From: Nostoc punctiforme PCC 73102
GTDB lineage: Bacteria > Cyanobacteriota > Cyanobacteriia > Cyanobacteriales > Nostocaceae
Assembly (NCBI RefSeq): GCF_000020025.1
Contig: NC_010628.1
Coordinates: forward strand, 630,001 to 662,000
Length of the DNA stretch: 32,000 bases
Direction: 5' to 3'
Positions 1 to 32,000 of this stretch are shown here, in pieces (position 1 is the stretch's first letter; each line of letters opens with the position of its first letter). Both the position numbers and the translations under genes were made by a program. A model generated the notes under the pieces. It did not search any database. It was not told the DNA's origin and saw nothing but the letters and a program-made list of their open reading frames with translations.

Positions 1-122
1 ACTCCCAGACCATACCAACGCACAGTTCTACCTTCTTTGTCTGGGATCAGGGGAATGGCTAAGGCAGCCACCAAGGGTAAGAGGATTATGGCTGTTAGCC
101 AGGGAAATTCAATAGCATTCAT
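1..122 (-). CDS. ndhD: NAD(P)H-quinone oxidoreductase chain 4 (NdhD/NuoM family), first ~40 codons only. The gene runs off the left edge.
   Basis: The reverse complement starts with ATG (complement of 120-122) and reads [40 protein letters not shown]. This matches the conserved cyanobacterial NdhD N-terminus as I recall it (FPWLT.IIL.P...IPDK.G.TVRWY). It is absent from the ORF track because it is open at the window edge. Confidence 0.7.
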
Positions 123-470
123 CACTTCTGACAATCAATTTGCCTTCTCACTTTTAATTTCATTATATTAAGGAATCTATACTTTTGTAAACTATCTTGA
201 ACTCTAGAAGATTAAACCTTAACTGTTTACAGGAATATATACTCATTGAATCTCAGATTATCAGGATAAAGAAGAATAAATACTTATGGTATTTTGACGG
301 TTACCATTCTAAATGTAAACTTTTGCAACGTCAACTAAAGCCGCCGTTACAATACGGTTATATTTTCTAGTTAAGTTTAATTGTCGGTTTACATAAAATA
401 TCGAGGCAGCTATAACTTCCAAGTTGCAAAACCTGGGATTATAGCTGCGTCAATATGTTGATGAAAAGAG

Positions 471-763
471 TTGTGTAAACTATATTGCGTGGAAAGAAGA
501 GCAGCCCTAAACAGTTGCAGATTGGTTTTCGAGGGGAAAAATCTGGCTTTTAAATATAATTGCAACAATTTCGAGCAATTGTCATTCTGGATAAACCTTT
601 ACAATACGTTCACCATTTCAACAATTTTGGAAAGATACCCGATAGAGTTGATTCGTCCATGAGTTTTAGGGATTCTCAACTGGCTAGCTTTTTTATGGTT
701 CTTCCAACGTCGGCTTTATTGTATGTTTGGAAAAGTTATAGTTTAGCTGAAATAGCGTACTGA
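471..763 (+). pseudogene. Frameshifted, truncated remnant of a DUF547-type gene
   Basis: ORF 471..662 contains EQLSFWINLYNTFTISTILERYPI, which resembles the FWIN.YN core motif I associate with DUF547. The expected continuation (...YVWKSYSLAEIAY) lies in a different frame (ORF 560..763). Both pieces are far shorter than a full-length family member. Confidence 0.35.
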
Positions 764-826
764 ATTTCATGTATATAGACTAGAGCTACAGTCTATGAAA
801 ATATATAAATAATTTTGCTTAATTAT

Positions 827-903
827 AGGACTTACGCACACTCTACAAATTCTTCTCTTCTCTGCGATAAGTTAAGCTTTTTGGCAATTTTTGCGTAAGT
901 CCT
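827..903. repeat. Perfect 12-bp inverted repeat (AGGACTTACGCA / TGCGTAAGTCCT) enclosing 53 bp. Small hairpin or MITE-like repeat.
   Basis: Positions 827-838 and 892-903 are exact reverse complements. The element lies immediately downstream of the minus-strand gene that ends at 919. Confidence 0.5.
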
Positions 904-918
904 AAATTGCTGAGTCCG

Positions 919-1197
919 TTATGAATACTGAATTTTTAATGCAATAATCCCAATCAATACAGCAAGACCTAACGCTCTACGAAAATAATTGACCCCTTGA
1001 AATAATTCCAGCCACGCCCAAGTAAACAAAGAGCCATTTGCTACCACGTCTAAAACTGTATTGATTTTACCACTTGTAAAAATTAAAGCGAGTAAACTGG
1101 TTACTATCCAAACAATAAGTGGTAGGTTTGGCATCTGAGCTAAAACAATTTTGCCATCGCTGTCACGAAAAGTTTTATCAATTAATGTATTTTCCAT
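919..1197 (-). CDS. Small hypothetical membrane protein (92 aa)
   Basis: Complete ORF with hydrophobic segments (LPLIVWIVTSLLALIF, LGLAVLIGIIALKI). I recognise no family. Confidence 0.5.
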   Translation of the reverse strand: MENTLIDKTFRDSDGKIVLAQMPNLPLIVWIVTSLLALIFTSGKINTVLDVVANGSLFTWAWLELFQGVNYFRRALGLAVLIGIIALKIQYS

Positions 1198-1640
1198 TAT
1201 TTGAAATTGCTACCTCGCTACAAATGATTAACTTACAGAAACTATTTGATGGTCTATTGAGAATAGGATTACATTTAGTTGTAAATTCCTTAATCCTATT
1301 AAAACATCTAGGGAAATCTCTTTTCAAGCATCTAATTGCTGAGATTATGACTATGTTAATAGACGTACATACACTAACAATATATCTGTCGTAAGAATGA
1401 ATGCAATTTGGAGCAGTGAAGATTAGGGATGCTCACATCGTAATTATTTGGAAGTACGAGATGCCGCCGAGAAGGGTGACGATTAAACAGATTACTGAGT
1501 CATTGAATTAACGTGGCTGCCAGCTCGCCGCTAGCGCTCGTAAAATAAGATTAGTTCGAGATTCGACCTCAGATAAAAATACAGAAATTGACAAGTAGGA
1601 GTAATTCATGAATCGCCCCTACTATGTCTAGTTAATTGAC

Positions 1641-2153
1641 ATGGTATCTGAATTTATAGTAGCTACTATCGAGCAAAGCTTAAAACTCTTACAAACAGAT
1701 AAACCCTCTGCTGATGGGATTCTCTGGGCACAGGCACTCAATACCAAACCAAATTTGCAATTGTACAATGGCAAAGCCGAAACTGCTCTCGAGAGTTGGC
1801 AACAAGCTCAAAAATATTACGATCTAGCAGGCGATACAATGGGCAGCTTGGGTAGTCAAATTAACCAGGCACGCTTTACAAAGTTTGGGATTTTATCGCC
1901 GTTCTAAACAGCAGTTGGAGGAGCTAAATCAAAAGTTAGGAGCAATGCCAGATTCGGAAATTAAAGTTAGTGGGCTAAGAACGCTTGGTTTAGCCCTATT
2001 GATGATTGGCGACTCTGGTAAGAGCCAACAAGTTTTAGAGTAAAGTTTAGCGCTCGCTCGTAAAATTGAAACTACACCTCAATTGAGTTCCATCCTACTA
2101 AGCTTAGGAAAAACCGCCGTAGACTTACAAGATCCAAAGGCGGCATTAGATTA
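1641..2153 (+). pseudogene. 5' portion of a decayed TPR-repeat gene, cut by the IS at 2154
   Basis: TPR-like text (AETALESWQQAQKYYDLAGD, then QQLEELNQKL...LALARKIETTPQLSSILLSLGKTAVDLQDPKAALD) is spread over two frames, with a shift near 1890-1910. There is an in-frame TAA at 2041-2043. Confidence 0.55.
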
Positions 2154-3153
2154 GAGTTGTCGGGAAATAAAAGATAAGTGAGGCAATGCTGGTCTTGTAA
2201 TTGGGATTCTCTTAAGCAGCCATCAAGTAGAAGTTCCATAATCCTGCTGCGGTCAGCATCAAATGGTCATCAAAGTTTTCAATCCGATTACGATAAATGA
2301 CACTGGCGGCGTTGTAGCGCTTCACACCAGCAAAGGCATTTTCGCAAACTACACGGGATTGACTCAATTGACGATTCTCCGTTTTTTGAAGGTCACTTAA
2401 CTTGCCCCCTTTGGGCTTTTTGTGAGGAAGATGGAGATTGTCATACTGCTTCTGTAATCCCTGAAAGCCCGAGTCTACTTCAATCGGAATTTCATCAGGC
2501 ACACTACCTGCAATGTCATCTTCGTCATGAAAACGTTTGTCATGCAGTTTGCCTTCTCGTGCTTTGCTTAAGATCAAGACCCGTTTGGTTTCATCAACTG
2601 CCGCCAAGTGTTTACGCGTATGACGTTTCTTTTTACCGGAGTAATTCTGTTGTTGTTGTCTCTTTCTTGAGGTCGCGCAATTGGGCGTTCTGTCCCATCA
2701 ATCATCACTCGTTGCACTCCTGGAAAGCGTGACAAAAATGCTTCAATGCTTTCGAGATGGCGTTCCGGCAGCGCCATCTTCTGTCCCAAAGCCGCTTCTA
2801 ATATTGGCTGCAATCGATGCATCCACTCATGTGCCTGGGAGCGATGCATATCAAAGAGCAGTCCCGCCACATCGAAGGTCGGATAACATTTGAAATAGAA
2901 AAGGATGAAAAACAATTTGTCTTGGGCTGTAAGTAAGCGGGCTTTGCGTCCTCCACCCAGGCCACGTTGACGAGGCTTGGCCTGTTGAGTATCTAGGTAC
3001 ATCGTGGTAAACGTGGGCAAAAGGGCATCAAATGCTTTCCGGTTCAACCCAGTTAATGCCCTCAACAGTCGGTCTTGCTTCAGCGCACCTTCAATATTCA
3101 GCATCATTCTTCCCTACCACTGCTGTCTATTCTCTCTTATTTCCCGACAAGTC
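2154..3153 (-). mobile_element. IS5-family-like insertion sequence (DDE_Tnp_4/Harbinger-type transposase), about 1.0 kb, with terminal inverted repeats
   Basis: The left end is GAGTTGTCGGGAAATAA (2154-). The reverse complement of the right end is GACTTGTCGGGAAATAA (-3153). TA (or TTA/ATTA) is present on both flanks (2152-2153 and 3154-3155). The element holds the transposase reading frames 2212..3107. Confidence 0.75.
2212..3107 (-). pseudogene. Transposase of the IS, split into two overlapping frames
   Basis: ORF 2574..3107 (HTH-like N-terminus ... VMIDGTERPIARPQ) and ORF 2212..2607 (...DSGFQGLQK...ENRQLSQSRVVCENAFAGVKRYN...). The second frame is open upstream of its first start and encodes QQQQNYSGKKKRHTRKHL. 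The frames therefore switch around 2646-2672. Confidence 0.7.
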
Positions 3154-3155
3154 TA

Positions 3156-3866
3156 TTACTTTGAACAAGCAGAACAGGTAGCGACAAATCCAGGCGATCG
3201 CTTAGGGACTTGCATGAAAATAAAGTACCAGTAAACCGAGTTTCGACTGCGCTCAACTCTCGATGGCTGAGGGTTGAGCGCAGCGATGCACTGAGCGCAG
3301 TCGAAGTGTCGAAATCCGTCTGGTTGGGATACTATTAACCCGCAGATCGCTTACAGGCACGTTTAGGGCGTTTCAAGCTTTTCCTCGACTATGACAAGCC
3401 TGAATTGGCTACCCCATTAGCACCTCAATTACTACAACAACTTACAGAACTGCCCCCCAGTCATACCTCTCTCTACGCAGCTATTAATTTTGTTGCCTCA
3501 CTGAATCGGCAGTCAAATTCTAGCCAAATCATACCGATGAAAGACCTGGCGCAACTCATGGCAGTCACAGTCAAGTCTGCACAGCAGATCCAGGATGCTC
3601 AAGCAGAAGCTTACGCACTGCATCAGTGGGGAAAACTCTATCATCATACACAGCAGTTATCGCAAGCGCAGAAGTTAACTCAGAAATCCCTCAACATTGC
3701 ACGTCAACTCCAAGCTGAGGATATCATTGCTCAATCTGCTTGGCAGGTGGGACAGTTGTATAAAGAACAGGGCGATCGCTTTGTCCGTCGCGCAGACAAA
3801 TTTGTATGGCTTTTCTGGTGGGGCTGTATCGCTCTGGATTATTTTATGGTCTGCGATCGGCTCTAG
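3156..3866 (+). pseudogene. 3' portion of the same decayed TPR-repeat gene, additionally interrupted by a MITE
   Basis: It reads YFEQAEQVATNPGDRL, then the insertion, then QARLGRFKLFLDYDKPELATPLAPQLLQQLTELPPSHTSLYAAINFVASL...AQSAWQVGQLYKEQGDR. After that it degenerates and stops. This style of TPR region is often N-terminal to CHAT domains in Nostocales, but no such domain follows here. Confidence 0.55.
3205..3344. mobile_element. 140-bp MITE-like insertion with a 9-bp target-site duplication GATCGCTTA
   Basis: GATCGCTTA occurs at 3196-3204 and again at 3345-3353. The intervening 140 bp has sub-terminal inverted segments (..CCGAGTTTCGAC at about 3236-3247 versus GTCGAAATCCGT at about 3308-3319). 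It also has three copies of the CTGCGCTCA/TGAGCGCAG motif (3247-3255, 3275-3283, 3292-3300) that can form alternative hairpins. Confidence 0.6.
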
Positions 3867-3872
3867 TGGTAG

Positions 3873-4514
3873 TTGGTTCTTATCCAGTCGCAGGTTGCGG
3901 ATTCCTGGTGGCAAAATTCCCTGAGCAACTATAGGCATCTGTGGCATGTTTGTGGGGGGTGGCATGGCATTCTGATTCCAGTCACACCTGCTTTAGCCGC
4001 ATTCATCGGCAGTGTAATTGCAACAACAAATGCCTATAAACAGAGGCGGTTAGAAGAAGCAAATCAGCAACTAGAAATTGCCAATGCTCAACTATTAGAT
4101 TATTCCAAAACTCTGGAGTTCAAAGTTGAAGAGCGAACTCATGAACTGCTTGAGACCAAGCAAGGTGCTGATGCTGCTAACGAAGCAAAGAGCGAGTTTT
4201 TGGCAAATATGAGCCACGAGCTACGCACACCGCTTAATGGCATCCTTGGTTTTGCTCAGGTGCTAGAAGTATCGCCAAACATGACAGAGAAAAATCTGGA
4301 AGGTGTCAGCATTATCTACCAATGTGGGACGCACCTGCTGATGCTAATCAATGATATTCTCGACCTTTCAAAAATTGAAGCTCGTAAATTAGAATTAGTT
4401 ACGACTAATGTACATCTGCACACTTTTTTACATGGTGTCACTGAGATTTGCAGTATCCGAGCAAAACAGAAAGGGATTTCATTTAATATTTTAATCAGCG
4501 ATTTTCTAATATGA
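3873..4514 (+). pseudogene. Truncated sensor histidine kinase. The TM segment, coiled coil and HisKA/H-box are present; the ATPase domain is missing.
   Basis: The H-box is [20 protein letters not shown] and is followed by [21 protein letters not shown]. The ORF stops shortly afterwards ([13 protein letters not shown]), and no N/G1/G2 boxes occur downstream in any frame. Confidence 0.6.
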
Positions 4515-4598
4515 TAGATGTGTACATACTTAATAGCTGATAATAAGAACTTTAGTTCTTGGCTTTCAAGTACTAAAGTCCTTAGTACACAACACAAA

Positions 4599-5132
4599 TC
4601 AAATTTTTAAATCGCGTAGTGCTAGACGAATTTGCTCCAAGCGTCTGCGGTTTACACCAAAATCCGAGTCTCCAAGACGTGATGCCGAACGCAGATGAAT
4701 TACTGACTCATTAGCAGGGAAATAAAACTCGACATCATCCACAAATTGGAATATCCGACTCTTAGAGAGAGCATGGATGTAATTATCTGTCTGTTGGATA
4801 ACCTCTGTGCGTGGAACAACACTAAGAACTTTGAGTAAAGTTGCTCGTGCTGTCTTGAGGTCTACATGATAGGCGATCGGGTCAATGCTATGTTTGGAAT
4901 CAGCATCTTGACTGACAGCACAGTTCGGAGAAGGCGGACAGGGAGCAAGATGAATATTGTCAACTCCCAAGCCAGAAGTGGCAGCCCAAGTAGCAGCAGG
5001 AAGTATGAAGCTGCTAGTCAGGCTAAAGAATATTACAAAGATAATACTCCACAGAAGTCGCTGCACGTACCTCATTTCCCCGTTCACGGAGCGTTCCGTA
5101 GGAAAGGGGTATGTTTTTAGCAGACGGAACAT
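4599..5132 (-). CDS. DUF1499-like protein with an N-terminal signal or TM segment
   Basis: LAPCPPSPNCAVSQD...FVDDVEFYF...IHLRSASRLGDSDFGVNRRRLEQIR matches the DUF1499 pattern as I recall it. The true start is more likely the internal Met (MRYVQRLLWSIIF..., codon at 5073-5075). Confidence 0.7.
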   Translation of the reverse strand: MFRLLKTYPFPTERSVNGEMRYVQRLLWSIIFVIFFSLTSSFILPAATWAATSGLGVDNIHLAPCPPSPNCAVSQDADSKHSIDPIAYHVDLKTARATLLKVLSVVPRTEVIQQTDNYIHALSKSRIFQFVDDVEFYFPANESVIHLRSASRLGDSDFGVNRRRLEQIRLALRDLKI

Positions 5133-5280
5133 GATCTATTTACTCCTTGTTAAGAAACATAAATATACCTGAAACACTTACCAATGACAAATAAGAAATG
5201 ACCCGTGGACTTCACAAGTTCCTCAAATTCTTTATCTAAGTTGAAAGTGAGACAATGACACAATAATTTTAGAATCAATT

Positions 5281-5739
5281 ATGGTTATGGCAATTAATTA
5301 TCGGGAAAAAATCATTGCTCTTTGGACGGTATTTCTACTAGGAATATTGTTTCATACACAACTTGGTTTAATACCGCTTTTTCATGGGTTATCTGTTATT
5401 GAATCTCAAAAAGCTACAAATATCAACGATATTTCTGGAATTATGTGGTTGATGTTGGGCTTTTTTGTGCTACCAATGCTGGCAATTATTCTCACTATTT
5501 TTACCGATTCAAAGCGTTATCGAATCATTCATTTTGGCTTAACTGTTTTTTACAGTATCATGAACTTACTACATGTAATTTTAGATTTATTTGTCCAACC
5601 AGTTTTTTGGTATCAGATAGCCTTAATAGGGTTGTTATTTTTTGTGGGTTTATTATTAAATATTACTGCTTTTAAATGGATGCAAATGCCTAACAGGTCT
5701 AATAAATCACAAAAAGAATTAGAAAATTCACATTTGTAG
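5281..5739 (+). CDS. Hypothetical integral membrane protein (152 aa, about 4 TM)
   Basis: Complete ORF with four long hydrophobic stretches. I recognise no family. Confidence 0.5.
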   Translation: MVMAINYREKIIALWTVFLLGILFHTQLGLIPLFHGLSVIESQKATNINDISGIMWLMLGFFVLPMLAIILTIFTDSKRYRIIHFGLTVFYSIMNLLHVILDLFVQPVFWYQIALIGLLFFVGLLLNITAFKWMQMPNRSNKSQKELENSHL

Positions 5740-6093
5740 CTTTTATTAAAGCTGTGTTGTATCAGCTTTATTATAAATTTGATTTTGAATAATATGGGAA
5801 TGAATATTCAATACTCATAATTCTTTAACTTGATTTAAGTAAGTTGGTAGAAATAAACCAAATTATGTTACGAAACGTAAATAGTCTTAAAGTCCTACTA
5901 ATAAACAATGACAAAGGACAGCCCTTGCCAGTTAGCTTTAATTGCGCCAATCTACTTAATCGGTTTTAAAATAACACAGCGACAAATGTTATCTTATAAC
6001 ATTCAACATTCATTCTTCTGTGATTTACATTCCAAAATGCAAATCTACCGAGCGCGATAATGCCTAATGGTAGAATAGCAGAAGCATGAAATT

Positions 6094-6954
6094 GTGAATA
6101 CAAAAGCCCTCATTTCTCCTCAAGAACTCACGTCCCTATTAGCAGAAAACTTATCGCGGGCTGTCATTATCGATACGCGAAGTCCTGAAGATTATGCTAT
6201 TTCTCATATTCCTCAATCCATAAATATTAGAGATTTTTTCACCTATCTTTTAGAGAGTTCCTACCCAGCAGGATTAAAGGAATTACAAGAGTATTTTGCA
6301 GTAATTATGAGCAAGCTGGGAATATCAGGCGCGGAACGGTTAATTGTCTATGAGGATACTTTAAATAGAGGTTATGGTCAATCTTGTCGAGCAGCTTTTT
6401 TATTGAAGTATTTGGGTTGCGCTGAGGTATCTATCTTACAAGGAGGATATAGAGCATGGCTGACAGAGGGATTGCCTACTACCGATGAAGTACCATTATG
6501 TGAAAGCAGCATATTTAGATTTCATCCCAACACAGACATGATGGTGACTACCCCCGAGATGTTGCAAGCAATTGATAATCCAGCAATTATTAAATTAGAT
6601 GTGCGCGATCGCAGCGAATGGCTTGGACTGAGTTCTTCTCCCTACAATCCTGACTTTTGTCCTCGCAAAGGTAGAATCCCTAATGCTGTATGGTTAGAAT
6701 GGCATCATCTGATGAATTCCAAATCGGAAATCCCCACGTTCCGATCGCCAGATGAAATCCGAGAAATTTGTCAGTCAGTAGGTATTACTTCAGAGTCCAT
6801 TGTGTATATTTACTGCTTTAAAGGTTCAAGGGCTGCTAATACATTAATAGCTCTTGAACAAGTAGGAATTTCTGCTAGAAATTATTTTGGCTCTTGGAAT
6901 GAATGGTCTCGTGATTTTTCCCTACCCATTGATAGCAGAGTCATCAGCATGTAG
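6094..6954 (+). CDS. Two-domain rhodanese-family sulfurtransferase (thiosulfate/3-mercaptopyruvate type)
   Basis: GTG start. The layout is tandem rhodanese, with the catalytic loop CFKGSRAA (CxxGxR) in the C-terminal domain and an inactive N-terminal domain (VIIDTRSPEDY...). Confidence 0.85.
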   Translation: MNTKALISPQELTSLLAENLSRAVIIDTRSPEDYAISHIPQSINIRDFFTYLLESSYPAGLKELQEYFAVIMSKLGISGAERLIVYEDTLNRGYGQSCRAAFLLKYLGCAEVSILQGGYRAWLTEGLPTTDEVPLCESSIFRFHPNTDMMVTTPEMLQAIDNPAIIKLDVRDRSEWLGLSSSPYNPDFCPRKGRIPNAVWLEWHHLMNSKSEIPTFRSPDEIREICQSVGITSESIVYIYCFKGSRAANTLIALEQVGISARNYFGSWNEWSRDFSLPIDSRVISM

Positions 6955-7002
6955 GCATCGCAGGCTCGGTTTTTTGCTGTAACATACTTGACGTTGGGTT
7001 TT

Positions 7003-7027
7003 CGAGACGCGATAAATCGCCGTCTCT
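7003..7027. repeat. Small dispersed-type hairpin repeat (GAGACGCGAT-AA-ATCGCCGTCTC)
   Basis: Imperfect inverted repeat with a one-base bulge. The following 150 bp is Pro-codon-like low-complexity filler (CCTTCCCCTTTTCCCC). Three mutually overlapping ORFs in the track cover this area. Confidence 0.4.
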
Positions 7028-7305
7028 ACAAGTGTTTTGGTCTGATCTGAACTGTATTGCTTTATGACTCGGAATCTTTTTTGGGAAAAAGTTACTGGAT
7101 TTGGCTTAAAGGTTTTTTCTTTACCATTACCCCCAGAGGACGACACCACCTTCCCCTTTTCCCCAAAACCCAAGAAGTATTGCCTGCTTGGAAAAAAGCA
7201 TGAACTGCGATCGCTAGTAGAGCAATTATACTTAACCCAATTGTAGGAAGTATTTTGCTGGGCAATTGTGCCAATCTAGCAAATAACTTTTCTTTGGATA
7301 GACTT

Positions 7306-7701
7306 ATGGCTAAAAAATCTCAACCAAATGTAGAACAATACCAAGATGTCAGATTATCTGCCACTACAAGAATTTGGGTAATTACAGTCGCCATTCTCGG
7401 AGTTTGCGTCCCACTCTCAGCCGTTACTAGAAGTGGTGCTATTCTTCCTTTAGTTGCTATTGGTGGTGCAGCAGTTGGTACAGTTGCTGTTTGGCGTTCT
7501 GATGAGCAAAAATCAAAAACTAACTATTTGCAACAGCAGCAAATAGAACTGTTAGAGCGGAGATTAGCAAATTTAGAAACAATTGTTAGCAGCGATGACT
7601 TGAACTTGCAAATGAAAATTAAACAGATTGAAGCAAGGGATACTTTTGGTGACTCGTCTGATGTAAGTACTATACCCAGACAACCAAAACGCAAAGGTTA
7701 A
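7306..7701 (+). CDS. Hypothetical membrane protein with a C-terminal coiled coil (131 aa from the ATG)
   Basis: The track ORF starts at a TTG (7255). The in-frame ATG at 7306 gives MAKKSQPN.... There are two hydrophobic helices (IWVITVAILGVCVPL, ILPLVAIGGAAVGTVAVW), followed by QQQQIELLERRLANLETIV. Confidence 0.5.
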   Translation: MAKKSQPNVEQYQDVRLSATTRIWVITVAILGVCVPLSAVTRSGAILPLVAIGGAAVGTVAVWRSDEQKSKTNYLQQQQIELLERRLANLETIVSSDDLNLQMKIKQIEARDTFGDSSDVSTIPRQPKRKG

Positions 7702-8107
7702 AATTAGCTAATATTCACCATTTATGCCAATTTCAGATGATATACCCGAAAATAATCGTTACTAAGTCATTGTAGTGGGGGTATTTGTTGACTTAACGTT
7801 GCCGCAACCCTTAAAATGCCTTTCACATTAAACTTTCCTTTGCAGCGAGAAGTGTTTCCTTAGAAACAGTATCTTGTTGTTCATCTTCGTTAGAATTGAC
7901 TGACATCATTTAATTCTATATACTTCAACTGCATCAGTTCATGAAATGTCTAAGTGCTATCCATCTCTATTTTTCTCGGAAACATCTGCCAATGGCTGTG
8001 TTTTATTAGACTGCTAACATTACTGAATTTTTAATTAACTAAGGTTATAAACTTGAGTAATTGCATTGGTATAGCTTACCCTAGGTATGCAATAGTTTGC
8101 CGCAGGA

Positions 8108-9877
8108 ATGCAGATGGATTGGATTAGCTTACTTAAAGCTCAACAAACTGACTTCCTTCAACGTGTGAAGAAACCTAAAACTTATGACTTATCTTTATTG
8201 GAAAGTCAAGTCAAGGGTTGTCACACTGAAATGATGGCTTTTTGGGGCGAACCATTGGCCAGACTCCAAGAACTTTCTCGCCAACAAGCAGAAGTTCTTG
8301 CCAAAAATCCACCGCCTACGCCACCCGAATATCCTGAGCCGCCCGACTGGACGATACCTTTTCCCAAATACTTCCAGCGCCAAGCGGAAGATTATCTTTT
8401 GCGGGAAAAAATCGTTGACCTGGTGATAGCTGAACGTTTAGGGAAGTTGGTAAAAAAGGTATCACAAGATACTTTGCAAAATATGATTTTAGATGATGAG
8501 GGAAATTTGTGTGGCGAAAGCAAATTTTCTTATGTACTAAAAGATAATCCTCAGCTAAGTATTCAAGTTTATGTTGCCGATGGAGAAAGTTTTAATGGTA
8601 TTAAGAAAGACAAAATTAAATGGTCGGTTACTCAAGAAGATTTAAAAAATCACCAAGTATTAATTTTTCTGTGTTTGTTTTATCCATCAACAGGTCAGTT
8701 AGGATACGAAAGGCAGAGTGTAATTACAGGATTTTTACCTGCAAATCAAATTGAACTTACTGAACCAAAACTGTATATAAGTCCGAGTAACTTGTTGTAT
8801 GCCGGTGGTCTGAGTTGGTATTTAGAATCACTTATTGCCAAAAAAGACACGTCGCCAGTAATTAATGAGAAAGCGATCGCAGATACAATACAAACTCTAC
8901 CATCAGAGCATTGCCTTAAGGGTATAGTTGGTGACTGGGAATGCTGGCAAACTTTACAAGGGCACAATAGAGGTATTAATTGCCTAGCTTTCAGTTTTGC
9001 GTGTAAGAATGGTAAAGCCTTACCCATATTGGCAAGTGGTAGTCGTGGAGAAACGAAACTCTGGGATTTAAGCAAGGGTGAATTAATAGATACATTATCA
9101 GAGTATCCTTGGGTTATACCTGGGCTAGTGGATGAAGTGAATTCCCTGGCTTTTAGTGCAGATGGACAGACTTTAGTGAGTTGCGGTGCAGATTCCACAA
9201 TTAAACTTTGGCACGTGGGTGCTTTAGACTTGATAGATATTTTGCATAAACATAATGGTGTAGTGCGGTGTGCTGCCTTTACTCCAGATGGCAGAATGCT
9301 AGCTACAGGTGGAGATGACAGAAAAATTCTGTTTTGGGATTTAATGCATCGTCAGGTTGCGATCGCAGTTTCTTTAGATGATACAGCTGCCCATTCCCTA
9401 GTTTTGAGTCGAGATGGCGAAACTCTGGTTACAGGTAGCTATCGTAAAATCAAAGTCTGGCGCACCTTACCCCAGACGGGGATCAAAAGTTTAAAGGACG
9501 CACAACCTCTGCATACCCTCATGGGTCATTCTCACATCGTTCGTTCTTTAGCAATCAGTGCAGATGCTAAACTGCTCGTGAGTGGTAGCTGGGATCAAAC
9601 AATTAAAATTTGGCAATTGGAGACAGGAGAATTACTTCATACTCTTAAAGGACATAGAGATAGAGTATATGCGATCGCCTTAAGTCCCGATGGACAAATT
9701 ATCGCCAGTGGTAGTGCTGATAAAACCATCAAATTATGGCATCTACAAACCGGGGAGTTACTAGGTACGTTTACAGGTCATGGAAATATAGTCACAGCAT
9801 TAGCCTTCACAGCTTCTGGGGAGATGTTGGTTAGCGGGAGTTTGGATAAGACAATTAAAATTTGGCAACGGAGTTAA
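8108..9877 (+). CDS. WD40 (7-blade beta-propeller) protein with an unassigned ~285-aa N-terminal module
   Basis: From about aa 285 there are seven GH...(S/T)GS.D.TIK(L/I)W(D/H/Q) repeats. I cannot place the N-terminal part (…PPPTPPEYPEPPDW…QVLIFLCLFYPSTGQLGYERQSVITGFLPANQIE…), and it has no P-loop. Confidence 0.85.
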   Translation: MQMDWISLLKAQQTDFLQRVKKPKTYDLSLLESQVKGCHTEMMAFWGEPLARLQELSRQQAEVLAKNPPPTPPEYPEPPDWTIPFPKYFQRQAEDYLLREKIVDLVIAERLGKLVKKVSQDTLQNMILDDEGNLCGESKFSYVLKDNPQLSIQVYVADGESFNGIKKDKIKWSVTQEDLKNHQVLIFLCLFYPSTGQLGYERQSVITGFLPANQIELTEPKLYISPSNLLYAGGLSWYLESLIAKKDTSPVINEKAIADTIQTLPSEHCLKGIVGDWECWQTLQGHNRGINCLAFSFACKNGKALPILASGSRGETKLWDLSKGELIDTLSEYPWVIPGLVDEVNSLAFSADGQTLVSCGADSTIKLWHVGALDLIDILHKHNGVVRCAAFTPDGRMLATGGDDRKILFWDLMHRQVAIAVSLDDTAAHSLVLSRDGETLVTGSYRKIKVWRTLPQTGIKSLKDAQPLHTLMGHSHIVRSLAISADAKLLVSGSWDQTIKIWQLETGELLHTLKGHRDRVYAIALSPDGQIIASGSADKTIKLWHLQTGELLGTFTGHGNIVTALAFTASGEMLVSGSLDKTIKIWQRS

Positions 9878-9891
9878 GAATTTAAAATTAG

Positions 9892-9917
9892 GGGCTGATT
9901 GCGATCGCAATCAGCCC
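9892..9917 (+). terminator. Perfect 26-bp palindrome centred on a HIP1 site, 15 bp after the WD40 stop. Candidate terminator hairpin.
   Basis: GGGCTGATTGCGATCGCAATCAGCCC is fully self-complementary. No clear T-tract follows, so terminator function is uncertain. Confidence 0.4.
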
Positions 9918-10100
9918 ATACATTCAGTCCACTGTCAATACGATTCGGATAAGCTTTTTTCACCTTCCTTGTGGTCTGGGCAAAGGGGCGGGGGTAAAGA
10001 GTATTTGAGTTGTAAGGAATTTTTTCAAAAATCAAATATGAGTCCTATATATCTGGCAGTAGGAACTGTTAAACTTAACCGAACGGTATTGCTGCCGCTT

Positions 10101-11499
10101 CTTAACCCTGTTGTGTCACTTTAGGCAGAGGAAAAATAGAAATCAGGGTCAGTCAGGGATATAAAAGTAGGATAGGTAAGGTAATAAACAACAGATTGGA
10201 GTTTAGCAAATCCCAAAGATAAATGAGGAATAGGAAAAACTGAAAGCCAAGGCTGAATTAAATTAAATAGGGTAAAAGGTTGAAGGATGAGACGGAGATT
10301 ATTGAGAATATTCTTCCAACCTTTACCATTATCCCACCTCTGATGTGAAGCAAATGTTGATTGAGAATCTAGGGGATAAGGGCGCAGAGATTCTGAATGA
10401 AGACTAACCATTAAGTAGGCGCTACAAATAATCTCCCACCACCGTTCAATATCTTCATAGCAAGTAAAACGATAATCTGCCCAACCTAACTGATTCTTAC
10501 TTTGTTTTAAACCATACTCAACCCATGTCCTAAAGCCATAGAAATTCCCAACTTCTCTTGGTGTAATGTCTGGGTATTTACTCATTACATACCAGGTAGA
10601 GTTTCCAGGTAAGTTAAGAGTGTCTGTAGTAATTTGCCAATACCTATGATTGCTACGTTTGCCATGTATTATTTCTCTAATAAACCGATTCTCACTACTT
10701 AAGTCAGAGAATACTCTTTTAAACTTATGCCAGTTTAAATATTGAGTATACTGACCTTTAAGCAATGCTACAGAATGGTTTGAGCGAATTGCTACTAGAT
10801 AATTTAAATCTAATTCATCTAATACGGGTATAAAATTTGTGCTACTCTCACCATATAAGCTATCTGCTAGTACCAAGTTGAATTTGAATCCCATTAACTG
10901 TAGCTTGCGTATTAGCATTGCCCCGATTTGAGGCTTAGTAAGATATTTGTCTCCTGGCTTTAATTTTTCTCGTGGCTTGTATACTTCAAACAGCAGTGGA
11001 AATGTCATTCCACAGAACATACCGTAAGCTGTGACTGCCACAACGCCATTCTCTACTTTTCCTAAATTGACTATGTACTGACGTTTCACATAATCTGTGG
11101 TATTACCTTTCTTTTTATCTCCTGTTTCATCAATAATTAAAATGATTGGTCTTCCTTTTAGTACCTCTAAAATTAGTTGTAATCGCAAAGCTCTTAACTG
11201 TTCTACTGACCATGATGGTGTAGTTAAGAAATGATGTAGTCCTTGATAGTTATCTAGCCCGACAATTTTCGCTATTTCAGGTAGACTTTTCCGTTTTAAA
11301 TCGGAAATACATCCTATATGTAGATATTTGAAAGCTTCAAAATTCCTAACATCTGAAAACAGGTTTTTATACCATAAGCAATATTCATCCACAAACTTGA
11401 CGGTTTTTATGGGTGAACGAGGCTCTACCATGCTTTATGTCTTGGTTCTAGGCTTTGTACATTATTATACTACCGCGATAGTGACACAAGAGGGTTAAG
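10101..11499 (-). mobile_element. Intact IS701/IS4-like insertion sequence (about 1.4 kb) with 19-bp terminal inverted repeats
   Basis: CTTAACCCTGTTGTGTCAC (10101-10119) matches the reverse complement of GTGACACAAGAGGGTTAAG (11481-11499) at 18 of 19 positions. The element encloses a single 436-aa transposase ORF. I could not define a target duplication. Confidence 0.8.
10121..11431 (-). CDS. DDE transposase (IS701-family-like)
   Basis: Candidate catalytic regions are LIIDETGDKKKG, LVLADSLYGES and WVEYGLKQSKNQLGWADY. The frame is uninterrupted between the IRs. Confidence 0.8.
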   Translation of the reverse strand: MVEPRSPIKTVKFVDEYCLWYKNLFSDVRNFEAFKYLHIGCISDLKRKSLPEIAKIVGLDNYQGLHHFLTTPSWSVEQLRALRLQLILEVLKGRPIILIIDETGDKKKGNTTDYVKRQYIVNLGKVENGVVAVTAYGMFCGMTFPLLFEVYKPREKLKPGDKYLTKPQIGAMLIRKLQLMGFKFNLVLADSLYGESSTNFIPVLDELDLNYLVAIRSNHSVALLKGQYTQYLNWHKFKRVFSDLSSENRFIREIIHGKRSNHRYWQITTDTLNLPGNSTWYVMSKYPDITPREVGNFYGFRTWVEYGLKQSKNQLGWADYRFTCYEDIERWWEIICSAYLMVSLHSESLRPYPLDSQSTFASHQRWDNGKGWKNILNNLRLILQPFTLFNLIQPWLSVFPIPHLSLGFAKLQSVVYYLTYPTFISLTDPDFYFSSA

Positions 11500-11509
11500 C
11501 CCGCCATGA

Positions 11510-12619
11510 TTACACGGACGAGGAATACAGGACGGAATCTTGTTCAAAAGTAGTCTTTTCCAGTGACGAGCGATATTTATGTTCCGATTCCAAGATCGGG
11601 ATACAGGTAATTAACCACACTAAACCTGCGGCATAGCCAGCTGTCACATCAGTCAGCCAATGTACTCCAAGGTAGAGCCGACTAAAACCGATCGCAGCAA
11701 TCAAGAAAACAGTCAAGCCATAAATCCAAAAGCGCCATTCAGGAAACTGCTTTGCTAGAACATAACCAGTAAAACCGTAAATCACTATTGAAACCATTGC
11801 ATGGCCGCTAGGAAAACTGTGTTGGCCGACATTAATAATATGCTTCCACAGTGCTGGACGCGCTCTACCAAATAATATTTTCATTAAACAATTTAGCAAG
11901 ATTGCACCGACTCCAGCGATACCCAAGATAGTTGCTTGCCAGCGACGATTAGAATATAACGGACTAATAGCCAGCCCCAAAGAAGATAACAGCATTACTA
12001 GGGGATCGCCCATAAAAGTGATACCAAGCATGATGCGATCGCGCAGTGGTGTATGCAACTTCTGGATCGAGAGCAAAATGGCTTCGTCAAGATTATATGC
12101 GTACAACAGTGCAGTGCCACATACAAGGGCACAAACAACCGGAATAAGTTGACTGGCTGTTTGGTTTAATTGTCGCTGCATAGATATTTGAGACAGTACG
12201 GCTGAATCAAATATGTTTCGATTATTACCTCCAACGAACCCAATATTTTCTTTAGTGCCAAAGGAATGCAAGTTACTGTCTCCAATGACTGCGTTAGATC
12301 CAAGTGATTTACTAACTTTTTTCCGATAATCTAAGACAATTTCTTGGATAAGTGATGCGATGGTCGAAGACCCGCCTTTGGCGTTCGTATTTAAACTGTT
12401 ATCTGGATGAAAAATAACAAGCACATTCCCTGTGTAACTATTAGCACGAGCTTGCGAGATTATTTTGTGCTCTAATAATCTCGATTCAAGATATTTTTTG
12501 AGAGCTTCCGAATGATAAAGCCCATTTACTTTATATCTAGCTCTTCCCTTAACAGCAGTATGTATTGCTTGAACCCAATGGGTTTGATTAAGAAGTGTAT
12601 GACAGCGAGGAGTACCCAT
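11510..12619 (-). CDS. Fusion protein: N-terminal HMA-like domain variant plus a C-terminal PAP2-type (acid phosphatase/lipid phosphatase) membrane domain
   Basis: PAP2 signature motifs are KILFGRARP, SFPSGHA and SRLYLGVHWLTDV, set among about 6 TM helices. The N-terminus is VQAIHTAVKGRARYKVNGLYHSEALKKYLESRLLEHKIISQARANSYTGNVLVIF. It aligns with the PGRxRFR domains found in the neighbouring genes. Confidence 0.8.
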   Translation of the reverse strand: MGTPRCHTLLNQTHWVQAIHTAVKGRARYKVNGLYHSEALKKYLESRLLEHKIISQARANSYTGNVLVIFHPDNSLNTNAKGGSSTIASLIQEIVLDYRKKVSKSLGSNAVIGDSNLHSFGTKENIGFVGGNNRNIFDSAVLSQISMQRQLNQTASQLIPVVCALVCGTALLYAYNLDEAILLSIQKLHTPLRDRIMLGITFMGDPLVMLLSSLGLAISPLYSNRRWQATILGIAGVGAILLNCLMKILFGRARPALWKHIINVGQHSFPSGHAMVSIVIYGFTGYVLAKQFPEWRFWIYGLTVFLIAAIGFSRLYLGVHWLTDVTAGYAAGLVWLITCIPILESEHKYRSSLEKTTFEQDSVLYSSSV

Positions 12620-12862
12620 TTGTTATTGATAATAAAATGCTTAGATTGAAGGCTAGGTAAAAGACATTTTCATGAGTTATAGTAAATCCCAGTTTTTTAG
12701 AGCTAATTACTTTTAACCAGGAATCATTTTAATCGCTACTAAGTAAGTTGGCACAATAAAATCAAACTATGCAGATAAAAGTGAACTAGGCTAAAATTCT
12801 TATACTTATTGCCTGTTGCCTTATCCCAAAGACAATTATTTACGCTTACTTACTATTAGTAA

Positions 12863-13528
12863 CTATATAAGATTTGGTTCGCTGGCAGATTTCAGTTTCA
12901 AAGGCTGGGAATTCGCCTCGCCATTGCCTCGTAATCGCCATCGCTTGTTAGGCAAGATAAACATGGTGGCAGATTTCAACCTTTTAATTATGCTTCTTGA
13001 GGTAGAAAGCATCCGTTCCCAAATGTCTGTTCTAAACCTTCGATATACAAGAACATTACGTGCTTGGTTAATCTTGCGTGTATTATCAATTAAGTTTATT
13101 AAGGCATCAAAGATAGCCCCTACGATTGATTTTGCCATTACCTCTTTTGGCAGAACCACATCTTGAGCAGTTTGAATCAGATTAACCAGATGTTCGCGCA
13201 TTTGATTATCTGAAATTACACCTACTTTATAATTGATGACAATAGATGCAGCTTTTGGGTTAGCACGGACATTTGTAACTCTAGGATCGGATTCCATTGC
13301 TAATTTAAGTTGATTAGCATACTCAGTATCTCTGCCTAACAGAGGAATACGAAAACGAATCCGTCCAGGAATTGTATGGACAATGCTATAGAATATCTTT
13401 TGGGATGATGCTGCTTTCTTAGCTACGCTTTTAGTTGCTTTTTTTGGTGGTAAACGCAGGTTCATACTAGCAGTTTTGCCAGAATTAGACCGTTTTATAG
13501 AAGTCATCGTACTATTGTTTAATTTCAA
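12863..13528 (-). CDS. Protein with a single HMA2-like (PGRxRFR) domain and a basic C-terminal tail
   Basis: YSIVHTIPGRIRFRIPLLGRDTEYANQLKLAMESDPRVTNVRANPKAASIVINYKVGVISDNQMREHLVNLIQTA. The track start is a TTG at 13528. An in-frame ATG (complement of 13505-13507) is the more likely start. Confidence 0.7.
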   Translation of the reverse strand: MKLNNSTMTSIKRSNSGKTASMNLRLPPKKATKSVAKKAASSQKIFYSIVHTIPGRIRFRIPLLGRDTEYANQLKLAMESDPRVTNVRANPKAASIVINYKVGVISDNQMREHLVNLIQTAQDVVLPKEVMAKSIVGAIFDALINLIDNTRKINQARNVLVYRRFRTDIWERMLSTSRSIIKRLKSATMFILPNKRWRLRGNGEANSQPLKLKSASEPNLI

Positions 13529-14006
13529 AAAATAAAAAACGTAACCAGGCTGATAAACTTATCTATTGATGTTTTAAGAGAGCGCTTTATTGAACTGCAT
13601 TAACTTTACTCTAGTTATACCTATTTTTCTGAATGAAAAAATCTATCTCAGTAGTGAATCTAGTTCTCATTGCTATCAAGTTGATTAAGTTTATTTTATA
13701 CTGTGTTTATTTTTATTTACAGGGATTTAACCACAGAGGTTTATTGACATATAAGGAGTTTCATGTATTACGTTTGAGTTACTATACTCTCAAGTAGTAA
13801 CATCAAGGCTATGTATGAATTTACTGGATGACAGTATTACCCTGATTTCATGTAAGCCTTGCTTATTTATTTTATCAAAACATGATTCAGGAGTCATAAG
13901 TCAAAATTTAGAATGAATTTTGACCTAAAAAGCGGATAGCGCAGCGTCTCATAGAGAGCGTCTTGATCATGACTTCTGAATTCTTCTTCAATTAGTTTCC
14001 AGGTAT

Positions 14007-16361
14007 GTGTTTATGCAGCAAGGGTTAATGTTACTAATTCAACTGGTACTAGAGTTTGCACCTGTTGTTGCAGAGCTAGTACAAAATAGAAATAAATCCA
14101 GTTTAGGTCTGAGTAAATATGAACCGATAGAAGCAATTCCCGAAATACTCAAAGTTTTTAATCTTTCAAATAAAAAAAGCGGTTATGTTGAAGATTTTGA
14201 AAAAGAAAGAATTTTTCAACAGCAATTAGTAGCCGATAATCATCAAACGCGATTAAAAATAGCCGCACAAGAGCGAGAAACAGCGCTTAAGTTACCAGAA
14301 GTCAATAAGATTATTGATAGCTGGCCCTTAAGATTATACCCTTCACAAATTTTAGACCACACCAATTATGGACACACTCCACTTAAAATTTTTATCGCTC
14401 CTCCGCAAGTAGATTTTGACCAATTTGGCGATCGTAGAGATGAAAATATTTCTCAAATTGAGTTAATGTTAGCTGAAGGATTAAGAGATTTTCTCAATAA
14501 ACATTACTCTTTACATAGTCAAGTTAGACCAACAGAGTTATTGGCAGGAGCCTGGGATAGTAAGCGTTTTCACAGTGAATCAAGTATTAAAGTTCTGTTT
14601 GGAATGTTGAAAACAGAGCCAAGTTTGATTTTAGAGTCAGAAAATGATGGAGATTATTTAAATTTTAGGATTGCCTACTGGGGTTTAGAGCAAGATAATT
14701 ATTATTATAAAACAATTGCTCGCTTACCTTACCGAGAAATTCTAGAAGAATCTGCTAAAAGGCGGGCATTAGAATGGAAGAAAATTAGAGATGAACTTGT
14801 GGCATTAGGAGAAAAATTAGAGGAAGTTAATCAGCTTGGAAAAGATAATTTGATAAATTTAGAAATTTTAGAAAAGGTAGAAAAATGGCATGAAAAAGGA
14901 ATTGATATTAGTAAGTTATCTTTACAATATCAAGTCAATCGTCAGGATTATGAAAAACTTTGCCAGGTTTTGATTACCTACCACTGTTTGGTTGCAGGTT
15001 GGGTAGCAGATATTTACCACCTGGTCGATCGTGGTGTACCTCCGCTACTACCAGAGTTGCTGCCGAGTTTGCTGTCAGATACTTTTGATTTACAATCAGT
15101 AGGGGTTATTGCCTCTGGTTACAAACAAGTTTACCAAGCTCTGGAAAATGAGCGCTGTTACTGGATTCCAGAATTGGCTTTACAATTAGCCCAGAGTTTA
15201 TGCCATTTAAGCGATGCCTACGACGGTAAACTACGCTCTTGGGCAAAGGAACAGCTAAATTATTCTGTGAGTACATGGTTACAACTACGCCAAGTATCAC
15301 CACACGATTCTCCTAACTTGCTTCAGGCAATGCAATCAGCCGTCAGCGTTAAAGATGAGGAATATGTAAAAAAGTTAAGAGAATATTTTGTCGCGGTGGG
15401 TGATACTCAGAGTATTGCTGATGTTGATGAAATTTTGAATCGCATTGCCAACCTCAAACACCAAGTAACAGTACAACATATCTTTCTCAGCCATACCCTA
15501 ACTGGACATTCAGAAAAAGTGACATCTGTCGCCATTAGTCCTGATTCTGAAACTTTAGTTAGCGGCAGTGCAGATAAAACCATCAAAGTATGGAATCTTA
15601 AGACTGGTAAACTTATCCGCACTCTCACAGAAGATTTAGGCAAAATTTCCTCTGTTGCAATTAGTCCTGATGGACATTATTTTGCTGTTGGTATTTGTCA
15701 ACACCCCAGAAGTAATGTCAAAGTATGGAATCTCAATTCTGACAAACTCCTTCACACTCTGTTAGGACATCAAAAACCGGTTAACTGCATCGCAATCAGT
15801 CCTGACGGGCAATTTCTTGCCAGTGGTAGTAATAAAATCAAAATTTGGAATTTGCATAAAGGCGATCGCATTTCTACCCTTTGGCATTCATTCACAGTTA
15901 ATGCTGCTGCTATCAGCCCCGATGGTACAATCCTTGCTAGTGGCAGTTCTGACAACAAAATTAGGCTGTGGAACCCACACACGGGAGATCCATTACGCAC
16001 CCTCAACGGACATTCAGGTGAGATAAAATCAGTAATCATCAGTCCTGATGGAGAAATTCTCTTTAGCGCTAGTGCAGACAAAACTATCAAAATTTGGCAT
16101 TTAACTACAGGCAAAGTGTTACATACCTTGACTGGACATTTAGAAGAGGTAAGATCCTTGGCTGTTAGTCCTGATGGAGAAATTCTCTTTAGCGGTAGCA
16201 CAGACAAAACCATCAAAATTTGGCATTTGCAGACGGGAGAGTTACTGCAAACTATCACAGAACACTCAGGGACAGTAAACTCTATTGCTATTAGCCATGA
16301 TGGTCAATTTTTGGCTAGTGCTAGTTCTGATAAAACCATCAAAATTTGGCAGATAAATTAA
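14007..16361 (+). CDS. WD40 (7-blade) protein with an unassigned ~490-aa N-terminal module
   Basis: From about aa 497 there are seven repeats of the form GH..V.S(V/I)AISPDG..L(A/F)SGS.DKTIK(I/V)W(N/H)L. The N-terminal module has no NTPase P-loop. It contains an alternating beta/alpha-looking segment (PLKIFIAPP...ELMLAEGLRDFLNKHY...ELLAGAW...SLILESE...YLNFRIAYWG). GTG at 14007; in-frame ATG at 14013. Confidence 0.85.
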   Translation: MFMQQGLMLLIQLVLEFAPVVAELVQNRNKSSLGLSKYEPIEAIPEILKVFNLSNKKSGYVEDFEKERIFQQQLVADNHQTRLKIAAQERETALKLPEVNKIIDSWPLRLYPSQILDHTNYGHTPLKIFIAPPQVDFDQFGDRRDENISQIELMLAEGLRDFLNKHYSLHSQVRPTELLAGAWDSKRFHSESSIKVLFGMLKTEPSLILESENDGDYLNFRIAYWGLEQDNYYYKTIARLPYREILEESAKRRALEWKKIRDELVALGEKLEEVNQLGKDNLINLEILEKVEKWHEKGIDISKLSLQYQVNRQDYEKLCQVLITYHCLVAGWVADIYHLVDRGVPPLLPELLPSLLSDTFDLQSVGVIASGYKQVYQALENERCYWIPELALQLAQSLCHLSDAYDGKLRSWAKEQLNYSVSTWLQLRQVSPHDSPNLLQAMQSAVSVKDEEYVKKLREYFVAVGDTQSIADVDEILNRIANLKHQVTVQHIFLSHTLTGHSEKVTSVAISPDSETLVSGSADKTIKVWNLKTGKLIRTLTEDLGKISSVAISPDGHYFAVGICQHPRSNVKVWNLNSDKLLHTLLGHQKPVNCIAISPDGQFLASGSNKIKIWNLHKGDRISTLWHSFTVNAAAISPDGTILASGSSDNKIRLWNPHTGDPLRTLNGHSGEIKSVIISPDGEILFSASADKTIKIWHLTTGKVLHTLTGHLEEVRSLAVSPDGEILFSGSTDKTIKIWHLQTGELLQTITEHSGTVNSIAISHDGQFLASASSDKTIKIWQIN

Positions 16362-16370
16362 GCTTTTTAG

Positions 16371-16949
16371 TTACTTGTTTGCTGATTCTTCTTGGCTAGT
16401 TCCATGCAACTTAATAAAGCTGTCAAAAGCATACCATGCTAAAACATACCAAGGAATAACTTCTAACTGCAATCCTTTATTTAGTAATTGTCGCAGTGAA
16501 AGACTAGCTAATCCCAAAGGAAAAAGAATTCGCAGATCAAAAGCACCATGCGTTGACTGTTTAACACGCTGGTTTAAGTCAACAAGCGCAGATGATACTC
16601 CTGCTGCTGCCTCGGTATTACCCTCGGTAACATCAGCAAAAATTATGCCTAAATCTTTAAGCGTTGCTAGCACATTTTCTAGACTGCCATCTTTACCATC
16701 GTAATTCATAACAATACTGCCATGATAGACATTCGTCTTAACTTGAGTAATGTGAGAATTTGCTGACAAAGCGTTGGCGATGCGTTGCATTTTTTCTAGT
16801 TGACGATGGGAATGACCCACTCTCAACCGCAATCTTCCGGGAGTCGAACTTACAACTTTTGTAGATATAGGTTTTGGTGATGTCTTGAAGTTGTTTTTGT
16901 CTAGAATTTCCGGCATTTTATTGTAAGTGCTATAACCATTTGTCAACAT
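16371..16949 (-). CDS. HMA2-like (PGRxRLR) domain protein with a C-terminal hydrophobic hairpin
   Basis: VVSSTPGRLRLRVGHSHRQLEKMQRIANALSANSHITQVKTNVYHGSIVMNY, then DLRILFPLGLASLSLRQLL...IPWYVLAWYAFDSFI. The stop is 9 bp from the stop of the convergent WD40 gene. Confidence 0.7.
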   Translation of the reverse strand: MLTNGYSTYNKMPEILDKNNFKTSPKPISTKVVSSTPGRLRLRVGHSHRQLEKMQRIANALSANSHITQVKTNVYHGSIVMNYDGKDGSLENVLATLKDLGIIFADVTEGNTEAAAGVSSALVDLNQRVKQSTHGAFDLRILFPLGLASLSLRQLLNKGLQLEVIPWYVLAWYAFDSFIKLHGTSQEESANK

Positions 16950-17023
16950 ACAACTGCCTTTTTGACTTGTATGAAGGTGGATTCTTTGTTGTGAAAAACC
17001 TTATTTTTTAATATCTTGCATTA

Positions 17024-17123
17024 GGGACTTCCAAACAATAAATTATTCTATTTTCGTAGGGTGCGTTACGGTATTTCACCTAACGCACCTTACTAGTTTT
17101 ATATTTTTGTAATTGGAAGTCCC
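17024..17123. repeat. Nested inverted repeat in the intergenic spacer between the 101-aa (DUF5132-like) and 192-aa genes
   Basis: The outer repeat is a perfect 11 bp: GGGACTTCCAA (17024-17034) and TTGGAAGTCCC (17113-17123). The inner repeat is 13 bp: GTAGGGTGCGTTA (17056-17068) and TAACGCACCTTAC (17081-17093), with one G:T position. Confidence 0.5.
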
Positions 17124-17162
17124 ATTTGGCGAACAATTTAACTTGCTAATGGGCAAATGAAA

Positions 17163-17468
17163 TTACGCACCATTATCGGCGACATCCGCATTGGTGGCAC
17201 TAGCTTCAAATACGGGCGTTTCTTTTTCATCAGCGAGTTCAGCTCTGGCTTCGGCTACCATGTCTTCCCAGGTTTCTCCCATTTCTGCAATGGTTCCCTT
17301 GCTTCTTTCATAAAGACCAATTCCGCCTTTGATGACTGACTTGACTAAGGGTTTACCAACTCCAGCGACAATCGGCAATAAAACAGGTGCTAAAAGTACT
17401 GCACCAATTCCGACTATAATACCGGGAGCGCCTGCATCTTCAACAAAATCACTAATTTTAGGTGCCAT
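17163..17468 (-). CDS. Small membrane protein, DUF5132-like (101 aa)
   Basis: GAPGIIVGIGAVLLAPVLLPIVAGVGKPLVKSVIKGGIGLYE followed by an acidic tail (EDMVAEARAELADEKE). This resembles the DUF5132 family as I recall it. A strong SD (AGGAGG) lies about 8 nt upstream of the ATG. Confidence 0.65.
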   Translation of the reverse strand: MAPKISDFVEDAGAPGIIVGIGAVLLAPVLLPIVAGVGKPLVKSVIKGGIGLYERSKGTIAEMGETWEDMVAEARAELADEKETPVFEASATNADVADNGA

Positions 17469-17539
17469 ATTTAATTTCCTCCTACTTGATTAAGAAATCC
17501 TGGAAAGCTTTTTAAGGTACTCTGCTCGGCATAGTTGTA

Positions 17540-19792
17540 TCATCTTGCCGATGGTAGAGTTTTATGTTGAGGACTTTTAAGAATTGGACGCAAACCGTTG
17601 ACTCCAGCAACTACGGTTGAGCCATTATTGACTACCGTTGCAGCTAAGGGGTTAAGACCAAAGAAAACGGCGATCGCTAATGCTGCTAAATTAGGAACAG
17701 CAACAATTCCTGTGTTTTGCCGAATCAATTGCTTGGCTTGACGAGCGATCGCGATCGCTTCTAATAAACCATACAAGTCATTCTGCATTAACACTAAGTC
17801 TGCTGTCTCGCGGGCAATCTCAGAACTGTTGGCAAAGGAGACGGAAACATCGGCGTAGGCTAAAGCTGGCGAATCATTGATCCCATCGCCTACAAATGCA
17901 ACTGTCTTACCTTGTTCGTGCAGTTGGCGGACAACTGTTGCCTTTTGTTCAGGAAAAGCTTCGGCGTGAGTATGCGTTGGCAAAATACCAAGTTGAGCAG
18001 CTACAGCAGTAGCAGTTCGCTTGTTATCGCCGGTTAACATGTGAATTTCTACACCTTCGACCGTTGAAAGTGCTGTGATGACTTCCCGGCTTTCGGGACG
18101 AAGAAGGTCACTATATTTAATAATACCTTGAAGTTCACCGTTGCTGGCTACATAAATCGCCGAATTTGCAGATTTTTGCTGACCATTTAGTGCTTCGGTA
18201 TCAATGCCACTGGAGCGCAAAAAGCGATCGCTCCCAACATAAACTGTCTCTCCATCAATCTGAGCTTGCACGCCCAAACCTAGTTGATAGTCCCACTTAC
18301 TACGCGGCAAAATTTCCACTTGCTCTGCTTCGGCATAGCGAACAATTGCTTCTGCTACTGGATGAGTTAAACGCTGTTCGGCGGCAGCTGCCAATTCCAA
18401 CACCCGTAATCTTGAGGTTGCTGGATTGAGACTTTCCACACTGACTACATCAACTTCTCCCTTAGTCAGTGTCCCCGTTTTATCAAAAACTATGGTATCA
18501 ACTTCTGCTAGTTGTTCTAACGCCCGTCCGCTACGGATAAGAATCCCCCGTCGTGCAGCATAAGTTAATGCTGCTAAAACTGTTGTGGGGACGGAGACTC
18601 GAATACCTGTAGCAAAGTCTAGAGTTAAAACGCTGGCTGTCCGTGAAGGGTTACGGGTTGCGGCAAATACTGCCCCACCAAGTAACAAAGTTGGCACAAC
18701 AGCTTTTTGAGCAAATTTCGTCGCATAATTCTCCATCCGCGTATCGTGGATAGGTGCTTCTTGCATTAACTTAATGCTCTGTCCGGCGCGGGTATCATTG
18801 CCGATCCATTCGGCAACAATATAAATTCGTCCTTCTCGTACCAGCGTTGAGGCGAAAACTGGTTGTCCTTTTTTCTTCAAGACTGGCATCGACTCGCCAG
18901 TTAATTTTTGCTCATCTAGCAGGGCTTTACCTCGCAAAATGCTACCATCAACCGGCACTTGCTCGCCAGGGTAAACAATTACTGTATCGCCACGCTGCAC
19001 ATCTTGAATGGGAATTTGTTGCTTTGCGCCATTGCGTTCCACCCAAACAAATTGCCCCAGAGAACTAAGTAAATCTAGAGTTTGTTGAGCAGAAGAACGA
19101 GCCGTGCGATCGCGGATATTTTCACCCACTTCAATTAAACCGAGCATCAGCGATGGTGTAAGAAATTGCCCTTGGAAGGTAGTAATAGCGATCGCCATAA
19201 AATCCAAAAAGTCAATATTCAATTTTCGCTCTACCCTAATACCTTCCCATGCTCGTTGGACAACAGGTAAAGTAGCTAGAGCGATTGGAAGCACAACTAT
19301 CAAAGGTGGGATCGGTAATCCTAACGGCCCTCCTAGCACTGCTAAAGCAGTGGCAACAGCAGAGAGTTGTAAACCTGGCCAAGATGGCTCTTTTTCGGTT
19401 TCCGATAAAGATGTAGAGTTTTTGAGAACGACTACTTCACTTGCAGCCTGAATCAAATCGTGAAGGTGCGATCGCATCTTCGCATCGGAAACTTTATCAG
19501 ATTTATAAGTAACTGCAACTGACATTGCCGCAGGCTTGACACGAACATTCTTCACTAGCGCATCTGCTGTTAGCAATACTTCGAGACGCTTGGCATAATC
19601 TGCATCACAGCGTAAACGAGGTAGGCGAAACCGCAGCCTTCCCGGAGTTGTATGGACAATGCTGTAGGTAACGTTAGGGAACTCTCTTTGAGAATGTCCA
19701 TTAGTGTCAGTTAAAGAAGCTTTTCCATTCCCTTCCAACACAGTGAATTGAGATTTTGGAGGTGATGAGAGTTGCAGTGCTACTTTTGCCAT
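17540..19792 (-). CDS. P-type ATPase with P1B-like architecture, an N-terminal HMA2-like domain and non-canonical transmembrane ligand motifs
   Basis: Core motifs present: TGES, DKTGT (18470-18484), LTHPVAEAI, MLTGDN and GDGINDSPAL. The N-terminal domain is YSIVHTTPGRLRFRLPRLRCDADYAKRLE.... The TM4 position reads SVPT (18584-18595) instead of CPC/SPC. The last TM reads NNGSTVVAGVNGLR (17615-17629 = NNGST) instead of the HEG.T type. Confidence 0.9.
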   Translation of the reverse strand: MAKVALQLSSPPKSQFTVLEGNGKASLTDTNGHSQREFPNVTYSIVHTTPGRLRFRLPRLRCDADYAKRLEVLLTADALVKNVRVKPAAMSVAVTYKSDKVSDAKMRSHLHDLIQAASEVVVLKNSTSLSETEKEPSWPGLQLSAVATALAVLGGPLGLPIPPLIVVLPIALATLPVVQRAWEGIRVERKLNIDFLDFMAIAITTFQGQFLTPSLMLGLIEVGENIRDRTARSSAQQTLDLLSSLGQFVWVERNGAKQQIPIQDVQRGDTVIVYPGEQVPVDGSILRGKALLDEQKLTGESMPVLKKKGQPVFASTLVREGRIYIVAEWIGNDTRAGQSIKLMQEAPIHDTRMENYATKFAQKAVVPTLLLGGAVFAATRNPSRTASVLTLDFATGIRVSVPTTVLAALTYAARRGILIRSGRALEQLAEVDTIVFDKTGTLTKGEVDVVSVESLNPATSRLRVLELAAAAEQRLTHPVAEAIVRYAEAEQVEILPRSKWDYQLGLGVQAQIDGETVYVGSDRFLRSSGIDTEALNGQQKSANSAIYVASNGELQGIIKYSDLLRPESREVITALSTVEGVEIHMLTGDNKRTATAVAAQLGILPTHTHAEAFPEQKATVVRQLHEQGKTVAFVGDGINDSPALAYADVSVSFANSSEIARETADLVLMQNDLYGLLEAIAIARQAKQLIRQNTGIVAVPNLAALAIAVFFGLNPLAATVVNNGSTVVAGVNGLRPILKSPQHKTLPSAR

Positions 19793-19934
19793 TACTTTTC
19801 TTTAATCCAAAATTGTTACACTTCGATGAAAATCACACTCTCGGCTGGGGTATAGAGAGCAAATTAGCCACCAATCCTGCGAGATTGATTAGCTATCAAC
19901 AGTTTGGTTATTTATCATTTGCTGGATTTCTGAG

Positions 19935-20774
19935 CTAATTTATCGCTGTGGCGGGATCATTTACAGATTCAATTAGACTGGCTAGATGAGATATTGCTGC
20001 TGACAAAAAGCTTTGCACTCGCTTCTGAGAATCCCGCATCATTCCAGTTTTATAGGTAATGACAACTGATCTCGCAGCGCTATTAACTCGCTCACTGGTA
20101 ACTGTCGAATCTGATTTGAGTAATGCCTCTAACCGTTGGACATATTTGGGATCGCAGGCAATTCGAGGCACACGAAACCGCACTCTTCCGGGAATTGCAT
20201 GAGCAATGCTATAAGCTACTTTTGCAGGTTTTTTTGGTTGTTGAATTACAGAATGAGCCGAAGATACCGAATTGTTTTTAGTCTTAGAGACTGATGCATC
20301 CGCAGAAGATAAAGAGAATGTTGCTGATTTCTGCTTCTGTGGTTGCATTGTTGGCTTTCTATCCTGCCTGTCTTCTGTTGCCACTAACGCTGAGTATGGT
20401 TTCAATTGGTTTGCAGTTGCTAGTACTACTTTTTCATTACCAGCCAACTGAATCAAATTAGCCAAATGCGATCGCATATCAACATCTGACACTACATCAG
20501 ATTTATAGGTAATGGCAATTGACCCTACCATAGTATTATTAACTTGCCGATCTATTACCAAAGGCTCATTAGCAAGCAAGGCAACAAGACGTTCCACATA
20601 TTTTGGATCTTCGCAAATCTGAGGGATGCAAAACGCCACTTGTCCAGGAAATGCACAAATAATGCTATGTACTACCCTTGAAGGCGGCGTTGCTGGGTAA
20701 TTAATCTTGTCTGTGACTGTTGGCTCTGGTTTTTTGTCTAAATCTGCTATCGATTCTAAATTTAAAACAGCCAT
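19935..20774 (-). CDS. Protein with two tandem HMA2-like domains (279 aa)
   Basis: Domain 1 is HSIICAFPGQVAFCIPQICEDPKYVERLVALL...GSIAITY. Domain 2 is YSIAHAIPGRVRFRVPRIACDPKYVQRLEALL...RSVVITY. A GGAGG SD lies upstream of the ATG. Confidence 0.7.
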   Translation of the reverse strand: MAVLNLESIADLDKKPEPTVTDKINYPATPPSRVVHSIICAFPGQVAFCIPQICEDPKYVERLVALLANEPLVIDRQVNNTMVGSIAITYKSDVVSDVDMRSHLANLIQLAGNEKVVLATANQLKPYSALVATEDRQDRKPTMQPQKQKSATFSLSSADASVSKTKNNSVSSAHSVIQQPKKPAKVAYSIAHAIPGRVRFRVPRIACDPKYVQRLEALLKSDSTVTSERVNSAARSVVITYKTGMMRDSQKRVQSFLSAAISHLASLIESVNDPATAIN

Positions 20775-20811
20775 AATTCCCCTCCAGTATTCCGCAATTT
20801 GAAACTGTATA

Positions 20812-21900
20812 TTAGGTTTCCAAGGGTAAGTTCGCCATAATGCCTAATGAGAAAAACATCGCAGGCGGTTTTAAGTTAGTCCACAAACTGGATAACTCTG
20901 AATTTATTTCGCTTGCTGTTGTTGAGTTGATAACTTCAGGAGTCTGACTAACATTTAAACTTGTTTGATGTGACGTTGTTGCGTCTGTAATTTGATTCAT
21001 CTGACTAACTTCTTGGAGGGGTTGGTTAGCCGTTGTAATTGGCTGCATTGGTGGGTTTGTCTCCAACGCTAATTCCATCAAACTCACCCAATAAGATAAT
21101 GGAATATCATGAGACTGATAAGCGATCGCGATCGATGCTGCATCAAAATTCATCCGCACACTTGTAACTTCAGCATCGGTTTTCACTATTCTCTCAAGTC
21201 GCCGCCCATAAGCTCGATCTTGAGCGATTTTTGGCACATGGAAGCGAATACGTCCGCTAATTGCATGGATTACGCTATAGTCAATCTTTGCAGCTGCTGC
21301 CACCTCGCTAGCCTTCTTAAGATTATTTGTTGACTTTTCTTGTTGGATAGTAGATTGGCATTCCTCTTTTGATAATTCCGATATCGCAGAACTGGTATTA
21401 TTACCGTCGTTTTTTTCTGATGTCGGAACTTGAGAGCCAAGATAACCAATTACACCACGGGTTGCATCCGCCGCAATCATATAAACTGGAATCGATACCC
21501 AGCCATGAATTCCTAACCCTCCTGTTACCGCCAAGCCTGTCATCATCGGAATTAAGGAAACACCCTGCTCTTTCCAAAATAAAGGCGATTTCCAAGCTGC
21601 AAAGGGATCGGTTTTGCTAGGTGAATCAGATGAAGCTTGCGGCTGTTGGATCTCAATATCGGATTTTAGCGCCAAAATTTGCGGTAATGAGAGCTTGTCT
21701 TCATTAAAATTAACTACCAAACTGCCAGTTTGCCCATTCACAGCAACTTCCGTCACTCCCTCTAAAGAGCGTAAATCTTGAGCTATGCTGTCTAATATTG
21801 AGTTCAAACTACTGTCAGTGGTGCGGAATCGCACGCGCCCAGTAGTTACATGAACTATTTGCAACCCACCAGAGGGCTGTAACTTCGTTGACTGTGCCAT
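20812..21900 (-). CDS. Protein with two HMA2-like domains separated by a hydrophobic segment (362 aa). First gene of the minus-strand cluster.
   Basis: Domain 1 is LQIVHVTTGRVRFRTTDSS...GSLVVNF. The hydrophobic region is GVSLIPMMTGLAVTGGLGIHGWVSIPVYMIAADA. Domain 2 is YSVIHAISGRIRFHVPKIAQDRAYGRRLERIV...ASIAIAY. Confidence 0.7.
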   Translation of the reverse strand: MAQSTKLQPSGGLQIVHVTTGRVRFRTTDSSLNSILDSIAQDLRSLEGVTEVAVNGQTGSLVVNFNEDKLSLPQILALKSDIEIQQPQASSDSPSKTDPFAAWKSPLFWKEQGVSLIPMMTGLAVTGGLGIHGWVSIPVYMIAADATRGVIGYLGSQVPTSEKNDGNNTSSAISELSKEECQSTIQQEKSTNNLKKASEVAAAAKIDYSVIHAISGRIRFHVPKIAQDRAYGRRLERIVKTDAEVTSVRMNFDAASIAIAYQSHDIPLSYWVSLMELALETNPPMQPITTANQPLQEVSQMNQITDATTSHQTSLNVSQTPEVINSTTASEINSELSSLWTNLKPPAMFFSLGIMANLPLET

Positions 21901-22005
21901 CTTAGTTGCTTTGTTCTGTAAAGATTAAATTAGGAGATACTTTAGCGACAATATTTAATTTTTCACGATTACTAATATTTTTAGTCATTTACCTGATTAC
22001 CCAAT

Positions 22006-22048
22006 AGCTAGATCAAGTCAATAGGTTAACAATAGGTTAAATCTAGCT
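22006..22048. promoter_or_regulatory. Candidate operator: two perfect tandem 11-bp direct repeats (CAATAGGTTAA x2) bracketed by an 8-bp inverted repeat
   Basis: The direct repeats are at 22019-22029 and 22030-22040. They are flanked by AGCTAGAT (22006-22013) and ATCTAGCT (22041-22048). The site lies in the divergent spacer between the HMA2-like cluster and the ABC operon. Confidence 0.35.
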
Positions 22049-22091
22049 TAAATCTGGGTATAAAGTATGTGTCTTCAGAATTATTTTTAAC

Positions 22092-22113
22092 AATAATTTT
22101 CATGAAAATGATT
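22092..22113. promoter_or_regulatory. AT-rich 22-bp palindrome (AATAATTTTCA|TGAAAATGATT), a candidate dimeric repressor site with some Fur-box likeness
   Basis: The 12-bp core TTTTCATGAAAA is perfect and the arms have one mismatch. It lies in the same divergent spacer, about 190-210 bp from the 362-aa gene start and about 225 bp from the ABC start. Confidence 0.3.
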
Positions 22114-22335
22114 ATTTAAGAAAGACAGACTTCTGAAAGCTCCCACTTCAGCCTTTAGCCAGGTGCGAGTTATTTACTTTAGACATAATAGAGGTAGATT
22201 CTCGCTCCCAGAGTTGAACATAATTGCTGAGTACGCAATTATGCTAATAATTTGTGTTCAAATACAGAAACCAGGGTATTTGAGCATTTCTAAGGGAGTA
22301 AAGGCTGAAAGAATTGATATTGTGTATGAGATTTT

Positions 22336-23340
22336 ATGATCGAAGTTGAGCATTTAAGTAAAATATACGGTTCCACCCCAGCGATTACTGATGTTACTTT
22401 TAGTGTCGAACCTGGGGAGATTTTAGGGCTTCTGGGGCCAAATGGCGCTGGTAAAACTACAACCATGCGGATTCTGGCAGGTTATTTACCAGCAACAAAT
22501 GGGAATGCCCGCATTGCTGGTTATGATGTCCATGAAAATTCTCTAGCGGTACGCCAACGAATTGGTTATTTACCCGAAACACCGCCGTTATATCCAGACA
22601 TGACTGTGGAGGGATTTTTGCATTTTGTTGCCCAGATTAAGGGAGTTCCAGCAGGCGATCGCCCCAACAAGGTAACAGCCGCTATCAAACGCTGCAACTT
22701 AGAAGATAAGCGGCGGGTAATTATTCGCAAACTCTCTAAAGGATATCGCCAACGTGTAGGAATTGCTCAAGCGATCGTTCACGATCCACCAGCGATCATT
22801 CTCGATGAACCCACCGTTGGACTCGATCCCCGACAAATAATTGAGGTACGGAATTTAATTAAAAGCCTCGCTGGGACTCATACAATTATTCTTTCGACGC
22901 ACATTCTGCCAGAAGTGAGCATGACTTGTAGCCGCGTCGCTATTATTAATCGCGGCAAAGTTGTGGCAACTAATACACCAGAAAACCTGATGACTCAGTT
23001 GACAGGCGGTTCCGGGTATGAGTTGGAAATAGAAGGAGAAGCTGCCCTAGCGAAACAGGTATTGCAAAATGTCGCGGGTGTGAGTCTGATCGAATCAATT
23101 CCCACCGCCGGAGGTCATCACCCACAAGCAAATCGCGCTTACCTGCGGGTGATATCGCAACCGGGAAAAGAACCAGGAAAGGATATTGTTGCAACCTTGG
23201 TGCGTGCAGGCTTTGGTTTACATGAACTGCGGCGAGTTAACGCTACCTTAGAAGATGTGTTTTTGCAACTGACCACAGAAGAAAAGAATTTCGAGACTGA
23301 GGTAGACTTAGCAGCAGACAACGAAGGAGAGGCAGCGTAA
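22336..23340 (+). CDS. ABC transporter ATP-binding protein
   Basis: Walker A GPNGAGKTT, signature LSKGYRQR, Walker B IILDEPTVGLD. Confidence 0.9.
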   Translation: MIEVEHLSKIYGSTPAITDVTFSVEPGEILGLLGPNGAGKTTTMRILAGYLPATNGNARIAGYDVHENSLAVRQRIGYLPETPPLYPDMTVEGFLHFVAQIKGVPAGDRPNKVTAAIKRCNLEDKRRVIIRKLSKGYRQRVGIAQAIVHDPPAIILDEPTVGLDPRQIIEVRNLIKSLAGTHTIILSTHILPEVSMTCSRVAIINRGKVVATNTPENLMTQLTGGSGYELEIEGEAALAKQVLQNVAGVSLIESIPTAGGHHPQANRAYLRVISQPGKEPGKDIVATLVRAGFGLHELRRVNATLEDVFLQLTTEEKNFETEVDLAADNEGEAA

Positions 23341-24153
23341 ATGGGTGTAGTTCTGAGTAATATTATTGCCATTTATCGCCGAGAGTTACAGAGTTATTTT
23401 GTATCACCTTTGGCTTATGCGATCGCAGGCATATTTTGGTTCATCGCCGGGTTATTCTTCGTGATGATTTTGCTAGGGCCAGATGGCATTTTGCTAGGAG
23501 TGGCGGCAATAGATGCACAAGGTCAACAACTCGGAGTGCCAACACCACCGATAGATGTCCCCTACGAATTTGTTCGAGCATTTTTGGATCGTATGGGGTG
23601 GCTATTGTTGTTTATCTTGCCAATACTCTCGATGGGACTCTATGCCGAAGAACGCAAACGCGGCACTTTAGAACTATTAGCCACGTCACCAATCACCAAT
23701 TGGGCGGTAGCAGTAGGTAAGTTATTAGGCGTGCTAACATTTTTTATCACAATGGTTGTACCCATGCTAGTGTTTGAAGCGATCGCCATTAGTGGATCAA
23801 ATCCACCAATGGCGCTTTCAATTCCCTTGTTGGGTCATTTTGGATTAATCTTACTAGCAGCAGCAATATTATCTGTAGGAATGTTTATTTCTTCCTTAAC
23901 AGACAGCACAATTTTGTCTGCCGTCCTCACGTTTGCAGTAATTTTATTATTGTTATTGATTGATTTAATCGCCAAAATTGTCCCTGGTCCAGTGGGTGAA
24001 GCTTTAGGTTATTTATCATTGTTGAAACATTACAACACCTTAACTCAAGGGATTTTTGATACCAGCGCCTTAATTTTATTTGCTAGTTACATTTTTTTAG
24101 GCATCTTTCTGACCGCTCAATCAATTGATGCACTGCGTTTTCAAAGGCAGTAG
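23341..24153 (+). CDS. ABC-2 type transporter permease
   Basis: The ATG directly abuts the upstream TAA, consistent with translational coupling. There are about 6 hydrophobic helices, plus the AEERKRGTLELL motif typical of ABC-2 permeases. Confidence 0.8.
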   Translation: MGVVLSNIIAIYRRELQSYFVSPLAYAIAGIFWFIAGLFFVMILLGPDGILLGVAAIDAQGQQLGVPTPPIDVPYEFVRAFLDRMGWLLLFILPILSMGLYAEERKRGTLELLATSPITNWAVAVGKLLGVLTFFITMVVPMLVFEAIAISGSNPPMALSIPLLGHFGLILLAAAILSVGMFISSLTDSTILSAVLTFAVILLLLLIDLIAKIVPGPVGEALGYLSLLKHYNTLTQGIFDTSALILFASYIFLGIFLTAQSIDALRFQRQ

Positions 24154-24159
24154 TCATTT

Positions 24160-24187
24160 GACAAATGACCAATGACAAATGACAAAT
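24160..24187. repeat. STRR-like heptamer array (GACAAAT GACCAAT GACAAAT GACAAAT)
   Basis: Four consecutive heptamers lie just upstream of the 24192 start. A shorter copy (CCAATGACAAATGAC) lies at 25898-25912, just after that gene's stop. Confidence 0.6.
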
Positions 24188-24191
24188 CATT

Positions 24192-25868
24192 ATGAAGATA
24201 GTTGCAAAGAAGAAACTGTGGAAATATCTATTTTGGTTGGGCCCGTTCCTAATTGCTGTCGGCTTAACAGTTGGGTTAGTTTCTGAACAGTGGGGACTAA
24301 TTCCATTAGTATTTCTGATTGCGGGAGTTGTAATCAGTGGGTTGGGGATAATATGGCAAAGCTATGAGACTAACTGGTGGAAACGTCGTTCTACCCAAGC
24401 TGGGACTAATGCCCTAGTAGCAACTCTAGCAGTGTTGGCAATTTTGGGATTGATTAACTTTTTGGGGACTCGCTACCACTTGCGGGCAGACTTAACAGAA
24501 AGCCAATTGTTTACCCTTGCGCCCCAGTCACGAGAATTGGTGAGTGTTTTACCACAACCAGTTAAGGTGTGGGTGTTTGATATTAACCAAAATCCTCAAG
24601 ACCGAGAATTACTAGAAAATTATCAGCGGCAAAGCTCAAAATTTAAATATGAATACATTGACCCCCAAGCTAGACCAGGACTTGCAGAAAAGTTTGGCGT
24701 TAAAGATTACGGGGAAGTTTATTTAGAATCTGGAGATAAACGGCAATTAGTACAAACAGTAAATCAAAATGAGCGGTTGTCAGAAATCAGATTAACTAGT
24801 CGCCTGCAACAACTAACAAATTCAACCACAGCTAAAGTTTACTTACTCCAAGGTCATGGCGAACGCCAACTTTCGGCTGGTAAAGGTGCAATATCACAAG
24901 CAGTTCAGGGATTAGGCGACAAAAATTTCACAACATCACCACTGAATTTAGGAGAAACTTCCAAAGTTCCTGAAGATGCGTCTGTTGTGATCGTAGCTGG
25001 CCCCAAGCGAGGGCTATTTGAAGGCGAAGTCAAAGCTTTGCAAGAGTATCTTAATCGCGGCGGTAACTTATTGCTGATGATCGATCCTAATACCAATCCC
25101 AAACTTAACAGCTTGTTACAAGAGTGGGGTGTTCGTCTGGATAATCGTTTAGCAGTCGATGTCTCTGGCGAAAGCGTCGTGGGACTTGGTCCTGCTGCAC
25201 CCTTAGTCACAGAATACGGGCAACATCCGATTACCAAGGATTTCGGTAACGGCAATTCTTTTTATCCCATTGCCCGACCCCTGGAAATTACATCTGTACC
25301 TGGTGTTCAAGCTACTCCATTGCTACGAACCAAACCCTACCCGAACAGTTGGGCAGAAAGCGACCTCCAAAGCGAAAAATTGGAGTTTAATGCAGATAAA
25401 GACCTGAAAGGGCCTCTAACCTTGGGCGTAGCCTTAACAAGAAAACAAGCAGCTAAATCTGCTTCAACTCCCCAAGCTGCACCGACACCTTCACCCCTAC
25501 CATCACCAACCATTCAAAGAAAAGCTCCCCCTGCTTCCCCTGCCTCCCCTGCCCTCTCTACTCCCACTCCTTCCTCAACTCCCTCATCGCAAACAGCCAC
25601 CGAGTCAAGGTTAGTAGTTTTAGGAAATTCTGATTTCGCCACCGATGGCTTGTTTCAACAGCAATTAAATGGAGATGTATTCCTCAACTCAGTTACTTGG
25701 CTGAGTCAACAGGATCAGCAACCCCTTTCCATTCGCCCCAAAGAACCAAAAAACCGTCGGATAACCCTGACAACCACACAAGGCAATCTTTTAATATTGT
25801 CGTCTCTGTTGCTTTTACCTTTAATTGGGTTTGCGATCGCAGTTATTATTTGGTGGAAACGACGGTAA
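24192..25868 (+). CDS. GldG-like auxiliary component of an ABC-type transport system
   Basis: N- and C-terminal TM anchors, a LLQGHGER motif, and a position directly after the ABC ATPase and ABC-2 permease genes. A Pro/Ser/Thr-rich linker (STPQAAPTPSPLPSP...PASPASPALSTPTPSSTPSS) lies near the C-terminus. Confidence 0.7.
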   Translation: MKIVAKKKLWKYLFWLGPFLIAVGLTVGLVSEQWGLIPLVFLIAGVVISGLGIIWQSYETNWWKRRSTQAGTNALVATLAVLAILGLINFLGTRYHLRADLTESQLFTLAPQSRELVSVLPQPVKVWVFDINQNPQDRELLENYQRQSSKFKYEYIDPQARPGLAEKFGVKDYGEVYLESGDKRQLVQTVNQNERLSEIRLTSRLQQLTNSTTAKVYLLQGHGERQLSAGKGAISQAVQGLGDKNFTTSPLNLGETSKVPEDASVVIVAGPKRGLFEGEVKALQEYLNRGGNLLLMIDPNTNPKLNSLLQEWGVRLDNRLAVDVSGESVVGLGPAAPLVTEYGQHPITKDFGNGNSFYPIARPLEITSVPGVQATPLLRTKPYPNSWAESDLQSEKLEFNADKDLKGPLTLGVALTRKQAAKSASTPQAAPTPSPLPSPTIQRKAPPASPASPALSTPTPSSTPSSQTATESRLVVLGNSDFATDGLFQQQLNGDVFLNSVTWLSQQDQQPLSIRPKEPKNRRITLTTTQGNLLILSSLLLLPLIGFAIAVIIWWKRR

Positions 25869-25918
25869 AGTTAGGAGTTAGGAATTCTCCCTCAGTCCCA
25901 ATGACAAATGACTAAAAA

Positions 25919-26545
25919 ATGAAATTGCCGAGAACGACTTTAATTTTGATACTGCTAGCGCTGGGTTTAGGTGGTTTTGTTTACTTCTCTGAGATTCGGG
26001 GTGCGACTGTGCGAGAAGAAACCAAAGAGGAAAATAAGCAAATTTTCTCTTTTGCCGCCGATGATGTGCAATCTCTAACAGTTAAAACAAAAAAACTCAC
26101 CCTGAATCTGGAACGTAATCCTGAATCTAGTAGTAACCCCAAGTGGTTAATAAAATCTCCAGTACCGGGCCCAGCAAATGACGCTATTGTTTCTTATTTG
26201 ATGGATTTACTAGTCAAAGGTAAGAGCGATCGCACCTTATCAACTCCACCAAAAGAGCTTGGGCAATTTGCTTTAGATGAACCCCCAGCAACTATCAATA
26301 TCACCTTAAAAAATCGGCAAAACCATCAGTTGATTTTGGGTAAAGCTAACTTTAACGGACGTTTCTTATATGCTCAAGCAGACCCTGCTGCTAAACCCGA
26401 TGGAAATATAAACGTGCTGTTGGTATCTACAGATTTTGCAAATGCCGTGAATCGGGAATTATCAGAGTGGAAGCAACCTGTAGACAATAGTCAGAAACTT
26501 CCTCCGCTCACCATTCCTAAACCGACTCCGACAAACAGCAAATAA
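25919..26545 (+). CDS. DUF4340-like protein (signal anchor plus periplasmic domain)
   Basis: N-terminal anchor LILILLALGLGGFVYF. It is the usual fourth gene after a GldG-like gene, as I recall that operon. Confidence 0.55.
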   Translation: MKLPRTTLILILLALGLGGFVYFSEIRGATVREETKEENKQIFSFAADDVQSLTVKTKKLTLNLERNPESSSNPKWLIKSPVPGPANDAIVSYLMDLLVKGKSDRTLSTPPKELGQFALDEPPATINITLKNRQNHQLILGKANFNGRFLYAQADPAAKPDGNINVLLVSTDFANAVNRELSEWKQPVDNSQKLPPLTIPKPTPTNSK

Positions 26546-26568
26546 TTAATTCCAAATCTGGCGATATT

Positions 26569-27426
26569 ATGATGACAAATCCCACAGCAACATTGCTGAT
26601 TTCCTGCCCAGATCAACGGGGACTAGTGGCGAAATTTGCCAATTTCATCTATTCTAACGGTGGTAATATTATCCATGCAGATCAGCATACAGACTTTGCT
26701 GCTGGCTTATTTCTCACCCGTATTGAATGGCAGCTAGAGGGGTTTAATTTGCCGCGTGAATTTATTGCCCCAGCTTTTAATGCGATCGCACAACCTCTTA
26801 GCGCTAAGTGGGAAATACGTTTTTCTGATACAGTACCACGCATTGCTATTTGGGTAAGTCGGCAAGACCATTGTCTATTTGATTTAATTTGGCGACAACG
26901 TGCTAAAGAATTTGTGGCTGAAATCCCTTTAATTATTAGTAATCATGCTAATTTAAAGGTAGTAGCAGAACAATTTAATATTGACTTTCAGCACGTTCCC
27001 ATCACTAAAGACAATAAATCGGAGCAAGAAGCTCAACAACTAGAATTACTCCGCCAGTACAAAATAGATTTAGTTGTATTGGCAAAATATATGCAGATTG
27101 TTAGTGCAGATTTTATTAATCAATTTTCGCAAATTATTAATATTCATCACTCCTTTTTACCAGCTTTTATCGGTGCAAACCCCTATCACCGAGCTTTTGA
27201 ACGCGGTGTTAAAATTATTGGTGCAACCGCTCATTATGCCACTGCTGATTTAGATGCAGGGCCAATTATTGAACAGGATGTAGTTCGAGTCAGTCACCGT
27301 GATGAAGTGGATGATTTAGTGAGAAAAGGCAAAGATTTGGAGAGAGTTGTATTAGCAAGAGCAGTGCGATCGCACTTACAAAATCGTGTATTAGTTTATG
27401 GTAATAGAACAGTAGTATTCGAGTGA
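26569..27426 (+). CDS. purU: Formyltetrahydrofolate deformylase
   Basis: N-terminal ACT-like segment (LLISCPDQRGLVAKFANFIYSNGGNIIHADQH) and a formyltransferase core (IINIHHSFLPAFIGANPYHRA, GATAHY...LDAGPIIEQD). Confidence 0.9.
   Translation: MMTNPTATLLISCPDQRGLVAKFANFIYSNGGNIIHADQHTDFAAGLFLTRIEWQLEGFNLPREFIAPAFNAIAQPLSAKWEIRFSDTVPRIAIWVSRQDHCLFDLIWRQRAKEFVAEIPLIISNHANLKVVAEQFNIDFQHVPITKDNKSEQEAQQLELLRQYKIDLVVLAKYMQIVSADFINQFSQIINIHHSFLPAFIGANPYHRAFERGVKIIGATAHYATADLDAGPIIEQDVVRVSHRDEVDDLVRKGKDLERVVLARAVRSHLQNRVLVYGNRTVVFE
27390..27420 (+). repeat. Left copy of a 31-bp direct repeat (the last codons of purU)
   Basis: ATTAGTTTATGGTAATAGAACAGTAGTATTC matches 28459-28489 at 29 of 31 positions. 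Confidence 0.75.
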
Positions 27427-27546
27427 TTGATTTTATATCAGAACAAATGTAATTTTACAAGAGATGAGTATAAAAATATTAAGAGCTATCGCTGGGTTTG
27501 CAAAAGCAAAGTTAAATAGTTAACAACCTCATAGTAATAAGATATT

Positions 27547-28392
27547 ATGCTCCCTGACAACTTTATCGTCCGCACAATGAAAAGGTCGGAAATTGATTTG
27601 GCGATTACTTGGGCAGCAAGCGAAGGTTGGAATCCAGGAAAATATGATGCTGAATCTTTTTATCAAACTGAAAAGAACGGTTTTTTATTGGGCGAGTTGA
27701 ATGGTGAGCCAGTGGGGTGTATTTCTGCTGTTGCTTACGATCAACACTTTGGCTTTCTAGGTTTTTATATTGTGAAACCCCAGTTTCGTGGGCAGGGGTT
27801 GGGTATGAAAATTTGGAAGACAGCAATCGACTATCTCGGTGCCGATCGTAACATTGGCTTGGATGGTGTAGTAGCTCAACAAGATAACTACAAAAAGTCT
27901 GGTTTCCAAATCGCTTATAAGAATATTCGTTATCAAGGGGTGGGTGGCGGTGTTATGCCTGCTGGTATCATCGACCTTAAAACAGTGCCTTTTGAAGAGT
28001 TGGTGGCTTACGATTGCCAACTTTTTCCTTCTAAGCGTCCAGTGTTTCTGCGACATTGGATTGAACAGCCAGAAAGTACTGCTTTCGGGTTTCTCAAAAA
28101 TGGATATCTTGTTGGTTACGGAGTTATCCGGCCTGCCTATACAGGTTTTCGGATTGGGCCACTGTTTGCTAATGACGAACAGATTGCTGAAGCATTATTT
28201 CAAGCCTTGCTTGCAGAAAATCCTCATGCTCCAGTGTTTTTTGATGTACCCGATGCAAATGTACAAGCAATTAACCTAGTTCAACGTTACCAATTTGAGC
28301 CAGTCTTTCAAACTGCTCGGATGTACACTAAAGAAATTCCTAATTTAGCTATTGATCGCGTCTTTGCTGTGACAAGTTTGGAACTAGGATAG
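27547..28392 (+). CDS. GNAT-family N-acetyltransferase with a C-terminal extension
   Basis: Acetyl-CoA motif A is QFRGQGLGMKIW. The 281-aa two-lobed layout resembles YitH-type GNATs. Confidence 0.8.
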   Translation: MLPDNFIVRTMKRSEIDLAITWAASEGWNPGKYDAESFYQTEKNGFLLGELNGEPVGCISAVAYDQHFGFLGFYIVKPQFRGQGLGMKIWKTAIDYLGADRNIGLDGVVAQQDNYKKSGFQIAYKNIRYQGVGGGVMPAGIIDLKTVPFEELVAYDCQLFPSKRPVFLRHWIEQPESTAFGFLKNGYLVGYGVIRPAYTGFRIGPLFANDEQIAEALFQALLAENPHAPVFFDVPDANVQAINLVQRYQFEPVFQTARMYTKEIPNLAIDRVFAVTSLELG

Positions 28393-28458
28393 AGACAGAC
28401 AAACAATGTGTTTAGACCCCTAATAATACAATCCCACTGTGAACGGGTGAGTTTTTCT

Positions 28459-28489
28459 ATTAGTCTATGGTAATAGACCAGTAGTATTC
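28459..28489 (+). repeat. Right copy of the 31-bp direct repeat (relic of the purU 3' end)
   Basis: ATTAGTCTATGGTAATAGACCAGTAGTATTC. In the purU frame it would read LVYGNRPVVF, against LVYGNRTVVF in the live gene. Confidence 0.75.
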
Positions 28490-28548
28490 TGTACCTTACA
28501 TTGGCGTAGCCTCTCGTAGAGAAATTGAAATCTACTGTATGTACAAAC

Positions 28549-28570
28549 AAAGTCCGCCTATGCGGACTTT
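28549..28570. terminator. Hairpin between convergent genes (AAAGTCCGC-CTAT-GCGGACTTT)
   Basis: Perfect 9-bp stem with a 4-nt loop. On the minus strand a T-rich run (TTGTTTGT) follows. It sits 35 bp past the stop of the 428-aa gene. Confidence 0.55.
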
Positions 28571-28604
28571 AAGAATAGTTATTTCAAGAATTGCCCTAGG
28601 TGGT

Positions 28605-29891
28605 TTAGTTAGATGAAACTAACTCTGTCTCATCTTTCGATTCATCTCTGATTTTAAAGTAGTAATAAAGATTACTAACAGTTAAGTCTGATGCCTGTTG
28701 CAAATGAGATGTAACTAATGTTTTATAACCAGTAATTCCAGCTTGTTCACTAATATAAACTTCGTACTCTCGACGTAGTTCAGGATCGAATAGAAATAAC
28801 AACTGGTCACGAAGTGAATAGAAATGAGATTTTTCAGCTAAACTCTCATACATTAATTGTTCTACTGGTTCTGCTAAATTGATTGTGGAATAGTGAGTAT
28901 CTGTACTATTAAAATCAGCGCTACTTAAAAGTTTTAAATCTGATGAAGGAAGTGATTGCATCCAATCAACATGATTTTGCCATGAATCCAATACCGCTAA
29001 ATCATGATTTTTAATGCGAATAATTTCGGGAAAGAGAAAATCAAGCTCATCATGTGATTCGCAACGATTAATCACAGTGAGAGCATCTTCACGGATTTTA
29101 TCTTGGAGTAGGATGAGGCGATCGCTGACTGCTGAAACTTCACTCTGCACTTGATAAGTTGCAACAATCGCCTGTTCAATTGCCCAAGCGCATTCAAGTC
29201 TGCGTAGCTGACCAGCTGCACAGGTTTCTTCTAGTAAATGGGGATTACTGTAATCCGCTAAAGCTGCGAATAACATTCCCCTCACGCCATCAATCTCAGC
29301 ATTTCTCCGGCTGAAATCTTGCAATTGCATCGCTGAACGGAAGCGGTTCATCGCCTGGATAAACACTCCATAAGCCCTCACTAAAGCTGTGCGATGCTGT
29401 TCAAATTTGATATCTTGGGCTACTTGTTCGATTATTTGTCTAATTTCTACTCCTTGGTCTTTTAAAGCTTGTTTTAAGTCAATAAAGCCGTTTTTGACTT
29501 CCAGTCTCATTTGCTCTACTTCTTTTCTTAATTTCATTGTTTGGTGTAGGTTGACTGCTGTCAACGCAACACCTGCTATTGTTCCTACACCAATTAAGGC
29601 TGTAGTTGCTTGCAGCACACCCAAGCTAGTCTGTATAGTTTGCAATCCATTCAGTACTGCTGTAAAGCCTTGCTGAGTTTGATACATCTGCGCCCCACTG
29701 ATAAGTAAATTTGAAGCTGCTACCAGTGGAGATAAAGGGCTGTTGTTGACTGTAGCACCAATAGCATGGGCAATAAACTGCCCACTAACTGCATCTCTAG
29801 CCATGCTTAAAGGTACTCCATTGCTAAAGACTTGTAGATATTTACCAGTTTCAATACCAGCTTGAATTGCAGGCGCAAATTGGAACAGCAT
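28605..29891 (-). CDS. Hypothetical protein (428 aa) with one predicted TM helix and a coiled-coil-like region
   Basis: Complete ORF. TM candidate LIGVGTIAGVALTAVNL, followed by KLRKEVEQMRLEVKNGFIDLKQALKDQGVEIRQIIEQ. I recognise no family. Confidence 0.6.
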   Translation of the reverse strand: MLFQFAPAIQAGIETGKYLQVFSNGVPLSMARDAVSGQFIAHAIGATVNNSPLSPLVAASNLLISGAQMYQTQQGFTAVLNGLQTIQTSLGVLQATTALIGVGTIAGVALTAVNLHQTMKLRKEVEQMRLEVKNGFIDLKQALKDQGVEIRQIIEQVAQDIKFEQHRTALVRAYGVFIQAMNRFRSAMQLQDFSRRNAEIDGVRGMLFAALADYSNPHLLEETCAAGQLRRLECAWAIEQAIVATYQVQSEVSAVSDRLILLQDKIREDALTVINRCESHDELDFLFPEIIRIKNHDLAVLDSWQNHVDWMQSLPSSDLKLLSSADFNSTDTHYSTINLAEPVEQLMYESLAEKSHFYSLRDQLLFLFDPELRREYEVYISEQAGITGYKTLVTSHLQQASDLTVSNLYYYFKIRDESKDETELVSSN

Positions 29892-30033
29892 ATTTTTAGG
29901 TTGCTAAAAGCTAATTCTCTTGAGCCTAACTGGTATAAAAAAGTAAAGATAACCGTATTTATTCGGTATATTAATTAATTTTGTCTAAATCTGGGCATAC
30001 TAAGTCTGACAACTTATCGCCTTATATAGCTTT

Positions 30034-32000
30034 ATGGATACTTCACTAGTTAGCTCTCAGACTGTTGAGCTATTGTCGCAGATTACCGGGCAAAAACTGA
30101 CTCCAAAAAATCTCACGCCACCCGTTATTTTTCTGGCAAATTTAGTCACGGTGCTGCTGGGAGTGATATTTGTAGATGGCACAGTAGCAGAGTCAGAAAA
30201 GCAACGTTTACTAACAACCCTTTATCGATTTAGTATTCCAGAAAGTGATGTGCGTAAGTTGACACATTTGATGATTAAGGGAGTCAAAGAAAATCAAGTT
30301 TATAAGCAAGTTAATAATTTATTAGCATTGGCGGCTCCGCTTTCAGAATCAGAAAAGCTTTTGTTGATTAGCTTTGGCTATGAAATGTCAGCAGCAGATA
30401 GCGAAATTGACACCCGCGAGAAAAAATATCTGGATATAGTCGCCAAACACTTAGGCATTAAACCACAACATTTAGTAGTTTTAGAGGCTGGTTTTACTCA
30501 TCAAATAAATATAGAGCCTATTGCTTTAAATGAAGTACATTTTTTACTTAATCCTGCTCAATTTCAACAACTAGATATTATATTTATTAAGGCTGCAAGT
30601 GATATGTTAGCCGCTCTACCTGCTAAATCAGAACACAAAATAACTAAACCGCACAGAAATCGATCTTACGGAGAATTGAAAAAGTTCCAAGAATATCGTA
30701 AACAAGTAGATAATTGTTGTTATCAATTATTTCAGATAATTCAAGACTGTACCAATCGTGGCTTCTTGCCTCACACTTTGATAGAGGAAGTAGAGGAAAT
30801 ATCTCAAAAAGTAAAATTTCAGCAATTTAGGTTAGCAGTTTTAGGCGAGTTTAGCCAAGGAAAATCAACCTTACTTAATGCCTTACTAGGTGAAGAGATT
30901 CAACCTGTGAGAGAGATTCCTTGTAGTGGTATGGTAACAGTTTTAAAATATGGAACGCAAAAGCGGGTAGTCTGTCGTTATAAAGATGGGCGTGAAGAAG
31001 AAATTCCTTTTGAGCAATATCAACTAAAGGCAACAATTTCAGAAGATGCAGCACTTGGATGTCTGAGTGATGAACTAGCACACGATGAAATTGATGAAAT
31101 TGTTTTTGAGCATCCTGATTTAGAGTTATGTAGCAGTGGAGTGGAAATTATAGATTCCCCAGGATTAAACGAACACCCTGATCGCACCGCCATTACTCAA
31201 AAAGTCCTGAAGGATACGGATGCAGTGATATTCCTAACTAATGCCTCGCGTTCTCTAACTCAGCTAGAACGCGACTTACTCCAGGATGTGAGAACTCAAC
31301 TAAATCATGGTAAAGAAAATGAACCTGCTAACAATCTTTTTGTAGTAGGAAATTTTATAGATTTAGTGCGTACCGAAAAGGGACGTGAGCAAGTGCAACA
31401 GAGGATCGAAAGATTTGTAAAAGGTCAAAATCCTATAGTTACAGGTGAAAACCGCGTTCATTTTATTTCTGCTCAAGCTGCGCTGGATGCAATTTTACAG
31501 GGAACTGAAGATGACTATTTGAAAGACTTCCAAAATTTTACCCGGTCTATTGAGAAGTTTTTGACGTTTGATAGTGGAATAGTAAAAATTAAGCACTCTA
31601 TTAGTCAAATAAATAGAGTTGTCGAAAAAGGTTTAGATGGGCTTTATCAATCTCAAGATACTTTAGACAGAAAAATTCAAATTTCTGAAGCAGAAAAACA
31701 TAAAGTTTTAGAAAAAATAGGAGAAGCCAGTGGGCGCGATGTCAGAATCCGTATATTGGCAGATCAACTTATATACCTAGTATTTGAGCAAATTGCTGAA
31801 TCTTGGGATGAATGGCGTGAAGGATTAGGCGATCGCCTAGCTAACAAAAGTCAACGTTGGTATTCTGAACACAGTCCTGTTTTTAGCCAGGATAAACTCA
31901 TCAGAGATTATACAAATCAATTTATTCGAGATTTGTCAACAGAAATCGATGAATGGGGAAATACGAAACTTAAAGAGGTAATTTTACAAGAAAACCTTAA
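30034..32000 (+). CDS. TerB-like domain fused to a bacterial dynamin-like GTPase. 3' end beyond the window.
   Basis: It is absent from the ORF track because it is open to the window end. I translated it by hand with no stops in 655 codons. The N-terminus carries paired acidic motifs (VIFVDGTVAESEKQRLL; MSAADSEIDTREKKYLDIVAKHLGI). The P-loop GEFSQGKSTLLNALLG is at 30844 onward, and G3 (IIDSPGLNE) starts at 31153. A long helical region follows. Confidence 0.8.
   Translation, partial: MDTSLVSSQTVELLSQITGQKLTPKNLTPPVIFLANLVTVLLGVIFVDGTVAESEKQRLLTTLYRFSIPESDVRKLTHLMIKGVKENQVYKQVNNLLALAAPLSESEKLLLISFGYEMSAADSEIDTREKKYLDIVAKHLGIKPQHLVVLEAGFTHQINIEPIALNEVHFLLNPAQFQQLDIIFIKAASDMLAALPAKSEHKITKPHRNRSYGELKKFQEYRKQVDNCCYQLFQIIQDCTNRGFLPHTLIEEVEEISQKVKFQQFRLAVLGEFSQGKSTLLNALLGEEIQPVREIPCSGMVTVLKYGTQKRVVCRYKDGREEEIPFEQYQLKATISEDAALGCLSDELAHDEIDEIVFEHPDLELCSSGVEIIDSPGLNEHPDRTAITQKVLKDTDAVIFLTNASRSLTQLERDLLQDVRTQLNHGKENEPANNLFVVGNFIDLVRTEKGREQVQQRIERFVKGQNPIVTGENRVHFISAQAALDAILQGTEDDYLKDFQNFTRSIEKFLTFDSGIVKIKHSISQINRVVEKGLDGLYQSQDTLDRKIQISEAEKHKVLEKIGEASGRDVRIRILADQLIYLVFEQIAESWDEWREGLGDRLANKSQRWYSEHSPVFSQDKLIRDYTNQFIRDLSTEIDEWGNTKLKEVILQENL

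What the first reader, a model, noticed from the sequence alone, without database searches (positions are those of the whole stretch)
11510..21900. Eight paralogous cysteine-less HMA-like (PGRxRFR) domains in six genes around a P-type ATPase: candidate uncharacterised membrane system
Directly visible: one ~70-aa module recurs eight times on the minus strand.
- PAP2 fusion: AIHTAVKGRARYKVNGLYHSEALKKYLE...GNVLVIF
- 221-aa protein: YSIVHTIPGRIRFRIPLLGRDTEYANQL...ASIVINY
- 192-aa protein: VVSSTPGRLRLRVGHSHRQLEKMQRI...GSIVMNY
- ATPase N-terminus: YSIVHTTPGRLRFRLPRLRCDADYAKRL...MSVAVTY
- 279-aa protein, domain 1: HSIICAFPGQVAFCIPQICEDPKYVERL...GSIAITY
- 279-aa protein, domain 2: YSIAHAIPGRVRFRVPRIACDPKYVQRL...RSVVITY
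- 362-aa protein, domain 1: LQIVHVTTGRVRFRTTDSSLNSILDSI...GSLVVNF
- 362-aa protein, domain 2: YSVIHAISGRIRFHVPKIAQDRAYGRRL...ASIAIAY

The spacing of strand, helix, strand and strand fits a ferredoxin-like HMA fold. However, the metal-binding GMxCxxC loop is replaced by a basic PGRxRFR motif.

Genes 20812-21900, 19935-20774, 17540-19792, 17163-17468 and 16371-16949 are co-oriented with short spacers and good SD sequences, so they look like one operon.

By analogy with CopZ/Atx1 docking onto CopA N-terminal HMA domains, the free multi-domain proteins could be docking, regulatory or cargo-delivery partners of the ATPase. That is inference only. I believe databases label such domains 'HMA2' without an assigned function. 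I know of no experimental characterisation of this gene set.
Basis: partly seen in the sequence, partly recalled or inferred. Interest (0 to 1): 0.85.

Follow-up and report, generated by a model that had tools for sequence, protein, structure and literature searches.

The report
CoBaHMA gene cluster around atypical ATPase
A conserved cyanobacterial gene cluster encodes a heavy-metal-type pump that has lost its metal-binding cysteines, several membrane proteins sharing one positively charged, cysteine-free 'CoBaHMA' domain, and a small acidic helper protein; the domain family is already published, but what the pump moves and how the helpers act is untested.

Summary
The window is Nostoc punctiforme PCC 73102. 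It carries exactly eight homologous ~75-aa domains in six minus-strand genes, and Pfam calls them HMA_2 (PF19991).

This domain family is already published as CoBaHMA (Benzerara 2022; Gaschignard 2024). It is an HMA-superfamily fold with an extra strand β0, a conserved His, an RxRxR strand and no CxxC. The domain itself is therefore not new.

Three things do not appear in the papers I could read:
1. The five-gene core (p362, p279, ATPase, DUF5132, p192) is syntenic in 76 of 84 cyanobacterial loci. A reduced module (DUF5132-like protein, ~180-aa CoBaHMA protein, CoBaHMA-ATPase) recurs in Melainabacteria and unrelated metagenomic contigs.
2. The ATPase keeps every catalytic motif, but TM4 reads D-F-A-T-G-I-R where CPC should be, and TM6 reads NNGST where HEGST should be. 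This signature defines a large clade next to the uncharacterised P1B-6 'SCA' pumps and argues against Cu/Zn/Cd-type transport.
3. DUF5132 has one TM helix with GxxxG and a helix with invariant Ala-Glu repeats. This parallels mycobacterial PacL scaffolds, which bind the Cys-less N-terminal domain of CtpC.

The PAP2 and 221-aa genes are a Nostoc-subclade add-on, separated from the core by a conserved convergent WD40 gene. Function is untested. I found only omics-level data (an NtcA ChIP peak and induction after nitrogen step-down in Anabaena).

The parts
20812..21900 (-). p362 (ACC79313), first gene of the core. It has a CoBaHMA domain 1 of the p192 type (21631-21876), a Gly-rich hydrophobic stretch, and a CoBaHMA domain 2 of the core type (21034-21291).
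   Evidence: ORF. HMA_2 at 59.9 bits with two stretches. Domain 1 is closest to the p192 domain (32% identity, E 5e-7). An orthologue sits upstream of the ATPase in 80 of 84 loci. Accession.
19935..20774 (-). p279 (ACC79312), two tandem CoBaHMA domains (20424-20681 and 19968-20225). Domain 1 has lost the basic signature (PGQVAFC), has no His and has net charge -2.
   Evidence: Orthologues carry 1-4 domains, and the gene was not detected in some loci.
17540..19792 (-). P1B-lineage P-type ATPase (ACC79311, 750 aa) with an N-terminal CoBaHMA domain (19421-19678). TGES298, DKTGT437, HP477, TGDN587 and GDGIND635 are all intact.
   Evidence: TIGR01525 at 525.7 bits against a cutoff of 346. Closest solved structure is A. 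fulgidus CopA, E 4.5e-74. Motif positions. The domain model has pLDDT 88.8.
18599..18619 (-). TM4 signature D392-F-A-T-G-I-R398. F-A-T occupies the positions of the CPC metal-binding motif of CopA.
   Evidence: Alignment to CopA. D, G and R are invariant and T is at least 90% conserved across a diverse 41-sequence alignment. 99 of 150 representatives share D-x-x-[TS]-G-x-[RK]. TM4 is almost invariant in 84 orthologues.
17615..17629 (-). TM6 motif N722-N-G-S-T, which aligns to the H-E-G-S-T metal-ligand motif of the P1B-4 pump sCoaT.
   Evidence: phmmer alignment to 7qbz. The clade consensus is N/S-N-G-S/T.
17163..17468 (-). DUF5132 protein (ACC79310, 101 aa). It has one TM helix with G16xxxG20, a cytosolic helix with A61E62, E65, D69, A72E73 and A76E77, and an acidic tail (net charge -8 over residues 55-101).
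   Evidence: PF17195 at 84.4 bits. Invariant residues come from an alignment that reaches 29-37% identity. Charge. The gene is adjacent to the ATPase in 76 of 84 cyanobacterial loci and in 5 of 7 distant loci.
16371..16949 (-). p192 (ACC79309). A CoBaHMA domain (16626-16871) is followed by three helices. The last two form a near-invariant hairpin (GLQxExIPWYVLAWYAFDSFIKLH). It covers the whole Pfam HMA_2 model.
   Evidence: HMA_2 at 51.3 bits, profile positions 9-150 of 154. Invariant residues. AlphaFold2 secondary structure. Proteins of ~175-186 aa with this architecture sit next to the ATPase in distant loci.
14007..16361 (+). WD40-repeat protein (784 aa) with an unannotated 480-aa N-terminus. 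It is convergent with p192 (9-nt gap). It is a conserved neighbour and its role is unknown.
   Evidence: Pfam shows only WD40 families, and the N-terminal part has no hit. A homologue of the N-terminal part was found in 32 of the fetched loci, including Rivularia, Hydrococcus, Rhizonema and Chroococcidiopsidaceae.
12863..13528 (-). p221 (ACC79307, annotated as 214 aa). A core-type CoBaHMA domain (13145-13402) is followed by a very basic C-terminal region (whole-protein net charge +26).
   Evidence: HMA_2 at 47.5 bits. Charge. Present downstream of the core, together with the PAP2 gene, in only 23 Nostoc/Tolypothrix-type loci.
11510..12619 (-). CoBaHMA-PAP2 fusion (ACC79306). A divergent CoBaHMA domain (12335-12577) is followed by a membrane PAP2 phosphatase with intact motifs (KILFGRARP, PSGH, SRLYLGVHWLTD).
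   Evidence: PAP2 at 79.9 bits and HMA_2 at 29.4 bits. Catalytic motifs and five hydrophobic segments.

Best explanation
**What it is.** The five core genes (p362, p279, ATPase, DUF5132, p192) form a conserved module built around a catalytically competent P-type ATPase of the P1B lineage. The pump's membrane ion site has been rebuilt. TM4 reads D-F-A-T-G-I-R where CPC should be, and TM6 reads N-N-G-S-T where H-E-G-S-T should be. It therefore offers only oxygen ligands plus an Asp/Arg pair.

**Likely substrate (inferred).** The pump most likely moves something other than Cu, Zn, Cd or Co. A hard cation such as Ca2+, Mg2+ or Mn2+, or H+, are my guesses.

**Proposed mechanism (inferred).** The pump's N-terminal CoBaHMA domain is a regulatory or docking module, not a metal-binding one. 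The small DUF5132 protein would be its membrane-anchored partner. The invariant Ala-Glu helix and acidic tail of DUF5132 would dock onto the conserved basic face of CoBaHMA domains (His in β0, RxRxR in β1). Its GxxxG transmembrane helix would drive self-association. Together these would stabilise, cluster or gate the pump. This is how PacL proteins use Glu/Ala repeats and a TM GxxG motif with the Cys-less N-terminal domain of CtpC in M. tuberculosis. The free CoBaHMA proteins (p192, p362, p279) would be further clients or competitors on the same scaffold. p192 and p362 would be held at the membrane by hydrophobic hairpins.

**Shown.** Domain homology and fold class, the motif replacements, conservation of the residues named, and gene co-occurrence.

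**Inferred.** Every physical interaction, membrane topology, the substrate and co-transcription.
For: **Domains.**
- All eight are homologous, and Pfam calls them HMA_2.
- The CoBaHMA signature (β0, His, RxRxR, no CxxC) is present.
- H47, R52, R54 and R56 are invariant in 84 ATPase orthologues.
- R39, R41 and R43 are invariant in p192 homologues.
- Six of the eight domains have net charge +2 to +9.

**Pump.**
- All catalytic motifs are intact, and the P1B subfamily model scores 525.7 bits.
- CPC aligns to F-A-T, and HEGST aligns to NNGST.
- The D-x-x-[TS]-G-x-[RK] class covers 99 of the 150 closest 50%-identity representatives; 75 of those have a detectable CoBaHMA N-terminus.
- TM4 is the most conserved stretch of the protein.

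**Partnership.**
- ATPase > DUF5132 > p192 are co-oriented in 76 of 84 loci.
- A DUF5132 or DUF5132-like gene plus a ~175-186-aa HMA_2 gene flank the pump in L088 (42% ATPase identity), L089 (a Melainabacteria MAG), L091 and L094.
- In L090 the flanking genes are a DUF5132-like protein (sub-threshold, E 3.4e-4) and a 171-aa protein with only a weak hit to classical HMA (PF00403), not HMA_2.
- A DUF5132-like protein (18.6 bits against a shuffle maximum of 1.8) lies directly upstream of an SCA-class pump in Thioalkalivibrio.
- The invariant residues of DUF5132 are G20 (with G16), A61, E62, D69, A72, E73 and E77; E65 and A76 are at least 90% conserved.

**Analogy and context.**
- PacL has a single TM helix, EA repeats that bind the ATPase's MBD, and a TM GxxG motif; CtpC is P1B-6-like with a Cys-less MBD (PMC13460109).
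- DUF5132 and CoBaHMA genes are co-expressed with ccyA and cax in Microcystis (bioRxiv 10.1101/2024.07.07.602159).
Against: - No interaction was tested. The tools offer no multimer prediction.
- DUF5132 shows no detectable sequence similarity to DUF1490/PacL in hmmscan even at E<=10. The PacL parallel is an analogy of layout, not shown homology.
- Acidic Ala/Glu-rich helices are common in small membrane proteins.
- The published hypothesis for the basic patch is anionic-lipid binding, not protein binding.
- Two of seven distant loci show no recognisable DUF5132.
- Two of the eight domains are net acidic, and one has lost the Arg motif.
- Foldseek E-values never fell below 1e-3.
- The link between CtpC's MBD and CoBaHMA rests on a sequence recalled from memory that I could not verify.
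Confidence: 0.42

Rival explanations
1. Lipid-sensing model (the hypothesis published for the family). The basic face of each CoBaHMA domain binds anionic lipid head groups such as PG, PA or SQDG. The domains would then tether or regulate their membrane partners (the pump and the PAP2 lipid phosphatase) according to membrane lipid composition. In this model DUF5132 is an unrelated small membrane protein or a lipid-packing factor.
For: The hypothesis is attributed to Gaschignard et al. 2024. The basic patch is conserved. One copy is fused to an intact PAP2 lipid phosphatase, and the very basic p221 follows the core in Nostoc. Several copies are attached to hydrophobic hairpins and so would sit at the membrane surface.
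Against: This model does not explain why DUF5132's invariant residues are acidic Ala-Glu repeats, or why DUF5132 travels with the pump across phyla. The PAP2 fusion is confined to a subclade. No lipid-binding data exist. The model is not exclusive of the best explanation.
Confidence: 0.25
2. First reader's model. The free CoBaHMA proteins are CopZ/Atx1-like cargo chaperones that deliver a metal ion to the pump's N-terminal domain.
For: The fold class is the same as CopZ and the CopA MBDs. p362 domain 1 gives weak hits to classical HMA (22.6 bits, below the cutoff of 24.8) and to CopZ models. Gene adjacency to a P1B-type pump resembles copZ-copA. A conserved His lies in β0.
Against: There is no CxxC and no conserved Cys. 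The pump's TM site lacks Cys, His and Met ligands. Several of the 'chaperones' appear membrane-anchored and multi-domain. One His plus three Arg residues is not a plausible soft-metal site.
Confidence: 0.06
3. Calcium or biomineralisation-related module. The pump is a Ca2+ (or other alkaline-earth) transporter, and the CoBaHMA and DUF5132 proteins are the same accessory set that accompanies calcyanin and the Ca2+/H+ exchanger in cyanobacteria forming intracellular amorphous CaCO3. In Nostocales it would serve Ca2+ homeostasis during nitrogen stress.
For: CoBaHMA is the N-terminal domain of the most widespread calcyanin type. In Microcystis, two DUF5132 genes and two CoBaHMA genes flank ccyA and cax, and one DUF5132 gene and the CoBaHMA-DUF454 gene are co-expressed with ccyA. 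The membrane site has only oxygen ligands. In Anabaena, NtcA binds 184-213 bp upstream of the p362 orthologue all2006, and all2003 rises 4.0-fold 12 h after N step-down. Cyanothece PCC 7425, which carries ccyA and which I recall as an iACC-former, has a relative of the pump.
Against: The cluster is present in most Nostocales, which are not known to form iACC. No ccyA or cax gene lies in the window. The oxygen-ligand argument is generic. An MgtE gene and RND/CzcB genes, not Ca genes, lie near two distant relatives. I found no NtcA box upstream of p362 in this window.
Confidence: 0.15
4. The ATPase no longer transports an ion. It would be an ATP-driven regulator or assembly factor, and the membrane site would be a structural Asp-Arg salt bridge.
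For: The near-universal TM4 proline of the ion-site motif is lost, and an Asp/Arg pair is invariant in TM4. About 13 close representatives have degenerate DKTGT motifs, so non-catalytic paralogues are tolerated in this clade.
Against: The window's protein keeps every catalytic motif. TM4, TM5 and TM6 are the most conserved parts of the protein, which is what a working transport site would show.
Confidence: 0.08

Closest known systems
CoBaHMA domain family (Pfam HMA_2, PF19991), first seen as the N-terminal domain of W-type calcyanin (Benzerara et al. 2022, PMC8890360; Gaschignard et al. 2024, Proteins, doi 10.1002/prot.26668, not readable here)
   Same: Ferredoxin-like HMA-superfamily fold with an extra N-terminal strand β0. 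A His in β0, basic residues in β1 and β2, and no CxxC. The family occurs as free proteins and fused to membrane transport and lipid-metabolism proteins.
   Different: Here there are eight copies in one neighbourhood in two sequence subtypes: the core type, and the p192 type followed by a hairpin. One copy has lost the basic signature. There is no GlyZip (calcyanin) domain in the window.
P1B-6 ('SCA' motif) P-type ATPases, classified from sequence and biochemically uncharacterised
   Same: Nearest relatives in the representative search. They share the N-terminal CoBaHMA domain (19 of 20), an invariant Asp two residues before the motif, a basic residue (Lys, against Arg here) six residues after that Asp, and Asn as the second residue of the TM6 motif.
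   Different: TM4 here reads D-F-A-T-G-I-R, not D-Y-S-C-A-L-K, so the last Cys is gone. TM6 reads N-N, not H-N. The window's pump meets none of the published TM4 motifs (CPC, SPC, PCP, SCA, CSC) listed.
PacL (DUF1490)-CtpC/CtpG/CtpV 'effluxosomes' of Mycobacterium tuberculosis (review PMC13460109)
   Same: A small single-TM protein encoded next to a P1B ATPase whose N-terminal domain lacks CxxC. The small protein has a cytosolic Glu/Ala repeat helix and a disordered tail, plus a small-residue motif in its TM helix. CtpC clusters with P1B-6.
   Different: There is no detectable sequence similarity between DUF5132 and DUF1490. In Nostocales DUF5132 lies downstream of the pump, though it is upstream in L088, L089 and L094. 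CtpC keeps a CPC motif and exports Zn. PacL systems have no free HMA-like proteins. No interaction data exist for DUF5132.
CopZ/Atx1-CopA metallochaperone-pump pairs
   Same: A free HMA-fold protein encoded beside a P1B pump that carries the same fold at its N-terminus.
   Different: There are no metal-ligand cysteines in either the domains or the pump's membrane site. The free proteins are multi-domain or have hydrophobic hairpins. The conserved surface is basic.
ccyA neighbourhood of Microcystis aeruginosa PCC 7806 (bioRxiv 10.1101/2024.07.07.602159)
   Same: DUF5132 proteins, a CoBaHMA protein with a DUF454-like C-terminal hairpin (the p192 architecture) and a further CoBaHMA protein are encoded together.
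   Different: In Microcystis the partners are calcyanin and a Ca2+/H+ exchanger, with no P-type ATPase. Here the partner is the atypical P1B-like pump, with no calcyanin.

Membership tests
CoBaHMA / Pfam HMA_2 (PF19991) | Match to the HMA_2 profile | tested here: met
   All six proteins hit the profile. p362 scores 59.9, p192 51.3, p221 47.5 and p279 39.5 bits, all above the cutoff of 30. PAP2 (29.4) and the ATPase (25.2) fall just below it. Precomputed Pfam annotations list PF19991 for most ATPase orthologues.
CoBaHMA / Pfam HMA_2 (PF19991) | Ferredoxin-like HMA-superfamily fold | tested here: met
   The AlphaFold2 model of the ATPase domain has pLDDT 88.8 and pTM 0.76. The p192 domain has pLDDT of about 80. 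Foldseek TM-scores are 0.5-0.71 against MerP, CopZ, ATP7A/B, ZiaA, RAN1 and PacS domains and the YajR YAM domain. All E-values are above 1e-3, so this shows the fold class, not a statistically decisive match.
CoBaHMA / Pfam HMA_2 (PF19991) | Additional N-terminal strand β0 | tested here: met
   Both models start with two consecutive strands before helix 1: E6-11 and E14-18 in the ATPase domain, and E28-36 and E39-44 in p192. KipI (2kwa), which the family's authors used to model β0, is among the structural matches.
CoBaHMA / Pfam HMA_2 (PF19991) | Conserved His in β0 and basic residues in β1 and β2 | tested here: met
   An RxRxR-type β1 is present in 7 of 8 domains; p279 domain 1 reads QVAFC instead. 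The β0 His is present in 6 of 8, being absent from p192 and p279 domain 1. H47, R52, R54 and R56 are invariant in 84 ATPase orthologues.
CoBaHMA / Pfam HMA_2 (PF19991) | Absence of the CxxC metal site | tested here: met
   No CxxC occurs in any of the eight domains, and the Cys residues present are not conserved.
P1B-type (heavy-metal) P-type ATPase | P-type catalytic core (DKTGT, TGES, TGDN, GDGIND) plus the P1B-specific HP motif and overall P1B sequence signature | tested here: met
   TGES298, DKTGT437, HP477, TGDN587 and GDGIND635 are all present. TIGR01525 scores 525.7 bits against a cutoff of 346. The best solved relatives are CopA, ZntA and sCoaT.
P1B-type (heavy-metal) P-type ATPase | Cys-containing tripeptide in TM4 (CPC, CPH, SPC, PCP, SCA or CSC) forming the membrane metal site | tested here: not met
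   CPC of CopA aligns to F393-A394-T395. There is no Cys, His or Pro at the motif. The motif list is taken from PMC13460109.
P1B-type (heavy-metal) P-type ATPase | Cytosolic metal-binding domain with CxxC or a His-rich stretch | tested here: not met
   The N-terminal domain is CoBaHMA. It has no CxxC and no His-rich tail.
P1B-6 subfamily | SCA in TM4 and H-N-x-(S/T) in TM6 | tested here: not met
   The window has A-T-G at the SCA positions and N-N-G-S in TM6. The 20 SCA representatives all have H-N. The flanking Asp and the basic residue are shared.
PacL (DUF1490) P-ATPase-associated scaffold | Match to DUF1490 | tested here: not met
   hmmscan at E<=10 returned only DUF5132 for the window's protein. 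Distant relatives also gave weak DUF6110 and YtxH hits.
PacL (DUF1490) P-ATPase-associated scaffold | Single TM segment with a small-residue motif, a cytosolic Glu/Ala repeat region and a disordered tail, encoded beside a P1B ATPase | tested here: met
   There is one hydrophobic segment with G16xxxG20. A61, E62, D69, A72, E73 and E77 are invariant, E65 and A76 are at least 90% conserved, and the tail is acidic. The gene is adjacent to the pump in 76 of 84 loci and in 5 of 7 distant ones. This is resemblance of layout only.
PacL (DUF1490) P-ATPase-associated scaffold | Direct binding to the ATPase's N-terminal domain, and requirement for pump stability and clustering | not testable with these tools
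   This needs multimer prediction or experiments.
PAP2 lipid phosphate phosphatase (the 369-aa fusion) | Three catalytic motifs: Kx6RP, PSGH and SRx5Hx3D | tested here: met
   KILFGRARP at 247, PSGH at 270 and SRLYLGVHWLTD at 313. PF01569 scores 79.9 bits.

The most novel reading that the evidence does not exclude
A large, overlooked branch of the 'heavy-metal' P1B ATPases has switched from soft-metal to hard-cation or proton transport. Its signature is TM4 D-x-x-T-G-x-R and TM6 N-N-G-S/T, and it is found in cyanobacteria, Melainabacteria and other bacteria. On this reading, the pump runs as a membrane platform in which a PacL-like acidic scaffold (DUF5132) binds the basic face of CoBaHMA domains on the pump and on free adaptor proteins. 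The same accessory set would serve calcyanin and the Ca2+/H+ exchanger in cyanobacteria that make intracellular carbonate. That would tie the module to Ca2+ handling and, in heterocyst formers, to NtcA-controlled nitrogen stress.
Probability: 0.15. Interest if true: 0.85.

Novelty: new variant of a known kind. Interest (0 to 1): 0.6.

Why it matters
P1B ATPases are classified, and their substrates predicted, from the Cys-containing TM4 motif. This clade keeps the whole catalytic machinery but has no Cys, His or Pro at that site. It is nevertheless annotated everywhere as a 'Cu2+-exporting', 'cadmium-translocating' or 'heavy metal translocating' ATPase, which is probably wrong.

Identifying its substrate would extend the chemistry known for the P1B lineage and correct many annotations.

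The repeated co-occurrence of the pump with CoBaHMA proteins and DUF5132 gives the first concrete, testable partner set for two families of unknown function. It links them to two active questions. One is how PacL-type scaffolds work with Cys-less N-terminal domains of P-type ATPases. The other is what the CoBaHMA domain of calcyanin does in intracellular carbonate biomineralisation.

The orthologues in the genetically tractable Anabaena PCC 7120 (all2002-all2006) and in N. punctiforme make the experiments straightforward.

Tried and rejected
- **Rfam.** A scan of the window found no RNA family at gathering score, and there are no tRNAs.
- **Promoters and terminators.** The consensus scan found no more sites than shuffled sequence and gave no operon boundaries.
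- **NtcA boxes.** GTAN8TAC occurs 5 times in the window against 5 expected by chance. None lies upstream of p362. A similar-looking element about 350 nt upstream lacks the GTA triplet. The Anabaena NtcA result therefore cannot be transferred to this strain.
- **The primary CoBaHMA paper** (doi 10.1002/prot.26668) is not in the library. What I say about it comes from papers citing it and from my memory of its abstract.
- **First genome-scan query.** A 41-sequence TM4 alignment was too diverse for pattern extraction. The narrower query worked but returned mostly Nostocales, so I sampled distant loci one at a time instead.
- **Is M. tuberculosis CtpC's N-terminal domain a CoBaHMA domain?** A sequence I recalled as Rv3270 scores as a P1B ATPase. 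Its N-terminus gives HMA_2 at 22.9 bits and 26.9 bits against the window's own domain profile. I use it only as a lead.
- **A CPC-class relative with a CoBaHMA N-terminus (P0349)** has no DUF5132 or PacL neighbour and sits beside znuABC. The small-partner rule therefore does not hold for every CoBaHMA-ATPase.
- **Literature searches** for Anabaena and guessed N. punctiforme locus tags found no functional study.
- **p362's hydrophobic middle region.** BLASTP aligned only the CoBaHMA domain of p362 to p192, not the hydrophobic hairpin. The idea that p362's N-terminal half is a complete p192-type module is not established.
- **TM segments.** A simple hydropathy scan did not flag the p192 or p362 hairpins as classical TM segments. 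Their membrane insertion is inferred.

Full report
**1. What is in the sequence**

The window is from Nostoc punctiforme PCC 73102 (ATCC 29133). All seven predicted proteins match its deposited proteins exactly, or with one alternative start. They correspond to ACC79306, ACC79307 and ACC79309 to ACC79313.

Seven genes lie on the minus strand:
- a 362-aa protein (20812-21900)
- a 279-aa protein (19935-20774)
- a 750-aa P-type ATPase (17540-19792)
- a 101-aa DUF5132 protein (17163-17468)
- a 192-aa protein (16371-16949)
- a 221-aa ORF (12863-13528), annotated as 214 aa
- a 369-aa PAP2 fusion (11510-12619)

A plus-strand WD40 gene (14007-16361) lies between the 192-aa and 221-aa genes. Spacers within the five upstream genes are 37, 142, 71 and 213 nt.

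**2. The eight domains are real and homologous**

A profile built from any seven segments scores the eighth at 16-93 bits. The maximum over 1000 shuffles of each segment is 7-19 bits.

Five segments form a tight group at 30-51% identity: the ATPase, p221, both p279 domains and p362 domain 2. The p192, p362 domain 1 and PAP2 segments are divergent. A six-frame scan finds no ninth copy.

Pfam assigns HMA_2 (PF19991) to all six proteins. The small protein is DUF5132, and the ATPase has E1-E2_ATPase and Hydrolase domains.

The AlphaFold2 model of the ATPase's domain, built with the eight paralogues as its alignment, has pLDDT 88.8 and pTM 0.76. Its order is β-β-α-β-β-α. The p192 model shows β-β-α-β-β-α-β followed by three helices.

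Foldseek places both models with HMA domains (MerP, CopZ, ATP7A/B, ZiaA, RAN1, PacS), the YajR YAM domain and KipI-like folds, at TM-scores of about 0.5-0.7. E-values stay above 1e-3.

**3. The domain is a published family**

The calcyanin paper named the CoBaHMA family. It defined it by an HMA-superfamily fold without the two cysteines, an extra strand β0 carrying a conserved His, and basic residues in β1 and β2 (PMC8890360).

A later preprint equates Pfam HMA_2 with CoBaHMA. It cites Gaschignard et al. 2024 for the family description. Another preprint summarises the proposed role as regulatory, possibly through anionic lipids.

The window's domains meet this signature:
- RxRxR-type β1 in 7 of 8 domains
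- the β0 His in 6 of 8
- no CxxC in any
- His47, Arg52, Arg54 and Arg56 invariant in 84 ATPase orthologues

It is not the counterpart of the GMxCxxC loop, which would follow it.

**4. The cluster is conserved**

Around the orthologous ATPase, the order p362, (p279), ATPase, DUF5132, p192 appears in Trichormus variabilis, Fischerella PCC 9605 and a PCC 7120-type Anabaena genome. All genes are on one strand.

In a census of 84 loci, ATPase > DUF5132 > p192 is intact in 76. A p362-type gene lies upstream in 80. The exceptions are mostly short contigs.

The p279-type gene carries one to four domains, and it was not detected in some loci. p221 followed by PAP2 occurs downstream in only 23 Nostoc/Tolypothrix-type loci. 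In those loci they are always separated from p192 by about 2.7-3.1 kb holding the convergent WD40 gene.

The finding's span therefore holds a conserved five-gene core plus a lineage-specific pair.

**5. The module reaches beyond cyanobacteria**

I sampled distant relatives of the ATPase individually:
- A metagenomic contig at 42% ATPase identity carries DUF5132 > HMA_2 (178 aa) > HMA_2-ATPase, with a further HMA_2 gene on the opposite strand.
- A Melainabacteria MAG carries DUF5132 > HMA_2 (186 aa) > ATPase.
- Three more contigs carry a DUF5132-like small protein next to the pump. In two of them (L091, L094) it is accompanied by a ~175-180-aa HMA_2 protein. In the third (L090) the 171-aa neighbour hits only classical HMA, weakly, and the small protein lies downstream. 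The DUF5132-like hits in L090 and L091 fall below Pfam's threshold.
- Two loci are ambiguous.
- In Thioalkalivibrio, an SCA-class pump is surrounded by three free HMA_2 genes. The 101-aa protein directly upstream scores 18.6 bits against a DUF5132 profile, against a shuffle maximum of 1.8.

**6. The ATPase is the unusual part**

It is a P1B-lineage enzyme. TIGR01525 scores 525.7 bits, and the nearest solved structures are CopA, ZntA and sCoaT. TGES, DKTGT, HP, TGDN and GDGIND are all intact.

The membrane site differs from known P1B pumps:
- The CPC of CopA aligns to Phe393-Ala394-Thr395 within L-D-F-A-T-G-I-R-V-S-V-P-T.
- The HEGST of sCoaT aligns to Asn722-Asn723-Gly-Ser-Thr.

None of the TM4 motifs used to define P1B-1 to P1B-7 is present. 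That list (CPC, SPC, PCP, SCA, CSC) comes from PMC13460109.

Among the 150 closest 50%-identity representatives:
- 99 share D-x-x-[TS]-G-x-[RK] in TM4 and mostly N/S-N-G-S/T in TM6. Of these, 75 have a detectable CoBaHMA N-terminus, and some have two or three.
- 20 have D-Y-S-C-A-L-K with H-N in TM6, the P1B-6 'SCA' type. Of these, 19 have a CoBaHMA N-terminus.
- 3 have CPC.

The genome scan found 411 confirmed occurrences of DF[AGV]TGIRVS. TM4 is almost invariant across the 84 cyanobacterial orthologues. P1B-6 and P1B-7 pumps had not been examined biochemically as of 2016 and are still described as poorly understood.

From general coordination chemistry (my inference), a site made of Asp, Thr, Asn, Asn and Ser with a nearby Arg does not suit Cu+, Zn2+ or Cd2+. 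It would suit a hard cation or proton. The database names 'Cu2+-exporting' and 'cadmium-translocating' are therefore unlikely to be right.

**7. DUF5132 resembles a PacL-type partner**

In an alignment reaching 29-37% identity, the invariant residues are Gly20, Ala61, Glu62, Asp69, Ala72, Glu73 and Glu77. Gly16, Glu65 and Ala76 are at least 90% conserved, so the TM helix carries a GxxxG. The C-terminal 47 residues have net charge -8. Six of the eight CoBaHMA domains have net charge +2 to +9.

A 2026 review describes mycobacterial PacL proteins (DUF1490) this way:
- They have a single TM segment followed by Glu/Ala repeats, a disordered region and an optional metal-binding tail.
- The EA repeats bind the N-terminal domains of CtpC and CtpG, which lack CxxC.
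- A TM GxxG motif mediates PacL self-association.
- Without PacL the pumps are not stably accumulated.
- CtpC clusters with P1B-6.

The layout and genetic context of DUF5132 match this closely. I found no sequence similarity to DUF1490, so I claim functional analogy, not membership.

**8. Expression hints from Anabaena PCC 7120**

The orthologues are all2006 (p362 type), all2005, all2004 (ATPase), all2003 (DUF5132) and all2002 (p192 type). They sit next to all2007 (def) and all2008 (a serine protease).

An NtcA ChIP-seq study lists a high-ranking peak assigned to all2006 (PMC3898017). Its published sequence maps 184-213 bp upstream of the all2006-type start codon.

A comparative study lists all2003 among proteins specific to heterocyst-forming strains in its 58-genome set. 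[quoted passage not shown]

I found no NtcA box upstream of p362 in this window.

**9. How it most likely works**

I think the core is a pump-plus-scaffold module. The pump is an atypical P1B-lineage ATPase for a non-thiophilic substrate. Its CoBaHMA domain, and the CoBaHMA domains of membrane-tethered free proteins, would be engaged by the acidic Ala-Glu helix of DUF5132, and possibly also by anionic lipids. This would control pump stability, clustering or activity.

The co-occurrence, the conserved residues and the motif replacements are shown. The interactions and the substrate are inferred.

Rival explanations:
- Pure lipid sensing is the main rival and is compatible with the PAP2 fusion.
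- CopZ-like metal delivery is unlikely.
- A calcium link is suggested by calcyanin and by the Microcystis ccyA-cax neighbourhood, but nothing in this window supports it directly.

**10. Verdict**

The domain is already known as CoBaHMA.

The conserved module, the cysteine-free membrane site of a large ATPase clade and the PacL-like features of DUF5132 are not described in the papers I could read, and they are readily testable.

I rate it a new variant of a known kind, with interest 0.6.

Noticed in passing
window 14007-16361 (+): A 784-aa WD40-repeat protein whose first ~480 residues have no Pfam match. It is convergent with p192 (9-nt gap). It is conserved next to the cluster in more than 25 Nostoc/Tolypothrix loci and also in Rivularia, Hydrococcus, Rhizonema and a Chroococcidiopsidaceae MAG.
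   Followed up: partly
window 10121-11431 (-); also 2212-3107 (-): A DDE_5/DDE_Tnp_1 transposase lies 78 nt downstream of the PAP2 gene. A separate HTH_Tnp_4 ORF lies further upstream. Mobile elements therefore flank this end of the cluster.
   Followed up: no
representative proteins P0258, P0263, P0292, P0297, P0307, P0316, P0344, P0346, P0359, P0364 and others: About 13 close relatives of the ATPase have a degenerate phosphorylation motif (DKTAT, GKTGT, AKTGT, DQTAI, DCSVL, DHCDH) yet keep a CoBaHMA N-terminus. They are probably catalytically dead paralogues.
   Followed up: partly
window 20424-20681 (-) (p279 domain 1): This one copy of the domain has lost the basic signature (PGQVAFC instead of PGRxRFR) and the β0 His. 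It has gained three Cys and is net acidic. It is either a degenerate or a re-purposed copy.
   Followed up: partly
loci L003, L056, L065, L067, L073-L080: The gene equivalent to p279 carries one to four tandem CoBaHMA domains in different Nostocales (for example 440-460 aa with three or four). Domain number changes quickly.
   Followed up: partly
L086 4732-4761 (Anabaena PCC 7120-type genome): The NtcA-bound sequence published for 'all2006' maps 184-213 bp upstream of the p362 orthologue, inside the 3' end of def. all2003 (DUF5132) is reported 4-fold up 12 h after nitrogen step-down. No equivalent NtcA box was found in the N. punctiforme window.
   Followed up: yes
L092 (Thioalkalivibrio sp. 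XN8) 6406-11444; L091 8035-8412: Next to distant CoBaHMA-ATPases lie a protein with a MamC (magnetosome membrane protein) family hit and, in another contig, a PHA-granule-associated-region protein. These hint at links with intracellular inclusions. The MamC hit did not reappear in my own Pfam scan of that protein.
   Followed up: partly
L095 6001-11507: Two P-type ATPase genes lie in tandem, separated by a 52-aa DUF454 fragment (the hairpin type found at the C-terminus of p192-like proteins). An MgtE Mg2+ transporter and a Crp-family regulator are nearby.
   Followed up: no
protein cluster of P0250 (UniProt B8HU17, Cyanothece sp. PCC 7425): Cyanothece PCC 7425 carries the calcyanin gene ccyA; I recall it as a cyanobacterium that forms intracellular carbonate. 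It has a relative of the pump whose TM4 reads D-F-G-A-G-I-G, with no Arg. This is a different variant of the site.
   Followed up: no
window 22336-26545 (+): Divergent from the cluster is an ABC ATPase, an ABC-2 permease, a 558-aa ABC_transp_aux/DUF7088 protein and a DUF4340 protein. Together these are an accessory-protein-type ABC system of unknown substrate.
   Followed up: no
window 12863-13528 (-): The 221-aa ORF starts at a TTG. The deposited annotation (ACC79307) and 14 of the 15 cluster members listed are shorter: 12 are 214 aa (start at Met8) and two are 200 aa. The protein is extremely basic (net charge +26).
   Followed up: partly

What the first reader, a model, noticed from the sequence alone, without database searches (positions are those of the whole stretch)
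17540..19792. P-type ATPase with intact catalytic core but all expected P1B metal-ligand positions substituted (SVPT for CPC/SPC; NNGST for HEG.T)
Seen in the sequence: the phosphorylation and nucleotide motifs are canonical (TGES, DKTGT at 18470-18484, HP, TGDN, GDGINDSPAL). The topology looks P1B-like, with two extra N-terminal helices.

Two positions differ from expectation. Where P1B pumps carry the Cys-Pro-Cys/His/Ser motif, this protein reads S-V-P-T-T (18584-18595). In the last helix, where several P1B subgroups have HEG(G/S)T...N..R, it reads NNGSTVVAGVNGLR (NNGST = 17615-17629).

The thiolate, imidazole and carboxylate ligands for soft metals are therefore absent. The VPTT string resembles the IPTT of KdpB TM4, as I recall it. 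A routine 'heavy-metal translocating ATPase' annotation would probably be wrong about the substrate.

Inference: the substrate could be a hard cation or a non-metal. Alternatively the pump could work with partner membrane subunits, as KdpB does.
Basis: partly seen in the sequence, partly recalled or inferred. Interest (0 to 1): 0.7.

Follow-up and report, generated by a model that had tools for sequence, protein, structure and literature searches.

The report
Cysteine-free P1B pump, CoBaHMA operon
This Nostoc gene encodes an intact ATP-driven membrane pump that databases label a heavy-metal exporter, but its ion site has only oxygen ligands and its relatives sit beside calcium-handling genes, so it more likely pumps a hard cation such as calcium.

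Summary

S-V-P-T is the 'ATPTA' motif that all P1B pumps carry downstream. The true CPC equivalent is F393-A394-T395, with no proline, preceded by an invariant Asp392. The KdpB IPTT likeness is therefore an artefact. The claim that no carboxylate ligand is present is also wrong. The M6 reading (NNGST = HEGST) is correct.

The protein is not a degenerate copy. It belongs to a large, conserved clade with M4 'D-[FYL]-x-T-G-I-R', M5 'PN' and M6 '[NS]NG[ST]'. In an NJ tree this clade is sister to P1B-6. Its N-terminal domain is CoBaHMA, which has no CxxC.

In 33 non-redundant relatives:
- a small DUF5132 membrane protein lies within 3 kb in 22;
- a stand-alone CoBaHMA gene lies within 5 kb in 16;
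- a Ca2+/H+ exchanger lies within 5 kb in 8.

Neither DUF5132 nor the exchanger was found near 80 other, mostly ordinary P1B pumps. Some loci add carbonic anhydrase, a Ca-type P2 ATPase or a calcyanin-like gene.

Best reading: a hard-cation exporter, Ca2+ favoured, working with a PacL-like partner. No substrate has been shown.

The parts
17540..19792 (-). 750-aa P1B-fold P-type ATPase with an N-terminal CoBaHMA domain, 8 TM helices and intact A, P and N domains
   Evidence: ORF. Pfam E1-E2_ATPase, Hydrolase and HMA_2. TIGR01525 at 525.7 bits. AF2 model. Foldseek.
19433..19666 (-). N-terminal CoBaHMA (Pfam HMA_2) domain, aa 43-120. It has H47, R52, R54 and R56 and no CxxC.
   Evidence: HMA_2 scores 25.2 bits, E 1.8e-5, below the Pfam cut-off of 30. 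R52 and R54 are conserved in at least 90% and H47 in 74% of 50 clade members. AF2 gives a beta-beta-alpha-beta-beta-alpha pattern over 44-116.
19202..19213 (-). D194-F-L-D197 at the cytoplasmic start of M1, a conserved acidic pair and candidate cation entry site
   Evidence: D194 is present in 46/50 and D197 in 48/50. D194 aligns to an acidic residue in E. coli ZntA and CopA. D197 is shared only with P1B-6.
18890..18901 (-). TGES dephosphorylation motif of the A domain (aa 298-301)
   Evidence: TGE[SA] is kept in all 121 sequences aligned (120 homologues plus the query); one homologue reads TGEA.
18584..18619 (-). M4 ion-site segment D392-F-A-T-G-I-R398-V-S-V-P402-T. FAT (18608-18616) is the true CPC equivalent. 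SVPT (18584-18595) is the common downstream 'ATPT' motif.
   Evidence: Alignments. D392 and G396 are invariant; T395, R398 and P402 are conserved in at least 90%. AF2 shows a helix break at 391-392.
18470..18484 (-). DKTGT phosphorylation motif (D437)
17861..17890 (-). GDGINDSPAL hinge / Mg2+ motif of the P domain
17690..17692 (-). N701 in M5 ('PN'), at the position of CopA 'YN' Asn and ZntA Lys693
   Evidence: Present in 48/50. Reference alignment.
17615..17629 (-). M6 N722-N723-G-S-T. It is equivalent to HEGST of P1B-4, HN.(S/T) of P1B-6 and A-D714 of ZntA.
   Evidence: N723 is present in 44/50; position 722 is N in 32 and S in 17 of 50.
17163..17468 (-). 101-aa DUF5132 protein with a Gly/Ala-rich N-terminal TM helix, an amphipathic helix ('EDMVAEARAEL') and an acidic tail. 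Candidate PacL-like partner of the pump.
   Evidence: Pfam DUF5132, E 5.5e-24. Found within 3 kb of the ATPase in 22 of 33 non-redundant relatives and in 0 of 80 control P1B loci. hhalign against DUF6110 gives probability 53%, E 1.3e-4.
16371..16949 (-). 192-aa CoBaHMA protein with a C-terminal helical hairpin
   Evidence: Pfam HMA_2, E 1.7e-13, covering profile positions 9-150 of 154. Conserved at the same position in A. variabilis and in many metagenomic loci.
19935..20774 (-). 279-aa protein with one clear CoBaHMA domain (aa 189-273) and one degenerate N-terminal copy
   Evidence: Pfam HMA_2, E 6.8e-10. Sequence. Synteny.
20812..21900 (-). 362-aa protein with two CoBaHMA domains and hydrophobic segments; first gene of the cluster
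   Evidence: Pfam HMA_2, two stretches, E 3.7e-16. Synteny.
12863..13528 (-). 221-aa CoBaHMA protein, downstream of the cluster beyond an inserted WD40 gene
   Evidence: Pfam HMA_2, E 2.3e-12. A homologue lies about 4.1-4.4 kb downstream in L095, L097, L098, L100 and L106.
11510..12619 (-). 369-aa CoBaHMA-PAP2 fusion (lipid phosphatase family)
   Evidence: Pfam PAP2 E 1.8e-22 and HMA_2 E 9.1e-7.

Best explanation
The gene encodes a working P-type ATPase of the P1B fold. It belongs to a large, conserved clade that is not one of the named subgroups P1B-1 to P1B-7 and that is sister to P1B-6. I call it the 'DxxTG' or CoBaHMA-P1B clade.

Shown:
- The catalytic motifs are intact.
- The positions that bind Cu+, Zn2+ or Co2+ in characterised P1B pumps hold only oxygen-donor side chains: D392 and T395 in M4, N701 in M5, and N722, N723 and S725 in M6.
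- A conserved Arg398 lies in M4 (Lys in P1B-6).
- A conserved acidic pair, D194 and D197, lies at the cytoplasmic mouth of M1.
- The N-terminal domain is CoBaHMA, an HMA-like fold without metal-binding cysteines.
- The gene lies in a same-strand cluster with four further genes: DUF5132 and three CoBaHMA membrane proteins. That module recurs across Cyanobacteria and in Deinococcus.

Inferred:
- The pump carries a hard cation out of the cytoplasm by the normal E1/E2 cycle. I favour Ca2+; Mn2+, Mg2+ or another alkaline-earth ion are possible.
- D392, T395, N701 and N723 form a single site.
- R398 acts as a built-in counter-charge that replaces counter-transport, as Lys693 does in ZntA.
- The DUF5132 protein stabilises or scaffolds the pump in the membrane, as PacL1 (DUF1490) does for mycobacterial CtpC and as DUF6110 proteins are proposed to do for P1B-6 pumps.
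- The CoBaHMA domains regulate or localise the complex through an anionic partner.
For: - Family and fold.
- Register and ligand mapping.
- Purifying selection: 120 homologues at 70-99% identity all keep 'LD[FL][AC]TGIRVS[VI]PT' and 'NNG[ST]T', and all but one keep TGES (one reads TGEA); DKTGT is intact in all.
- Conservation in diverse members: 50 members at 30-70% identity keep D392 and G396 (invariant) and T395, R398, P402, N701, N732, D194 and D197 (at least 90%).
- Phylogeny: an NJ tree of 205 P1B sequences gives bootstrap 69 for the clade, 98 for P1B-6, and 86 for clade plus P1B-6 against the rest.
- Synteny: the same five genes occur in A. variabilis. DUF5132 is adjacent in relatives at 40-50% identity and in Deinococcus.
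- Counts: of 33 non-redundant loci with at least 3 kb on both flanks, DUF5132 is present in 22, a stand-alone CoBaHMA gene in 16 and a CAX gene in 8. In 80 control P1B loci the counts are 0 and 0 for DUF5132 and CAX.
- The exchangers are TIGR00378 calcium/proton exchanger equivalogs, scoring 337-408 bits against a cut-off of 211.
- Calcium-themed islands contain beta-carbonic anhydrase and a P2 ATPase closest to the PMR1/SERCA Ca-ATPase models.
- A calcyanin-like triple-GlyZip gene is co-operonic with two clade ATPases and a DUF5132 gene in three loci.
- Literature: DUF5132, CoBaHMA and cax genes flank and co-express with ccyA in Microcystis (bioRxiv 10.1101/2024.07.07.602159). PacL/DUF1490 and DUF6110 are partners of P1B-6(-like) pumps (PMC9374683). 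I confirmed DUF6110 genes directly upstream of SCA-type pumps.
Against: - No member of the clade has been characterised, so the substrate is inferred from ligand chemistry and gene neighbourhood only.
- The window's own cluster contains no cax, carbonic anhydrase or calcyanin gene.
- The site has one carboxylate, whereas known Ca2+ sites in P2 pumps use two or three. One Asp plus Asn plus Arg looks as much like the H+-ATPase centre.
- Islands that already hold a CAX and a Ca-type P2 ATPase could mean the P1B-like pumps carry something complementary rather than Ca2+.
- MntP also lies in one island, and the P1B-6-like CtpC handles Zn2+ and possibly Mn2+.
- The AF2 model is only moderate (pLDDT 63.7), and I could not read coordinates, so the side-chain geometry of the site is untested.
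- DUF5132-DUF6110 homology is only suggestive: hhalign probability 53% and 3.8% with shallow alignments.
- The NJ tree is a simple distance tree without P1A or P2 outgroups.
Confidence: 0.5

Rival explanations
1. It is still a transition-metal exporter (Mn2+, Fe2+, Co2+, Ni2+ or Zn2+) that uses O/N ligands instead of thiolates. On this reading it is a divergent functional relative of P1B-6 and CtpC, and the 'heavy-metal' label is broadly right.
For: - The clade is sister to P1B-6, whose relative CtpC confers Zn2+ resistance (PMC9374683).
- It shares with P1B-6 the M4 Asp, the basic residue at position 398, the M5 Asn and the M6 xN(G/L)(S/T) motif.
- A manganese efflux pump gene, MntP, lies in the Nostoc flagelliforme island.
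- Mn2+ accepts all-oxygen sites.
Against: - The single Cys of P1B-6 (SCA) and its M6 His are both replaced (T395, N722).
- There is no CxxC or His-rich metal-binding domain.
- No metal-responsive regulator (ArsR/SmtB, MerR or CsoR type) was found in the window ORFs I scanned, and no riboswitch was found.
- The recurrent neighbours are Ca2+/H+ exchangers, carbonic anhydrase and calcyanin-like genes, not metallochaperones.
Confidence: 0.22
2. It pumps H+ or a monovalent cation (Na+ or K+). It would energise or balance the neighbouring Ca2+/H+ and Na+/H+ exchangers rather than carry Ca2+ itself.
For: - The conserved intramembrane set is one Asp (D392), several Asn and one Arg (R398). From established knowledge, plasma-membrane H+-ATPases have a similar Asp-Asn-Arg centre (AHA2 D684, N106, R655).
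- CAX and Na_H_Exchanger genes lie next to relatives.
- A Ca-type P2 ATPase is already present in the same islands.
Against: - Similarity to H+-ATPases is low: TIGR01647 scores 152 bits against a cut-off of 615.
- The polar residues sit exactly at the P1B metal-site positions.
- The acidic pair at the M1 entrance resembles the divalent-cation funnels of ZntA and CopA.
- There is no precedent for a P1B-fold proton pump.
Confidence: 0.1
3. It is not an ion pump in the usual sense. It would be a lipid-linked or regulatory ATPase whose cycle acts on anionic lipids or on the CoBaHMA partner proteins, for example to remodel a membrane compartment.
For: - There are seven CoBaHMA-bearing genes within 10 kb, including a CoBaHMA-PAP2 lipid phosphatase fusion.
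- A YegS-type lipid kinase lies near the Gloeothece homologue.
- CoBaHMA is proposed to bind anionic lipids (Gaschignard 2024, as cited).
- Several clade members have dead phosphorylation or TGES motifs yet remain conserved next to active copies.
Against: - The window protein keeps every catalytic motif and a fully polar, conserved canonical ion site.
- P1B pumps have no known lipid pathway.
- The acidic entrance and the single buried Asp fit a cation.
Confidence: 0.07
4. It is a KdpB-like (P1A) catalytic subunit that drives K+ movement through separate channel-like subunits.
For: - T395 aligns with the first Thr of KdpB IPTT.
- Small membrane proteins are co-encoded.
Against: - TIGR01497 kdpB scores 144.8 bits against a cut-off of 527.9.
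- Foldseek E-values are about 1e-18 for KdpB and 1e-25 to 1e-28 for P1B structures.
- The topology has 8 TM helices including MA and MB.
- There is no kdpA, kdpC or kdpF homologue in the window.
- The VPTT/IPTT match is out of register by 8 residues.
Confidence: 0.02
5. It is a decaying copy of a CPC pump that has lost its ligands and no longer functions.
For: None beyond the missing Cys and Pro.
Against: - The motifs are conserved across 120 close homologues and across representatives of more than 90 clusters at 50% identity, from several phyla.
- The catalytic core is intact.
- The operon is conserved.
Confidence: 0.01

Closest known systems
P1B-6 ATPases (M4 'SCA', M5 N, M6 'HN.(S/T)'; uncharacterised subgroup of Smith, Smith & Rosenzweig 2014, as described in PMC13460109 and PMC9374683)
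   Same: - It is the sister group in the NJ tree, with bootstrap 86 for the joint split.
- Both have Asp before the CPC-equivalent triplet, no M4 proline, a basic residue three positions after the triplet (K in P1B-6, R here), the M5 Asn and the second M6 Asn.
- Both have an N-terminal HMA_2/CoBaHMA-like domain without CxxC: 29.4 bits in the R. capsulatus pump, just under the Pfam cut-off of 30, and only E 0.25 in the Flavonifractor pump.
- Both have a small one-TM helical protein encoded alongside (DUF6110 there, DUF5132 here).
   Different: - The only Cys (SCA) is Thr here, and the M6 His is Asn or Ser, so no soft or borderline ligand remains.
- P1B-6 forms its own clade that excludes the query (bootstrap 98).
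- The neighbours here are CoBaHMA proteins and, in relatives, CAX, carbonic anhydrase and calcyanin-like genes.
Mycobacterial CtpC-PacL1 'effluxosome' (P1B-6-like pump plus a DUF1490 scaffold/chaperone; PMC9374683, PMC13043812)
   Same: - A P1B pump of the P1B-6 neighbourhood is co-encoded with a protein of about 100 aa that has an N-terminal TM helix, a Glu/Ala-rich cytoplasmic helix and an acidic or His-containing tail.
- Adjacency is conserved across many genomes.
- One DUF5132 homologue ends in 'HDHHDH', like the PacL1 DLHDHDH motif.
   Different: - DUF5132 is a separate Pfam family, and homology to DUF6110/DUF1490 is only suggestive.
- The window protein has no His-rich tail.
- CtpC keeps CPC and exports Zn2+.
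- No interaction data exist for the cyanobacterial pair.
P1B-4 Co2+/Zn2+ pumps (SPC + HEG(G/S)T; sCoaT, PDB 7qbz)
   Same: Same fold and M6 framework: query 'NNGSTVVAGVNGLRP' against 'HEGSTLVVVANALRL'.
   Different: The SPC Ser, Pro and Cys are all replaced, and both His and Glu of HEG are Asn. It is not the nearest clade.
CoBaHMA-domain proteins and calcyanin (Benzerara 2022, PMC8890360; Gaschignard 2024, Proteins 92:776, not readable here)
   Same: - The N-terminal domain has the CoBaHMA signature: a His before beta1, Arg residues in beta1, and no CxxC.
- The abstract of Gaschignard 2024, recalled from memory, says CoBaHMA occurs in membrane transport proteins.
- Relatives are co-operonic with calcyanin-like GlyZip proteins.
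   Different: The accessible papers deal with the domain, not with the ion site or phylogeny of the ATPase. The window's Nostoc is not known to me to form intracellular carbonate.
KdpB (P1A)
   Same: Both are type I P-type ATPases. T395 matches the first Thr of IPTT.
   Different: It fails every membership test (see the membership table).

Membership tests
P-type ATPase, P1B class (general) | Catalytic motifs TGES, DKTGT, HP, TGDN and GDGxNDxPAL | tested here: met
   All are present at aa 298, 437, 477, 587 and 635 and are conserved in homologues.
P-type ATPase, P1B class (general) | Eight TM helices (MA, MB, M1-M6) and overall similarity to P1B pumps | tested here: met
   AF2 DSSP shows 8 TM helices. 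The top Foldseek hits are ATP7B, LpCopA, ZntA, AfCopA and sCoaT. TIGR01525 scores 525.7 against a cut-off of 346.25.
P-type ATPase, P1B class (general) | Cys/Pro-containing M4 motif (CPC, CPH, SPC, TPCP, SCA, CSC) | tested here: not met
   The equivalent triplet is F393-A394-T395. Across the clade it is [FYL]-[GA]-T.
P-type ATPase, P1B class (general) | Cytoplasmic metal-binding domain with CxxC or His-rich stretch | tested here: not met
   The N-terminal domain is HMA_2/CoBaHMA with no CxxC.
P1B-6 | M4 'SCA' | tested here: not met
   The query has 'FAT', whereas P1B-6 representatives read 'D[YF]SCA'.
P1B-6 | M5 Asn and M6 H-N-x-(S/T) (N-x18-HN hallmark, PMC13460109) | tested here: inconclusive
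   N701, N723 and S725/T726 are present, but the His is Asn722.
P1B-6 | Placement inside the P1B-6 clade | tested here: not met
   The P1B-6 clade (30 sequences, bootstrap 98) excludes the query. The query clade is its sister. This is an NJ tree only.
P1B-4 | M4 SPC and M6 HEG(G/S)T | tested here: not met
   The query has FAT and NNGST.
P1A (KdpB) | Equivalog-level similarity to KdpB | tested here: not met
   TIGR01497 scores 144.8 bits against a cut-off of 527.9. Foldseek E-values are about 1e-18 for KdpB and 1e-25 to 1e-28 for P1B structures.
P1A (KdpB) | M4 I-P-T-T with the Pro 43 residues before the phospho-Asp | tested here: not met
   KdpB P264 aligns to A394. The query P402 lies 35 residues before D437.
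P1A (KdpB) | Co-encoded KdpA, KdpC and KdpF subunits | tested here: not met
   None is present among the window ORFs.
CoBaHMA domain (Pfam HMA_2, PF19991) | HMA-like fold with an extra beta0 strand carrying a conserved His, conserved basic residues in beta1/beta2, and no CxxC (PMC8890360) | tested here: met
   'YSIVH47TTPGR52LR54FR56LP' is present. AF2 gives strands at 44-49 and 52-56, a helix at 64-76, strands at 80-86 and 91-96, and a helix at 103-116. The Pfam hit of 25.2 bits is below the cut-off of 30. Neighbouring genes pass the cut-off.
PacL-type partners (DUF1490/DUF6110), tested for the DUF5132 neighbour | About 100 aa, one N-terminal TM helix, a Glu/Ala-rich cytoplasmic helix, encoded next to a P1B-6(-like) pump | tested here: met
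   Sequence. Adjacency is 22/33 against 0/80.
PacL-type partners (DUF1490/DUF6110), tested for the DUF5132 neighbour | Sequence homology to DUF1490 or DUF6110 | tested here: inconclusive
   There is no Pfam cross-hit for the window protein at E up to 10. One homologue hits DUF6110 at E 0.058. hhalign gives probability 53%, E 1.3e-4 over 56 columns with deep alignments, but 3.8% with shallow ones.
PacL-type partners (DUF1490/DUF6110), tested for the DUF5132 neighbour | Physical interaction with the pump and stabilisation of it | not testable with these tools
   This needs pull-down, BACTH or fluorescence co-localisation experiments.
Calcyanin, tested for the GlyZip protein in L151, L172 and L173 | Three GlyZip repeats of about 50 aa, a central Gly-Pro, and Trp and Glu in the third repeat (PMC8890360) | tested here: inconclusive
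   These features are visible by eye in the sequences. The authors' HMM was not available, and the homologue search returned 6 unnamed proteins.

The most novel reading that the evidence does not exclude
The DxxTG/CoBaHMA-P1B clade would be the first P1B-fold pump for an alkaline-earth or other hard cation (Ca2+, possibly Sr2+ or Ba2+). It would be the missing ATP-driven transporter of the CoBaHMA/calcyanin system that underlies cyanobacterial calcium handling and intracellular amorphous CaCO3 formation. It would work in a membrane platform with a DUF5132 partner that is the cyanobacterial counterpart of mycobacterial PacL scaffolds.
Probability: 0.25. Interest if true: 0.85.

Novelty: new variant of a known kind. 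Interest (0 to 1): 0.62.

Why it matters
P1B ATPases are defined by thiophilic metal sites, and genome pipelines name every member a heavy-metal pump. This study delineates a large clade that keeps the machinery but has an all-oxygen site and no M4 proline. The clade accounts for roughly 100 of the 150 best 50%-identity cluster representatives, mostly cyanobacterial, with members in Deinococcota and Planctomycetota.

If it pumps Ca2+ or another hard cation, three things follow:
- The chemical range of the P1B fold is wider than thought.
- Many 'Cd/Cu/Zn ATPase' annotations in this clade are wrong.
- The search for the Ca2+-loading machinery of calcyanin-associated carbonate biomineralisation gains a concrete, testable candidate.

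The recurrent DUF5132 partner also suggests that PacL-type pump scaffolds, so far described for Actinobacteria and proposed for DUF6110 proteins (mainly Firmicutes), are more widespread.

Tried and rejected
- Riboswitch or leader RNA that could name the substrate: no Rfam hit in the window at gathering scores, and none at E up to 1 over 16000-22600.
- Promoter and terminator scan of the cluster: no more sites than in shuffled sequence.
It returned mostly CPC pumps. These were useful only as a control set and as P1B-6 loci.
- First metagenome scan attempt: the alignment was too degenerate. It worked after I narrowed it to the M4 motif.
- Shallow hhalign of DUF5132 against DUF6110 gave only a 20-column match at probability 3.8%. 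Deeper alignments raised this to 53%, which is still not proof.
- Pfam scan of the DUF5132 protein at E up to 10: no DUF1490 or DUF6110 hit.
- Literature: Smith 2014 (PMC4119550) and Gaschignard 2024 (10.1002/prot.26668) are not held in the library, and Chan 2010 has no PMC id. A search for FUPA family names found nothing. I therefore could not check whether this clade was already singled out there.
- Taxon names for distant relatives: the cluster look-up returned none.
- Naming the GlyZip protein by homology: only 6 unnamed hits.
- AF2 model: only moderate confidence (pLDDT 63.7) and no coordinates available, so I made no distance measurements in the site.
- KdpB-like, P1B-4, degenerate-copy and heavy-metal readings: considered and down-weighted, as set out under the rival explanations.

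Full report
**1. What is in the window**

ORF 17540-19792 on the minus strand encodes 750 aa. It is 99% identical to a protein of Nostoc sp. LEGE 12450 and 70-96% identical to proteins across the Nostocales.

The evidence for a P1B fold is as follows:
- Pfam finds E1-E2_ATPase and Hydrolase domains plus a weak N-terminal HMA_2 domain.
- NCBIfam TIGR01525 (heavy-metal P1B) scores 525.7 bits against a cut-off of 346. TIGR01512 ('cadmium family') scores 358 against 313, which explains the database names. KdpB reaches only 145 against 528.
- An AF2 model is of moderate quality (pLDDT 63.7; the TM region scores about 70-80). It has eight TM helices: MA, MB and M1-M6.
- The best Foldseek matches are ATP7B, LpCopA, ZntA, AfCopA and sCoaT at E 1e-25 to 1e-28. 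KdpB comes only at about 1e-18.

The ORF is a real P1B-fold pump with an intact catalytic core.

**2.

Three alignments agree on the M4 register. They are a phmmer alignment to A. fulgidus CopA, a MAFFT alignment that includes 65 CPC pumps, and a reference alignment with E. coli CopA, ZntA and KdpB taken from the K-12 genome.
- CopA 'A-C-P-C-A-L-G-L-A-T-P' lies over query 'D-F-A-T-G-I-R-V-S-V-P'.
- The CPC equivalent is therefore F393-A394-T395 (window 18608-18616).
- S-V-P-T (18584-18595) is the 'ATP(T/M)' motif that ordinary P1B pumps also carry eight residues further on.
- The spacing agrees. P402 lies 35 residues before D437. The CPC proline of CopA and ZntA and the IPTT proline of KdpB all lie 43 before the phospho-Asp.

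Three consequences follow. The VPTT/IPTT likeness to KdpB is an artefact. The pump lacks even the M4 proline. The residue just before the triplet is an Asp (D392), so a carboxylate is present.

N722-N723-G-S-T aligns to H-E-G-S-T of sCoaT and of an SPC pump, to H-N-x-(S/T) of P1B-6, and to A-D714 of ZntA. N701 in M5 occupies the position of the CopA 'YN' Asn and of ZntA Lys693.

**3. It is a conserved family, not a decayed copy**

In 120 homologues at 70-99% identity, the M4 segment reads 'LD[FL][AC]TGIRVS[VI]PT' and M6 reads 'NNG[ST]T'. DKTGT is intact in all of them, and TGES in all but one, which reads TGEA.

A full HMMER scan of 1.84 billion cluster representatives was also run. About two thirds of the best 150 hits carry 'D-[FYLVI]-x-[TS]-G-x-R' and '[NS]-N-G', down to about 30% identity. 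Next come 'D-Y-S-C-A...K' with 'H-N' (P1B-6), and then canonical 'ACPCA' pumps.

In an alignment of 50 diverse members:
- D392 and G396 are invariant.
- T395, R398, P402, N701, N732, D194, D197, R52 and R54 are conserved in at least 90%.

An NJ tree of 205 P1B sequences over 538 columns gave these results:
- The 'DxxTG' clade is recovered with 99 sequences and bootstrap 69.
- The P1B-6 clade is recovered with 30 sequences and bootstrap 98, and excludes the query.
- The two together separate from all CPC, SPC, CSC and CPD pumps with bootstrap 86.

A basic residue at query position 398 (Arg in this clade, Lys in P1B-6) and Asp at 392 and 197 are shared derived features of the two groups.

**4. 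The N-terminal domain and the gene cluster**

Residues 43-120 carry the CoBaHMA signature described by Benzerara et al. 2022 (PMC8890360). That signature is a His before beta1, Arg residues in beta1, and no CxxC.

The ATPase sits in a tight same-strand cluster:

| Coordinates | Product |
|---|---|
| 20812-21900 | two CoBaHMA domains plus hydrophobic segments |
| 19935-20774 | CoBaHMA protein |
| 17540-19792 | the pump |
| 17163-17468 | DUF5132, 101 aa |
| 16371-16949 | CoBaHMA plus helical hairpin |

Beyond an inserted WD40 gene lie two more CoBaHMA genes. One is a 221-aa protein and the other is a CoBaHMA-PAP2 lipid-phosphatase fusion.

The same five genes occur in A. variabilis.

**5. Synteny in distant relatives**

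DUF5132 lies directly beside the pump in several relatives:
- Phormidium;
- four metagenomic relatives at 40-45% identity;
- a second Nostoc flagelliforme plasmid;
- Gloeothece verrucosa PCC 7822;
- Deinococcus peraridilitoris.

I ran a metagenome scan with the clade-specific pattern D[FY][GA]TGIR[VI][AS]. It gave 80 more loci.

After collapsing to 85% identity and requiring at least 3 kb on both flanks, 33 loci remained. Among them:
- DUF5132 lies within 3 kb in 22.
- A stand-alone CoBaHMA gene lies within 5 kb in 16.
- A Ca2+/H+ exchanger lies within 5 kb in 8.

In the 80 loci returned by the genome-contig scan, most of which are ordinary CPC pumps (a few are P1B-6 and two belong to the clade), neither DUF5132 nor CAX was found.

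All seven exchangers I scanned pass the TIGR00378 'calcium/proton exchanger' equivalog cut-off (337-408 bits against 211).

Several loci, and plasmid pNFSY07 of Nostoc flagelliforme, form an island. It contains:
- two clade ATPases;
- one or two cax genes;
- a universal stress protein;
- a P2 ATPase whose best models are PMR1/SERCA-type Ca-ATPases;
- MntP and DUF1345;
- in L130 and L087, a beta-carbonic anhydrase.

In three loci (L151, L172, L173) a 303-343 aa protein lies in one operon between two clade ATPases, next to a DUF5132 gene. It has three long glycine-zipper repeats, a central Gly-Pro in the first repeat (and in the second in L172 and L173), and Trp and Glu in the third repeat. These are the published hallmarks of calcyanin.

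In Microcystis, DUF5132, CoBaHMA-DUF454 and cax genes flank the calcyanin gene and are co-expressed with it (bioRxiv 10.1101/2024.07.07.602159).

**6. The DUF5132 partner**

Boudehen et al. 2022 showed that mycobacterial CtpC, a P1B-6-like pump, needs PacL1 (DUF1490), a one-TM Glu/Ala-rich protein. They noted that related DUF6110 proteins accompany P1B-6 pumps (PMC9374683). I confirmed DUF6110 genes directly upstream of SCA-type pumps in four Firmicutes loci.

DUF5132 has the same size, the same architecture and the same genomic role for the sister clade. Sequence evidence for homology is suggestive only:
- There is a shared 'E..ED[IM][LV]AEA[KR]' helix.
- One DUF5132 member hits DUF6110 at E 0.058.
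- hhalign gives probability 53%, E 1.3e-4 over 56 in-register columns with a 73-sequence DUF5132 alignment.
- hhalign gives only 3.8% with shallow alignments.

**7. Mechanism**

Shown:
- The catalytic motifs are intact.
- The canonical M4, M5 and M6 ligand positions are polar, all-oxygen and strongly conserved.
- There is a conserved acidic pair at the M1 cytoplasmic mouth.
- Arg398 in M4 is conserved.
- The partner genes are conserved.

Inferred:
- The protein runs a normal E1/E2 export cycle for a hard cation.
- D392, T395, N701 and N723 form one site.
- R398 acts as a built-in counter-charge.
- DUF5132 acts as a PacL-like scaffold.
- CoBaHMA acts as a regulatory or localising domain.

The neighbourhood evidence points to Ca2+. 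The chemistry alone cannot separate Ca2+ from Mn2+, Mg2+, H+ or Na+. I give about 0.5 to 'hard-cation pump with partner proteins' and about 0.3-0.35 to Ca2+ specifically.

**8. Caveats**

- No member of the clade has been characterised.
- The window's own cluster has no cax, carbonic anhydrase or calcyanin gene.
- The tree is a distance tree without outgroups.
- Three key papers could not be read: Smith 2014, Gaschignard 2024 and Chan 2010. The clade may already have been noted there.
- No riboswitch or metal regulator was found that might name the substrate.

**9. Verdict**

The coordinates and the M6 reading are right. The M4 register, the KdpB analogy and the 'no carboxylate' claim are wrong.

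The heavy-metal label is unsupported by the ligand set and probably wrong, and a hard cation and partner proteins are plausible.

The protein is a new variant of a known kind: a P1B-fold pump clade outside the P1B-1 to P1B-7 scheme, with a testable link to calcium handling.

Noticed in passing
L151 2535-3497 (-); L172 10001-11017; L173 10001-11032: A calcyanin-like protein of 303-343 aa lies in one operon between two clade ATPases, beside a DUF5132-like gene. It has three long GlyZip repeats, a central Gly-Pro in the first repeat (and in the second in L172 and L173), and Trp and Glu in repeat 3. In L172 the operon continues with DUF454 and a CoBaHMA + GlyZip + His-rich-tail protein. Only 6 unnamed homologues exist in the 5.8-billion-protein set.
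   Followed up: partly
L116 5325-7328; L131 12061-14487; L133 4820-7252; L134 8327-10207; also P0177, P0224, P0226, P0239, P0244: Many clade members have destroyed phosphorylation motifs (for example FGITST, VDYTGT, FELSSV, VFDHCDH) or a degenerate TGES (TGTL/TGTP in L172 and L173). They keep the M4 and M6 signature and sit in tandem with an intact copy. This suggests active/inactive pump pairs.
   Followed up: partly
L171 (Nostoc flagelliforme CCNUN1 plasmid pNFSY07, 93977-116199) and L128-L132: A conserved cation island contains DUF1345 x2, MntP, ParB_N, a paralogous Cys-free ATPase ('LDFSH[SG]IR'), SUMF1/FGE, the main CoBaHMA-ATPase, Usp, cax (plus a second, sometimes split, cax) and a Ca-type P2 ATPase. 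A beta-carbonic anhydrase lies nearby in L130.
   Followed up: partly
They are separated from the cluster by a WD40-repeat gene on the other strand (14007-16361) and are followed by a DDE transposase (10121-11431).
   Followed up: partly
L081 11122-11877 (-) and 10522-10770; L087 10848-11609 (-) and 10512-10781 (-): In two distant relatives the pump is followed by a conserved small ORF of 82-89 aa and a ParA/MipZ-like ATPase. Polyphosphate and phosphate-starvation genes (Ppx-GppA, PsiE, PPK2; PhoH and alkaline phosphatase in L086) lie close by.
   Followed up: no
DUF5132 homologue listed (locus not recorded; sequence ending ...GHPETHDHHDHG): One DUF5132 protein ends in a His/Asp-rich tail that resembles the PacL1 DLHDHDH metal-binding motif. 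Several others end in a recurrent 'HPE' motif. The window's copy has neither.
   Followed up: no
L174 (Deinococcus peraridilitoris plasmid pDEIPE01) 4945-7785; L001 (Pirellulales MAG) 1513-7540: The clade is not only cyanobacterial. Deinococcus has a DUF5132-like gene 13 bp upstream of a 'LDFASGIRVSAPT' pump with two CoBaHMA-like N-terminal repeats. The Pirellulales contig has a 'DFGTG' pump followed by a second CoBaHMA-bearing 837-aa ORF, which is probably also an ATPase; its domains were not checked.
   Followed up: partly
L005 3829-4131; L030 1053-1328; L031 7297-7629; L036 7693-7998: DUF6110 genes (E 1e-34 to 1e-41) lie directly upstream of SCA-type (P1B-6) pumps in four Firmicutes genomes. 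One has a weak cross-hit to DUF1490 (E 0.012). This independently reproduces the association reported in PMC9374683.
   Followed up: yes
window 17540-19792 and database names: Sources name this protein and its orthologues 'cadmium-translocating', 'Cu2+-exporting' or 'Cd/Co/Hg/Pb/Zn-translocating' ATPase. The likely cause is that TIGR01512 scores above its cut-off (358 against 313) even though none of the Cd/Zn ligands is present.
   Followed up: yes
window 22336-25868 (+): Divergently transcribed from the cluster is an ABC transporter set: ABC_tran, an ABC-2 permease, and an ABC_transp_aux/GldG-like protein. I found no evidence that it is linked to the pump.
   Followed up: no
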